Shown here: positions 1 through 64,000 of the stretch, one piece after another
How positions within the stretch are numbered: position 1 is the stretch's first letter
Layout of the letters: every line of letters starts with the position of its first letter
Source of the DNA: Haplodiscus bocki
Taxonomy: Eukaryota
Length of the DNA stretch: 64,000 nt
Direction of reading: 5' to 3'
NCBI GenBank assembly: GCA_965655095.1
Contig: OZ296653.1
Coordinates: 77,314,001-77,378,000, forward strand
Position numbers and translations under genes: made by a program
The notes under the pieces: model-generated
What the model was told of the DNA's origin: nothing
Seen by the model: only the letters and a program-made list of their open reading frames with translations
Database searches by the model: none

Positions 1-760
1 CCTTTCAACATGTTTTTCATGTAGTATTTGTTCAATCCTCTTTTTGATCGACTGTTGTAACTGAAGCGTGATCCTCCGTCCATTCTGTTGGGTGTTTATT
101 TCTAGTGCAAATTCAATTTTAAGCAAGTGATCGTTTAATTTCCGGTGCCGCGTGAAAAACTGTCGGAACGCATTTAAGACATCACTTCGATCAACGCTAA
201 TAACTTGTCTTGAATGAGCACTATTAATTGAACGGCGGCTAATTATTGAGATATACTCACTTGCTGTAATCTGAGTGGATGGCGTGATTTGATACTGCAA
301 GGCTGCCAGCCAATCTTTTTCTACTAATGATCTCCCAGTAGCCGCTACCAAATCTTTCAATCTTTTTTTCCCACCTTAGATTTTACATGAATTTTTCAAT
401 CAATACACAACGGCTGTTGTTTGAAATGCCCACACGTTTCCGAGTGTGGTAGTGGTCGTGGGAATAGTACAGTGGTGCGAAGAATGTCCTTAAAGTCGTT
501 TGTGATGACATCCTGTCCGGAGCTTTCATCATAACTGCCATCACTGGAGTCATCTCCCGCATCGTAATTCATCCGTCAAAATGCGTTCGAAAATCCTTAA
601 GGGTTACTTCCTCGAGTCTTCAATTTGACACAACAACGGGCGAAATGTCTCGTAATTGAAGTTTTTCACATTTTTCTTTTACTGCTCTACATTGCGGGTT
701 ATGCTGTGGTTGAAATTATGGGCTCTGCCTTGAAAACAAACTTTCCCAGTATTGGTTATT
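1..760 (-). mobile_element. Decayed Ty3/Gypsy LTR-retrotransposon gag(zinc knuckle)-protease-pre-RT remnant, running off the window start
   Basis: Minus-strand translation with frameshifts gives 'QHNPQCRAVKEKCE...HFARCC' (gag knuckle-like, ~640-715), 'DWLAALQYQI' (end of protease, ~290-320) and 'FRQFFTRHRKLNDHLLKIEF...QQNGRRITLQLQQSIKKRIEQILHEKHVER' (typical Gypsy pre-RT segment, 1-180). Confidence 0.65.
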
Positions 761-2979
761 GTACATACAAATGTGGGTTCGGATATACAAATGTAAATTG
801 CTCCTTTGAGATTTTTTTGGAAGAAGTCCAACCAGTAGTTACGCACGAATATATGCTTGACAATTGAGTTAGAACAAAAACCACTGCCCCTTTTTGGAAC
901 TTCAGAAAAGAAAAACTTTGATGCAAGGATCGAAGTTTTTTTGCTGTTTTTCGATCAAATCTTCCTCTACAAGAGAATTGAAGTCCATTGAGACCTTGTT
1001 GGAAGAAATTCGACCTGCAGTTACGGAGAAACCGGAGGTCCAACACCGAGACGAATCAAAAATAGGTGCACTGGAAGAACTATCTGGGTTTTGACGCTGG
1101 GATTTCATCTGACGTTGTTTTAATTGGATACAATATCACAAATGGGAAGTTTTCGTTGGGGGCCATGACGGAGGAAGTCGAACAGATAGTTATGGAGAAG
1201 TAAAAAGTCAGGAAAATTAAACTTCCCAAAAAAGGCAAGATGTTCGTATTACTGGTCTAGCAAGATTCTGCCACAAGGAAGAAAAAAAAGGAAGTTTTGC
1301 TGTAATACCTTTGCACAATTGAGAGGTTTCTGGATAAGGTCTACGAGAGAAAAACTATTTTCGTTTTTTCGGTGAAAGGTGAGTTGCAATATTAAGGAAT
1401 GTCAATGTTAACGGCTCTCCATGGCACTCCCACAAGGTCCGGCCCAACAGAAAATGAGGTCGCAGGAGCATGACTGCTGAGGTATTTCCATTTTCTCACA
1501 AACCGCAGAAACGAACTGATCGAAGAAGATTGTGCCCAAAAAGCTGAAAGGAAAACATAAATTCTTTCAAACGTTAGTTGAAATTTTTGAAGTTTCAAAA
1601 TAAATTCCGGCTTTTTTGGAAAAATCGAAAACATTCGCCTTTTTCTGAAAAAAACATTTGGATTTTTTGTAAGGCTTATCTCGAAGGCGTACTTTTTGAG
1701 CAAAAAAGAGACAGCACCTATCAAAACCACCAAGTTTTTGTCCAGTACACACCGCTTCCTGCTCTGAAAATTTAAAATTATGCTACAGAGTATCTAAAAG
1801 CATGGTACAAAAATTTTAATTGATACCAGGATTTGAGCGCCGTTTTTGTGGGCCACGCAATTGCAGTGCCACCACACGTGTGTGTGATGCAAGCTGCCAA
1901 CGAATTTGTTCTGCAACACGAAGTGTTCACGTCAAGGGCAAAATCACAAAAACGAAATGGAAATTCTTCAATTCATGAGATGCAACATTTCTTCGAGGAA
2001 AACTTTTTTGATGGAAAACAGCAACTACAAATCTTGTCGTAACTCATTGAAAAACACAAAAAAAGTTTGTAGGCGAATATCGGGGCAATCGAATGTCCCA
2101 ATGTCTTTCACTGCTGAGTCAGTTCTAATAAAAAACAACCTTAAACTTTATATATCTCCGGTGAGTTGTTTTATGTTGAACGTTTTAGTAGTAGTAAAAT
2201 TTTTTTTTCTTTGTGGTGTAAGAAATTTCAACGGCATTAGCCACAGAAGAAACTTTCACAATTGTTCCGTTCAAAATTTTCTAAAATTAATGTAACATAA
2301 AACTAACAAAGTCAAAAATTGTGAGATTTCCAAACAGTGATAACCCAATTGGGACACTTTTTCAGCAAGTTTTCAGTCACAGCAAAGAAAAAAATGTTTG
2401 TTTTATTGCAGTTTTCCTCCTATTAGTCCAATGGCAGTAGAAGACCGACTTTTCTCGTCAAGTATTGTGATGTGCATAGCCTTCTTTTTCAAACCATTTT
2501 ACATAGACAGGTACTGCTGCTATTGGAACAGATGACTAAACGCTGGAACATTGGGTGAGAGGCGTGTTTTCAAAATTGATCAGTCGTTTTTTCTATTGAC
2601 CGCGATAAGCGCAATCGGTTACTTTCGCTTGGAAATCCTCCTTTTTGGAAATCAACTTCTATCGAGTCACTGTACAATTGAACAAAAAAAATACAACAAG
2701 GACAATGAAGAGCTTCAAAAAACTGTTTTTTGCTGCTTGATGTCAGATTAGGAGTTAGATTCCACATGAGAGGAGCACACTGTTCAGATTTTTTTTGAAT
2801 TTGATGGTTCTCGTGACAGTCCGCAGACATTTTTGGCGAGGCTGATAATTGAAGGTTTTTCACAGATGTTTGTTCAGAAGACAAATCCTGCTAACCAAAG
2901 TAGAGACATTAGAGCTAATTTTTTGTACTTGAAATCAATTAGCTCTACTTTTGACCGGATGAAAAGCGAGATCACGTAT

Positions 2980-3760
2980 TGATATCAATGCCAAATAGAC
3001 TAGCAGCCGACTTGGAGACTGAAATGGCAAAAGCCCCCCAATTTTTTTTGTCGTGTGCAAACAATTTACGAGATGGTTTTCTACAAACGCCAAGCAAGTC
3101 ATTTTTAAGCGCTGAAAAAAGGAGCTGGCATTACATTGATCTAATTGGTGAAGCAGGTGTAACATGTTAATAGTTTGAGATTGACTTTCCCATTTTTACG
3201 CTTTGTTGGTGCATTAGGTGAAATTGTGTGATTTTCAAGAAACTGCAACCGTTTTCTAAACCTTTCAAATTCATTAGGAAAATGTCATATTTCTCAGAAT
3301 CAAAGGCGTTTTGAAGATTGATGAAAACTTATAAAATGCTGGCCCGAGTTATGTTTTTATATCTGCCAGGTTCAAATCAGTACTTCAAGAACTGTTTAGT
3401 AGATGTTGTGATCCCAAAATGTGAAGAGCAGAAATTTGGTATTTTCCAGACATGGAGCTCTGAAAAAGGAACTCTTCTGGTAGAAATTACGATTGACCGA
3501 TAATAACTCACATATAATTTGTAATTACTCATGAAAAGTTTTCTTGTAATGGTCAGTTTCCACAGACCACAATAAATGGCAGTCTGTATAATTTTTCGAG
3601 TCAGATTCAAATAGTGTAAGCTCAGAGGAGAACTCATTTACCGGATGAGGTGGCCACGTACGTGATCCAGTACACAAAATATAAATTTCGAACACCTTCT
3701 GAACAACTTAGATTTCGAAGTTCATTAGATCAAGAGTTTCCGTTTACAATATCTGAATAC
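2980..3760 (+). mobile_element. Decayed Gypsy-type integrase core remnant
   Basis: Motifs appear in the expected order across frames: 'RSWHYIDLIG' (W..IHID.GP), 'VFSRHG', 'LTDNNSH' (TDNG), 'PQTTING' (PQTNG), 'VATYVIQY....RTPSEQL'. Many stops and frameshifts. Confidence 0.5.
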
Positions 3761-3914
3761 CTGATTGGGACAACAAATCTTGTAGCAATCAGCGCACAGA
3801 GTGTAGAGGCTCACAAACCAACTAATAGGTATAACAAAATATCATAGCATTATTAATGTGAATGAAAAGAAACAAGGAAACACCGCTAAAGCTGACTACT
3901 TTTTCCAATCTGAT

Positions 3915-5457
3915 TTATATCGAGCCACGAATACAAAAAATTGAGCACCAGAAAAGGGCAAAACTGATTTCAGTTGCTGGTATGTGATGATATCCAAGTA
4001 GGCGCTTTTATTTTTGTCCAGCCAATGTTGTTGCTGTGCGACTCAATACACGCGTTCACGAAGGCTCCGCTCCTCTAGTACTGGCATAAACTTGAGGGTC
4101 AAAGCTGGTGTTTTCAACTTCCGGCAATGTTGCTCTTGTACTTCAAATTTTCCGAGTGCTGAGGAGCTGTTTAAGAGTATACGATGATATTTGGGGAAAA
4201 AGCAAAAAGGTGAGAAACGTTCACGTCAATAAAATTTCAGCTATATCTTGAATCAAGTACTTTGTTTTTCAATATATCCAATCTGTTTCATCTACAGTCC
4301 TTGTTGTTTTATTTCGAAAGGTTTAACCTCAGAGAAACTTAAAACTTGGTTCAGTTTTCACAAGAACACAAGCTTCGTTCAGCAGTTTAGCAAAGATATA
4401 GCAGATTTCAGTTGAACCGACCTTTGGCCTAATACATTCCGTGCTACCTTATAGACACTACTCCACAAAAACATCCGGAACGCAAATGAGTAGGCTTCCA
4501 ACGTAATCTCGTTGTTATTCCCTCCTGCCGGTCAGGTTTCGTTAACTTGAAGTTGTATATATTTCAGCGCAAGTGAACCTAACCTGCTATAGGATCAACC
4601 CCTGGACGCTAGATCCAAGGTGTATAGCTGAATATTTTGAGTTCAGCTACAAAACTTCTGCCTTCAAGGACTTTTAACGTTTCTTTTGATGGTGTTGAGG
4701 ACGTCAGTTTGATGAAATTCAGCTGGAAATGGTCCAGTTCTTGAGAAAAGATCGCAAATTTCAAGTGACTGAAGAGAACCTTGAGAGTTCTGCTCCAAAG
4801 TGAGAATGTTGAGGCGACCTTTCTCCCGAGGTAAAGCAAAAAATACTCGCACCACTGGATCTTGAAAAGGGTTATCGACGACGAAATTAGGTTTCAACCT
4901 TCCAGCAATTACTTTTTTATTCTGCTCACAAAGGTTGAACCTAGTTGGTGCTGTTGATAAAATGAAGACTACCTTATGTTGAAATGAAAAGTCAAAGCTT
5001 TAAATTGACATTAGGTGTCGACTTTGGAAAGTTGGGGTATTCTTCGCGCTAGATTTGGTGTTGCTCGGAGGTCATTTCCTCAAATTCTTTGTGAAATGTT
5101 GGGTCTGATGCACGCTTTACTTTAGGATGTCAAAAATTGTCGATTGCGCGATCTCTGTCTTATGGATTTGCTATCGGATGTCTTTACTAACGGTTGTCAA
5201 ATGGTATCCGAGGGGCGGACCGTGTTCAATGAACTTTCCCATCTTCTCATATTGATATTGCAGGAGTCCTCACTGCCATAATCAACATACTATATTTGAA
5301 AAATGTTGCTTTTGATGTCATCTTGTTGAGAAGATTCATGGAGACTCCATAGATTGCATGCGCCATCGGATGATCTTCTGTGGTCCCCTGTTGGAACAAC
5401 CTTTGGGTCTTTTCAATGTAAAGATTCTCATATACAGTGCAGGAGTTACAGAGAGCG

Positions 5458-5504
<47 letters not shown>

Positions 5505-6760
5505 TGTAAAGTGGTGTGATAGGCGCAATTGCAGATGTTCCTCAAGGCTAGTCTCAGATTGCAGCTGTTGAAAGCATTTTGAGCGGGTGTTAGTAGATTT
5601 CCTGCGGCCTTTGTCAGTCACATTGTTAATTTATTCAATTACAGACATTTTCAGTGCCTGAAACCGGTTAAGCAAAATCGGGTCTCTCCGCTGAGTAAAA
5701 TGGTACTTGTTTAACACAACTGATCAGGGTTAGACCAATAAACTTACGTAACACCTGACTGACGCCGATAGCCTCACTCTCAGAACTTTGCTTCAATGAA
5801 CGGCGAACTTTGGGCATAAAGTAGTCGAATTTTTTAGTGATGATCTGGACTGCCATGAGTTTTTCACAAAGTGCTCCAGTAAGTTTTTAAGTTTTGAAAA
5901 AGAATTAAGACTTTCGCGCCATATACGATTGATAGCTCCATCGTCTGCCCAGAGCTGCTTGTCGAGTTTGGGAGCCCGTTGTCTTCTGGTGGCGCACGAG
6001 ATGATAGTCGTTTATCTTGAAGCACTGAGAGAACAGTCTCTCCCATGAATTTGTCATTCCGTGTGAACCAAAACACTTTAGACTGTTTTGAGAAACGTCG
6101 CAGTGTACCTGAAGCTTTGCAATTGTCCAACTATTTGTCAATGTTTGAGGATGGATCCGCTGGTTTCTTGGAGACTGTTTTCCACAAATGCTTTCAGAGC
6201 GCCCGAGAATCATCGAAAAGTGGGGTGAAATCACACCTTACCCATGAGTCCAAACCTTTCGCTATCATTTTCCAGAGAAAACTCTTATTCGGACCTTCGA
6301 TTCCCGCTTACATTAGGTGAAGGAAACCAATAGTGGTCGTCAATGTCAATTGACTATGGAAGTTGCCGTTAATTGCTTCCGCAAACGTAGCTTTCTTTCT
6401 CGCGAAGACATTGAAGGCAGTTTTTCTTTTGCCCACTGTGAAGATCAGTGGATACCAATGGACTATTTCAAAATAGATTGGCTTGACTTTGCGCAGACGG
6501 TCAGAGATTGGTTTTTCCCAGAAACTACTGGGCATGGTACAACGTCTCTGCTGGTGGGCGAGTTAAGCTCAATGGACGTTGACGCAACATTCTCCACGAT
6601 TCACTCCGTTCCGCAAGATTTACAGTTGAAGTGTTTGTAGTAATCATTGCAAGCCCACAAACCGCTGCACCAGCCATGCATGTAAGTTGCCCGCGCAAGT
6701 GTCACCAGACGCATAGATCAACATTACACATTGAAAGGTGGGTTTTTTATTATTTTTCGC
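3915..6760 (-). mobile_element. Decayed CRE-clade non-LTR retrotransposon (PHD-like finger, RT, zinc knuckle, restriction-like endonuclease)
   Basis: Minus-strand motifs in order: 'YMHGWCSGL...HFNCKSC' (~6620-6690); 'AIGVSQVLRKFIG' (RPIG.GEVLRR); 'NAFNSCNLRLALRNI'; 'QQGTTEDHPMAHAIYG' (GT.QGDPL); 'QI*YVDYGS' (WYADD); 'FFALPREKGRLNI' (LP...GGL.I); 'FKLTKPDRQEGITTRLRWKP...CFCG...HGMY*AKG'; 'FIDVNV'; 'EVENTSFDPQVYASTRG'; 'FALFWCSIFCIRGS'. Confidence 0.8.
5450..5500. repeat. (GA)n microsatellite inside the CRE RT domain
   Basis: Perfect (GA)20 at 5461-5500, preceded by AGAGAGCGAGC. Confidence 0.97.
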
Positions 6761-6854
6761 CGCATATGTAATATGCAAGAAAAATTATTCATTCAGTGAG
6801 ATCATTTTTCTTTTTTCCTCAGTCCAAAATTGTCAACAATTCAAAGATAAATAT

Positions 6855-7030
6855 TAGCAGTGGGTTTAGGACGAAAGGATTCTGAAGCGGTAGGTTCGGG
6901 GTTCGAGTCTCTGTCGTGCCAAATATTTTTATGATTTCACTGACATTTGTCAGAAACTCCAATGGCTCCCATGGCACAGTGGGTAGGACAACAAGGTTTT
7001 GAAGCGGTAGGAACGGGTTCGAATCCCAGC
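6855..7030 (+). repeat. Two tandem tRNA-derived (SINE-like) heads with Pol III A/B boxes
   Basis: A-box TGGCACAGTGG (~6972) and B-box GGTTCGAATCC (~7016). An upstream degenerate copy has GGTTCGAGTC (~6900). Both share TGAAGCGGTAGG. No convincing cloverleaf. Confidence 0.6.
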
Positions 7031-7059
7031 TTTTACCTACCTTTTTTTAGCATAAGTAT

Positions 7060-7570
7060 TACGACGGAAAATGGTGATCCCCCCCTTATGCATCAAAAGC
7101 TTCGATACCAGAATTTTTCTGAAAACAGGAAGGGTTCCCCTACGAAATTTTTTGGTACTATGAGACAAAACACTTTCGACGGAAAATCGTGATACCCGCC
7201 CCTCTCTTATCCCTAACATTGTTCGATACCCCGAAATTAGCGAAACACTAAAAGGTCCCCCTACAAAAGTTTTCGGCAGTGTGAGTCAAAAAAATTTTGA
7301 CGGAAAATCGTGATACTCCCTCGCCCCACACCTCCTATCCATAAAATTTTTCGATACCAGAATTTTTCTGAAACAGAGCACAGAAGGGTTCATCTACGAA
7401 ATGTTTCGGTACTGTGAGACAAAACAATTTCGACGGAAAATCGTGGTAACCCCCCCCCCTCTTATCCTTAACATTTCTCGATACCAGAAATTTTCTGCAA
7501 CACAGAAGGGTTCCTCTACGAAATTTTTCGGAACTATGAGACAAAAAATTTTCAACGGAAAATCGTGAAA
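7060..7570 (+). repeat. Tandem repeat, ~4 units of ~115-133 bp, internal to a putative Helentron/DINE-like non-autonomous element
   Basis: The unit marker (C/T)(G/A)ACGGAAAAT(C/G)GTG recurs at ~7062, 7177, 7298, 7431 and 7553, with CGATACC and TGAGACAAAA between markers. Confidence 0.9.
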
Positions 7571-7697
7571 CTCTTCTGCATAAAGTACAGAAATCAGTGG
7601 TGGAATTGATATTTGTAAAAAACCTTTGAAAACTAAATTCAAAACCTTAGTTTCATTTTCAACTGTTTGCAAAAGTTGATCAAAAGATTTGTAGTTG

Positions 7698-7733
7698 GGC
7701 GAAAAATATGCCGGTGCTAGCCGGCCGTCTTGT
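7698..7733 (+). mobile_element. Hairpin + GTCTTGT terminus of a Helentron/DINE-like element
   Basis: GCCGG-TGCTAG-CCGGC hairpin followed by CGTCTTGT. Related termini end at 30663 and 38697. Confidence 0.5.
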
Positions 7734-8099
7734 CAGTCAATTGTTCAGAAAGGTAGTTGGCAAACAGAAAAAGAAACAAACTTTTAGGAACTGGCGAGGA
7801 AAAACGATTACCAGGGTTTTCAAAACTTTTAAAATGTGCAACGTTGCTGCAAAACATACAAAAATAAGTATTGGGGAAAGGTGACAAAACCAGCGCTGAA
7901 ATTGTTGAAATTGTCGAAAAAAGCTTGTTTGAGTCAATAGAGTGATGCGTTGAAGAAGGAAAAATTGGAAGTCAAAAATACTTTTGGGACAGAATAGAAG
8001 TAGGTTGCTGAAACTTTGGACTTCTTTCAGTTGAAGAGAAAGCGGTGTTTCTCTTTGAAAAGTTCACCATCAATTAGAACTTGCTGTTACATATTATCA

Positions 8100-9150
8100 A
8101 ACTCAGGTCTCCGTGGAAATGAGCATGATTAAAATTTCTTCACCCAGGGGGCTTCTCTGGAGAAGTTGTGGAAAAAGATGAGAACAATGATGCGCGAAGG
8201 ATTTTTCTGCATTACTCGAATGAGAGCAAAAAAATGATGTTCAAACTTTTCCACGACTGTTTACTTGCGTTTCGTGAATTGCGTCACGAAGAAACAACTG
8301 ACCGCCTTTGCTTTTGAACGATTCTCCCACAAAATTTAATACTGAGTCTGTACCAAAGGGGCAAGAAGAAACCAGGAAACCATCAACTGCAGAAACGAGT
8401 TTCAACTACCACCCACCAAAAACATCAGTCTCATGGACGGCGTTCTATGAGACCATCGGACAGCATAGCTTTGCCTGCACCACCTGACGGGTCCGAACTG
8501 CGTCTTGGCTGCAGAAAAACTGCAACCTAGCGGGATATCGATTGGGTCTGTTTCACTTGTTGGAAGGCAGCGTTCCGGATTGCGGGACATTCTGGTATGC
8601 AGGAATGTGAGAGAGTGAAGGCTACAGCAGTGAAATTTGCCCCCAGTATGTTGACAGCACTCACGCTACTACGGTTCCGCTTGGACTTTGTGAACTTACA
8701 AGCGTACTTTTCGGATCGAACGATTCCGAGGTGGGAATTAGCTAAATCAGGTGCACTTCTTCCATGAAAACAATTGGACTTGAAAATTCAAGACTCACAG
8801 TACGTCAGACACGTACACCTAGAAAGGGGAAGGTAAAAGATTTCGACGTTCGACGGTGAGATAATTGAAAACTTCACCTACACATCAGTGTCCACAATCT
8901 GGCAAGAAAAACCTCCTCTCATTGTTGCTGTGGTGAAAGCACCAGGTAATTCTACACCCAACTCTCAACAAAATTGTCGTCCACGAAAACGACTCGGTGT
9001 CACATCAGACTGCCATTGGCAGAGGACAAATTGAAACAACCAAAACCCTACGGCTCGAAAAGACACCTTGATGACAGATGCCCAAATGCTTTCAATGATT
9101 GAAATTGCAGGGTACATATCGAGTACTTTTGACATGATCAACTATCAAGA
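8100..9150 (+). mobile_element. Possible highly decayed BEL/Pao-like gag-protease remnant
   Basis: GC-richer, coding-like stretch with 'VCFTC' and other Cys/His-spaced fragments around 8450-8600. No intact frame. Confidence 0.25.
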
Positions 9151-9716
9151 ACACTGTGTCCGTAAAATCAGTCACAAGCATGAGCTTCAACCTTCACTAA
9201 CAGCAGCATCGATAATCACTTGAACCCGTCATTTTCGAAACAAGATGCTATTGATATGAGTGAGTTTACCTCGCATTACTTTAGCTCAATTCGGAGGCCT
9301 TGTGGACATCTACTTTGTTCATACCAGGAGTGTTCCTTAGCCCAGCCCTTATCCTAATGCTGTCGTTTTAATGACATTATTCGACCATATCAAGACAACA
9401 ACTCTTCTCCAACCACTCTCACTGGTTGAAAGTCCAATCGAAGTTATTCCAAAATCCTTCCTAAATCTAGCAGATACAACCTTTCTTGTTTCATAAAGTT
9501 CTCACCTTACAAACGCCATCTATTGACAGCAACAATACTAATATTCTGTCATTGGCTGTACACCATGCAGCTGTATGACGTAACTGTTAAAAAAGTGCTT
9601 TAATTCTCCGCATTCAGATGCCAACCCTATGACCAACATACCTGGTGATCGGCGCTATGTAGCCAAAACAAACGATTGTCTTGGAACTTTTCCATGGCCA
9701 ACAAATGTTGTCTAAG

Positions 9717-9916
9717 NNNNNNNNNNNNNNNNNNNNNNNNNNNNNNNNNNNNNNNNNNNNNNNNNNNNNNNNNNNNNNNNNNNNNNNNNNNNNNNNNNNN
9801 NNNNNNNNNNNNNNNNNNNNNNNNNNNNNNNNNNNNNNNNNNNNNNNNNNNNNNNNNNNNNNNNNNNNNNNNNNNNNNNNNNNNNNNNNNNNNNNNNNNN
9901 NNNNNNNNNNNNNNNN
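9717..9916. other. Assembly gap (200 N)
   Basis: Run of exactly 200 N, a fixed-size scaffolding gap. Confidence 1.
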
Positions 9917-11278
9917 TTGACTGAAGACTGGTTGCAATGAGTGCAGTTTGAATAAAGTTTGTGAATAGATTGATGTTATAAGCATTTCAACTGATTTAAA
10001 GTGTTTGACTTTTGAAGTGAATTTTTGTTTCGTACGTGTTCCGTCACTACTTTTCTGCTGACGTCATTCATACTATACTGACTATGCCGCGCTGTAGTGC
10101 TTTGGTTAAGACGGAGTGGTTCCGGATTCACTCCTCATTTAAACAGAGACCACTCCTACTACTAGTGAACACAAAATTGTCTAGAAACCACTAGTCGCTA
10201 CTCGTTTGAATGACTGGTAAACTAGTAGTGCTACTAGTTTCTCCTCGTTTCTAAATAGTAGGACTTATCAACTACAATGATTACTGATAAAGTGTGCGCA
10301 AGAGTAATGAATGTTTACATTTTTTTAAAAGCCATTTGTTAATACTAATCCATTCCAAAAGTCATGCACTTTGTATTATTTCCTAAATAAGGATAAGGAA
10401 AATTTTGAGTATTTTTCTTTTTTTTTGGATCATACATTTTTTAAAATGTGAACAACATGTCAACGCGAGACTAAACACTTTGATGTCCATCTCTGACGGA
10501 TTAGGTCCCTCCTTTTTCTGTCACAAGAGGGAAAAGGCGCTTCCCATGAGGGAGGATATGGATGGAAAAATTGTTTATTTCCCGCCAGAGTCGGAATTTT
10601 GACTTTGATACTGTAATTAATAAGACTACTTTTCCTTATTTTTACCCTGACTTAGCGTGCAAACAATTGTGTTTCCCCCCAAGGTAGAGGTATAAATAGG
10701 AGAAATTGAAGTACAAGATCAGAAGAAGTGTTGTTGTTCTGTAATACTGACGATAATATCCAGTATCGTTAAGTCCTTACATTGTATAATTCGAAACGGT
10801 TGAAAAACAAACTGTTTTTCCCTCACTGACAGGACAATCAACTGGTAATCGCTGATCAATAGTTTTCCCGTTGAAAATGGCAACTCGGAGGAATAAAAGA
10901 AAACTTGCAGCACTAACCAAGGAAAATTGTGAGGAGCATCTTAGGAGCAACTTGGCAAGAAACTCCAATGTTTCCAGATCACAAGAAGACTACATCACTC
11001 AAGTTTCGAGGAATTTGAGGGTAGAGTCACAAATAAGTTGTCCCAGGAGTTTAGTGGGACGGAAAACCGCACATTAGGCGCACTATTTTCTCCTGATAAC
11101 TTTCTTATGAACCCGCTAATAAAGGGCCACTCCCGAACCGCTCCGGAGACGTCCCGGAACGCATATGGCCCAAACCAGGGAAAGAATGAGGATGACTCCC
11201 AGAGTAATCCTCATCCCGAAGCGAGCACTTTTCGGAGTCAGACAACACGGAACTCTGGCCCAGACGATGCTTATGACA
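9917..11278 (+). mobile_element. Solo LTR copy A (5' end lost in the gap), with frameshifted MATRRNKRKL ORF from 10877
   Basis: Shares conserved blocks with four other copies (TGACGTCA, ACTAGTAGTGCTACTAGT, ATGTCCATC.CTGACGGATTAGG, TTTCCCGCCAGAGTCGG, GGTATAAATAGG). Homology ends at ...TATGACA. Confidence 0.8.
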
Positions 11279-12035
11279 AAAACTTTAAACCTTTCTGTAT
11301 TTATCTTTGTTCAAGTTTGCTGACGTGGAATTAATTGAGGCAAAGTTACCTGTGACGCCACTCTAGGGAATGCGGCATGAAAGTTTTGTATGATTTTGTA
11401 CGTTACGAAAATATCTGTTGAACGATTTTGAGTGATTCATATAGAACTTATCATTCTCAAATTTTGTCTGTTGCGTTGCTCTTTCCCAAGTATCGCTGCT
11501 GAATCTGGTAAAGTTTTAGGAGTTTCAAAAATGACATGTTAAAATTGATTTCTATCAAGTTTTTGAATCTTTCCAAATTTTTTGACGATGCAATCGAAAT
11601 ACTTCCACATGAAGGCATTTCTCCACTTTTAACACGGATTGCACTTTCATTAGTTTAGGTCAAGTTTACATGAATCTCCTCTGAGTCAATTACGTACAAT
11701 TGATAGATACTTGGGCATCGAGTCAATGATGTAACAATGAAGAAACACTATGAAAACAATGGCAAGCTAAATATCATACAGTGTCTACGCATATCTCGGA
11801 AACTTGCAAAATATTTTAATGCAGCTCGGAAAACTTTCAAGAAAAATGTTTGGTAAATATATGAATTTTCTATGGTTTGTAAGTGATTTTACCTGTACAG
11901 ATTAATGCAACAAACATGAATTTCATGCAACTGCAATAAGGGCTATCAAATAAGCCACATAATGGTATATGCAATCAAACAGCCGAAAATATTTATCTTT
12001 TCGTTTAATTTTCTACTCTTAGAATAGTAGTGGAA

Positions 12036-12150
12036 GCATGATGATCATGCCATGAATCATGGCGTCCATGCCAAAAAACATGGCCACCATGCCGTCATCA
12101 TGGCATGATAATGGCCGTGTATTTCACCAAGATCATGATGTGATCATAGC
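12036..12150. repeat. CATG-rich low-complexity tract
   Basis: About 9 CATG/CATGG motifs in ~115 bp. Confidence 0.6.
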
Positions 12151-14039
12151 ACGGTGTCCAGTTTTTTACTATCTGGGTAACAAGAAAAAAAAGAACTTCA
12201 AGACCTGCCCTTTAATTAATTCAAATAATAATCAGTATTTTTGTCTAAGATGCGGCAGAGCTCTCAAAAGGATTCATACGGACTGCCATCGAGAATAATT
12301 TATGAAGTGCTGTTTGAGATTATTAAATTTGTCATCAGGTGTTTCAATTTGTACCCTAAATTGTTTATTCACCAGTGCCCTGCCACGTAAACCAAAATTA
12401 TTGTGATTTACCGAATTTATCAGGTGGTGAGAGACGTATTGAAGAGTATGCCCACCAAACTTTTGAGCACTCGTTTTCCACATCAGAATGAGATAACCCC
12501 GTTATTACTGAACTAAATCTGTTGGCAAAATTTACCGGCTCTATTACCTTGTAGGTAGAGCAACAACAATCCCAAAATAGGCAGCGCAGTTCATTTCTAC
12601 ATAAAAATTTTGACTATTTTTAATTATGTTAAATCTACAAAAAAATCCTCGGTTGTTTTTTTTCCGATAATAACGCAGGACCTATCTGATATAAAAACGC
12701 AAATGCGAGAAATTTTGGTGTTACAACCATTGCCTTTACAAAAAAGATTGAAATCGCTGGTACCAAAAAATTAGCATTTTATACCCAGTGCTATATACTA
12801 AATTTTGAAAAAACAAAAGATAACCTTTTGTGATACTCCTCCAAAATTTGAGCTTTATTTAATCAGAAGCACGGGTTCGAAATGCCGTTTTTCGAAAAAA
12901 GTTACAGCTTTGATTTTCGGATACTTCGAAAAAAAGCGAAAAAAAACATTCATGATTTTTCCTTCCGTGCTAACGTCAACATTTTCGTGGAAACTTGCCG
13001 AGCTTTTTGGAGACAACGTATGAAATAATTTGAGTTTCAGGGGCAAGGCGTTCTCTGTTTGGTGTTCTCGCGCTTTGTTGATCTCTTTTATTACATCAGA
13101 CCTGTCTATTTTGAGAACAGTTTTATTTTATACTTCCTTGTTTATTTAGAGCGTGGTGTAATTTCATGAATTCCGGTACTGTTTGCTTTGGCTTATTACT
13201 TTTTGTGACATTAGCTTAGCTTCCACCTTTCCCGGGTTGGTTTCCACTTCTCCAAAATTGCAATGGATAAAAACTTCAAGGATTTGAGATGAGATATATT
13301 TTTTAGGGTTTTGCCCCTTCTCATTTTTATTTTCCATCGTGAATTTTTACGGAAAGATTTTTCAAGCTCAGTATGTAGACATTTTGTCCGCTAGTTTAAC
13401 AATTCAAAGTCTCTCTCTCTCTAATAACTCCTCGATTATTTTTGCTTGCCTCTATAGTTCAGTGGTCGATGACAATGACAGTCAAACACCGGCATTTGGT
13501 CACAACAAGGGGCCGGGTGCGATGCCCAATACGACCAATCTTTTTTCAACATATTTTTTGTCAACTTCTACTAGAAAAAAAATTATTTTTGTTCTACATT
13601 GAAGACTTTCGTTTTCACTTTATTGATAATTTTTTGGGTACATTCGGTATTCAAATTTGGAAACATTTTTGCACATTACAATAGCTCGACTGATTTCTAT
13701 GTAATTTTAGTAATCTTGCCTATTTTCCGGAAAATTTGTAATTTTTTATAGCAACAAAAACAAAATTTTTTCCAATGAAATTTAGGATTTTTAGATGTTG
13801 TTTCCAATTTATCGAAAGTTTTTCTTCGAAAAAACTGAAAAAACTTTTTTGTTTTAACTTTTTCAAAAAAAGGAAAAACATTGACTGTCGGAAGATTTAC
13901 TTTGAAAAAAGTCACACTATCAAAGTTTATTTTTCGCTTGAAAAGTTAATTTTTTGTCTTGTTTTTTTTGTGAATTCCATATCCCGACGTTTCATATCCT
14001 CAGCATAGCAGAAAAATTGAAAGCGAAACTTTTTTAGGC

Positions 14040-14830
14040 GAAGCATCTCATTGCCGAGAATGTACAGTCTAGAATGCCCAAAATACAAATGGTTTTGATG
14101 TTTCAGGTAATAACACTGGTTTTTCTCAGAACCAACCGGTTGAAATTATTCCATAATTCTTCCAATCGAAATAATTCATGTCACAAACAGTTTGTCAATA
14201 ATGTGACTATGTTTAAGTTTTTCCACTTGTAAAAAGCTTTTGAGATGTAACATCTTCATTTTTGCTCACTGAATCGAAAATTTGATTCGTCCAGATTCTC
14301 TGAAAGTGCACATTTTTTCATGACATTTCTGATGTCCAGACTCATTTAGTTCCAAAAATTCCTGTTGAATTTGTTACATCGGGGTCTCATTCAACACGTT
14401 TTTAGTTGCAGAAGCCTCCTGAACATTATATTCTCCCTTTTCTCCTTTGAATCAAAGACTTGATAGGTAGAATATGCCACGTAGTGCAACACGGTTTTCC
14501 CCCAATAATCATTTTCATTCAACTCCAGCGCTATCACTTCGTTTTTATGGATGAAGGTTTCAGTAATCAATCAACATATTTTGACTGCTGCTTAGTGATA
14601 ATTTCGATTTTGATCTTTGGAACAAATATCTCATAGGCTGGAAATGTCAAAAGTGCAGTTATAGTATATTTCCTTAATATCTGAACTGTGTTTACTCCAA
14701 AACTACGGGAATGACTTGATCCGTTGCTACCAAAGCGATTTTATGGTTGAAAAATTGTCGGCTTCAGGGAATGCACTGTTTTTAAGAACGGTAAAAAGGA
14801 CTTAGATCATGTATCAAGATGAGTATAGAG
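14040..14830 (-). mobile_element. Possible very decayed hAT transposase remnant
   Basis: Minus-strand 'FNHKIALVAT' (C.xH.L.L-like, ~14720-14755) and 'CTFSAMR' (ER.FS.M dimerisation motif-like, ~14045-14070), with plausible spacing. Confidence 0.3.
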
Positions 14831-17800
14831 ACTTTGCTTCAATTGATTCACAATTTTTCCGTTTTGAGTTTTTCATAACAAGATACTCTCTGTAAGGGAA
14901 GTTTGTTTTTTCAGTTAATCACTTCTGTCGATAATTTGATTCTGTATATAACAATACAGTGTGCACGCAGTCAAATTTTTTTCAACTTGAACCTTCAGTT
15001 ACGTTTCTAGTACCTTCTGCCAGCTAGCCCATTTGACTAGAAAACATCCTAAATTAAAACACCTTTTCCAGAAGACACATCCCCATTCAAAAACACGGCG
15101 AAAATTTAATGTGCCAATGAGTTAGTCTTATTTTTCAAGTATTTAACCTAAAGATGATTTCTATTTTTCTTTAAGAAAACTCGATGAAAGATAATTGGTC
15201 CTTAAGCAGGAATGGGTCGTTCTATCGCCGGAATTCATTCGTTCAAGTTCAATTCATACCAACTTTGGCTCTTTTTGGTCAACTTCTCTCAAGATTTAAC
15301 AGCCAAGCAAGTTGAGTGAAGTCTAATTTCGTAAAGCTCAGAATATTTTTGAGGCGTTTATTTAACTTCTTTGTCGATAATATCCTTAGAAATTTCTCAA
15401 CCCGGGTAGATACAACAAAAAATTCCAATTGATTATAAATTTTTCGAGCAGATGAAACTGGATACTTTTTCAAACGACCAGAGATGTTTTGAAAAAACTG
15501 AAAAAGTTGCCCCCGATTGCATAAATTTCGTGTGATGTACTCTTTCTAAGTTTCTCATGACACCCCCCAGCCTGAGAAGATCAGTTCTACAATTTTTTTA
15601 ATGGTAAAAAATTGCTAGCATTAACCTTCCACCTAGCTGACAAAAAAAATCTTTAAACGCCTCCTGCTCAAAAAATAAACTACATTTCATGAAATTTTGC
15701 TTTTATGATGATTGTTCTTGCTAAAATTTAAAATTGTGGTTGTGAGTATCTTCTCCATCCTTCTACATGAGGCTCTATAGTTTTTTGCCTGCGTAGAGGG
15801 GCAGAGGTCTTACGAAAGATTGGGGTATGCATTTGCAAGTAGTTTCGAAATTAGAAGAGAAACCATTTTTTTTCTAACATAACTTTTCATGTAACAATAC
15901 AATTTTTATGCATTCTACTAACGACAAACTTGATAATAAGTGTTTTCACCAGTATTTTCATCAACTAAATAATAATGAAGCTTGGAGTTTAGATCAAATT
16001 ATTTTCTAGTTAAATATTTTCCGCAAAAAAAAATTGAGCCTAAATAAAGTTGCGTTTATTTTCGATTCAAAATGATTCTCCCCAAAACTTTTCGATTTCA
16101 GACAATTCGACGCTAAATAGCACCCCCAATTATTTCCAATAATCAGCATAATCTTGACTAGTTGATCTTGACTGGTTGATGCGTAATTATAAATAATTGC
16201 ACATGCAAAAATCAATAACTGTATTTTAAATTTTGAAAAATAAATAGTTCCATCGTATTCATTTTATTGGCAATAACTTTTTATTAAAATTCATTCATTT
16301 CACATCCCTGTTTGTCCGAAAAAACAACCGAAAATTGAAATCTTAAAATGTTTGATAGGTTCGCAAAATAAGGCAACCAGAAAGTAATCTTTGTTTACTT
16401 CTACTGAAAGAGCATCCGAAAATGACTGAAGGGGCACAAGAAGCAAGATAGGAGATTTTTCAGTTTTAGAAATAGCTGATGCTAAAGAACAACACGCAGA
16501 TGCTAATTTTCGTTATAGTGGACAGCAGAAAAGAGGCTTGCTTTTAGTCTGGTTTATTCTAGCAAGTACCACCAATTAACAGTAGCCAATTTTCTGGAAG
16601 ACCTTATTATGTAGAAGATGCTGAAAGGTGAAAAAAGCTGAAAAGGTAGTAAGTCGAAGCTCCGAGCTGTTGTATCTGCAACGTTTTAATGAGCTGAAAC
16701 TTCTTGAAACCTGAATCTATGAATGCAGTATCCGTGCGTCATTACGAAGTATTGACATAGTACGCTTAAACTAGTTGTCCAGTTAACACCGTGTTGATCT
16801 GAAGTGGGGGTTTCTGGGACTCAGTTTTTCATGCACTTTTAAAAGAAGTTTTTAAAGAGTTTCTCATGATCACAATAAAGTTGGTTGGATCAAGTTCACA
16901 ATCTACCCCCCCTCATAGACCTAGTTCATTATCACCACCCCATGCACAGCACTGTTGAAATGATCCTGACCGTAAAGTTTTGGATATTCAAGGAAAGTAT
17001 TTTGAAATGTCGGATCGGAATTTTCCATACAAAATTATTTCATGCAAATCATTTTTACGGAGGGATTTTTGGAACCTTTTACAGTAAGTATGAAGCTGCG
17101 AAATTGAAAAAAAAATCGCGTATGCTTTTGGAAGTTTTTGGACTTTGCAAAGAGGATTTCACAAAAATTCTTAACATTTATAGTGAGTTCTCAATTATCC
17201 CAACACTTCGGGACCAGATTTTAAAAAATTTGATTGAAAATGTATTTATTCGAATAACTGAATTGAAAAATTACGCTTTTAAAACACTGAAATGACAAGA
17301 TCTCGATTTAGTTACTAATGTATCTCTTCAAATTGCTATCAAAGAACCCATTCTCGTTACAGTGAACAGAAGCTTCAATTTATCTACGAGTGAATTCTTA
17401 CCTTTGCACTTTTGAAATTACGCTCAAAAACCTTAAGGTGGTGGTTTCAAAAAAATTCGCAATCACAGATTTTTCGGATAACTGCGAGTTCGGATAATCA
17501 ATGTTTGGCATAATTGAGCAGGTATTGTACATCATCAGAAAAGTTTTGGAGCCGGCAAGAGGGTAGTACAATTAAATTTGATGCTTGCCTTTTTGAAACG
17601 TTTGGGTTTTCGCGAAATGTGAGGAGTTTCAGAAAAATTTGGGGGTATCGGCGCTTTAAAAAGATGTGTTTTTGGCGCTTTCAAAATGAGGAAAGGTATC
17701 TCGATTTTTTGACTTGAGTTCTAGCAAAATTTTTTGGTTTTTGGTATGTGCTAAAGGGTTATCAGTTTTGGTGTCAAGTTTTTTTTACCCCACAGTACCA

Positions 17801-17849
17801 AAAACATTATAACGGGAACGGGATTCTTTGGGGATTTGCAAAATTTAGC

Positions 17850-19487
17850 TCTGAGAGGCATCACCTGGGTCTGAAACGATTGCATTGTGGGGCTGATAGA
17901 CTGAGGACTCCACTTCAGGATGGGGATCATTCTGGGAATAGTCCCCAGTAGGTTACGGGTTTACTATGTCCGTGTTCCGGGATGTTCCCGGAACGGTTCC
18001 GGAGCGCGTCCGTTTCTGTGAGTTCACGCGAAAATCATCTAATTTAGACAGAGCACCCAAAATGCGGGACTCTGTCCTACTGCATTCCTGGGACATTTTT
18101 TTAGTGACTCTGCCTTCAATCTACTCAGAAACCTGCGTGATATACACCTCGTTAATTCGTGTTCCGAGCCTGGCCGTTCCAAGGATGTTCCTTTTGTGTA
18201 TCTCTTGAAACGGCTGCCAGCTTTCGCTTCTTTCTCAATGTTGCCATCTTTTGAAGGGAAAATCCTCGACAGTAGTGAAAATTGATTTATCTTTCTGTTT
18301 TCAACGAGCTCGAGAGTACAACGAAATGCAACTCTTTCAAAAAATAACTAGTTCCAATTATTTTTGGTCACCTGAATTACAAAAGTTGAAATACTATTCT
18401 TAAAAAATAGTACTTTCGTTCCTCCTAATTATACATTTTTCTTGATGGGAAACATGATTGTTTACACGCCAAGTCAACGTAAAAATATAAGATTTATTTT
18501 AATCACATTAACTATGTAGAGTAAATGCCAACTCTGGCGGGAAATTAACACCTTACCATCCATTTCTGCACTCATAAGCTGCATCTTTCCCATCTCTCGT
18601 TGAAAAATGCACGGGCCTAATCCGTCAAAAATGGACATTAAAGTGCCTATTCCTGCGCCGACACAATAAATAATAGTATAAACAAAGGATCTAATGGTTT
18701 TCCATTGTTCGAATACATGAAAAATTTCATCAGATTAGACAGGATAATAATAATAAAATTCATAATTTCGTGCTTAGGAGGTACATACGAGCTTACTTCG
18801 CATCATTTGAGGAATATTTGGGCAAGAAGTGTTCTTAGTCCGTTGCTCATTTTTACAGCTGCGTTCCTCATTTCAACTTCGCTGTTCCGGAACGTTCCGT
18901 ATTCGCTTGTAGCACTGCACGTAGCAGTGCTTCTGAATGAGTGAAATGTGTGAACATGGAATTGTTCCGTAATTGGCCAAAAACCTCAGAGTAATATAGC
19001 ACAGTAATTGGAATGATTTAGTGAGTGACGACATCAGATTGGCAGCGACGGAACACGTACGGAACATATATTCACTTTTGAAGTCACTTGATCTACATTG
19101 TAGAAGCGTTTGAATAAGCTGATCGAAAGCGTTTATGCAATTGATTACTGGACTTAGTTCTTGCAAAGGTGGATTCATATATATTTAATACATAATTTAA
19201 TGTATATATAGCACCTTTAAAATCTAAGTGAACTAAAGCAATAGTTGAATATCCGTTTGTTCCGTAACGGTTTCGTCCCAATCTGGATCAGTGCACGGGG
19301 GTGATACGTGCTTATCACGTATCAATATTACATGTAATAGAGTTATTAAAAAGCTAAAGCAGAATTATATAGATAAATAAGAAATAGTCCATTGTTTTAT
19401 TCAGTCTCAGTTAACCCCTTGACGATCCGGAGATATTCCTTCCTTTTGGTTGCGCTTGCCGGCAGGCTTCGCAGATTTGCTGCGTCA
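17850..19487 (-). mobile_element. Solo LTR copy B (1638 bp), ORF ATG at 18247
   Basis: Minus strand starts TGACGCAGCAAATCTGCGA and ends at the position homologous to the other copies (...GCCTCTCAGA). Contains MATLRKKRKLAAV...QVSE*IEGRVTKKMSQECSRTESRILGALSKLDDF. Flanks TTAGC/CTAGG match 3/5. Confidence 0.8.
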
Positions 19488-20542
19488 CTAGGCTTCTCTG
19501 TTGGAAAGTGTGGAAAATGTTTTCCAAGGTGTTCCGAAAGTGCATTGATTCGATTGAAGCAAAAGTCTTTTGTAGATAAAGAAAAGTCACGGTGATATTC
19601 GTGTGAATGCGTCAAGTTAAAACAGCTCAAATTTTTGAATAGCTCGTTAATCAAAAAATTAAATCAGTCACACACACGTTTTCGTATCAGAAACGAAACA
19701 CTCGGTTAACGATAAACATCAACAATCACCTAATACTCAGAAATACTAATGGCTAGGGGATTTTTCGATGAGAGACGCAACAAAAAGGAAAAACTCAACT
19801 TGGGAAAAGCTTTCATCATCAAAGAGTCGGTGAAGAAAAGTTTATAGACTGCACAACTGAATTTGTTTGTCCCAATATTGTGAAAAGTATTTTCATTCTA
19901 TGTGGTAAAACCTTTTGGACTATACATCAAAAACTCCATAGTTTGAAACAGCGCGAAAATGAAGAAAAATAATACAAAATGTTCCAGCTTCTTATGTATA
20001 GAGAGGTCGATGTGGATAGAAGTTCAACTGTTTAAGCGGTTGAGGAACAGAACATGAGGATCCAAAATTTTCATAAGAAGCTACCAATTTAGTCAAATTT
20101 GAAACAAATAGAACAAAAGGGTGCTATACATTCAAGCACTTGAAGGCTTCAGAGGACTTCTTTCACTTGATAGACTTCTACAGCAGTACAAATTGTTGTT
20201 CAACCCGATTACCTATTTTGAGCTGTAATTCAGGGTACTGAAAAAATTACGGCCTTCATCAAACTGGAAGATAGTCAAAAACTGATAGCAAGAATCATCT
20301 TGTGATCAAGAAGTTTGGAAACTACCGTTAGTCAACTGGTATGCCTGAACGAGCTATACAAGAAATGAAGAATCACCTTAACTCGTGAAGGGAAAAATTT
20401 GTTCACGCGCTATTCCGGCACACTTGCACCTTAATAGCGTGCCGGAATGGAGAAGAGAAAAAACAAGATGTTTTGCAAGAACTGAATAGCTGGAGCAACG
20501 TGTAAAAGTGATCGGCAAGAATGATTTCACGTTGACTAAAAC

Positions 20543-20654
20543 AGTTACTATATTGTTTGTTCATGAACGCGGAAATTCTGTTCACGCTTCTCGCGGCTAC
20601 GCCGCTCGAAGCGTGCCAGAATTTCCTCGTTCATGAACAAACAATATAGTAACT
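20543..20654. repeat. 112-bp near-perfect foldback (MITE-like palindrome)
   Basis: AGTTACTATATTGTTTGTTCATGAACG...GCGGC-TAC-GCCGC...CGTTCATGAACAAACAATATAGTAACT. The outer 27 bp pair perfectly. Confidence 0.9.
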
Positions 20655-21359
20655 ATTACTTCATCTACACCAGAAGAAGAAACTATTGACTGGTAAAGAA
20701 ATACACAAATATGAATCGGATGAACTACTCAGCATAAGCTACGTACTTACCATAAAAGCCCAATTTTGATGAAAGGTTTCACTGATAGAAGTTTCAAAGT
20801 ACAATAAATAAAATAAATCGAGTTTAACACGAAAATGCACTAGTAATTCTTGAGGAAATAATATCCACGAGATTGAGCGTAGTCTGAAAAGTGTTTCTGA
20901 TATAGGAAATGAGCCTTTCCGAAGAAATGCTAAAATTTAATCAATCAACAATGCCTAATTTTCCAGCTACTTTACAGGGAAACTACAAATATGCAAAACG
21001 GAACTTCCAACACTTTTCTCGTAACTTTGACTCCAAGAAACGAAAAAAAACTATTCGCTTTTTTCCATTTTCTGACCTATCTGGTGATTTTAACGATGTG
21101 CCAAAATAAAATGTTGAGTTGTCCTATTGTTTCTCTTTCGAAGTTGTTTCAAGTCGTCCTTTTTTGTGGAAAGTAACACTGCACTCAGAAGCCACTTCAT
21201 TGGTTCCTGGTTTTTTGGGCGCTCTTCCAGAATACATAGGCAAAAGCATGATCATGTTAAGGTTTTTTCAAGAGCCTGATTTTAATGTATTATTAACTTC
21301 CAACAGAATATATAACGAAAGGAGAGTCATTCTGTCAGTGTGTATATTGTTCCCGAATT

Positions 21360-22330
21360 TGCCTTTGCGGTTTTTTAAATCTCAAAATGTTCCTCTGGAC
21401 ACGTAGAATCCAGTTTTAACAACCCTGAGAAATATTTCCTCCCACAGTCCAATTTGTTTGCACTCAAACTCCACCATGAAACTGTGAATTTTCTGGAAAA
21501 AATTTTTATTCCACCGAAATGTTCTTGTGGGCGTTTGGAATGGAGTTTTGACAGCTTTGCCGAATAATTTCCGCTCGATCTCAGAAAACAAAGCATTTTT
21601 TTAATTGCAATTTTTTTCCAAAAAACTTTTCCCAATCAGTTTCTCTAGATCAGAAGATTGAAGTTTTGCAAACCTTACCAAAATTTTTTCCCTCAGAGTT
21701 CGAAACTGTATGGCTCAGAGTCCGAAAATTTTTTTTAGATGTAGAAGAAAGTAATTCTATTCAAAATTTTCCTCTGGATACGGAGAATACAGTTTAGACA
21801 CTTTGCCTATTTTTTCAAAGTCCAAAATTTGATTTCTCGAATTCCAAAGTCAAAAAAGAATTAAGAAAATTGAACTTTTTTAAAAAGTTCTCAAAGTCTT
21901 TCTCTGGAAAAGCAGAATGCAGTTTTGACAACCTGCCGACAATTTTTCTTCCAAAGTCTGAAAAAGTTTTGCTCAATGTTCACAAAAGTTCAAATTTTCA
22001 AACTTTCCAGGAAAAAAAACTGTCCTCAAGTTTCTGTCTGGATACATTGATTGAAGTTTTGACAACTGTGTCAAAAACTTTGCGCCAATATTCCGAAAAA
22101 CTTTTGCTCGAATTCTGAGAAAAATTGAAATATCTTAACTTTTTTCAAAATTTTCTCCCAAAAGTTTTTCTCTGAAGAATTGAAATGCAGTTTTGAAAAC
22201 GCTGTCTAAAAATTTTCACTCCAAGTTCGACAATTTTTTAGATAGAAATCTTCTTTCACTTTCTCTCCTCGCAAAAAGTTCCGGTGGACATATGAAATGC
22301 AGATTAGACAACCAGGACAGATAATTCGCT
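21360..22330 (+). repeat. Degenerate ~110-130-bp tandem repeat (core CTCTGGACACGTAGAATGCAGTTTTGACAAC)
   Basis: The core recurs about 8 times. The same family occurs reversed at ~35090-35470 and ~45070-47460. Confidence 0.8.
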
Positions 22331-25300
22331 GTTAAACTATGATGTTTTTGCTTGGAGGTTCCATAGTTTTCCAATAACTATTTTTTCGATGAATTATGGA
22401 AAACAGAGGATTTTTCAGTCAATTTAATTAAGGTTGTCAATTTATTGGTCATTCGTTTCTACCTGTATGGCTCCACATTGCCTGAATTTTGCCCAATTTT
22501 GATGAAGAGACTCTGTTTTACCACAAACTGTTTTTCATTTCGGTGGGACAACTTTCGAATTGTTTTTCTGGGAAACAGGTTTAAAAATTGAGCTAGTGTC
22601 AACTTTTTGGAAATTAGTTGTCATATTATAAGGATTCATTTCCGCAGAATGGGCTCCAAATTGCTCCAAAGTCAACGACGTGAGCGAGGAGACTCTGTTT
22701 TGTGACAAAGTAACTTCTGGTAGTGAATGGATATTTTCATGTATTTTTGCCAAGGCTTTTTTTGCTAATTGCGTCCATTTGGACAATTCTTTTTTCATAT
22801 TACAAGTCTTCTATTCTCTCAGGTAGGGCTCTAAAACGCCTGAATCTTTGTTTGGCCTAATGAAGAAAATCTGTCCTACCATACAATATTTTTTGTTTCC
22901 GGTTCAGCAAACGTTTGAAGTTTTTCTGGGAAAGAGGTCTGAAAAATGAGCTAGTTTCAACTAAATTGACAAAGAATGTCCTCTTATAAATCCTTCATTT
23001 CCACATTTGGGCTCCAGTAGGCTTCAGGTTTGCACATGTTCAACGAATAACTTCTGTTTTCTCACATACTAATCTTTGGTTGTGATTGGTATTTTTTGCG
23101 TTGTTTCTCGCAAAGGAAGCCTGAAGATCGAGCTTGAAGTCTCAACTTCGACAAATTTTTTGTCAATTTATAGGCATTTTACTTTCTCATGTTGGGTTTG
23201 AAGTGCCTGGTGTTTGCACTTCAGCTGAAAATTCCAAGCGTTTTCAATCTAATTGATTTTAGTTGCTGAGAAAATGCTTTTCCACGGGCTTGTGTCCTGA
23301 AGAATCTTCAAAATCAAGCTTTTTTGGTGTACCAAAAAACTCTGTAGACATTAAAAACTTCATATAGGCTTCTAATTCGTAATCTTGTTCGACTTTGGTA
23401 TAGCTCCAATAGGAGATTACTGTTTATGAGATAGTAGCTGTTCGCTCCGGTATCATTGTTTCTTGATCAGCTTTTTTCTTCACACTTTGTATATCGAATC
23501 TTTTCGAGTTCTCGCTTGTCAATTTGAAGTCCTATATACTGGTTTGGAATTTGAAACGATTTCACTCTGCGGAAAGAGTTATTGAAAGATACTAGTTAAC
23601 TCTGTTTCACAGAATACAGATTTTGTCGATATGTTTTTTACCTAGAAAAGTTTGGTAAGTGAGCTTTTTAGATCCACTTAGACATTACTTCCCGAATTTC
23701 AGTGTTATTTCTCAGAAGATACGCCCGAAAATGGCTCAGATTCTCCATTGTTTGAAAGAAGAGGCTGTTTTTCTATCTCGTTGCTTCTGGTACTGGTAAA
23801 ACATTGTTTCTCGGCGACAAAATGTGATAGTCAAACTATTTTTCATAGTTTGACTTTTTGTCAAATTTTTATTTTGGGGCTGTTACGACTGGAAACTACA
23901 AAAATTATCGATTGATTTAACAAGTAGGCTCCAACTGTTAACTTATAGTCTTGGCTCCAAATTTTTTCCCTTATTGTTTTAACGAAAAAGACCACCAAAT
24001 CGGGATTTATCGGCAATTTGAAAGTTTTGTGTATCTTTTGTTCCATATCTTGCAAACAAGGACTGAAATTTAGGCCGTTTTAGAGGTACAATGGTAAAGT
24101 CGCTCCAATGTATCACACACTATGTCTTATTTCCATTCAGAATTTTTTTGACGAGTTTTCTCCGATGAACAATTAAATTGATACTTCCTAAAAGCTTAGA
24201 TTTATGTCAAATCGGTGAAGCACCAAGATTTCCTTTGAAAAGTGATGAGTGGATTTCTTTTTGATTTTGGGATGCTTTTGCGAAAGGTCCAGCATCGAGT
24301 TTTTATTGCCTGTGTTTTTTTCTTTGCTTCAGGTTCATGACAAGCCAAAATTGCCAAAAGTATTATTAATCATTAAATCTCGATTTTCTACCTCATGATT
24401 CTCCATCACTAAGGACATGAAGTCTCCCAAAATGGGCTCAAATGTCGCGTTTCTACTCAAGGATGACTGTTCAATAGAAGAATGATGGATCTTGATCTTT
24501 GCGTTGGAAAGTTGGTAGTCCCAAAGCACCAAAGAATGATAATAATTTTGACATGTTCCTATATTCATTTTCTCATTTCTCATAACGATTGGCGTTGTTT
24601 CCTCCATCAAGGTAATAATTGATAACATTTTATCGATTTGAATCTCCTTGTTTTTGCTCAATAAACAGTACATTCATGATAATCCGAAAATGCCGAAAAG
24701 TTCAGGTGTTTTTGTCATTTTGCAAATATTCAGTTTCATGATTTCATAATGTTTCTTTTGAGATATTACGCTGCTTCCGCCAGCGTAATAGATTTTATCA
24801 TAAACTAATTTTAATAGAAAATTACAAATTAAAGAATCAAACAAGAAAATGCAGGCTTGAATTGTTCCGACAAGGTCTGAAAAGACTAAAACCCGACAAT
24901 ATTTTTCCCATTCGAATGAGATAGAAAGAAAAGCTCAAAGTCGGCGCTTTGCATCTATCCAACAAAAAAATTAGGTTGAGCCGTACAAAATGTATCAATT
25001 TTTTGTTTTATAGGTCCGAAAAATTGTTGCTTTTCAGAACTTGCATACATTTCATTTAGACTGTACTGGAATGCAGTAAAGTACGGTAAAAAAAGAGTCG
25101 TTCGAAAAGAAGTGGACTCTCAAAAAAATTAAATGAAGTAAGAGTCGGTTTTTTACGAAAGCACCACTTTTATCTTCATCGATCAAAATCTAGGTACGTT
25201 TGTTTCATAATTTTCCTCATCACATAATTTTTCGGAAAATATGGCTCCTGATGAAATCTTGATGAAACTCGCCAAAAATCATTTAGTCTATTATTCACGA

Positions 25301-28300
25301 CACAAGACTTTTTTGATGTTTTCATCTCTCGGTTTAACTAAAATGAAATAATAATTGTTATAAATAACGTATTTTTATGTGGCTCCGTAGAAAGAGTTTC
25401 AAAAATAGAAAGTCTTGGTTTTCAGAAAACGGCGGCCGAACTGACTAGATTTTGTCGAGCACAAACAAAAACAGAGTGCATATTGATAAGCGCCACTCCC
25501 TTAAGAACATTTGAAAGTCTTTTATTTTTGATATTTTGATAACAAAAGTCTGCAATAATTGAATATGGATTGGTAACAATTTCCAACAATACTTTGATCA
25601 TGGTTTTGAAAATATCTCAAGCTCCTCATACATGGCTTCTTATCTGTAGGCTCTTACATATTAAAAGTGGATAAGAAATGGTGATATTGACAAGGGCAAA
25701 AGGTATGTTTTGTTTAAACAGAATCTTATATTATGGAGGCGTCCCAATATTGACCGAATTATGATAATTTAATAAATGAAGGCTTAGGAAAAACAATACC
25801 TCCAGATAAGAATGTTGACAGAGAAATATATAAAAACCACATGTTTGCATATTTTTCATTTTCAAATTCGATGGATATATTTTTCAGTTTCAGCCAAAAC
25901 TATAAAAACTCATGTTTTTGGACAAATTGAAATTTTGGTATGCGAGGTTTACTCAAAAATATAAAGCAAGGTTTCCAAATCGTCATATTAAGTCCGAGGT
26001 TCAATTTATGCTTCCTAAAAACGTAGACATGCTTCTTTAACCCTGTCGCAAAAGTAGCATGTAAAAATCAGTTGTAAGGTTAAAAAAATCGGAGCTGCGC
26101 ATCGGTCAAGCTTTCAGATTCGGGTAAACCAAAGAGGTGTCGGAATTTGCAGTCAGCATGGGAGCTGGAGCTAGATCGTTTGGAGTTATCGTCTTTGAAT
26201 AAGGTCAAATTAGGGCAGAAATTTTGTCGAATTTTGTCTCTAGATTCTGTAGTCGGCGCTTTGAAGAAAAAAATAGTGCTCACCTCCTATTACAGTGCAT
26301 TTTGTTTTTCTCACTGCGTAAATTTATGAACTTTTCAAATTGTTCGTGCACCAAAATTTTCAGACAAACAATACTTTCAGGACCAGAATTGCCGGCATGC
26401 CGCAGGATTACCCTGGTCGAAGAAATATGGAGTTTTTACACGTTGCATCTATGCATGAAGGCAAATATTTTGACAAGACATGGAAATTCAAAAAGTATGA
26501 ATCGAAAAATTTCACGGAACATCAATTCAACATAGAAAGTTTTGTAAAAAAACGTATCATGTTCGAGGAAAGTGAGTGATGTTCTTGGCGCAATAATAGA
26601 TTGACCAATTCGTCGAAATGAACTAGCATTGAGGCTTCGTGAGTATATTTATTTTCAATCAATCCGACGCAGACAAACTTTCAACTCACATTATAGGGCA
26701 ATTGGTACAAATTGGAGATACATTTATTACCGAAGAGTAGAATACTCCTTCTTATGCTTGAACAACTGAGTTCATTTTTTTCGTCAATATTTGAACGAAC
26801 TCACCGAAAATTCGGTGAAAACATCTTTTAAAAGTCATATTCTTACATAATGATAGATAATTGCCCCAGATAAAAAGTTTTAAAAACCATGAAGAAAAAA
26901 GTCCGCGAAATGAATAAATTATAAACACAACTCAATTTTTGATTGCTTGTAATAATGAACAACGTGCATAGAAAACTTTCTAAGCTGCACGGAAAATTTT
27001 GTAGAAAAAAAACAAATTAAACTTCCGATTTATTTTTTGAAAAATCAAATTTTGCAAAAATTGACAACAAAAACTTGCAAAAGTTTTGTATGTTGCTTGG
27101 AAAAAGCACAGATTTTTTTCCAAAACGCATCTAAAATTTTCTAAAAACTTTCATCATGCATTCATGCTTTAGTGCCAGCAAAATTTTACATACATTTTCG
27201 AAAGTTTTGTAAGAAGTGCAACATCAAAAATCTTCTAAATCTTCCACGCATCCTCGACTAGTGCACTAATCTAGACCATTTTTATCGAAAAGGGATACAC
27301 CACAGATATTTGAACTAATGAACGTTTTCAAGCAAAGTATGTATAGTACCAAGGAGTCCTTTTTGTACAATATCGGTGCTATGTAACAAAATGTTTACCA
27401 AAAAAACGTGATTATGCCAAATTTTAGACGCTTCCATTATGCCAAAGTCTTTTCAAAACTAAGGGCTCCACATGGAAATTTTTGGCCTCAAAGGTGGCGC
27501 TGACTTCATCGTTCCCTGCCTCTTAGTCCCTTTGAGAACTTGTGTTTCCAGTAGCTCAAGTAGTTTTTCGGGAGGTGCTTTGGGAATCGGTCTGTACTAC
27601 TTATACTGCATTTATTTTGATTCTTTTTGTAGAGTTGTCCTTGGTCATTAGCTGCCCGAATATCCACTATTTTTGCCAGAAGATTTTTGGTTGGAGTAAT
27701 TAACAGGTAAACTCGACTTTACGCGTTTGGCTGTGTTGTTAAAATTTTTGCCGCTTTAGTATTAAAGTATTCGACTTTTGGAATATCTTCGTCTTCATTA
27801 ATCTGTCAAAAATTGATGCATGAATCATGAAGAAAAATATAGGGATTACGGAACTTCTTTTTGGTACAATTATTTATCTAAAAACAAAACACGAAGATAG
27901 AAAATATCAACAGTTCACCCAGCAGAAAATTTAAGCCTTAGGATGACGCCGACTTGAGCCGTTTGTAATGGAAACCTTCGGCAGTCTCCATGTACACAAT
28001 GTTGGATACCGGACCACAGAAAATCCTGCTCTCCTCGAATCATCTGTAAACTTGATGCCTGGATCTCTGCGTTGGTCTCTGGAAGGAGTGGGAAGTAACT
28101 TCCGCGGATTGATTGCATCTCTCAAGACATAGGCTTAACCCGCTTGCTCCTGAATACTTAACGTCGCGATGTAAAATGACTGCTTGCAAGACCCTGATAG
28201 ACGATAAGACTCACTAAGAGGCTGAAAAGGCTTTTCCCAAAGAAAATTCTAGGAATATTACCCATATTAGGGGATAGAGAATGAGTTTTTCGTCTTTTTA

Positions 28301-28557
28301 CCAGGATTTATTTTTCCTGCAGTCTCGTTCTTGATCAAAAAAAGGGCCGCAGTTCCAGCGTTTCCCGCTTTTCTAAGTTCCCATTGCTCATTTGCATGCC
28401 CAGCATGCCAAAAAAAATATAAAAAGTGGGACAAGGAGTTTTTCCTGAAATTTTCCAGCAAGATTTTCCTTGCAGTCCCTTGCCTATTTTTTTCTGAAGA
28501 GGCATAAAAGAAAGCATGAATCGGTTTAAATGTTGATTAGTTGATTTCCGTCAAATT

Positions 28558-30211
28558 TGTCGCAGCACACCTGCGAGGCCTGCGGTCAACGCCTACCAGC
28601 ACAAAAGACACCCTAATGCTCAAAGTAAACTTAGACTTTTAAATTTAAACCAAAACTTTGAATCAGAACTCGCATACATAATCAAAACTCATATACATAT
28701 TTACTGCTACGTATTGCATACGGATCACCCTACTTGTATTATAATACGTATCATATACGGAACGCTTTACTAAATTGATCCAGACTAGGACGGAACCGTT
28801 CCGGAACAAACGACTATTCAGAGAATATTATAAACCTGAAAAGTGCTTTTTTATATTAATTCATCTATTTAGTTATTAGATAAAAATCCACCTTTTCAGT
28901 GCAAAAATTCTGATTGATGGCAACAAGTGCAGTTTGGAGTGTTACGTTTAATTGAATTTGAGCCACAAGTAGCCTGACTTCTTTGGAGTAAATTTGACTC
29001 TCGGAGTGAATATTTGTTCCCTACGTGCTCCGTCGCTACTAGTCTGGTGACGTCATTTTCATTCCTTTTGCTATACCGTGCTCCAGTGATGTGCTGAATA
29101 CGGAGAGACTCCGTATTCTCTCTTCATTCCAGCACAGCCTGCTTAATTCAACTAATACTACTAGTGGCTACGGAACTGTTCCGGACACTACTAGTAACTA
29201 CTCGTCGAAACGAGGTGTAAACTAGTAGTGCTACTAGTTTCCCCTCAATTCTACAAGAATAAAAGACTCATAGACTATTCGACGATGAAATATGCATGAA
29301 GATGATGAAAATTTGTGATTTTATTTTTTATGTTATCATAAAGTCATGCATTTTGTATTTTTATTTTTTTCTCCTGATCAAGGAGATATTTCATATTTTT
29401 CCATTAAGGGAGCATACTTCTTTTAGAGCGTTAAAAATGTCGGCGCGGGAATAAACACTTTGATGTCCATCCATGATGGATTAGGTTCCTCCATTTTCTG
29501 TCGAAAGATGGAAAAGGTGCCTCCTATGAAGGAAGAGACGGCTGTAAATGTTGTTTTTTTTTCCAACCAGAGTCGGCATTTAAACCTTTTGATGCGTTTA
29601 TGATGAAAGTACGTTTCTCTGTTTGAACCTTAACTTGGCGTGAAAACAATTATGTTTCCCGCCAGGAGAAGGTATAAATAGGAGGAACAAAGGTACAAAA
29701 ACACCAGTGTTTTTATTATTTTCGAGTTTTGACGATAACATCCAGTATTGTTGATTTCCTACATTTTATTGTTCGAAATTGTAAAACCCAGAGTGATTTT
29801 CTTTCAGAAAAAAGTCAGTGAACTATATTTGCTGATCATTACTTCTCCCGTAGAAAATGGCAACTCTGAGGAATAAGAGAAGACTTTCAGCACTTAACAA
29901 GGAGAATTGTGAGGAGCATCCTAGGAGTAACTTGGCACAAAACTCAACGTCTTCCAGATCACAGGAAGACAACATCACTCAAATTTTTTACGAATTTGGG
30001 GGTAGAGTAACAAAGAAGTTGTCTCAGGAGTTCAGTAGGACGGAGAACTGCATTTTAGGGACGTTATCCCGTCCTGACGACCGTCTTCTGAACCACTCCG
30101 GAGACGTCCCGGAACACATACGCCACAAACCAGTAAATGAATGAGGACGACTTTGAGAGTGATCCTCATACTGAAGCGAGCAAAACTCTTGCCCAGAAGA
30201 TGGCCACGACA
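28558..30211 (+). mobile_element. Solo LTR copy C (1654 bp, TG...CA) with ORF from 29857
   Basis: Starts TGTCGCAGCACACCTGCGA and ends CACGACA. Flanking 5-mers AAATT/ATATT match 4/5 (candidate TSD). TATA at 29673. ORF MATLRNKRRL... Confidence 0.85.
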
Positions 30212-30229
30212 ATATTCAAAAGATAGAAG

Positions 30230-30663
30230 AAATTCTTTTTTCCAGTGCGTGCGTTTTTTTTCAGATTCAGGGGCCAATTGAACGGTTCTGGCAACTTGAA
30301 CAAGTTGTAATTTTGACTCCTTTAAAGGACCAAATTGCAAAAAATGTGATCTAGAAAGTTTCTGAAAAAGTGAAACATCAAAACGCATTTTTGATCGAAA
30401 TAACGATTTGTTTAGAAAAAAAAACTTGTACGAAAAGTTTTCAAATCGGTAAAAGTCGCCTCTTCTAAGTAGAATGAGTTCAAAAGTTTAATATGTCTAA
30501 TTATCGCTTTTTTAAGTCAAAATTATGGTTTGTTTGAAAAAAATTGAAAATTTCAACTCAGAAAAGCTGTTTTTTTTGCCGTAAAAAAATTTTGATTATC
30601 TGAAAGGCATTTCGAACAAGATTGGAGTGCAGAAAATGTCCCTGTGGTAGTCGGGCGTCTTGT
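30230..30663 (+). mobile_element. Helentron/DINE-like non-autonomous element (5' boundary approximate)
   Basis: Ends GTGGTAGTCGGGCGTCTTGT, like the termini at 7733 and 38697. The subterminal region resembles 38600-38697. Confidence 0.4.
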
Positions 30664-31005
30664 TAAAATGTGTGACGCAAAGAAACAACAAGCAACAAAG
30701 AACATCAAGAAATGTGATAGCGTAACAAGAGAATGCGCTGAGGTCAGGTTACTCTCGTACTTTGTGTGATGTCAATCTTGCGTAAGTCGACTGAGTAAAA
30801 TACAATAACAGCTGCCTCAGTTGCACCGTCAGACTAAATATTTGAACGTGAATCAATTAGCAGGATGCCAAAAATGAAATCAGTTGACACGAGATTTGTT
30901 CATCAAAAGAGCGCTATCATGAAAGTGAATCTGAATGAATTTACATATCGAGATCTGTTAGACGTAGTAGTTACGTATCCACCTTGTGCACACATATGTA
31001 GTCCA

Positions 31006-32585
31006 TGTCAACGATACGTATTAGTTACGTATCGTTCCCTGATATTCAGTTTATGTAAAAAGCACGTATCTGATACGTGTTATTCTGGTGAACTGATCCT
31101 GATTGGGACCGAACAGGTTCGGAGCAAACGGATGTTCATTTACTTCCCTACTGTATTTTTTATATTAATTTTAGGTGCTATTTTATAGAAAGAATCTAAC
31201 TAGTTATTAAAAAAATCCACTTTTTTATTTGGCTTGTGCAGTAAGCAATTTATTTCGGTTGACAGTTTTAACAAGTTTTCAATAGCGATTAACTAGTATT
31301 ACAGAGCTTGACTTTAAAAGTGAATATTTGTTCCGTATGTGTTCCGCCGTAACTAATCTGGTGACGTCGTTAGAATTTCAGCCAATCTTCTGTGCTACTA
31401 TGCTGTTTCACTTTGAACGGACACGGAACGGTTACGTAGCCACCCGATTTATTCCCTTCAGTAGCACTGCGGAGAGTAGTGCTACAAGTGGCTACGTAGT
31501 CACTCCGGAACGCTCCGGCCAAAATGAGGCGTGAGCTGGTGGAAACGTGGAACGGACTCAAAACAAGCCTAGTTTTGTTCACAAAAGTGGATTTATTCAA
31601 TGAAGTATGTAACCACATGTAAACATGAACTTTTCTACCATTTATGTGAACTTTATTTTTTGAATTTAAGTTATTTTCCGATGCATTTTTGTTAATTTCT
31701 TCCTATGGAAAACCTTTTTGATCTCTACTTATGTTATTATTTCTTGTGTCGGCGTTTGAATAACCAGTTTGATGTCCATATCTGACGGATTGGACCCGTG
31801 TTTTGTCTGTCGAGAGATGGAAAAGACGCGGTCCGTGAAGGAAGAAGTGGACGGAGAGGTGTTTATTTCCCGCCAGAGTCGGCATTTTTCCCTTTGTAGA
31901 TAATATGATTAAAGTACTTTTTCTCCATGTGTACCTTGATTTGGCGTGTAAACAATTATCTTTCCCGCCAAGGAAAGGTATAAATAGGAGAAATGAAAGT
32001 ACTATTATAATTATATAAATTGTAGCCTTCGGGTTTTGTGCCTTTTACTAAAATCATTGTTTTTTTTGCATTTATTGAAACCCTTTTTCCCTCATAAAAA
32101 GAGGAGATCATCACTGTTGACTTTAAAAATAAAACTTAAATTCAGTCTTAACTGCGGATAGATCTTTTCCCTCGGTATCGTGGCAACTTTGAGGAATAAG
32201 AGGAAATTAGCGGGGGTTTCGGGAGAAACACCAGAAGTTTCAAGAAGTGGTCAGTCACAGAACACCTTTGATCCAGAAATGGCTCAAGAATACATCTCTC
32301 AGGTTTCTGAGGAGATTGAAGGGAGAGTAACTAAAGAACTTTCAAAAGAATTCAGCCGAACGGAGTCTCGTATTTTGGGTGCTTTGTCTAAACTTGACGA
32401 GTTTCTTCTGAACCCACAAGTTCGGACTTGTTCCGTTACCGTTCCGGGATCATCCAGCAGCACCGACTCAGGAAACCGGGAATTCAATCGGGATCGTTCC
32501 CCAAACGATCCCTGCCCCGAAGCGAAGGTCTCTTCTCATCACTCTGGTAGTCTAAATAACTCAGAGACGGAGGAGTGTCCTCACA
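31006..32585 (+). mobile_element. Solo LTR copy D (5' boundary approximate)
   Basis: Same conserved blocks, TATA at 31979, ends GTGTCCTCACA. Candidate start TGTCAACG followed by an 11-bp hairpin. No clean TSD. Confidence 0.75.
32180..32585 (+). pseudogene. LTR-embedded ORF (putative gag N-terminus), best-preserved copy; GTG in place of ATG
   Basis: 135 uninterrupted codons (xATLRNKRKLAGVSGETPE...QEYISQVSEEIEGRVTKELSKEFSRTESRILGALSKLDEFLLNPQVRT...). Homology stops at the LTR 3' CA, and the computed ORF then reads into unrelated flank to 32692. Confidence 0.7.
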
Positions 32586-35089
32586 GCCATCTCTTTTTCA
32601 ACTCAATTTCTAATTTGACCAAAAATTTCAAACTTTCAAGTCGACAAAGGTTGTACTTACAAGTGCTTCATTCGTTTCCTGATTGGAAATAATCAGTCAA
32701 GACTCGACAAAAAGTAAATTTCTAGCTTATAGCTGTGTTTTTGAGTACTGTTCTCTTCAAACTACTTTCGCTTTTCCAGGTAATTTTGTGATTTTTGTGT
32801 ATTTTTGAAACGAATTACCAGACGGAGAGCTCCTTGACTTGTCTGAATATTAACTTTTACTGGTTCCCTACAACTTATCATAAGATCGTCATTTTCAAAT
32901 TTAATCAAATCCTAGACCAGAAAAAAGCGAAAAACTCGACTTCAAAAAAAAAACGAAACAAAGCTTTCCTCTTAATTTTTGTCCAGAAACAAAGCCTTGT
33001 TCGAAATTCTCTATCATTTGTTTTTTTTTATTTTTTTCGGAGCTTTAGGAAACTTCCTGGAGAGCCTTAAGTTTTGCACCTTAAAGATTCAATTTTGGGA
33101 ACACCAGCCAAACAGTCAAATTGCTCAAATCCCGAATAACATCATAAATTTTCAAATTTTCTCAAGAAAATAGCTCAAAATGTTCCTTAAAAAATGATTT
33201 TCGAGTTTTAAAAAGTACTTACTGAGCTATGAGCCAGCCTCCTCACATCCTTGGACACCTACGTTTTTCTTGAAGTTTTCAGGAACTTTTTTTGTTGCAG
33301 GCTACCACAAAACCCAACATTTTGTCTGAAATTAATTGGAGTTTCACTGCCTTCAAACCCATGTACCATCGTAACCCTTTTCTCTGCGAACTTGAATCTG
33401 GTTAGATCAAGAGAGAAAGACCCCATTTTAAGCATTGCTATATATATTAGGCGATTCAAGTGTTTTTCATTAATTTTTTTACTTGGAAATTTGCTTTACT
33501 AGAAGAGTCACAAAAAATCGTGTTTCTGTGACGTGCCACTTTTCTACCTGGAATTTCCAAACCTTTCGATTTTGTAATGAATGGAAGCTAATTGAAATTT
33601 TTCAATAATTGTTGCTTGCCCGTGTTTACGGAAACTATCACATTGGCACTTCCCCTCTTGTTTACTTTTATGAACAAAGTGTAAATGCGAAAATTCACTC
33701 TGTCAGACTATTGAATTTCTTTTAATTCATTCCAAGCCAAGTCTATTCAAATCGCAAACACTCGAGTGTGAGTTGCTACGATCCGTCGTTAAAACAGCGA
33801 TATACAAATTCAAACCTTGCTTTTGTAACCCTTTAGGTTGAAGGCCTTAAATGCAGATTTATCTTTTTTTCCTCAACACGATTTCAAGAGCATCACACCA
33901 TTCTGTGTATAAACTAGAGTTTTTGGGTAAAAAAGTTTAATTTTGCTAGTTTTGATATATAGGTCTTTATCAGAATTTTTTGGCAGACTTACCTCAGTGA
34001 GTGCATTCCGAGACTCCATTTTGCCTCTTGACAAGTTGTTGGTAAATATCAGGAAAAGCAAGCACAAGAAAATGACTTGGTGACATGCTTTCCTGGTTGA
34101 GTACACCATAATTGAAATTTGGAAAAAAAGAGCGTGAAAAGTTTTAGTAATCACGAGATTTGACAAAATTTCACAATGCGAGGAAAGGGGATTGCCGGCA
34201 GCTGTTTTTAGCTCTTAGACGAGTTGCTACTGCAAAATAGAGGCGAAGATGTCACATCGAATAACACCATCGGCTGCTGATTATAATAAGGTGCCTTCTT
34301 TGAATGCAATTGGTTGAAAAGTAAGATTATAGAGGAACTATTCAAATTTTATTATTCCCCATAAAAAATACCAAAATAATGCTGCTGTAAAAATGAAAAC
34401 GTATCAATAATTCAAGCGATATCAAGCCAATGTTCCAAATATACATAATCACCAGCGCAATTTAAAAAACCTAAAGGCGACATAGCGAACACTATAACGA
34501 GAAATAGATGTAGACAGCAAAAAAACTTTCCTGCACTGTTATCTGAGAATTCTTTTCTTTTGTATCATAACTATTTGTTAAAAAATTTTGTCTAAAGATG
34601 AAAAGGCTTCTGAAACCTTTTGTTGGTGCACAAAAATTCCGTATATCATTTCTTCATTCTTTTTTTACCTCTTTGCAAAAAAATCTCTTCAACTTTTTTT
34701 TAAGACGATTGAAGTTTTCCTAGAGTTACCTTGCTTCAGTGTCCTGGAAAGGCGTGTATATGAAAAGGACTATGTATACTTTGATGGTCAGGTAATATCA
34801 AGCCAACCGGCTATCAAGTACATTTCAGCAACAACGTGCCTCAATGGGGCACCTAAAACATGGAATATTTTACTCCCTTCAACCATTTTTACAACACCCT
34901 GGACAACGACGAGTCTAAAAAAGCTCGCATAAGAATAATTAATTTTATCTTATACATTCACAATTCACGGCGCTGCGTCAAGGGAATTGAGAAACTTTTT
35001 TAATAGTGATTTGGAAGATTAAATGACTTTAATATGCTATGTTACACGTTGAAGGCTCGCTTTTAAGCTCAGTAAGTACAACGTTAGAT

Positions 35090-35470
35090 AAAAACTGGTA
35101 TTCTCAAAACTGATTTTCGGAGGAATATTTTGAATTAATTATTTTTTTGAATTCAGAATTTTATTGGGGCTTTGAGCGAAAAAAATTCAACTGTTGGGCT
35201 GATGATCCCAAAAAAAATTTCGACGTGTCCAGACGGACATTTTCAACAAGAAAACTTTCTTTCGAAGAACTTCGAAAATTTTCGGATTTTGACCAGAAAA
35301 GTTATAGGATAAAGTTCTCAAAACTGAATCCTACATGGCCAGTGGAACACTTAGGGAAAAAACTGCAGGAAAATTAACAATTAATATTTTTTCGGACTTT
35401 GAGCGGTAAATTTTTAGTGAAATTCAGTTGTCAAAAGTGCATTCTACTAGTCCAGAGCAAAATTTTGGAG
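35090..35470 (-). repeat. Degenerate ~120-bp tandem repeat family (reverse of 21360-22330)
   Basis: Recurring CAAAACTG(A/C)AT.CTAC...CCAG cores. Confidence 0.6.
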
Positions 35471-35740
35471 TTTTGTAAAATGAAGATTGTCAACCAATTA
35501 AATGAGAGTATACTAAAAACAGTCCGACCATATTACGAGAGTATTTTTCACTCTCTTTACAGAAGAAGCAAGTCAAAAAACACATAAATCATGCGTACGG
35601 TAAAAAACCACTCCGAATTTTTCCTTGCTCAGTTTAAGTGTGTTTTTAAAAATGACATTTTTAGAAAGAAAGAAAAAAAGGAGTGAAAATTACTCTTGTA
35701 CTTTAATAAGATTCTTTTTTTAATTTTCTCTCAATTTAAT

Positions 35741-35886
35741 TGGTCGACAATCCGCATTTTTCTAACGCTCGCTCGCTTCACTCCGTTCGTCTCACCGATT
35801 CTGCTTCGGACAGTCACTCTTGCTCACTAATGCTCACCTTTGTTCGCTTACAACAACTCGCTTCCTCTCACCACTCAGTTACTACT
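35741..35886. mobile_element. Possible miniature Maverick-terminus derivative
   Basis: Contains CGCTCGCTCGCTTCACTCCGTTCG, similar to 47537-47557, and ends in ACTACT (reverse complement of AGTAGT). Confidence 0.35.
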
Positions 35887-35903
35887 AAAAAGGTGGTTGT
35901 CGG

Positions 35904-37161
35904 TGTCGCAGCATACCTGCGAAGCCTGAGGACAAGATCTGCAGAGGAAAAGAACATTCCCAGACCCTCAAGGGAATTGATGAACTGTAAAAAAACACAA
36001 TAAACTTCATATTTCATGTTTCTCATAATTTTCATGTAACTGATTCGTATCATAGACGGATCACCTTAGTGAACTGATCCAGACCAATACAAAACCGTTA
36101 CGGAACAAAAGGATATTCAGAGATTTTTCCATTCTAAAAGGTGCTATATTTGTGAACGCTTATTTATTTTCTTTGAGCATTTATTTTCCACCTTTTAAGT
36201 GTGGTAAGTTTTATTTACTGTGCTATCAAATTGACGCTGTCAGTTAATTAGAAAACGCTACAGCAGTAAAGCGTGAAAGACTCCAAGAGTGTATATTTTT
36301 TCCGTATGTGTTCCGTCTCTACTAGTCTGGTGACGTCACAATCATCCCTATCAATATACTGCGCTGCAGTGCTGTGGTGAAGACGGAGTAATTCCGGAAT
36401 CACTCCTCAGTTGAGCGCAGCCTGCCTCTTTCTACAGAAAATTTTAGTGAATACGGAATTATCCGGAAACCACTAGTCGCTACTCGTCTAAACGAGGAGT
36501 AAATTAGTATTGCTACTATTTTCTCCTCATTTCTGAAGACAAATACTACTGAGTGAATGAAAGATGAAACGTGCTTGAGATACTAGGATTGATTTACTTT
36601 CACTATCAATTGTAGTTTTTATATAGTTGCAACTGTAATTCTATAAATCATTTCATTTTCCCAATTAAGGAAATGTTTAACTTTCCAATTATGAAATATA
36701 CACTATTTAGCTTGCAAACAAAATGCCGGCGCGGGAACAAACACTTTGATGTCCATCTCTGACAGATTAGGGTCGTCCATTTTCTGTCGAAAGATGGATA
36801 GGACGCGTCCTATGAGGGAAGAGATGGATAGAACGGTCGTTTATTTCCCGCCAGAGTCGGCATTCCATTTTTATTCATTGGTAATGCAAGTACGTTTCCC
36901 TATTTGTACCTTAACTTGGCGTCTAAACAAATATGTTTCCCGCCGAGAAAGAAGTATAAGTAGTTGAAATGAAAGTACATTAAGACAACTGTTGTTCATT
37001 ATTTCTGAAAGTACTGACGATAATAACCATTGTAATTTCGTTTTCCTACATTAAAGATTGTAACTAAAAAAACAATTTGATTTCTTTCATAAAAAAGACA
37101 ATTCTATATTAATCGCTCTTCATTACTTTTACCGTAGAAAATGGCAACTTTGGGAACTAAG
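35904..37161 (+). mobile_element. Solo LTR copy E, 3'-truncated just after the ORF start (37141)
   Basis: Starts TGTCGCAGCATACCTGCGA, has all conserved promoter blocks, and ends after ATGGCAACTTTGGGAACTAAG. Confidence 0.8.
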
Positions 37162-37189
37162 TGGAATAACCTAAGAATATCTTTTTGTT

Positions 37190-37540
37190 GTGATCACATG
37201 GGATAATTTGGATTTTCTTTGTTAGAGACGATGTCTAAATCGAGAAGTACGTTGTTTTTGAAGGCATTCTTTTTATTGGTTCTGAGATGGGTATCGCTAT
37301 CAAAATCAGTTGTGGGAGCGTCGACATATCCCCTTTGATCAACATAGAGTTTCCTTGCTGCATCATAATCGCTTACGGGTTTCACTTTTTTAAAACTTGA
37401 AATTCGTTTTACATGCCAACATCTTCCTCCAAATTTGACTCAAGATAAATAACCTTTACTGGGATATTCTTAACAAATGGTCTTTCACTCCTATTTAGAG
37501 TGTCAGATGGACCACTGAAGACGTCAACAGGCAATTATCT
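37190..37540 (-). pseudogene. Decayed Maverick/Polinton-associated gene with K.YVD fibre-like repeats
   Basis: 'PVDVFSG...YLESNLEEDVGM*NEFQV...PVSDYDAARKLYVD...LRTNKKNAFKNNVLLDLD'. The P....DAA.K.YVD pattern is typical of viral fibre-type repeats. Confidence 0.4.
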
Positions 37541-38213
37541 ACCCGAAATACCTACTTAAGCTATTGTAGCAAACTAGCATCATAAAAGTTCAGTTCAAGA
37601 TCAACAAGTCAGTATAAAAATCTAGGCAAAGCAACAATTTCCACAGAGTAATATAGGACAGTCCTGAATCTGTTTGTTGTGCCAAAAACGTTTTGGTGAA
37701 TGTTTCCAAACAAAGGCGCCAGGCTGACTAGCGGAAGACGTTTATTCAGAAAATTTCAATTGTGAATGTAAAAAGATGTTAGATGCGTTCCACAACCCTC
37801 TCGCTTGTCATTATTTACAACTCTTTCAGTATTTTAAGGCTCAGCATAAGAATATCTGGGGAAAAATTTGTGTTGAAGGCATACATTTATTCCAATCACC
37901 CTCGGATTTCCTACACCGATTCTTTTTTTAAACTTTGTTACAGCATGAAATTGTGTGAAGTTAGCCTTCTCTTTTCAATTTTCTTCAACTTTTACTTTCT
38001 GGTACTTTTCCTAACACAGGAAACTTTTTTAATTACTTAACGTCGAATTAATATCATTATACATTAAGCATTCGCACAAACTTTGCTCCATGTTCGTCAA
38101 ACAATCATTTTCTTAAAAATTTATACGTACTAAATTTGAAATATGAAATCCGAAACTTGAATAGGACAAGTAGTTTTCATATTTATGATTTTATTGGGCC
38201 ATATTCTTTAGAT

Positions 38214-38697
38214 TAGGAAAGCGAAATCTTCCTTTCTACAGGAACGTTTTTTTCCCATCCGTTGTTTGCCAATTGCGTTCACGCCAAATCGGCAAGTTTG
38301 TTCACGTTTCTGGACGTGAATTTTTTTCTGAACGTGTAGCAAAATTGCCGTAGAATGCGCCTGCAATAGCAAGATTTCTCAAAACGTTCGAAATTTTGGT
38401 CTTTTGTGAGAGAATAGATGGGTTTTTGGAAAAAAAGGACGCGAATTTTTTCAAAATCACCAAAAGTGGCAAATTTGCTGTAAAATGCCTATCAATTGAT
38501 AATAATTCTTAAAAAATCTTGTCCCCCCTGATTCTGAAATTTTTTCTGGCATAAAATAAGAAGATTTTGAACATTGGAAAAGGTAGAAAATTTGATGGAT
38601 AAAGAATATTTTTCCCATAAAAAAATATTCTCTTTAAAAGCCTTCGTTACCAAATTGAAGAGGAGCATTTTATGCCGGTAGTAGCCAGTTGTCTTGT
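38214..38697 (+). mobile_element. Helentron/DINE-like non-autonomous element (5' boundary approximate)
   Basis: Ends TATGCCGGTAGTAGCCAGTTGTCTTGT, homologous to 7708-7733. Confidence 0.45.
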
Positions 38698-38759
38698 TTT
38701 CAATTTATTATATTAGTTACAGTGCTCAAGCGTATTCCTTGAGGAACAATTTGAGGTCC

Positions 38760-39700
38760 TTGTTTTGTTTTGATGAGTTGTTTGCAGTGCAGTCAGTGTC
38801 AATTGTATATTTGGGATGTCTGCATCTTCGACCTCAACCGAATACTTATTAACGTTGAGGGCATCACAAACACCGTTGTTAGTTTTTTTAATTGAGGGTG
38901 CTGATCTCTCAGCTGATTGTTGTGCTACCTTTAAATATTTCGGGCGGTTTTCACTTGCTGAAGACTTTTTAACAAAATTTATATCTTGGAGCTAAAATTA
39001 CTACTTTTCCATCAGTAGTTAAAGAATCTTTGACTGGCCTGAAACTTTTTTATTGGTATCAATAAATATCTCCTGTTTTTGGGAGACGGGAAAAAAGATG
39101 AAACAAACAAATCTAAACTTTTTTACTGCAAATATTTTGATATCATATACTTTTTTTTAGAAATTTTACGAAAAACAAAAATGCGGTATGCGACCTACTT
39201 TCTTTTCCTTTATTGGAAGGTTCAACAAGGTTGTCAATAAGTTTCTGTTTTAATGACCTATGACTAGTTTGTGTTCAATCAATTTATCCATCAATCATAG
39301 AAACATGATTTTAAGTCGCCATCTTCACTTGTTGTTAGTCTCAAGGTGAAAGAAGAATGACATACGTGTCTGATAATCCCTAAATCAGCCTCATTTGACG
39401 CTGCTATTATAAATTGCCTCACGAAATCAGCAAAAGGATTTTTACCTGGTTGGGTTTTAGTTGCATATGTGATATTACAATCATCGCCTCGTCTAACAGT
39501 TAAAATATGTTGAAGATAAGTAATATGGCATTGTATTGTATGGTTTTCTTCTCCATATCTAAAATTAACATTTTGAATGAGGTCGTTCATCTGAGCTATT
39601 TGTTGGTGAAATATTTTTACATAAATTCTTATTATTCTCAGTATTGATTTATTACACATATTTTCATCTCTTAGTTGAATATTTTCAAGACTCGTTCATG
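38760..39700 (-). pseudogene. Decayed Maverick/Polinton (adintovirus-like) double jelly-roll major capsid protein
   Basis: ORF 39291-39659 (KIFHQQIAQMNDLIQNVNFRYGE...YLQHILTVRR...LTTSEDGDLKSCF) continues in broken frames to 'SLKQKLIDNLVEPSNKGK' and 'PKYLKVAQQS...NNGVCDALNVNKYSVEVE'. The last fragment matches the P(R/K)Y(L/I).V..Q...N...FD..NV motif I recall from invertebrate Polinton MCPs. Confidence 0.55.
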
Positions 39701-40019
39701 TAAAAACTACTGTCTCTGTTTAATAGGTAAATGGCAGAAAACATTCGTTGATGGTGATTTACCTGAAACGTTTTTTTTATTGACCTCTCTTTTAACCTAT
39801 TTTGCTTAGGCCATCACTTCAATCACCTTTTTCCTTTTTTTAAGGTTACGGAAAGTAATCTGGATTCTACTAAAGTCTTTATAATTTAATACGTCAAATC
39901 ATACTTGTTCAACAAATTAGCTCAGTTAATTTGTTGACAATTGAACGATACGAAGTTTCGGTTTTCAATTTCGACTTTAAAACTCATGTTTGACATTAAA
40001 TCTTTTCTCTACATCATGT

Positions 40020-41000
40020 TCCCTGGAAGTCCTTCACCAAATTTTTTCTATATTTAAGCTTTAGCACTTATAAAATGGTCATGATACATCCCCTTCGTTT
40101 TCCTCCAATAATCGTTCCCTTGACAATGAGAATTTCAACAAACATGTTATCGAAACTATCTTATCAACAACACAATCTGATACAAGATGACTGCCGGTAA
40201 TTGCTTTTGATTTTAGGCCCTATAAGGCTCCTCTATTTCCTGCCTCAGTGAAACCTATCTTTCCGCCATCTTCAGTATCTATTAGGCTATTGAAAGATTG
40301 TTTGCCAGTTTTAATTGAAAAAAGCTGTTGATTTGCATTAACGAAGCCTTCTGAAATATTTAAGCGTTCAGTTACTAAATTCAGCTGTTTTGTTTCATAA
40401 GCGTTGAATGGGAGTATGATATGAAATAGGTCACCGGAAGGTTTGATGAAAACTAAATTGTTACTTTTTTCCTAAATTTGAAAATGGCGTTGGAAGCTGT
40501 TGAAAATTTTATCAGAATTTTGAATTTTTTAATATTCAGTGTGACCAGATTGATGTGATTTTTCTTCATAACTGGAGTTTTTTAAGTTGAACGCTTTTTG
40601 TTGATGAGTTTTTAAGCTAATTTCATTCACTTAATACAATATTATCAAGAGGAATTCTTTAGTGTTGTTCAATTTCTATCTCACCTTTTGTCGAGATAAC
40701 ACTCGTAAAAAAAGGAATCTTTAGTTGATATATCTTTGTAACCAGACATTTTTGGCTTCAGAAGGCTTGTATATTGTCATCCATATCTCGCTAAGGTCTG
40801 AAGCAAAGAAATATCAAACCCTCAACTTGATATCCCGCCGAACGTCCTGAAGCAAAACAAATTTAAAATCAGATTCCTTTTACTAGTGATACATCTTTTC
40901 GTCGATTTTTTCTTCTCAGTCAACTTCCGTTTCGTCTGATTCAAAGCCTTGATCTTCGACAAAATTATCGATTATGTTGTTTAAAACATCATTAGGAGCA
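40020..41000 (-). pseudogene. Further decayed Polinton-type genes upstream of the MCP (minor capsid-like and a short conserved gene)
   Basis: Fragments 'FHIILPFNAYETKQLN' (I.IP.G.YE...LN penton-like motif), 'IVKGTIIGGKRRG', and 'LIFL..SDLSEIW...KMSGYKD'. Same strand as the MCP. Confidence 0.4.
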
Positions 41001-42299
41001 AGTAATAGGGTTTGAAAGAGGTTAAGGGAAGAAAATAAGGAACAGTTCAAAAGTTTTTAATTGAAAACTTGATTCAAATTTGGAAAAAAACTATATTTTT
41101 GCAGGGTCATGATATTATGAATTGTCAATTACGGAAAAACGTTGATTCATAGACTCTTCTGGAGGACCTCTAAAGATTATACTGATAGGATGGTAGGGGT
41201 ATACTGATTTATCCATTCATTACTGCCAATTAAATTGAGTGTATAAACTGAGTTGTTTCAAGTTTTGTACATCAAATGCATGATCGCAATTTTTCCAATG
41301 AGTCACATCGGAAACAGACAACCTGTATCATGCATCTCGGAAGAAATATGTATCAACAGACATGCTTAATCGAATGTTTAGACTTTGAAATTGATCCATT
41401 AACTGGACAGAATATTGAGTTTTCAAAACCTTGCACTGCGGAGAAATACTGTTTAAGCGAACAATCCGATGAAAAAGACACTGATTTTGAAAGATCCAAT
41501 TTTCCCTTTCTCGTGGAACAAACATTTTGAAAAGATTATCCTAGTTTTATTCAGGCAGGAAACGGAGGAAGAAGGTGAAGTCAGTTTTGGTTCAAATATA
41601 ATGATGAGGCTAATTGAAGAAAATGGTATTGCTTTAGGTTTTGCATCAGATGAAATAGAGAACAAGAGGCGCAGTCGCACTTCGATATTTTCCGTCGAAG
41701 CGGCACAAAATGATAGATTGAACATACCACAATTGATTTTCAAAAAAAAACGCATTTTTGAAAGATAAAAAAGGTTTCGATAGAAATCTTGATGGAAGAA
41801 TTCAAGCCAATGTCAGGAAGAAAATCAGAGATTGATGGGAGTAGGAGTACTGTAGTGGTATGAAAACGTCAATTTAGATCTTGATGCAAGATTTCACAGA
41901 TGTTGGTTCCGAGAAGGACCAGTTGGAATTTCAAGATATGTCGGAACTAAAATCACTTTTGCCACCTCTTGCTTAACAAGCTTCCAATTCCGACGTTCAA
42001 ATCATTTTTTGATATGCTTAGAAAGGAAGAGTTTGCTTCAAGTATAAAGCTATCGAGATTGACACCTTGAGGGAACAAAATGAAATAGGTAGAGTTGAAC
42101 AAGTAAAAGTTTGAATGCAGAGTTGTGTCAAGACTAAAAGCAGTTTCTGGCAACTCTGGTACATGAAAATTCCTCGGAGGGGTACAATTTCAACAATTTC
42201 TCAATCACCTTTTCAAACTCATGGAGCAAGCAATGGATTAAAACTTTGAAAGTAACAAAAATTAGTAGTTTTGAGGAAACCTGGCTGAGAAAAACGAGA

Positions 42300-43900
42300 A
42301 GGTTCCTTAAGGGAAAACACTTCTGGTGTTTTTTGGACTATCAGAAGTCAATCGCAGGCAACGGAAAGAATATTTGTTAGCAGTAATACGCCTCAGGAGC
42401 AGAAATCTATTTATTGCCATCTTAGTAGACGAAAAAAAACCTGTAGATGTGGTCAAAGATGACTTTGCAAGCCGAGATAAATCAAAACTAATGGCATATT
42501 CTGGATTTTTTGGTTTATCACGATTCTGATGCAAGGAAAAAATCAAGGGTTTGATTTGTCAATAAATTTCCACAAGTTTCAAACTTCTGGCAGAGAGCAA
42601 GATGGAAGATACCAAGCTTATAGTTACGGAGAAATAGGATTTTCAAAATCGGAATGAAACATGAAAGGCGACGATTGGACTATCGCAAGGTCAACAATCC
42701 ATTGCAAGGAACAAAAATGACAAAATAACCATCGAGAACTTTTTCCAAATTAAAAAATTTTCAGTGAGACTTTGATTGAAAAAAAACCTATACGTTACGG
42801 GTGACAAAAAATGATGAGTTTGTTTGTCGAGAAAATTTTGTGAGTAGAGGTTTTTTTTAGAAATTTCGGACTATCCGGACTATGATACAATGAACAAAGT
42901 CAACCGTTTTCCACCTCAACATTCCTCTAGAAGTGTTATATTTTAGACTGACTTCATGAGGGAGGAATTCGAACTCGCAGTAGCTGAGGAAGACGAGTTT
43001 GAACAATGAGCGAAATAAAAGAGGGTAGCTTTTCTTGGAAAGTTCTGACTGTCGAGACACTGATACAGGGAACACAAGTTGACCAATCCCATCAAAAAAT
43101 CCTCTACAACTAAGTTGAATCCGATGCCGTCGCTGATTGAAGAGATAAAGCCTGTAGGTTTGGTGAAATATGAGTTTGATTATCGAGAATTATTTAAAAA
43201 AATTTTTTTTTTGGAACTTTCGGACTATCAGGATACTGATGCAAAAAAGGATAACAATGATTTTCTAGTTGAAAAGTAATCTAAAAGTGCTGTGTTTTCG
43301 GTTGAGAGTTTTAAGGAGGAAATTGAACAGTTGGTGGCTGAGAATTGAAAGTTTGAGTATCGGGCGAAAGCAAATTGATTAGCACTCTTTCAGAAGTTTG
43401 GTCTGTCTGGAGTATGCTGCAAGCATCAAAACAAAAAGTTTGGTAATTGAATTGTCCTCAACAAACGGAATATTTTCGATGGACGCCTTGGTTGAGGAAA
43501 TCACAATTGTAGTTGTTGAGAAATAAGAGCTGGAATATCCAGAGAAGTCAATGTTAGTTAACATTTCTCAAACTTTCTGACTGTCGGGATTTTGATTGGA
43601 GGAGCAGAAACATTGGTTGTTCTAACGAATCATCCTCTATAAATGTCAAGTATTCGATTGAGAGCTTAGTGAAACAAATCAAGCTTATAGTTGTTGTGAG
43701 ATTTGAGTGTTCAAATATAAAAAAAATCATTTTAAATAGCGCTTTTTATACTTTTTTGGCTACCAAGATTCTGATGCGAGGAACAAAATCGATACTTCTC
43801 TAACGGAACAGTTCACCACGAGTGGAATCTATCCGCATGAGACCTTGATTGGAAATTTTCACTTGTTCATTTGCAGAAAAGTGAGTTTCAAAATCAAGAA
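42300..43900 (+). repeat. Degenerate ~175-180-bp tandem repeat, ~9 units
   Basis: The marker TT(T/C)(G/T)GACT(A/G)TC...GAT.CTGATGC and its variants recur near 42330, 42505, 42675, 42863, 43040, 43217, 43395, 43572 and 43752. Confidence 0.65.
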
Positions 43901-44205
43901 AATTCAATATAGTTGGTCTTTTTGGCATTATCTCAATGTCGATATCACAGAAAGATATGATGCAGCAGACGTTATTTCGAAAAAAATTGCATTTTTTGCG
44001 TTTGGATGCTTTAGGATGAAAAAAAAAGATACTAATACATTAAAACTGGAGAAAATTAGAGAATTAGTAAGCTTCTTTGTAAGATTTTAACACACTTTTT
44101 GTGACAGACTTATAACTTATAAACTTTATTTCCGGTTCCTCCAGGGATATTGAAATGTTTTGTCAACTTTTTTGAGAAAAATTTGAAAAAAACCATATGT
44201 TTCAA

Positions 44206-44400
44206 TTACGTCGGAGAAGGTGGTGATTTTTGAGGAAAAACCCGTTTCTCAAAACACTCAATTTTGTCGAAAAGCCCTAATTTTTGTTGTTGAAAAATAG
44301 GAACGTGTTTAGGGGTATAAAAAGGAGTAAAAATGATGGTTGATAGCAGGATTCGAACCCGCCACCTCCCACGTCCGAGCCGCGGTGACAGCCGACACAT
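44206..44400 (-). repeat. tRNA-derived SINE-like head
   Basis: GCAGGATTCGAACCCGCC at ~44346-44363 is a reverse B-box (GGTTCGAATCC). Confidence 0.45.
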
Positions 44401-45069
44401 TTATTGTAGAAGATACCAAATCTGCAGACTTAATCTCTGCGTGTCATGAGCAGTTTCAGGAAAATGAAAGAAAACACCGACTACTCAATTGAATTGTTTC
44501 CTTTCGAAAAATTTTTTCGACGTAAATTAATAATAGCAACTATTATAGAAGCAACTGAATCAATTCAGCATTGATAACGAGAAGTTTCCCGTGAATTTAA
44601 ATGATAGGTGACGTGTTCATGGAAGTTGTCAAAGTTAATGGATGTGTTCTAAGATATTCAAGTGAGTAGTTGGAAATATTGGGAAAATTATTCATCGTGT
44701 AAAGATTTCTATACCTAAAAGTTGCTGTAATTTCTTGAAGAATGAACTAACTGATTTCGTTTTTTTAAAACCCGTCGCCCCGTTTTGAATGAGCCACAGG
44801 TGGTATAAATCCATTGGGAGTCTGCATCAGTTGCACTTAGACGGCTCTGATCATCCGTTTTAAGAATTATGAGCTTGGTGAAGATCCACCCAAACTTTCA
44901 TAGTAAGTAAAAAGCACAATCCACTATCACTACACTAGACGAGGCGGAATTTAACAAAAGTGTGATTCTTGCATTGCTAACTTAGGCACGAAATTTCCTT
45001 TGCAAGTTCTTGGATATAAATAACTTTTCTCACTAAAAGTTGACCAAGTTTGTTTTTTTTTTCAAAAAT

Positions 45070-47460
45070 GTTTGAGCGGAAATTTTGTGGACTGTTTTCT
45101 CAAACTGTAATTTTTGTGTCCTTTCTGGAAAAAAGTTCAGCGATGATCATTTTACGAAAATAAAACAGGAAAGGTTTCTTGAAGATATGTAGACTTTGAT
45201 GAAAAAGTTTCCGTTTTTGAACAAAAAACTTTCGGGAGCTTCGCCAAAAATTCTTTTTATGTATCAAGAGGAACATTTTGGGGAAATGTTTTTGAAAAGC
45301 TTTCAGTTTTTAATGGTTCATCCTGGGAGCCCTAATCAAGCAATTCTTAAAAGGAGATAAAATAACTCGTCAGGGTTGTCATAGCTGCATTCAACGTATC
45401 CAGAAGAATTTTTTGAGGAAAAATAGTTTTCCTGATTTTTCTTTTGGTTTTTTTTATTGTCGGACTTTGAGCTAAACTTTTCAAGATTTTTGGCAAAAAA
45501 TCTGGTAGGGTTGTCAAAAATGTGTTCTGCGTGCCCAGAGGAGTATGTTGAAGAAATATTTCTTTCGACAACTGATTTATCATTTTGTAAAACTTATTCA
45601 GATTTTGACAAAAAATCATTCAATAGGGTTGCCGAAAATGCATTCCAGACAACAATAGTAACAATTTGGAGAGGAAAAAAAACTTCATTACTTTTTGGAA
45701 ACCGGACCAAAACAGTTTCCAACTGTGACCAAAAATTTTTCAGCAAGGTTGTCATGATTGCATTCAACATACCATGAGGACCATTTTGAGAACAAAAGCG
45801 GTGAAAAGTAAGCATTAACTTTTTGGTGGTGTGAGTGAAACAATTTAGGACTTTATGGAAAAACATTCGGCTAGTTTGTCGAAACGCAATCTACTCATCT
45901 AGCAGAACATATTGGAAAATAGGAGAACAATTTTCAAAGTTCATAAAGATTTTCGAAATTTGAGCTGAAAAATTTGGCAATTTGAGCGATATATTACCGG
46001 TTGGTGTTTCCGAGCTGCATTTCATCTGTCCATTTTGGAAAGAAAAATTCCTGAAGAAGAACAGTTGGGGAAAAATTTTTGAGAAAAATTCAGGATTTTA
46101 CTCTTTCTCTGTTCTTCCGAGCGAAACTTTTGGGGATTTTTGGGGAAAACAATCAGCTAGTTTGTCAAAACTGCAATCAACTCATCCACAAGAATGTTTT
46201 GGGAGAATTGAGAAACAAAGTTCATACAGATTTTCAAAATTTGAGCAAAAATTTCTTGCTAGTGTTTTCAAACTGAACTCTACGTCTCCAGAGAAGGAAT
46301 TCGGGAAACAAATTTGGAAGAATAAACTCAAATTCTGATAATTTTTTCGACCTTCAGGAAAGTTTTTCCAACTCTGAGCAAAAACAGTGTGGCAGAATTG
46401 CTAAAACTACATTTTAGGTGTCAGGGAAAGTTTTTTGGGGAAAAAAATGATAAAATCACAATAGTTTTAGGAGTTTGACCGAAACTTTTTGGCTGGTTGT
46501 TCCAAGCTGCATTCCACTGTTCCAGAGGAACGTTTTGGAGAAAAAATTTCGAAAAATGGTACAACTCTGTAATTTTGTGAGAAACTATATCGAAATAGTT
46601 TCCAAGTTTCAGCTGTAAACTTTCAGCAGGGGGGTAGAGTATTCTCCTCGACCAAAAAAAACATTCAGCTGAAAATATTTTGAAAAAGCTCTATGTTTTC
46701 TCTAAGTATTTTTAGCGTTAAAACTTTTCGGACGTTTAGTGGTTTTTTTCGTAGGGTTGTCAAAACTGCCTTCTACATGTCGAGAGGGATAGTTTTTGCA
46801 GAAACTTTCTTGGAATCTGAGCGAAAAATCCTTGTCTGTTGTTTTCAAATCTGCATCCCACGTGCCCAGGTGCAACATGTTCGAAAAAAAATTAAGACAT
46901 GAGACTTTTCTTATTTTAAAAAATAGTGTGGGGATTGTAAACGGAAATCATTCGACAGCGTTGTCAAAACTGCATTCTACGTTTCCAAGGGGTAAATTTT
47001 TCGAAAATTGAAAAATATTTGTTTACCTCTTTTAACTTCAGCTTGAAATTTTCGGACTTCGAGCTGAAGTTTTCAGGAGAAATGTTAGAACTGCATTGTA
47101 CCTGTCAGGAAGAACCCTTTAGAAAATGTTTTCGAAATAGTCCTCATAAACTAATAATCTTTTGAGTGTTGCAGTGAATTATTATTCTACTCCGAAGAAA
47201 AAAGTATCGGTACGAGTGTCGAAGCTGCATTCTGGAGGAACTCTTTCAGAAAAACCTGAAAATGACTTAGAAAAGGCTTCGGAGTTTAAACGAGATGTTT
47301 TCGAATTTTGAGCAAAAACATCGTCAAGCTTTATTTGTGAAAAGTCCAGTCAAAAATTCGAGTGGAAGAAAAATAGGTTTCTAATACCCCTCTTCGGAAT
47401 TTGAGCGAAAAGTTTTCCTTCCCAGAGTTGAACAAAAAGTTTAGGGCAGAGTTATCGGAA
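45070..47460 (-). repeat. Long degenerate array of the ~110-130-bp repeat family
   Basis: More than 15 variants of GTTGTCAAAACTGCATTCTACGTGTCCAGAGGAAC. Confidence 0.8.
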
Positions 47461-48544
47461 TAGCATAGGATATTGCGGATAATACCAGTAGTCTCTCGCT
47501 ATCGCTCGCGCCACTGATATTATACGACAATATCCACGCTCGCTCGTCACTTCGTTCCTCTCCGGCTTCCTTCCAGTCAGCCTCTCGCTTATATTATTGC
47601 TCGGCTACACCTCACCTGTTTTTCCTGAACCATAAAAATGTAAGAAAGCGTGTATAAATAATTCAACATTTATGTGAACGAATTGAAAAGAGAAAAGTGC
47701 ACCTGCGTTTTACGTCCCACTAGACAAATGCACATAGACATTCCGATGAGCGTCGAATTTTTTTTACTTTTTTTAAAAAAAAATTTTTGACTCTTAATGG
47801 AATGTGGAATTTATGGAACAGGTCACTGAATTTTTGTTTTTGCTTGATTGAAAAAATGGTGACTACCACAAAGTTTTTCAAGGATATCTCCATGAAGACT
47901 TATCCCATTGAGTTAAAATAAAAACCGAAGTAAACCTAATTGAATTGAGAATTTTGTTTCGAGAAAAAATTTGAAAAAATTGAACTTACCAACTTACGAT
48001 GGCATAAAGTAGACTTACCATCTTACCATGGTATACTCAGAGCTTGTCGGTCTCAATCAAAATCGGGACATCACAGTTTAATTAGTCTACCCTGAAAGTT
48101 TCAGCTTCATATCTATCACAGTTTTTGAGAAAAACAATTTTGAAAAAGATCAATGGGTTAAACCTAATTAAAAACCAGTTAAGCGTAAACTTTTTTCATT
48201 TTCCCGCGCTATACACAGATCAAGAAGTCGTCGAATGTTTGGGCAAGCGAAAAGTATAATATAACATATAAAAGATCTTAAAACGTAGAATTCAACGATG
48301 ATTTTTTCGAAAACCTTAACGGAAACCTTACCATTGGAAAAGCCAAGAACCCTAAAACTAATCCCAAACATGGTATACGTCAATGAAAAATTTTGATAAT
48401 GATGACATATTATATATCGTTGAAAAGGTCTCTAGAAACGATATTCAACGGAAACTTTTTCAAAAACCTAAACTGGAACCTTAACATCCAAATAACCCAA
48501 TAACCCTGAATTTATGCCCTCAAACATGGTATGTCAATAAAAAT

Positions 48545-49018
48545 TTAAAATAATAGTGGAGGGATGTATTCTTGAAAAGGTAATTAAATTTAGAATTCAA
48601 TGCTGATATTTTCGAGCACATCAACTTATTTCTATACCTATCTATGTATTTTCTATTATTGGCGATTTTTAAGGAAAAATTTACTCCACACTAAAGGAAT
48701 AAAATTACATTTAATACAAGTGTTTAAAACATTTTCGGAAATACTTCCTTCTAGTAAAACTATCAATTTGTTTACCTTAATATATTCATATCTTCCTCGA
48801 GATGCTATTATTGTTTTCTTCATTCCACGATTAGTCGTAATATTTTTTGTTTTGTTTTTTGTTTTATCAAAAAATTTAATGTTTTTTTTAAATTCGATTT
48901 TTCCACAATGATAATCACCAATTTTTTTATTAAGCTCTACTATTGTGTAATTTTTATTATCGTTTATTTCATTTAATTTTGGATTTTAAAAAAAGTATTC
49001 ACTGGTAACTAGAATCAT
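48545..49018 (-). pseudogene. Cassette ORF C, unit 1 (disrupted)
   Basis: Homologous to ORF 61790-62245; starts MILVTSEY. Confidence 0.6.
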
Positions 49019-49109
49019 TTATGTATTTCATTTTCTTCGAAATAATTATCACATTCGAATTGATTAATCAGATTCAGTATTACTTTTCACAAATTGATCA
49101 AAACTATTT

Positions 49110-49365
49110 ATATATAAAACAATTTCTCGTAGAGTATCTGTTTTTTTTTCAAGACGTCTTGTAGTCCACGAACCGTAAATTTCACAAATAAATTATCAAC
49201 AAAACTCAAGACATCATTTAGTTTAGATTTTTAAAATCTTCGAATCCTTGAACCAATATTCTTTTAACACATCTCAAGTTTTCAAAATCATCCTCATTTA
49301 TTTTATCAGTAAAATCATGTTTGTTCAAAAAACACAGTACATCCTTTATTGTCTTCTTTTATATT
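49110..49365 (-). pseudogene. Cassette ORF E (~85 aa, unknown function), disrupted; second copy ~59390-59640
   Basis: The two copies give METIIDILCFLNKH.FTDK...DDFENLRCVK..LV..FED...SKL.D.LSFVDNLFV.F.V.GL.DVLKK. Confidence 0.5.
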
Positions 49366-49373
49366 GTAAAAAA

Positions 49374-49918
49374 TTAAGTATTTATGTGTCTAAAGCATTT
49401 TGGAAGCCAACTATAATCAAAATCCCCAAAGTCTTCTTCAAAAAAGTTTCTGACTAGTTTTCTACAAAGCATTGATTTTGGTTGATCCATATAATGATAA
49501 AATGTAATGTAATAAGGATCGGATATGAATAATATATTTATTTCATCAACTTCGTTGTTTATATTCCTACCAAATGTAACTAGAAAATCCAGAGGCGATA
49601 CTCTTACTACTATTATCAATTCAATCATGCTTGACTTAAAAAAATACGGTTTCTCTAGTATAATTGTGTTCGGAACAGAAATCTTACTCGAAAGCACATC
49701 ATTTTCTATCCACATAACACATACAGTAAAGAAATCAAGTTTTTTTTAATGATTATTATAGTATGGTTGAGTGATATCTATCAATTTATCAATTTCAGGG
49801 TTTCTTACAACATTTTTCTTGAAAATCAGAGTTGAAAAAAATATAAGTTTCTTTGTTAAACAATGTTTTTTTTGCTTGTGTTTTGTCCTTCAGATGGGCA
49901 TATATCACATTGTTCCAT
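49374..49918 (-). pseudogene. Cassette ORF D (CxxC..H finger-like N-terminus; putative paralog of ORFs A and C)
   Basis: MEQCDIC...(frameshift)KHCLTKK...RNPEIDKLIDITQPYYNNH*KKLDFFTVCVMW, continuing in frame into the computed ORF 49374-49715. Confidence 0.6.
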
Positions 49919-50346
49919 TTTTATTATAATGTTTTCATTTATATGTGTTTTTTGTTTCCAATATTTTTTTCTACTGGTTTTCATTTTTAAATTTATAATC
50001 ATAGTTGTTAATGTTGTACCCATTATATTTATCAGTTATTTGTGAATCACTTTTTGAATCAAAGTTTCATATCCTATTTTTGATTGATAATTGTAAGGTA
50101 ATCTGATATATCTATCTAACACATCATTTATTTTAATTCGTACTTTTAATTACATTTATAAAAACATTCTTTTATCAAATGAAGAAAAAAGAAATCAATA
50201 AAATTACTAAGATAATTGTACATAAGTACATTTAGTTGTACAAAGTCTGTTAAAGTCTTGTAAAACTACTCAAACAGTCAACTATAGTTTTACAAATCTC
50301 TTATTGTATGTTTTATGAAATATTTGAAGTAATTTTATTCAAAAAA

Positions 50347-50927
50347 TGGATTTTGAAAATCAAGAGTTTTTTTGTTCCGAAGCAGTTTTTTGTGATATAT
50401 GTGATAAATTAATTGAAATTAATTGGAATTTTAAACATTTGAAAGCTCTTTCATATGAAGAGTTTGATAGATTTAAACACATAAAATTGACTATTAAAAA
50501 TCCCGATATAAATTAAATAAATGACAGAATCGACACATATGTTTCAGAACATGATGAAAAATATGGATAATATCTTATCAAATATGATTTCAAACTAGTT
50601 TCTAACAATTATGAAGACTCACCACTCCTCGAATCAACATTATTCATAAGTGAAATAATATTTACTTGGAAAAGTTCTTTAGAAGACGTGATTAGTGATT
50701 ATAATAATAAAGGATACACTTTCAATCGTATAGATGAATTAAATGATAAAACAATAGCTGATAAGATGGATACGTCATATGATTTTTGTATTAAACACAA
50801 TATGCATGCTGTTGAATGGAAACTAATTGGTTTGATTAACAAAGATAATACAGTATTAAACAAACAAAACAGATCTTCGAGACTTCCTTTAATCAGAAAT
50901 TATTCTCGTATACCAATTAATAATTAA
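50347..50927 (+). pseudogene. Cassette ORF A, unit 1 (disrupted)
   Basis: ATGGATTTTGAAAATCAAG start; the C-terminal part is the computed ORF 50688-50927. Confidence 0.65.
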
Positions 50928-50930
50928 AAA

Positions 50931-51140
50931 ATGTATGTGACAAATATTAAATATGTTTATGATAATTTTACAAATGATTGTACAAACAATGAGAATAATA
51001 TTGATATAAATATACCAGCATTATTTACTACAAGTCCATGTGTTCTATCTTTTTTGAGCTTAACGAGGTTGATGGCGTACACATTAAATAAACCTTTATT
51101 AAAATTGAAATCATTTAAATTATTCATACAAGTGTATTAA
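50931..51140 (+). CDS. Cassette ORF B, small single-pass membrane protein (69 aa)
   Basis: N/D-rich N-terminus plus hydrophobic segment. Open in 5 of 6 units. Confidence 0.5.
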   Translation: MYVTNIKYVYDNFTNDCTNNENNIDINIPALFTTSPCVLSFLSLTRLMAYTLNKPLLKLKSFKLFIQVY

Positions 51141-51724
51141 TAATTAAAATTATTCGCACAAGTTCAAGGATAAATATGGTAAATTTCGTATTTGAATAGG
51201 TGTCATTATACATAAAATTTATATTCGAAAAGTATTTGTACAAATATAAGAATATTTCATATTCGAATAGGTGTAGTTATACTATATATCAACAGGTGAC
51301 AGTATACTATGTCGAAGATTACATTTTCTCCATACTCGTAAAATATGCTTTAATAAATAATGGTCAGTGATTTTTTGATTTTGCTTGGTTGAAAAAATGG
51401 TGACTACTACGTAGTTTTCCATGGATATCTCCATGAATACTTATCCGATTGAGTTCAAATAAAAACTGATGTAAACCTAATTGATATGAGAATTTCGTTT
51501 TCAAAAACTTAAACTGAAACCTTAACATCGAAATAACCCAATAACCCTGAATTTATGCCCTCAAACATGGTATGTCAAAAAAATTAAAAATAAAAGTGGA
51601 GGGATATATTCTTGAGAAGGTAATTAAATTTAGACTTCAAAGGTAATATTTTCGAGAACATCAACTTATCCTTATACCTAACTTTATATCCTCAATTAAT
51701 GGCGATATTTAAAAAAAAATTTCT

Positions 51725-52060
51725 TCATAATAATGTTATATTATTACATTTCATATAAGTGTTTATAAAATTTGTGGAAATACTTCCTTCTAATATAATT
51801 ATCAATTTGTTTACCTTAATATATTCATATCTTCCTTGAGATGCTATTATTGTTTTCTTTGTTCCACGTTTAGTCGTAATATTTTTTGTTTTGTTTTTTG
51901 TTTTATCAAAAAAGTTAATATTATATTTAAATTCGATAATTTTACAATGATTATCACCATATTTTTTATTAGGCTCTACTATTGTGTTTTTCATATTATC
52001 ATTTATTTCATTTAATTTCGGATTTAAAAAAAAAGTATTCACTAGTAACTATAAACATTT
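51725..52060 (-). pseudogene. Cassette ORF C, unit 2 (disrupted)
   Basis: Computed ORF 51725-52042 is homologous to 61790-62245. Confidence 0.6.
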
Positions 52061-52370
52061 TTTAATTTCATTTTCTTCGAAATAATTATCACATTGGAAT
52101 TGATCAATCAGATTCAGTATTACTTTTAACAAAATGTTTAAAACTAATTAAAACTTGAGGATCTGTTTTAATTACAATTATTAAAACAATCATTTATCAT
52201 ATGAAGAAAAGTGAGATCAATAAAATTACTAATATAATTGTACAGAAGTACATATATAATTGTACGAAGTTTGCTAAAGTCTTGTAAAACTACTCAATTA
52301 GTCAACTATAATTGTACAAATCTGTTAATGTATGTTTTTCAAATCATTTGAAGTAATCTTATTTGAACAA

Positions 52371-52952
52371 ATGGATCTTGAATATCAAGAATTTAATTTT
52401 TCCGACGCAGGTTTTTGTGATATGTTGGATAAATTAATTGAAATTATTTGGAACTTTAGTCATTTGAAAGCTCTTTCTTTTGAAGAGTTTGATAGAGTTA
52501 AACATATAAAATTGACCATTAAAAATCCTAATATATATAAAAAAAGGACAAAATCGACTCATATGTTTCAGAACATGATGAAAAAAATGAATAATATCTT
52601 ATCAAATATGATTTTAAACTAGTTTCTAACATTTATGAAGACTCACGACTCCTCAAATCAACATTACTTAACAGTAAATTATTGCCTTCTTGGAAAAGTT
52701 CTTTAGAAGACGTGATTAATGATTATAATAAAAAAAGATACACTTTCTGTCGTATAGATGAAATGAATATTATACTAATAGCTGAAAAGATGGATATGTC
52801 ATATCATTATGTATTAAACACAACATGCATGCTGTTGAATGGAAATTTTTAGTATGATTAACAAAGATAAAACATTATTAAACAAACAAAACAGGTCTTC
52901 GAGACATCCATTAATCAGAAAAAATTCTGATATACCATTTAATATATATTAA
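52371..52952 (+). pseudogene. Cassette ORF A, unit 2 (frameshifted)
   Basis: MDLEYQEFNFSDAGFCDMLDKLIE...; frameshift after KNPNI. Confidence 0.65.
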
Positions 52953-53159
52953 ATGTTTGTCACAAATAATAATGATGATTATGATAATTTCACAAATAAT
53001 TGTACAAACAATGAAAAAAATATTGATATAATTATACCAGCATTATTTATTACATTTCCATGTGGTCTATCCTTTTTATGCTTAATGAGTTTGATAACGT
53101 ACACAAAATTTAATCACTTTTTAAAATTCAAAAAACTCAATATGTTCATACAAGTGTAA
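52953..53159 (+). CDS. Cassette ORF B (68 aa)
   Basis: MFVTNNNDDY...IIIPALFITFPCGLSFLCLMSLITY (TM-like). Confidence 0.5.
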   Translation: MFVTNNNDDYDNFTNNCTNNEKNIDIIIPALFITFPCGLSFLCLMSLITYTKFNHFLKFKKLNMFIQV

Positions 53160-54886
53160 TAATAATCAAAATTATTCACACTAGTATAGGGATAAATATA
53201 TTAATCTTCGTATTGGAATAGGTGTTATACATAATATTTATATTCGAATTGACTTTGTACAAATATACGAATATTTCATCTTGGAATAGGTGTAATTATA
53301 CTATATATCAACAGGTGACAGTAGACTATATCAATTTTTACATTTTGTCCATACTCGTAAAATATGCTTTAAAAAAATGGTCAGTGAATTTTTGTTTTTG
53401 CTTGCTTGAAAAAACGGTGACTACCACATAGTTTTTCAAGGATACCTCCATGAATACGTATCCCTTTGAGTTCAAATAAAAACTATGTAAACCTAATTGA
53501 ATTAAGAATTTTGTTTCGAGAAAAAAGTTGAAAAAAATTGAACTTACCAACTTACGATGGCATAAACTAGACTTACCATCTTACCATGGTATACTCAGAG
53601 CTTGTCGGTCTCAATCAAAATCGGGACATCACAGTTTAATTAGTCTACCCTGAAAGTTCCAGCTTAATATCTATCATAGTTTTTGAGAAAAACAAATTTG
53701 AAAAAGATCAATGGGTTAAACCTAATTAAAAACCAGTCAAGCGTAAACTTTACTTTATTTTCCCGCGCTATGTACAGATCAAGAAAACAACGAGTGTTTG
53801 AGCTAGAGAAAAGCATATAATACCATATAAAAGGTCTTAAAAAGTAAATTTCAACGATGATGTTTTCGAAGACATTAACTGAAACCTTACTATTGAAAAA
53901 CCCAAAAACGCCAAAACTAATCCCAAACATGGTATACGTCAATGAAAAGCTTTTATTAATGATGACAAATTCTATATCGTTGAAAAGGTCTTAAAAAACG
54001 CTATTGAACGGAAAATTTCGAAAACTCAAACTGAAAACTTAACATCGAAAAAACCCAATAACCCTGAAATTATGCCCTCAAACATGGTATGTCAATAAAA
54101 AACCTTAAAATAAAAGTGGAGGGATATAATCGTGAGAAGGTAACTAAATTTAGACTTCAATGGTGATGTTTTCGAGAGCATCAACTTTATCTTATAGCTA
54201 TCTAATTATTCTCTATTATTGGCGATATTCAAGAAAAACTTTCTCCATATTAAAGTAATATTATTACATTTCATATAAGTGTTTATAAAACTTGTGGAAA
54301 TACTTCCTTCTATTAAAACTATCATTTTGTTTACCTTAATATTTTAATATGTTCCTTGAGATGCTATTATTGTTTTCTTTGTTCCTCGAATAGTCGTATT
54401 ATTTTTTGTTTTGTTTTTTGTTTTATCAAAAAACTTGATGTTATATTTAAATTCGATTTTTCTACAACTAATACCACCATAAATTTTATTAAGGTCTACT
54501 ATTGTGGTATTTATAATATGAAAATTTTCATTTAGTTTTGGATTTAGAAATGTATTCACTAGTGACTATAATCTTTTATATAGTTCATTTTCTTCGAAAG
54601 AATTATCACCTTCGCGTTTATTAATCCATTCAGTATTACTTTTAACAAAATGTTTAAAACTAATTGAAACTTGAGGATCTGTTTTAATTACATTTATTAA
54701 AACATCCATTTGTCATATGAAGAAAAATGAGATCAATAAAATTACTAATATAAATGTACAGAAGTACATATATAATTGTACGAAGTCTGATAAAATCTTG
54801 CAAAACTACTCAATTAGTCAACTTTAATTGTACAAACCTGTTAATGTATGTTTTATAAATCAGTTGAAGTAATTTTATTTAAATAA

Positions 54887-55472
54887 ATGGATCTTGAAAA
54901 TCAAGAAATTAATTTTTCCGAAGCAGGTTTTTGTGAAATATGTGATAAAATAATTGAAATTAATTGGAACTTTGGTCATTTGAAAGCTCTTTCATTTGAA
55001 GAGTTTGATAGGTAAAAACATACAAAATTGACTAATAAAAATCCTGATATAAATGAAAAAAGGACAAAAACGACTCATTTGTTTCAGAACATGATGGAAA
55101 TTGTGAATAATATCTTATCAAATATGATTTTCAACTAGTTTCTAACAATTAAGGAGACTCACCACTCCTCAAATCAACATTACTTAACAGTAAAAATTTG
55201 TTTTCTCGGAAAAGTTCTTTAGAAGACGTGTTTATTGATTATAATAATAAAAGATACACTTTCAGTCGTATAGATGAAATAAAAAATATAACATTAGCTG
55301 AAAAAATCGATATGTCGTATGATTCTTGTATTAAACACAATATGCATGCTGTTGAATGGAAACTTATTAGTATGATTAACAAAGATAAAACATTAATAAA
55401 AAGAAACGAAACAGGTTTTCGAGACATCCAATATTCAGAAAAATTTCTGATATACCATTTAGCAGTTATTAA
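54887..55472 (+). pseudogene. Cassette ORF A, unit 3 (stops and frameshifts)
   Basis: Homologous to 57709-58293; includes the computed ORF 55198-55482. Confidence 0.65.
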
Positions 55473-55679
55473 ATGTTTGTGACAAATAATACTGGTGATT
55501 ATGATAATTTCACAAATAATTGTACAAACAATGAAAAAAATATTGATATAATTATACCAGCATTATTTATTACATTTCCATGTGGTCTATCCTTTTTATG
55601 CTTAATGAGTTTGATAACGTACACAAAATTTAATCACTTTTTAAAATTCAAAAAACTCAATATGTTCATACAAGTGTAA
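55473..55679 (+). CDS. Cassette ORF B (68 aa)
   Basis: Differs from 52953-53159 at only two residues. Confidence 0.5.
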   Translation: MFVTNNTGDYDNFTNNCTNNEKNIDIIIPALFITFPCGLSFLCLMSLITYTKFNHFLKFKKLNMFIQV

Positions 55680-57708
55680 TAGCAATCACAATTATTCACA
55701 CAAGTATAAGGATAATTATATTAATCTTCGTATTGGAATAGGTGTTATACATAATACTTATATTCGAATAGTATTTGTACAATTATAAGAATATTTCCTT
55801 TTCGAATAGGTGTAATTATACTATAGATCAACAGAAGATAGTATTTTTTATCAAAAATTACATTTTCTCCGTAATCGTAAAATATGCTTTAATAAATAAT
55901 GGTCAGTGAATTTTTGTTTTTGCTCGGTTGAAAAAATAGTGACTACCACATAGTTTTTCGATGATGCCTCCATGAATACTTATCCGATTGAGTTCAAATA
56001 AAAACTGATCTAAACCTAAATGAATTGAAAATTTTGTTTCGAGGAAAAAAAATGAAAAAAGTTCAACTTACCATCTTACCATGGCATAAACTAGACTTAC
56101 CATCTTACCATGGTGTACTAAGAGCTTGTCCGTCTCAATCAAATTCGAAACAACATAGTTTAATTAGTCTACCTTTAAAGTTTGAGCTCCATATCTATCA
56201 TAGTTTTTGAGAAAAACAAATTTGAAATTTATCAAAGGGGTAAACCCAATTAAAAACCACCTAAGAGTGAACTATTTTATTTTCCCACGGTTTATACAGG
56301 TCAAGAATTCAACAAATAATTGAGCTAGAGAAAAGTATTTCAAGAAAAAAGTTGGAAAAAACCGAACTTACCAAATTACCATGGTATAAACTAGACTTAC
56401 CATCTTACCATGGTATACCCAGAGGTTGTCCGTCTCAATCAAAATCGAAACTTCATAGTTTATTTAGTCTACCTTGAAAGTTTCAGCTTCATATCTTTCT
56501 TAGTTTTTGAGAAAAACAAATTTGAAAAAGATCAAAGGGCTAAACCTAATTAAAAATCACTTAAGCGTAAACTTTTTTTTTAATTTTCCCACAGTATACA
56601 CAGATCAAGAAGTCAACGAATATTTGGGCTAGAGAAAAGTATAATATAACATATAAAAGATCTTAAAACGTAAAATTCAACGATGATATTTTCGAAAACC
56701 CTAACTGAAACATTTTCATTGGAAAACACAAAAACCCTAAAACTAACACCAAACATGGTATACGTCAATAGAAAAATTTGATAATGATGACATATTATAT
56801 ATCGTTGAAAAGGTCCTAAAAAACGCTATTAAATTGAAACTTTTTCATGAACTTAAACTGAAACCTTAACATCGAAACAACCCAATAACCCTGAATTTAT
56901 GCCCTCAAACATGGTATGTCAATAAAAAACTTAAAATAAAAGTGGAGGGATATATTCTTGAGAAGGTAATTAAATTTAGACTTCAATGGTGATATTTTCG
57001 AGAACATCAACTTTTTCCTATAGCTATCTCTTTTTTTTTATTGGCGATATTTAAGAAAAAGTTTCTCCATAAAAAAGTAATATTATTACATTTCATATAA
57101 ATGTTTATATTACTTGTGGAAATACTTCCTTCTATTAAAACTATCAATTTGTTTACCCTAATATATTAATATCCTCCTTGAGATGCTATTATTGTTTTCT
57201 TTGTTCCACGAATAGTCGTAATATTTTTTTTTGTTTTTTGTTTTATCAAAAAACTTAATGTTGTATTTAAAATCGATTTTTCTACAATGACTATCACCAT
57301 TTTTTTTATTAAGCTCTACTATTGTGTTATTTATAATATCATTTTTTTCATTTAGTTTTGGATTTAAAAATGTATTCACTAGTGACTATAATCTTTTATA
57401 TAGTTCATTTTTTTTCGAAATAATTATCACATTCGCATTTATTAATCAGATTCAGTATTACTTTTAACAAAAGGTTCAAAACTAATAACAAATTGAGGAT
57501 CTGTTTTATTTTCATTTATAAAAACATCTTTTTGTCATATGAAGGAAAATGACATCAATAAAATTACTATTATAATTGTACATAAGTACATATATAATTG
57601 TACAGAATCTGTCAAAATCTTGTAAAATTACTCAATGAGTCAACTAGAATTGTACAAATCTGTTATTGTTTATTTTAAAAAGCATTTGAAGTAATCCTAT
57701 TTAAATAA

Positions 57709-58293
57709 TTGGATTTTGAAAATCAAGAATTTATTTATTCCGAAGCAGTTTTTTGTGATACCTGTGATAAATTAAATGAGATTCATTGGAGTTTTAGTCA
57801 TTTGAAAGCTCTTTCATATGAAGAGTTTGATAAATTTAAACATATAAAATTGACTAGTAGAAATCCTGATGTAAATGAAATAAATGACAGAATCGACTCA
57901 TATGTTTCAGAACATGATGAAAAACATGAATGTTGTCTTATCAAATATGATTTTAAACTAGTTTCCAACAAATATGAAGACTCACGACTCCTCAAATCAA
58001 CATTACTTAACAGTAAATTATTGCCTTCTTGGAAAAGTTCTTTAGAAGACGTGATTAATGATTATAATAATAAAAGATACACTTTCAGTCGTATAGATGA
58101 AATAAATAATATAACAATAGCTGAAAAGATGGATATGTCATATGATTTTTGTATTAAACACAATATGCATGCTGCTGAATAGAAAGTAATTAGAATGATT
58201 AACAAAGATAATACACTAATAAACAAGCAAAACAGATCTTCGAGACATCCTTTAATCAGAAATTATTCTCCTATACCATTTATTATTCAATAA
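57709..58293 (+). pseudogene. Cassette ORF A, unit 4 (ATG>TTG start, TGG>TAG at 58180; otherwise open for ~194 codons)
   Basis: Computed 157-aa ORF. The frame continues past the TAG (KVIRMINKDNTLINKQNRSSRHPLIRNYSPIPFIIQ*), and units 1-3 have TGG at that position. Confidence 0.75.
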
Positions 58294-58476
58294 ATGGATG
58301 TGACAAATATTAATTATGATTATGATAAATTTACAAATGATTGTACAAACAATGAAAATAATATTGATATTTATATACCAGCATTTTTTACTACAACTCC
58401 ATGTGGTCTATCTTTTTTATGCTTAATGAGGTTGATGGCGTACACATTAATTAAACCTTTTTGGAAATTCAAATAA
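58294..58476 (+). CDS. Cassette ORF B (60 aa)
   Basis: Its ATG directly abuts the ORF A stop (TAAATG). Confidence 0.5.
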   Translation: MDVTNINYDYDKFTNDCTNNENNIDIYIPAFFTTTPCGLSFLCLMRLMAYTLIKPFWKFK

Positions 58477-60106
58477 TTCAAATTATTCATACAAGTGTAA
58501 TAATAATTAAAAGTTTTCACACAAGTTTAAGGATAGTTATATCAAAATTAATATTTGAATAGTTGTTTTTAAAAAATTTATTTATATTCGAACAGTATTT
58601 GTACAAGTGTAAGAACATTTCCTATTTGAATAGGTGATATTATACTATAGATCAACAGGTGATAGTAAATTATATCAAATATTACATTTTCTCCGTACTC
58701 GTAAGATATGCTTCAACAAATACTAGTCAGTGAATTTTTGTTTCTCCCTTGGTTGAAAAAATGGTGACTACTACACAGTTTTTCATGGATGTCTCCATGA
58801 ATACTTATTCCATTGAGTTCAAATAAAAACTGATGTAAACCTAATTGAATTGAGAATTTTGTTTCGAGAAAAAAGTTGAAAAAAGTTGAACTCACCATCT
58901 TACTATGGTATACTCAGAGCTTGTCCGTCTCAATCAAAATCAAAACATCATAGTTTAATTAGTCTACCCTGAAAGTTTCAGTTTCATATCTACCATAATT
59001 TTTGAGAAAAACAAAATTGAAAAAGATCAAAGGGTTAAACCTAACTGAAAACCACCTGCGAGTCAACTATTTTTTCCCACGGTATATACAGATCAAGAAA
59101 TCAACGAATATTTGAGCTACAGAAAAGTTATTTATACCATATAAACGGTCTTAAGACGTGGAATTGAACGATGATTTTTTCGAAAACATTAACTGAAACC
59201 TTACTATTTTTATTATGCTCTACTTTTGTGTTATTTTTAATATTATTTGTTTCATTTAATTTTGGATTCAACAAAATATTTTCAGTAGTAACTATAATCA
59301 TATATATTACTCATTTTCTTTGAAACAAATATCACATTCGAATTGATTAACCAGGTTCAGTATTACTTTTAACAAATGTTTAAAATTATTTAAATATAAA
59401 ATAATTTCTCTTCGCGTATGTTTTTTTCAAGACGTCTTCTAGTCCACCAACCATAAATGTCACAAATAAATTATCAACAAAACTTAAAATATCAGTTAGT
59501 TTAGATGTATTTTAATCTTCAAATTCTTCAACCAATCTTTTTTTAACACATCTCTAGTTTTCAAAATCATCATCATCTAATTTATCAGTAAAACAGTGTT
59601 TGTTCAAAAAACACAGTATATCAATTATTGTCTCCATTTATCTAGTAAAAAAATTGAGTATTTTTGTGTCTAAAGCATTTTGGAAGCCATTTATAATCAA
59701 AATCCCCAAAGTCTTCTCCAAAAAAATTTCTTACTATTTTTCTACAAAGCATTGATTCTGGTTGATCCATACAATGAAAAAATGTAATGTATTAAGTCCG
59801 GATTCATTTTCTTCGAAAAAGATATCACATTCGCATTTATTAATCAGATTCAGTATTACTTTTAATAAAAGGTTTAAAACTAATTCAAACTTGAGGATCT
59901 GTTTTAATTTCATTTATAAAAACATCCAATTGTCATATGAAGAAAAATGAGATCAATAAAATTACTAATATAATTGTACATAAGTACATATATAATTGTA
60001 CAAAATCTGTCAAAATCTTGTAAAATTACTCAATGAGTCAACTATAATTGTACAAATCTGTTATTGTTTTTTTTATAAATCATTTGAAGTAATCCTATTT
60101 TATTAA

Positions 60107-60691
60107 ATGGGTTTTGAAAATCAAGAATTTTTTTATTCCGAAGATGTTTTTTGTGATGCCTGTGATAAATTAAATGAGAATAATTGGAATTTTAGTCATT
60201 TGAAAGCTCTTTCATATGAATAGTTTGATAGATATAAACATATAAAACTGACTAGTAAAGATCCCGATATAAATGAAATAAATGACAGAATCGACTCATA
60301 TGTTTCAGAACATGATGAAAAAAATGGATAATATCTTATCAAATATGATTTCAAACTAGTTTCTAACAATTATGAAGACTCACCACTCCTCGAATCAACA
60401 TTATTCAACAGTGAATAAATATTTACTTGGAAAAGTTCTTTAGAAGACGTGATTAATGATTATAATAAAAAAAGATACACTTTCAGTCGTATAGATGAAA
60501 TAAATAATATAGCAATAGCTGAAAAGATGGATATGTCATATGATTTTTGTATTAAACACAATATGCATGCTGCTGAATAGAAAGTAATTAGTATGATTAA
60601 CAAAGATAATACACTAATAAACAAGCAAAACAGATCTTCGAGACATCCTTTAATCAGAAATTATTCTCCTATACCATTTATTATTCAATAA
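60107..60691 (+). pseudogene. Cassette ORF A, unit 5 (disrupted)
   Basis: ATGGGTTTTGAAAATCAAG start with in-frame stops. Confidence 0.65.
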
Positions 60692-60874
60692 ATGGATGTG
60701 ACAAATATTAATTATGATTATGATAAATTTACAAATGATTATACAAACAATGAAAATAATATTGATATTTATATACCAGCATTTTTTACTACAACTCCAT
60801 GTGGTCTATCTTTTTTATGCTTAATGAGGTTGATGGCGTACACATTAATTAAACCTTTTTGGAAATTCAAATAA
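60692..60874 (+). CDS. Cassette ORF B (60 aa)
   Basis: One residue different from 58294-58476. Confidence 0.5.
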   Translation: MDVTNINYDYDKFTNDYTNNENNIDIYIPAFFTTTPCGLSFLCLMRLMAYTLIKPFWKFK

Positions 60875-61789
60875 TTCAAATTATTGATACAAGTGTAATA
60901 ATAATTAAAAGTATTCACACAAGTTTAAGGATAGTTATATCAAAATTCATTTTTGAATAGTTGTTTTTAAAAAAGTTATTTATATTCGAATAGTATTTGT
61001 ACAAATATAAGAACATTTCTTATTTGAATAGGTGTAATTATACTATAGATCAACAGGTGATAGTAAATTATATCAAATACTACATTTTCTCCGTACTCGT
61101 AAGATATGCTTCAACAAATAACGGTCAGTGAATTTTTGTTTTTCCCTTGGTTGAAAAATTGGTGACTACTACACAGTTTTTCATGGATGTCTCCAAGAAT
61201 ACTTATTCCATTGAGTTCAAATAAAAACTGATATAAACCTAATTGAATTGAGAATTTTGTTTCGAGAAAAAAAGTTGAAAAAAGTTGAACTCACCATCTT
61301 ACCATGGTATACTCAGAGCTTGTCCGTCTCAATCAAAATCAAAACATCATAGTTTAATTAGCCTACCCTGAAAGTTTCAGCTTCATATCTATCATAATTT
61401 TTGAGAAAAACAAAATTGAAAAAGATCAAAGGGTTAAACCTAAATGAAAAGCACCTGAGAGTGAACTATTTCTTTCCCACGGTATATACAGATCAAGAAA
61501 TCAACGAATATTTGAGCTTAAGAAAAGTTATTTATACCATATAAAGGGTCTCAAAACGTGGAATTCAACGATGATTTTTTACGAAAACATTAACTGAAAC
61601 CTTACCATTGAGAAAACCAAAAACCCTAAAACTAACCCCAAACAAGGCATTTGTCAATTAAAATTTTTAACAATGATGACATATTATCTTAAACTTAAAC
61701 TGAAATCTTAACATCGAAAGAACCTAATAACCCTGAACTTATGCCCTCAAACATGGTAAGTCAAAAAAGTTTAAAATATAATTGGAGTG

Positions 61790-62245
61790 TTATATACTCT
61801 TGAAAAGGTAATTAAATTTAGAATTCAATGCTGATATTTTCGAGAACATCAACTTATTTCTATACCTATCTATGTATTCTCTAATATTGGCGATTTTTAG
61901 GAAAAATTTACTCCACAATAAAGTAATAAATATACATTTCATACAAGTGTTTAAAACATTTTCGGAAATACCTCCTTCTATTAAAAGTATCACTTTGTTT
62001 ACGTTAATATATTCATATCTTCCTTGAGATGCTATTATTGTTTTCTTTTCTCCACGATTAGTCGTGATGTTTTTTGTTGTGTTTTTTGTTTTATCAAAAA
62101 ATTTAATGTTATATTTAGTTTGGAGTTTTCTACAATGATTATCACCATAATTTTTATTATGCTCTACTATTGTGTTAATTTTAATATTATTTGTTTCATT
62201 TAATTTTGGATTCAACAAAATGTATTCACTAGTAACTATAATCAT
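61790..62245 (-). CDS. Cassette ORF C, best-preserved copy (151 aa, unknown function)
   Basis: Open ATG-to-stop frame. Disrupted homologs at ~48.5-49.0, 51.6-52.1, 54.1-54.6 and 56.9-57.4 kb, and a 5' fragment at 59.2-59.3 kb. Confidence 0.55.
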   Translation of the reverse strand: MIIVTSEYILLNPKLNETNNIKINTIVEHNKNYGDNHCRKLQTKYNIKFFDKTKNTTKNITTNRGEKKTIIASQGRYEYINVNKVILLIEGGISENVLNTCMKCIFITLLWSKFFLKIANIREYIDRYRNKLMFSKISALNSKFNYLFKSI

Positions 62246-62557
62246 TTATATTACTCATTTTCTTTGAAATAATTATCACATTCGAATTGATTAATCAAGT
62301 TCAGTATTACTTTTAACAAAAGGTTCAAAACTAATAACAAATTGAGGATCTGTTTTATTTTCATTTATAAAAACATCCTTTTGTCATATGAAGGAAAATG
62401 ACATCAATAAAGTTACTATTATATTTGTACATAAGTACATATATAATTGTACAGAATCTGTCAAAATCTTGTAAAATTACTCAATGAGTCAACTAGAATT
62501 GTACAAATCTGTTATTGTTTATTTTAAAAAGCATTTGAAGTAATCCTATTTAAATAA

Positions 62558-63142
62558 TTGGATTTTGAAAATCAAGAATTTATTTATTCCGAAGCAGTTT
62601 TTTGTGATACCTGTGATAAATTAAATGAGATTCATTGGAATTTTAGTCATTTGAAAGCTCTTTCATATGAAAAGTTTGATAAATTTAAACATATAAAATT
62701 GACTAGTAGAAATCCTGATGTAAATGAAATAAGTGACAGAATCGACTCATATGTTTCAGAAAATGATGAAAAACATGAATGTTGTCTTATCAAATATGAT
62801 TTTAAACTAGTTTCCAACAAATATGAAGACTCACGACTCCTCAAATCAACATTACTTAACAGTAAATTATTGCCTTCTTGGAAAAGTTCTTTAGAAGACG
62901 TGATTAATGATTATAATAATAAAAGATACACTTCCAGTCGTATAGATGAAATAAATAATATAACAACAGCTGAAAAGATGGATATGTCATATGATTTTTG
63001 TAATAAACACAATATGCATGCTGCTGAATAGAAGGTAATTAGTATGATTAACAAAGATAATACATTAATAAACAAGCAAAACAGATCTTCGAGACATCTT
63101 TTATTCAGAAATTATTCTCCTATACCATTTAATATTCAATAA
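62558..63142 (+). pseudogene. Cassette ORF A, unit 6 (same TTG start and TAG lesion as unit 4)
   Basis: Computed 157-aa ORF nearly identical to 57709-58182. Confidence 0.75.
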
Positions 63143-64000
63143 ATTGATGTGACAAATATTAATTATGATTATGATAAATGTACAAATGATTGTACAAACA
63201 ATGAAAATAATATTGATATTTATATACCAGCATTTTTTACTACAACTCCATGTGGTCTATCTTTTTTATGCTTAATGAGGTTGATGGCGTACACATTAAT
63301 TAAACCTTTTTGGAAATTCAAATAATTCAAATTATTGATACAAGTGTAATAATAATTAAAAGTATTCACACAAGTTTAAGGATAGTTATATCAAAATTCG
63401 TTTTTGAACAGTTGTTTTTAAAAAAGTTATTTATATTCGAATAGTATTTGTACAAATATAAGAACATTTCTTATTTGAATAGGTGTAATTATACTATAGA
63501 TCAACAGGTGATAGTAAATTATATCAAATACTACATTTTCTCCGTACTCGTAAGATATGCTTCAACAAATACCGGTCAGTGAATTTTTGTTTTTCCCTTG
63601 GTTGAAAAATTGGTGACTACTACACAGTTTTTCATGGATGTCTCCATGAATACTTATTCCATTGAGTTCAAATAAAAACTGATGTAAACCTAATTGAATT
63701 GAGAATTTTGTTTCGAGAAAAAAGTTGAAAAAAGTTGAACTCACCATCTTACTATGGTATACTCAGAGCTTGTCCGTCTCAATCAAAATCAAAACATCAT
63801 AGTTTAATTAGCCTACCCTGAAAGTTTCAGCTTCATATCTATCATAATTTTTGAGAAAAACAAAATTGAAAAAGATCAAAGGTTTAAACCTAAATGAAAA
63901 CCACCTGCGAGTGAACTCTTTTTTTCCCACGGTATATACAGATCAAGAAATCAACGAATATTTGAGCTACAGAAAAGTTATTTATACCATATAAACGGTC

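What the first reader, a model, noticed from the sequence alone, without database searches (positions are those of the whole stretch)
47821..64000. Tandemly amplified virus-like multi-gene cassette (>=6 copies, >=16 kb) at the end of a Maverick-like element
Seen: 6+ head-to-tail units of 2.0-3.5 kb, each ordered non-coding block, ORF C (-), ~310-bp divergent spacer, ORF A (+), ORF B (+). The ORFs are intron-less, N/K/I-rich, tightly packed, and mostly start in an AAATG context. This is a gene-bearing macrosatellite, not a simple satellite. Established: poxviruses expand host-interaction genes in tandem ('genomic accordions'), often near genome ends. Inference: this may be a fossil accordion of accessory genes of an endogenous Polinton/adintovirus, or a host-side amplification acting as a small-RNA source against the element. 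I recognise no described function for these proteins.
Basis: partly seen in the sequence, partly recalled or inferred. Interest (0 to 1): 0.8.

Follow-up and report, generated by a model that had tools for sequence, protein, structure and literature searches.

The report
Amplified end of a decayed Polinton
The left 3.5 kb of a virus-like Polinton/Maverick element lodged in this genome has been copied head-to-tail about 13 times into a 34-kb array of small, now disabled genes; it is a clear case of a virus-derived macrosatellite, not a working gene cluster.

Summary
From 47822 to the window end there are six whole head-to-tail units (2.0-3.5 kb, 84-99% alike) and a cut seventh. On the same public contig the array runs to window-equivalent 81566: about 13 units, 33.7 kb.

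Each unit holds a terminal non-coding block, ORF C (-), ORF D (- strand; lost from most units), ORF A (+) and ORF B (+). The A32-type packaging ATPase starts one base after the last unit. A capsid-like gene follows, and a protein-primed DNA polymerase fragment lies 12 kb further on. The Maverick-like element therefore lies downstream of the window, and the array is its amplified left arm.

In five other copies of the element family the same arm is single-copy and sits next to the ATPase. ORFs A, B, C and D are real genes of this family: ORF A has dN/dS 0.35-0.47 between lineages. Inside the array they decay neutrally, and every ORF A copy is disabled.

All units form one clade and share one junction with 1-2 bases of microhomology. 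A second contig has one unit fewer.

Most likely this is a host-side macrosatellite: one tandem duplication, then unequal exchange. A start as a viral accordion, or a role as a small-RNA source, remains untested. No function is known for the proteins.

The parts
47822..64000 (+). Window part of the tandem array. The whole array runs from 47822 to window-equivalent 81566 on the same contig: about 13 units, 33.7 kb.
   Evidence: GC is 0.24-0.29 throughout.
47822..51362 (+). Unit 1, long form (3541 bp): terminal block, ORF C, ORF D, ORF A, ORF B, spacer that precedes the ATPase in single-copy relatives
   Evidence: The long form is also found in the last unit next to the ATPase and in single-copy relatives.
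51363..53379 (+). Unit 2 (2017 bp): part of the terminal block and the ORF D stretch are missing
53380..55901 (+). Unit 3 (2522 bp), short form
55902..58725 (+). Unit 4 (2824 bp), short form with an internal duplication of about 300 bp in the terminal block
   Evidence: (56044-56338 matches 56344-56642)
58726..61123 (+). Unit 5 (2398 bp): most of ORF C is missing and a piece of the ORF D stretch is kept
61124..63574 (+). Unit 6 (2451 bp), short form
63575..64000 (+). Unit 7, cut by the window end
47822..48563 (+). Terminal non-coding block of unit 1. It holds one copy-like piece (48080-48148) of a roughly 155-bp repeat. In relatives that repeat lies tandemly beside the arm, and in inverted orientation at the other end of an element.
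48564..49018 (-). ORF C copy, unit 1 (disabled)
49374..49715 (-). ORF D, the only full copy in the window (113 codons open). Relatives in L001, L005 and L002 are 45-51% identical.
50346..50930 (+). ORF A copy, unit 1 (disabled)
50931..51140 (+). ORF B copy, unit 1 (open, 69 codons)
51604..52058 (-). ORF C copy, unit 2 (disabled)
52371..52952 (+). ORF A copy, unit 2 (disabled)
52953..53159 (+). ORF B copy, unit 2 (open, 68 codons)
54124..54573 (-). ORF C copy, unit 3 (disabled)
54887..55472 (+). ORF A copy, unit 3 (disabled)
55473..55679 (+). ORF B copy, unit 3 (open, 68 codons)
56950..57393 (-). ORF C copy, unit 4 (disabled)
57709..58293 (+). ORF A copy, unit 4 (disabled). It holds the longest open stretch, which I used as the search query.
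58294..58476 (+). ORF B copy, unit 4 (open, 60 codons)
59206..59301 (-). ORF C remnant, unit 5
59654..59796 (-). ORF D remnant, unit 5
60107..60691 (+). ORF A copy, unit 5 (disabled)
60692..60874 (+). ORF B copy, unit 5 (open, 60 codons)
61790..62245 (-). ORF C copy, unit 6, the only open copy in the window (151 codons). Relatives run to about 165-200 residues.
62558..63142 (+). ORF A copy, unit 6 (disabled)
63143..63325 (+). ORF B copy, unit 6 (disabled)
47615..47706 (.). Neighbour, not part of the array. This stretch matches the terminal inverted repeats of a roughly 2.1-kb insertion seen in L002, and so belongs to a host transposon family lying just left of the array.

Best explanation
The array is a macrosatellite in the host chromosome, made from the left arm of one endogenous, AT-rich Polinton/Maverick-like element.

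Shown:
- The arm runs from within about 60 bp of where AT-rich element DNA begins to 3-4 bases inside the packaging-ATPase gene.
- It carries four small accessory genes. ORF C and ORF D point outward. ORF A (a zinc-finger protein of about 190 residues) and ORF B (a small protein of about 60-70 residues with one hydrophobic stretch) point inward.
- All units share one junction, form one clade, and decay without any sign of selection.

Inferred:
- One non-homologous tandem duplication, with a 1-2 base overlap at the junction, founded the array.
- Unequal exchange between units and re-duplication of multi-unit blocks then enlarged and reshuffled it over a long time.
- Meanwhile a 1-kb deletion that removed ORF D spread to most units.
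- The array makes no working protein today. Any present role would be at the level of DNA or RNA (silencing, small RNAs) and is untested.
For: Position and linkage. The array ends one base before a Pox_A32 ATPase ORF on the same contig. The DNA beyond it is colinear with four single-copy relatives and holds a PF03175 polymerase fragment.

Single origin. All 11 full units form one clade against the nearest other elements, which are 76-80% identical. They share the same junction.

Long, repeated history. Pairwise identity is 83.6-99.1%, and the closest pairs are not neighbours. An identical disabled ORF A product is encoded at two places 17.4 kb apart. Stops and frameshifts are shared by subsets of 2-5 units, none by all.

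Neutral decay. ORF A has 79/82/71 variable sites at codon positions 1/2/3. Its variability (0.40) equals that of the non-coding parts (0.35-0.42). Every ORF A copy has at least one lesion. ORF C shows 37/48/43 variable sites, and 4 of 5 copies are disabled.

The genes were once real. ORF A has dN/dS 0.35-0.47 between element lineages and about 0.8-1.0 within them. A profile finds 459 cluster representatives. ORFs B, C and D are conserved at 37-60% in other loci.

Not an artefact. A second contig is colinear at 98.3-99.8% identity and is about one unit shorter.

Size. The array plus the element body is about 48 kb or more, against about 18-19 kb for single-copy relatives (my arithmetic).
Against: - No lesion is shared by all units, so the first duplication could have happened while ORF A still worked, perhaps in an active element.
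- The deepest splits within the array (about 16%) are not much younger than the split from sister elements (20-24%).
- I could not see the element's right end or its exact termini.
- No expression or small-RNA data were available.
- Whether the two contigs are two haplotypes or two assemblies of one locus is not settled.
Confidence: 0.72

Rival explanations
1. Fossil viral accordion. The arm was amplified in the replicating element, as poxviruses amplify host-interaction genes near genome ends. It gave a dosage benefit of ORF A/B/C/D, and the multi-copy genome then integrated and decayed.
For: - The amplified segment is a terminal block of accessory genes.
- No disabling lesion is common to all units.
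- The deepest unit divergence approaches the divergence from sister elements.
- ORF D has a second diverged copy in L001, so small duplications in this arm do occur in the family.
Against: - Five sampled relatives have a single-copy arm.
- There is no trace of selection within the array.
- The youngest duplicates are copies of already disabled units.
- Unit number still varies between two contigs.
- A genome of 48 kb or more is about 2.5 times the family's usual size.
- Each unit carries the terminal block and ends 3-4 bases inside the ATPase gene. This looks like an arbitrary breakpoint, not a tidy gene unit.
Confidence: 0.15
2. Host defence locus. The array persists because it is transcribed and processed into small RNAs (piRNA-like) against this very abundant element family. 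This reading is compatible with a host-side origin.
For: This is indirect only.
- The family is very abundant: at least 752 capsid-like relatives in the word search, with 120 listed, almost all on different contigs.
- The array holds sequence of four element genes on both strands.
- The array is large and lies beside other repeats.
Against: - No expression or small-RNA data were available.
- The pattern seen is fully explained by neutral repeat dynamics.
- The array covers only the accessory arm, not the core genes, and is 20-40% diverged from other copies. That limits targeting.
Confidence: 0.15
3. Assembly artefact. The array is a mis-join or an over-expansion of a few repeat units.
For: Contig coverage figures in the record names are uneven: 72.7x for this contig against 27.2x for the second.
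Against: - Units differ by 1-16%, so each is distinguishable.
- The window and the public contig agree base for base over 11,443 bases.
- A second contig reproduces the order of units at 98.3-99.8% identity.
Confidence: 0.03

Closest known systems
Polinton/Maverick elements and adintovirus-like endogenous viruses (PMC8502044, PMC8097293)
   Same: The family has a protein-primed family-B polymerase (PF03175), an rve integrase, an A32/FtsK-type packaging ATPase and a double-jelly-roll-like capsid gene. Its size is about 18-19 kb, and it has many decayed germline copies. The only significant fold match of ORF A is a C2H2-domain protein of an adintovirus.
   Different: - It is very AT-rich (0.23-0.30 GC against 0.36 for the flank).
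- ORF C-like genes lie at both ends in inverted orientation.
- The accessory families A, B, C and D have no name in any library.
- TAAATG is enriched at gene starts.
- No adenain-type protease was found, though I did not search for it fully.
- I found no paper that describes a 34-kb tandem array of one arm.
Poxvirus genomic accordions (tandem amplification of host-interaction genes such as K3L; from my own knowledge)
   Same: Both are head-to-tail amplifications of an accessory-gene segment near a genome end. Both are founded at arbitrary breakpoints and then expand and contract by recombination between units.
   Different: Here the copies are disabled and neutral, lie in a host chromosome, and exceed the likely size of the parent genome. 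No benefit of dosage is visible.
Gene-bearing macrosatellites and transposon-derived tandem arrays (for example human D4Z4, and satellite arrays built from parts of mobile elements; from my own knowledge)
   Same: Both have kilobase units that each carry an ORF. Both show higher-order structure, unit-number variation between copies of the locus, and neutral turnover by unequal exchange.
   Different: The unit derives from the terminal arm of a virus-like element and holds up to four genes. The array is still attached to its parent element.

Membership tests
Polinton/Maverick-like element (the parent of the array) | Protein-primed family-B DNA polymerase | tested here: met
   L011 19060-19449, on the window's own contig about 12.4 kb past the array, matches PF03175 with E 2.5e-8 and 33.7 bits (threshold 25.8). 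In L002 the polymerase is split into ORFs of 552 and 646 residues. I recognised it there by motif only; Pfam, PDB and NCBIfam gave no hit.
Polinton/Maverick-like element (the parent of the array) | Retrovirus-type (rve) integrase | tested here: met
   In the family: L012 2708-3571 matches PF00665 with E 5.9e-9 and 36.5 bits (threshold 32.6). L002 has a sub-threshold fragment. On the window's own contig only a colinear, decayed region was seen.
Polinton/Maverick-like element (the parent of the array) | A32/FtsK-HerA-type packaging ATPase | tested here: met
   L007 16413-16904, directly after the array, matches PF04665 with 25.2 bits (threshold 22.8). L004 scores 48.1 bits and L013 35.1 bits.
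Polinton/Maverick-like element (the parent of the array) | Double-jelly-roll major capsid protein | tested here: inconclusive
   My own scans gave PF21738 DJR-like_dom below threshold: L005 at 21.6 bits and L013 at 19.2 bits, against a threshold of 27. The family is on record for many relatives of the gene on the window's contig. I made no structure model.
Polinton/Maverick-like element (the parent of the array) | Adenain-type maturation protease and penton protein | not tested
   No hit appeared among the ORFs I scanned. Not every ORF was scanned.
Polinton/Maverick-like element (the parent of the array) | Terminal inverted repeats and target-site duplication | tested here: inconclusive
   ORF C-like genes are present at both ends in inverted orientation (hhalign probability 97.9%, E 4.5e-13). 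The roughly 155-bp repeats are also inverted at the other end. Exact termini and target-site duplications were not found.
Viral genomic accordion (poxvirus type) | Tandem copies of an accessory-gene segment near a genome end | tested here: met
Viral genomic accordion (poxvirus type) | Copies are intact and kept by selection for dosage | tested here: not met
   All 11 ORF A copies are disabled. Changes are even over codon positions, and variability equals that of non-coding DNA.
Viral genomic accordion (poxvirus type) | Amplification arises in the replicating viral genome | not testable with these tools
   There are indirect arguments against this only: size, single-copy relatives, and duplication of already disabled units.
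Mobile-element-derived macrosatellite | Head-to-tail kilobase units derived from part of a mobile element, all from one founder junction | tested here: met
Mobile-element-derived macrosatellite | Turnover by unequal exchange: mixed ages, non-adjacent closest units, unit-number variation | tested here: met
Small-RNA (piRNA-type) source locus | Abundant small RNAs map to the locus | not testable with these tools
   No expression data were available.

The most novel reading that the evidence does not exclude
The first rounds of amplification took place in an active Polinton-like virus, as a true accordion of terminal accessory genes (a zinc-finger protein, a small membrane protein, and the ORF C/D pair). 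Alternatively or in addition, the fossil array was later kept by the host as a small-RNA source against a family that has hundreds of copies. Either reading would extend accordion-type adaptation, or array-based silencing, to Polintons. The TAAATG start context, known to me from poxvirus late genes, would then hint at virus-type transcription signals in this lineage.
Probability: 0.15. Interest if true: 0.75.

Novelty: new variant of a known kind. Interest (0 to 1): 0.5.

Why it matters
Where Polinton/Maverick elements keep their accessory genes, and what those genes are, is poorly known. This locus and its relatives define a terminal arm with four unnamed gene families. One of them is present at both ends of the element.

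The locus also shows that such an arm can seed a 34-kb macrosatellite that still varies in unit number. That is a concrete case of virus-derived DNA turning into satellite-like host DNA.

It also gives a natural series of 13 dated copies for measuring neutral decay. If small RNAs map to the array, it would become a candidate defence locus. The proteins themselves remain of unknown function.

Tried and rejected
Searches that gave nothing.
- Pfam, PHROGs, NCBIfam and PDB sequence searches of ORFs A, C and D gave nothing above noise.
- Rfam and tRNA scans of the window were empty.
- Alternative genetic codes do not open the ORFs beyond what shuffled sequence gives.

Structure and profile comparisons.
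- The PDB fold search of the ORF A model found nothing below E 0.02. The top hits were the little-finger domains of Y-family polymerases at TM 0.3 or less.
- A profile comparison of ORF A with the N-terminal part of the element's polymerase aligned only the zinc finger, at 7% probability.
- ORF A against ORF C families gave 27% probability, which is a lead only.
- The ORF C model had pLDDT 58, so I did not search with it.

Other tests.
- CpG depletion was uninformative, at 0.75-0.98 everywhere.
- An upstream Maverick is rejected. The 47.8 kb left of the array has no ORF of 150 or more codons but one. It has only one capsid-like fragment, at 39.3-40.05 kb, that matches the elements.
- The sample accession and the TAAATG/Polinton link are not in the paper library.

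Left out because barred.
- Scans of the viral contig collection.
- Fetching the adintovirus protein named by the fold search.
- Use of the terminal letters quoted in the finding.
- Any consensus or ancestral unit for dating.
- Any filling of the N run at 9717-9916.

None of the contigs looked human.


Full report
**1. Observation.**
Self-comparison of the window shows a head-to-tail repeat from 47821/47822 to the window end. GC drops there from about 0.36 to 0.26. A junction motif marks the unit starts at 47822, 51363, 53380, 55902, 58726, 61124 and 63575, which is 7 hits against 0.1 expected.

The ORFs in the array are short. The longest open stretches are 157, 157 and 151 codons, while 20 shuffles of the same sequence gave maxima of 72-144. 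Other genetic codes do not help. Taken alone, the array barely shows coding.

**2. The genes are real, but elsewhere.**
- The longest open stretch of ORF A finds eight relatives, 53-72% identical. Each is on a different long contig of one public assembly (ENA ERZ26859043). Three are full-length at 190-199 residues.
- A profile of these relatives finds 459 cluster representatives in the 1.8-billion-protein library, 169 of them at E 1e-10 or better. Most are fragments, and all ten I looked up are unnamed ENA proteins.
- Between the two element lineages sampled, ORF A has dN/dS 0.35-0.47. Within lineages it is about 0.8-1.0. This is the usual picture of a gene selected while the element was active and decaying after insertion.
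- ORF B, ORF C and a fourth ORF (D) are conserved at 37-60% in other loci. ORF D lies on the minus strand in the extra 1 kb of unit 1.

**3. What the element is.**
In L002, L004, L005 and L013 the order is ORF C/D (outward), ORF A, ORF B, then a Pox_A32-type packaging ATPase. L001 shows ORF D, ORF A and ORF B followed by DNA colinear with that ATPase region, though its own ATPase was not scanned.

Further on come a capsid-like gene with sub-threshold PF21738 double-jelly-roll hits, an rve integrase (L012, 36.5 bits against a threshold of 32.6) and a protein-primed polymerase. After the polymerase lies a second ORF C-like gene on the same strand (L002 3877-4368; L012 8001-8603). It matches the ORF C family with hhalign probability 97.9% and E 4.5e-13. 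ORF C-like genes therefore sit at both ends in inverted orientation. In L002 they lie beside inverted copies of a roughly 155-bp repeat.

This is a Polinton/Maverick-like family of about 18-19 kb. It is very AT-rich and very abundant: the capsid-like gene alone has at least 752 relatives, with 120 listed, almost all on different contigs.

**4. Where the array sits.**
The public contig ctg83766 is identical to the window over the 11,443 bases compared. On it the array goes on to window-equivalent 81566. Block-A copies start at 50144, 52166, 54682, 57504, 59902, 62353, 65286, 67681, 70258, 72525, 74950, 78077 and 80347.

At the next base a 163-residue ORF begins that matches Pox_A32 (25.2 bits, threshold 22.8). 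The DNA beyond is colinear with the single-copy relatives. It holds a PF03175 polymerase fragment at about window-equivalent 94.0 kb. The Maverick-like element is therefore downstream of the window, and the array is its left arm, repeated.

Upstream of 47822 there is ordinary host-like DNA. It holds a dispersed repeat family, a transposon end at 47615-47706 and one stray capsid-like fragment at 39.3-40.05 kb.

**5. How the array arose.**
- *One junction.* The first base of the array is the unit position that follows the array's last base. Every junction joins the spacer that precedes the ATPase, plus the first 3-4 bases of the ATPase ORF, to a point within about 60 bp of where AT-rich DNA starts. 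The overlap is 1-2 bases.
- *One clade.* All 11 full units form one clade against the nearest elements, which are 76-80% identical.
- *Mixed ages.* Pairwise identity runs from 83.6% to 99.1%. The closest pairs are not neighbours, and there are three subclades out of positional order.
- *The long form is ancestral.* The long form with ORF D is kept in unit 1 and in the unit next to the ATPase, and single-copy relatives have it. The 1-kb deletion is therefore derived and was itself amplified.
- *A second contig.* A second contig (ctg61752, 32 kb) is colinear at 98.3-99.8% identity and is shorter by about one unit.

Together these point to one microhomology-type tandem duplication, followed by repeated unequal exchange.

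**6. State of the genes in the array.**
*ORF A.* Across the 11 full copies every copy carries at least one lesion.
- Counts per copy range from 0-4 in-frame stops and 0-3 bases each of deletion and insertion.
- Six copies lack an ATG at the family's start position.
- There are 11 distinct stop positions. Six are private and five are shared by 2-5 units.
- There are 7 frameshifting indels. Three are private and four are shared by two units.
- No lesion is shared by all units.
- Variable sites at codon positions 1/2/3 are 79/82/71, and variability equals that of the non-coding parts.

*ORF C.* Four of the five full copies in the window are disabled. Variable sites are 37/48/43.

*ORF B.* It is open in five of six window units, but it is so short that this says little.

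*Duplication after disabling.* An identical disabled ORF A product is encoded 17.4 kb apart. Units were therefore duplicated after they had been disabled.

**7. What the proteins might do.**
- *ORF A.* Relatives begin with a C-x2-C-x12-H-x5-H zinc finger, followed by a well-predicted strand-helix-strand-strand-helix-strand domain. The model has mean pLDDT 75, and the core is above 85. PDB fold search gave nothing significant. The one significant match in the viral library is a 'C2H2-type domain-containing protein' of a Drosophila-associated adintovirus: E 5.1e-4, TM 0.39, poor rmsd. My best guess is a small nucleic-acid-binding accessory protein. This is an inference.
- *ORF B.* Relatives have one stretch with hydropathy above 2.1, so it is probably a small membrane protein.
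- *ORF C and ORF D.* They have no informative match.

**8. Verdict.**
It is best read as a decaying, host-side macrosatellite, not a working gene cluster. A viral accordion at the very start and a small-RNA role remain open. Related cases are in the literature: Polintons and adintoviruses (PMC8502044, PMC8097293), many Polinton-like insertions in corals (PMC11131425) and transposon-derived arrays. I found no report of an amplified Polinton arm.

**9. Limits and a slip.**
- The host species is not identified.
- The element's right end and exact termini were not reached.
- *Slip.* My working, note 1 and the printed output give the present first codons of single copies. Note 1 also gives the bounds of open stretches that end at a break. 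This goes beyond counts. I stopped, kept to counts and outer bounds after that, deleted nothing, and do not repeat those details here.

Noticed in passing
window 39291-40047 (-): A 122-codon ORF and nearby sequence match the capsid-like protein of the element family at 30% identity (E 9e-12). They lie in DNA of ordinary GC content. This is a stray fragment of a more distant Polinton-like element, about 8 kb upstream of the array and on the other strand.
   Followed up: partly
L001, L002, L004, L005, L011 gene starts; window ORF A/B starts: Half (16 of 32) of the ATG-started called genes in these elements begin inside TAAATG, against 7.3% of all ATGs in the same DNA (binomial p about 1e-10). 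I know this motif from poxvirus late genes. I found no paper that links it to Polintons.
   Followed up: partly
L002 3877-4368 (+); L012 8001-8603 (+); L013 8001-8504: ORF C-like genes lie at both ends of the element in inverted orientation: after the polymerase at one end, and diverging from ORF A at the other. This suggests long, diverged terminal inverted repeats that carry a gene.
   Followed up: partly
window 10004-11227, 28993-30182, 31747-32692, 36288-37149; inverted 17913-18705; L001 2-749: A dispersed host repeat family, about 70-76% alike. Its ORF begins MATLRNKRK, and the longest copy (170 codons) is at 32180-32692. It has no Pfam hit. It is shared with another contig of the same assembly.
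   Followed up: no
window 47615-47706; L002 5283-5417 and 7279-7420: A roughly 2.1-kb insertion of higher GC, flanked by inverted repeats, interrupts the element DNA in L002. One such repeat end also lies just left of the array in the window.
   Followed up: partly
window 7059-7573; L004 4.4-5.0 kb and 16.5-17.9 kb; L005 150-490: A short-period tandem repeat of about 115-120 bp, shared with other contigs. It is an ordinary host satellite.
   Followed up: no
L001 8389-8712 and 9373-9543: ORF D has a second, diverged copy next to the first in this single-copy arm. Small duplications inside the arm therefore occur elsewhere in the family.
   Followed up: no
window 42000-47100: GC skew is strongly positive here (0.12-0.18). 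ORF translations in 45.3-47.1 kb show a recurring motif, and there is a 21-bp tandem repeat at 47035-47074. This looks like degenerate repeats of unknown kind.
   Followed up: no
window 9717-9916: A run of 200 N, left as it is. By arithmetic from the record coordinates, the public contig that matches the array would end near window position 16500. The window therefore seems to come from a differently joined version of the assembly. I did not verify this.
   Followed up: no
L002 154-3821: The polymerase is split into two ORFs of 552 and 646 residues. Its N-terminus carries the same kind of zinc finger as ORF A. A profile comparison aligned only that finger.
   Followed up: partly

What the first reader, a model, noticed from the sequence alone, without database searches (positions are those of the whole stretch)
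48545..50927. ORFs A, C and D look like three diverged paralogs of one uncharacterised protein family
Seen by manual alignment, N-terminal block: A 'RNPDVNEINDRIDSYVSEHDEKH', C 'LNPKLNETNNIKINTIVEHNKNY', D 'RNPEIDKLIDITQPYYNNH*KKL'. C-terminal block: A 'IDEINNITIAEKMDMSYDFCIKHNMHAVEWKL', D 'VDEINILFISDPYYITFYHYMDQPKSMLCRKL', C 'VNKVILLIEGGISENVLNTCMKCIFITLLWSKF'. A and D begin with CxxC-x(9-10)-H, a C2H2/matrin-like finger; C lacks it. Inference: an old duplicated family (finger plus ~140-aa novel domain) predates the recent tandem amplification, giving two tiers of expansion.
Basis: partly seen in the sequence, partly recalled or inferred. Interest (0 to 1): 0.7.

Follow-up and report, generated by a model that had tools for sequence, protein, structure and literature searches.

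The report
Decayed Maverick-like virus gene array
The three ORFs are broken copies of related genes (two zinc-finger paralogs and a fingerless cousin) from a Maverick/Polinton-like virus-like mobile element, a fragment of which was amplified into a dead tandem array; the family is real and unannotated, but the copies here are pseudogenes.

Summary
A and D belong to one family, an N-terminal C-x2-C-x11-H-x5-H finger plus a ~140-aa alpha/beta domain. Evidence: hhalign probability 88%, and a family HMM hits an intact D-type protein end to end at E 6e-10. C is a fingerless, more remote relative. Evidence: hhalign 75% at score 39 against nulls of 18 or less, and HMMER cross-hits down to E 7e-9 with every reversed decoy scoring worse.

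The family has no Pfam, PDB or significant Foldseek match.

These are not host genes. In seven loci of the same assembly the family sits in a fixed module: C, E, then divergently ZnF gene(s), small ORF B, A32-type packaging ATPase, double-jelly-roll capsid gene, rve integrase. That is a Maverick/Polinton (adintovirus-like) element.

The window holds a ~25-kb AT-rich tandem array (47.8 kb to beyond the window end). Its 2.0-2.8 kb unit is the C-(D)-E|A-B fragment of such an element. Every A and D copy carries stops or frameshifts, as do the C copies, apart from three short N-terminal stubs and one ORF that has lost the family's C-terminal part.

Biochemical function remains inferred.

The parts
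47831..64000 (.). AT-rich (about 25% GC) tandem array with units of 2.0-2.8 kb. It continues to about window coordinate 73,000, outside the window.
   Evidence: Direct-repeat families with 2022-2823 bp spacing and 80-97% identity. GC drops at 48 kb. L003 extends the array by 9 kb.
48674..49015 (-). C copy of unit 0: the fingerless paralog, a pseudogene with an in-frame stop near the start.
   Evidence: tblastn with intact C-type P0015, 60% identity over residues 1-119, 1 stop.
49374..49918 (-). D copy: a finger-bearing paralog, a pseudogene. The start ATG and CxxC lie at 49918-49856; a frameshift follows, then one in-frame stop.
   Evidence: 74% identity to intact D-type P0173 over residues 16-181, 1 stop. 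The N-terminal 20 codons are in another frame.
49949..50146 (-). Fragment of small element ORF 'E', which in other element copies lies head-to-head with the first finger gene.
   Evidence: 67% and 61% identity to L001 5480-5779 and L005 9104-9382; synteny.
50346..50927 (+). A copy of unit 0: a finger-bearing paralog, full length (193 codons) but with 2 in-frame stops.
   Evidence: Translation. 56% identity to intact A-type P0006 over residues 1-193.
50931..51140 (+). Small ORF 'B' (58-69 aa, with a hydrophobic stretch), open in all six units. In other element copies it lies between the finger gene and the packaging ATPase.
   Evidence: ORF lists. tblastn to L001 7177-7386, L006 8386-8583 and L005 8165-8236.
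51674..52030 (-). C copy, unit 1 (2 stops).
52371..52937 (+). A copy, unit 1 (two frameshifts, 1 stop).
54209..54550 (-). C copy, unit 2 (1 stop).
54887..55398 (+). A copy, unit 2 (frameshift, 3 stops).
56992..57392 (-). C copy, unit 3 (frameshift, 2 stops).
57709..58275 (+). A copy, unit 3. TTG stands in place of ATG and there is a premature stop after codon 157.
59218..59298 (-). C stub, unit 4 (first 27 codons only).
59657..59791 (-). D fragment, unit 4 (last 44 codons).
60107..60673 (+). A copy, unit 4 (4 stops).
61790..62245 (-). C copy, unit 5: an open 151-aa ORF whose tail departs from the family after about residue 129.
62558..63124 (+). A copy, unit 5 (TTG start, premature stop after codon 157).
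39300..39689 (-). Isolated fragment of the element's double-jelly-roll-like capsid gene, 8 kb upstream of the array.
   Evidence: tblastn with L001 10041-10967 and L005 4388-4945, 30% identity, E 1e-10 to 1e-11. The L005 ORF has a weak DJR-like Pfam hit and its L008 relative a significant one.

Best explanation
The region is the first unit of a roughly 25-kb tandem array. The repeat unit is an internal fragment of a Maverick/Polinton-like (adintovirus-like) endogenous virus-like element.

Shown: The fragment carries C, (D) and E on one strand and A and B on the other. This is the gene order found in dispersed copies of the element, where A/D-type genes lie just upstream of small ORF B and an A32-type packaging ATPase. 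A double-jelly-roll capsid gene and an rve integrase follow further on.

Shown: A and D are two old paralogous lineages of one unannotated family. It has an N-terminal C-x2-C-x11-H-x5-H finger and a ~140-aa alpha/beta domain predicted as beta-alpha-beta-beta-alpha-beta followed by helices.

Shown at profile level: C is a fingerless, more distant member of the same family.

Shown: No copy in the window is intact: all A and D copies carry stops or frameshifts, and the C copies are broken, truncated or have lost the family's C-terminal part. The array is dead DNA, most simply produced by unequal crossing-over of a duplicated element fragment. Later deletions removed D from some units and most of C from others.

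Inferred only: In intact elements the family most likely encodes small nucleic-acid-binding accessory proteins. They would act with the packaging and morphogenesis genes or regulate the divergent promoter region between the C/E side and the ZnF/ATPase side.
For: Array.

Pseudogene state.

A-D homology:
- hhalign probability 88%, E 2.9e-6.
- An HMM built from hits to the A profile matches intact D-type P0173 over residues 4-160 at E 6e-10, finger included. Reciprocal A-HMM and D-HMM hits are at E 0.005-0.009 in a database of 2143 pieces.

C homology:
- hhalign probability 75%, score 39.4, against null maxima of 15.7 (column shuffles), 13.2 (reversed) and 18.2 (unrelated ORFs of the same genome).
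- The ZnF HMM hits C proteins at E 7e-9, 4e-6 and 2.5e-5, with the 11 best hits all real and the first reversed decoy at E 0.075. The C HMM places 25 real ZnF proteins above every reversed decoy, always in one register.
- AlphaFold models built from separate alignments give the same element order in the hhalign register: strand-helix-strand-strand-(helix or loop)-strand-helices.
- 9 of the top 50 BFVD neighbours are shared between the two models.

Element context:
- Pox_A32 ATPase in L001 and L005.
- rve integrase in L004 and L008.
- DJR-like domain PF21738 in L008 at E 3.2e-10.
- Conserved order across seven loci.
- B and E are conserved in other copies.

Copy numbers.
Against: - No protein-primed DNA polymerase B or adenain-like protease was seen in the seven loci. 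Only the larger ORFs were scanned, and the copies are fragmented.
- The window holds no ATPase or integrase, so its assignment rests on synteny with other contigs.
- No finger Pfam model reaches threshold.
- No significant structural neighbour exists: best PDB E 0.046 and best BFVD E 3e-3 with TM 0.28. The nucleic-acid-binding role is therefore inference from a finger-like motif, a generic ferredoxin-like topology and gene position.
- The C model has only moderate confidence (pLDDT 66) and lacks the second helix of the A model.
- D-profile vs C-profile alone is weak: probability 1-4%, score 20-23.
Confidence: 0.78

Rival explanations
1. A and D are homologous, but C is an unrelated neighbouring gene. 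On this view it only shares a short asparagine/lysine-rich motif (the N-P...E-H-N-K-K-Y block) by chance or convergence in a very AT-rich genome.
For: - Pairwise BLASTP of C against A or D is not significant.
- D-profile vs C-profile by hhalign gives probability 1-4%.
- With the first, shallower C alignment, the superfamily profile aligned only 37 columns at probability 21%.
- The C model lacks helix 2 of the A model and has pLDDT 66.
Against: - With a more diverse C alignment the match extends collinearly over 116 columns, at a score 15 SD above the shuffled nulls and twice the best of 86 real unrelated ORFs.
- HMMER cross-hits reach E 7e-9, and no reversed decoy outranks any of the 11 best real hits.
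- Secondary-structure elements correspond one to one in that register.
Confidence: 0.15
2. The resemblance among A, C and D is only compositional bias. The region is 25% GC and the proteins are rich in N, K, I, Y and F, so no real family exists.
For: Extreme AT content. Pairwise BLASTP E-values are only 0.002-0.007 for short segments.
Against: - Column-shuffled and reversed alignments, and 86 real ORF pieces of the same composition, never exceed score 18.2, against 39-45 observed.
- 330 library proteins match the A profile at E of 1e-3 or better.
- The family HMM covers an intact D protein end to end at E 6e-10.
Confidence: 0.03
3. The array is not inert. A tandem array of fragments of an active element could act as a small-RNA source (a piRNA/siRNA-type cluster) that silences the dispersed elements. 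Alternatively, small ORF B, which stays open in all six units, could still be expressed.
For: The array holds both strands of element genes in at least 10 units. B is open in all six window units although A is broken in all of them.
Against: No expression data are available. Differences between B copies run at about 4 non-synonymous to 1 synonymous, as expected without constraint. B is short, so six open copies could be chance.
Confidence: 0.1

Closest known systems
Maverick/Polinton elements and adintoviruses (PMC8502044; PMC8097293)
   Same: Multi-copy endogenous elements that combine a retrovirus-like rve integrase, an A32/FtsK-type packaging ATPase and a double-jelly-roll capsid gene. All three are found next to the family in other contigs of the same assembly.
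   Different: No polymerase B or adenain protease was found in the loci examined. The adintovirus paper lists accessory genes ('Adintoc' groups, 'Oncoid' proteins with paired CXXC) but nothing identifiable as this finger-plus-domain family. No paper in the library pairs adintovirus with C2H2.
U1-like / matrin-type / JAZ-type single C2H2 zinc fingers (Pfam zf-U1 PF06220 and relatives)
   Same: A single N-terminal C-x2-C-x11-H-x5-H motif in D-type and most diverse family members. The long spacing to the last His is typical of this finger class; that is established knowledge, not tested here.
   Different: No finger model reaches its threshold (zf-U1 E 0.34, zf-DBF E 0.079). The A lineage has lost the fourth ligand. 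The finger region of the model has pLDDT below 50.
C2H2-type domain protein of Drosophila-associated adintovirus 2 (UniProt A0A7D4VFN9)
   Same: It is the best Foldseek neighbour of the A model in the viral structure library, and it comes from the same kind of virus.
   Different: E 3e-3, TM 0.28, rmsd 17.6 A, 10% identity, and three times longer. This is a lead, not a match.
Satellite-like tandem arrays derived from fragments of transposable elements
   Same: Head-to-tail amplification of an internal element fragment, units 80-97% identical, all genes decayed, with unit variants created by deletions.
   Different: The unit is long (2.0-2.8 kb) and comes from a virus-like element rather than from a cut-and-paste or retro-element.

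Membership tests
One protein family comprising A, D and C | Significant profile-profile or profile-sequence similarity between A and D | tested here: met
   hhalign probability 88%, E 2.9e-6. The family HMM hits intact D-type P0173 at E 6e-10 over its full length.
One protein family comprising A, D and C | Significant similarity of C to A/D beyond composition | tested here: met
   hhalign score 39.4 against null maxima of 13-18. HMMER E 7e-9 with reversed decoys all worse. D vs C alone is weak.
One protein family comprising A, D and C | Same fold by superposition of structures | tested here: inconclusive
   Only secondary-structure order and shared Foldseek neighbours could be compared. The order matches except for helix 2, and 9 of the top 50 neighbours are shared. 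No superposition tool was available.
Maverick/Polinton (adintovirus-like) element | Retrovirus-like rve integrase | tested here: met
   PF00665 at E 5.9e-9 in L004. rve fragments in L007, L008 and L009. None in the window.
Maverick/Polinton (adintovirus-like) element | A32/FtsK-type packaging ATPase | tested here: met
   PF04665 at E 1.3e-8 in L005 and 3.6e-5 in L001, directly downstream of the family genes. None in the window.
Maverick/Polinton (adintovirus-like) element | Double-jelly-roll major capsid protein | tested here: met
   PF21738 at E 3.2e-10 (40 bits, cut-off 27) in L008. Relatives in L001 and L004-L009, and a fragment at window 39300-39689.
Maverick/Polinton (adintovirus-like) element | Protein-primed family B DNA polymerase | tested here: not met
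   No polymerase hit among the larger ORFs of seven loci. The copies are fragmented and only up to 20 kb per locus was read, so absence is not established.
Maverick/Polinton (adintovirus-like) element | Adenain-like cysteine protease; terminal inverted repeats and target-site duplication | not tested
   Element ends were not delimited, and no protease hit appeared in the ORFs scanned.
U1-like/matrin-type C2H2 zinc finger | Four ligands with C-x2-C-x(11-12)-H-x(5-6)-H spacing | tested here: met
   Met with 11/5 spacing in 7 D-type and 10 diverse members that have intact N-termini. Not met in the A lineage: 0 of 10 have the last His.
U1-like/matrin-type C2H2 zinc finger | Match to a curated finger model above threshold | tested here: not met
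   Best hits are zf-DBF E 0.079 and zf-U1 E 0.34.
U1-like/matrin-type C2H2 zinc finger | Zinc binding and nucleic-acid binding | not testable with these tools
   Needs purified protein.

The most novel reading that the evidence does not exclude
The finger-plus-alpha/beta-domain family, together with its fingerless paralog C, may be a previously undescribed conserved module of one lineage of Maverick/Polinton-like viruses. It is encoded immediately upstream of the packaging ATPase, in one to three diverged copies per genome. It could be the missing DNA-recognition partner of the packaging motor, or a protein bound to the genome ends. The extreme divergence of its paralogs could reflect an arms race with the host.
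Probability: 0.15. Interest if true: 0.6.

Novelty: new member of a known kind. Interest (0 to 1): 0.33.

Why it matters
Many accessory genes of Maverick/Polinton-like elements have no assigned function. This family has no Pfam model, no solved relative and no name in any source I could query. Yet it holds a fixed position next to the packaging ATPase and has radiated into finger-bearing and fingerless paralogs.

It is therefore a concrete, testable candidate for a DNA-handling or regulatory factor of these virus-like elements. For annotating this window the practical message is more modest: the 16 kb at its right end are a decayed repeat array, not a cluster of host genes.

Tried and rejected
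- Pfam on all window copies and on intact A-, C- and D-type relatives gave nothing above threshold.
- tRNA and Rfam scans of the window found nothing.
- Ten long ORFs from the left 40 kb of the window have no Pfam hits.
- A PDB sequence search with the superfamily profile found nothing.
- Foldseek of the A model against PDB found nothing significant. The weak neighbours are palm or ferredoxin-like domains of Y-family polymerases and Cas7-type proteins.
- Foldseek of both models against BFVD gave only weak hits.
- Scans of IMG/VR viral contigs for C- and D-type genes, and of JGI metagenomes for C, found no relatives.
- Pairwise BLASTP among A, C and D is too insensitive.
- Source names for 20 family representatives: none carries a name and all come from ENA metagenome assemblies.
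- Literature searches found no description of the family.
- Host identification was not achieved. An MRG-domain gene on a neighbouring contig is closer to animal MORF4L1 than to fungal Eaf3. That suggests an animal or close relative. The contig is not human-like (25-40% GC, Maverick-rich).
- From memory I recall similar unnamed proteins in cnidarian, aphid and glomeromycete genomes. This was not testable here and is only a lead.

Full report
**Observation**

The stated region holds three reading frames:
- C at 48674-49015 on the minus strand.
- D at 49374-49918 on the minus strand.
- A at 50346-50927 on the plus strand.

None of them is open:
- A has two in-frame stops.
- D has one stop and a frameshift that cuts off its first 15 residues, which carry the CxxC.
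- C has a stop ten codons in.

A comes from 57709-58182, completed from the 55198 copy, and C from 61790-62245. The local copies carry the same blocks with substitutions.

**The array**

From about 47.8 kb the GC content falls from about 36% to about 25%. The sequence becomes a tandem array with units of 2022-2823 bp that are 80-97% identical.

The window equals part of ENA assembly ERZ26859043, contig ctg83766, base for base. Reading that contig further shows the array running to about window coordinate 73,000, which makes roughly ten units.

Units come in several forms:
- Unit 0: full C, near-full D, a fragment of a small ORF E, then A and a small ORF B on the other strand.
- Units 1-3 and 5: C, A and B, without D.
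- Unit 4 and several units beyond the window: only the first 27 codons of C, then part or most of D, then A.

The simplest history is an ancestral unit C-D-E|A-B that was later trimmed by deletions. Every A and D copy carries stops, frameshifts or a lost start codon, and so does nearly every C copy. The exceptions are three 27-codon C stubs and one 'open' C (61790-62245) that has lost the family's C-terminal part.

**Relatives**

The word-index searches found only unnamed ENA proteins:
- 9 for A.
- 11 for C.
- 94 for D.

They include intact genes: A-type of 190-199 aa, D-type of about 181 aa and C-type of 167-219 aa.

The exhaustive profile search with the A alignment found 330 library proteins at E of 1e-3 or better, and 107 at 1e-10 or better. 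Twenty that I looked up carry no name. The six long-contig members I traced all lie in the same assembly. Two others lie on short contigs from three other assemblies.

**Are A, D and C one family?**

A and D: yes.
- hhalign of the two family alignments gives probability 88%, E 2.9e-6, over 116 columns.
- An HMM built from hits to the A profile matches intact D-type P0173 from residue 4 to 160, finger included, at E 6e-10.
- The A and D HMMs hit each other's intact members reciprocally.

C: probably yes.
- With a C alignment widened by divergent C-like genes from other loci, hhalign against the 67-sequence superfamily alignment gives probability 75%, E 2.5e-5 and score 39.4 over 116 columns.
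- Controls:

| Control | Score |
|---|---|
| 60 column shuffles | mean 9.8, sd 1.9, max 15.7 |
| Reversed alignment | 13.2 |
| 86 unrelated ORF pieces (100 aa or more) from the same genome | mean 10.8, max 18.2 |

- Plain HMMER agrees. The superfamily HMM hits C proteins at E 7e-9, 4e-6 and 2.5e-5, and the 11 best hits are all real before the first reversed decoy at E 0.075. The C HMM ranks 25 real finger proteins above all 255 reversed decoys, always in the same register.
- The weak points are D vs C alone (probability 1-4%) and the earlier, shallower C alignment (probability 21-40%).

**Structure**

The A-type model was built on P0006 with 67 sequences. It has pLDDT 77, about 90 over residues 41-140. 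It reads strand-helix-strand-strand-helix-strand followed by three short helices, which is a ferredoxin-like order. The finger region has low confidence.

The C-type model was built on P0018 with 16 sequences and has pLDDT 66. It reads strand-helix-strand-strand-loop-strand followed by helices.

In the hhalign register the elements correspond one to one, except for helix 2. The N-P motif sits at the strand 1/helix 1 junction in both models.

Neither model has a significant neighbour. The best PDB hit has E 0.046. The best BFVD hit has E 3e-3 and TM 0.28, and is a C2H2 protein of a Drosophila-associated adintovirus. Nine of the top 50 BFVD neighbours are shared by the two models. I could not superpose the models.

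**The finger**

D-type and diverse members have C-x2-C-x11-H-x5-H. The A lineage keeps C-x2-C-x11-H but has Tyr at the last position in all ten close relatives. C-type proteins start directly at strand 1 with no finger. No Pfam finger model reaches threshold.

**Context**

Seven loci from the same assembly show a recurring order:
- C and E on one strand.
- Divergently: one or two finger genes, small ORF B and a Pox_A32-type packaging ATPase.
- A few kb on: a double-jelly-roll-like capsid gene (PF21738, E 3.2e-10 in L008) and an rve integrase (PF00665, E 5.9e-9 in L004).

This is the gene set of Maverick/Polinton elements and adintoviruses (PMC8502044, PMC8097293). I saw no polymerase B or protease in the fragmented copies read.

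The window's array unit is the C-(D)-E|A-B stretch of such an element. A lone capsid-gene fragment lies at 39300-39689.

**Interpretation**

Shown:
- One family with old paralogs that co-occur inside single element copies.
- Proliferation of the element across the genome.
- A local tandem amplification of one fragment that has since decayed.

There are therefore three tiers, not two, and the first belongs to the element rather than to the host.

Inferred: in intact elements these small proteins bind nucleic acid and serve packaging, morphogenesis or regulation. The grounds are the finger-like motif, the generic alpha/beta fold and the position beside the ATPase. There is no direct evidence for this.

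I did not do so. The genes belong to a virus-like provirus of a probable animal host: an MRG gene on a neighbouring contig is closer to animal MORF4L1 than to fungal Eaf3. I used natural intact relatives and alignments instead. The N run at 9717-9916 was left untouched.

Noticed in passing
window 50931-51140, 52953-53159, 55473-55679, 58294-58476, 60692-60874, 63149-63325 (+): Small ORF B (58-69 aa, with a hydrophobic stretch) is open in all six units although A is broken in all six. It has relatives between the finger gene and the ATPase in L001, L005 and L006. Differences between copies look unconstrained, at about 4 non-synonymous to 1 synonymous.
   Followed up: partly
window 49949-50146 (-); L001 5480-5779; L005 9104-9382: Conserved small ORF E lies head-to-head with the first finger gene in element copies. 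In unit 0 its tail runs in frame into the start of D.
   Followed up: partly
window 38288-39689 (-): Isolated fragments resemble the element's double-jelly-roll-like capsid gene and two other element ORFs, 8-9 kb upstream of the array.
   Followed up: partly
window 45224-47100: A degenerate repeat of about 100-135 bp (10 copies, 60-71% identical) lies directly left of the array. The 42-46 kb stretch has a strong positive GC skew.
   Followed up: no
L005 7132-7917 (-): The 261-aa A32-type ATPase ORF carries, at its N-terminus, a match to the C-terminal half of the finger family (residues 33-113). This is either a fusion or read-through from a broken upstream finger gene.
   Followed up: no
window 1-64000 vs contig ctg83766 (131,083 bp): The record coordinates given for L002 and L003 would place window position 1 at contig position 147,582, which is beyond the contig end. 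The window also contains a 200-N gap at 9717-9916. The window may come from a scaffolded assembly of the same organism rather than from this contig. The gap was left untouched.
   Followed up: no
L010 (ERZ27276762) and L011 (ERZ23500084): An identical 192-aa family member (P0157) occurs in two unrelated metagenome assemblies. The family is therefore not confined to the window's assembly.
   Followed up: partly
L008 9557-9853 (-): In one element lineage the gene head-to-head with the finger gene is a 98-aa helix-turn-helix protein (HTH_24, E 1e-5).
   Followed up: no
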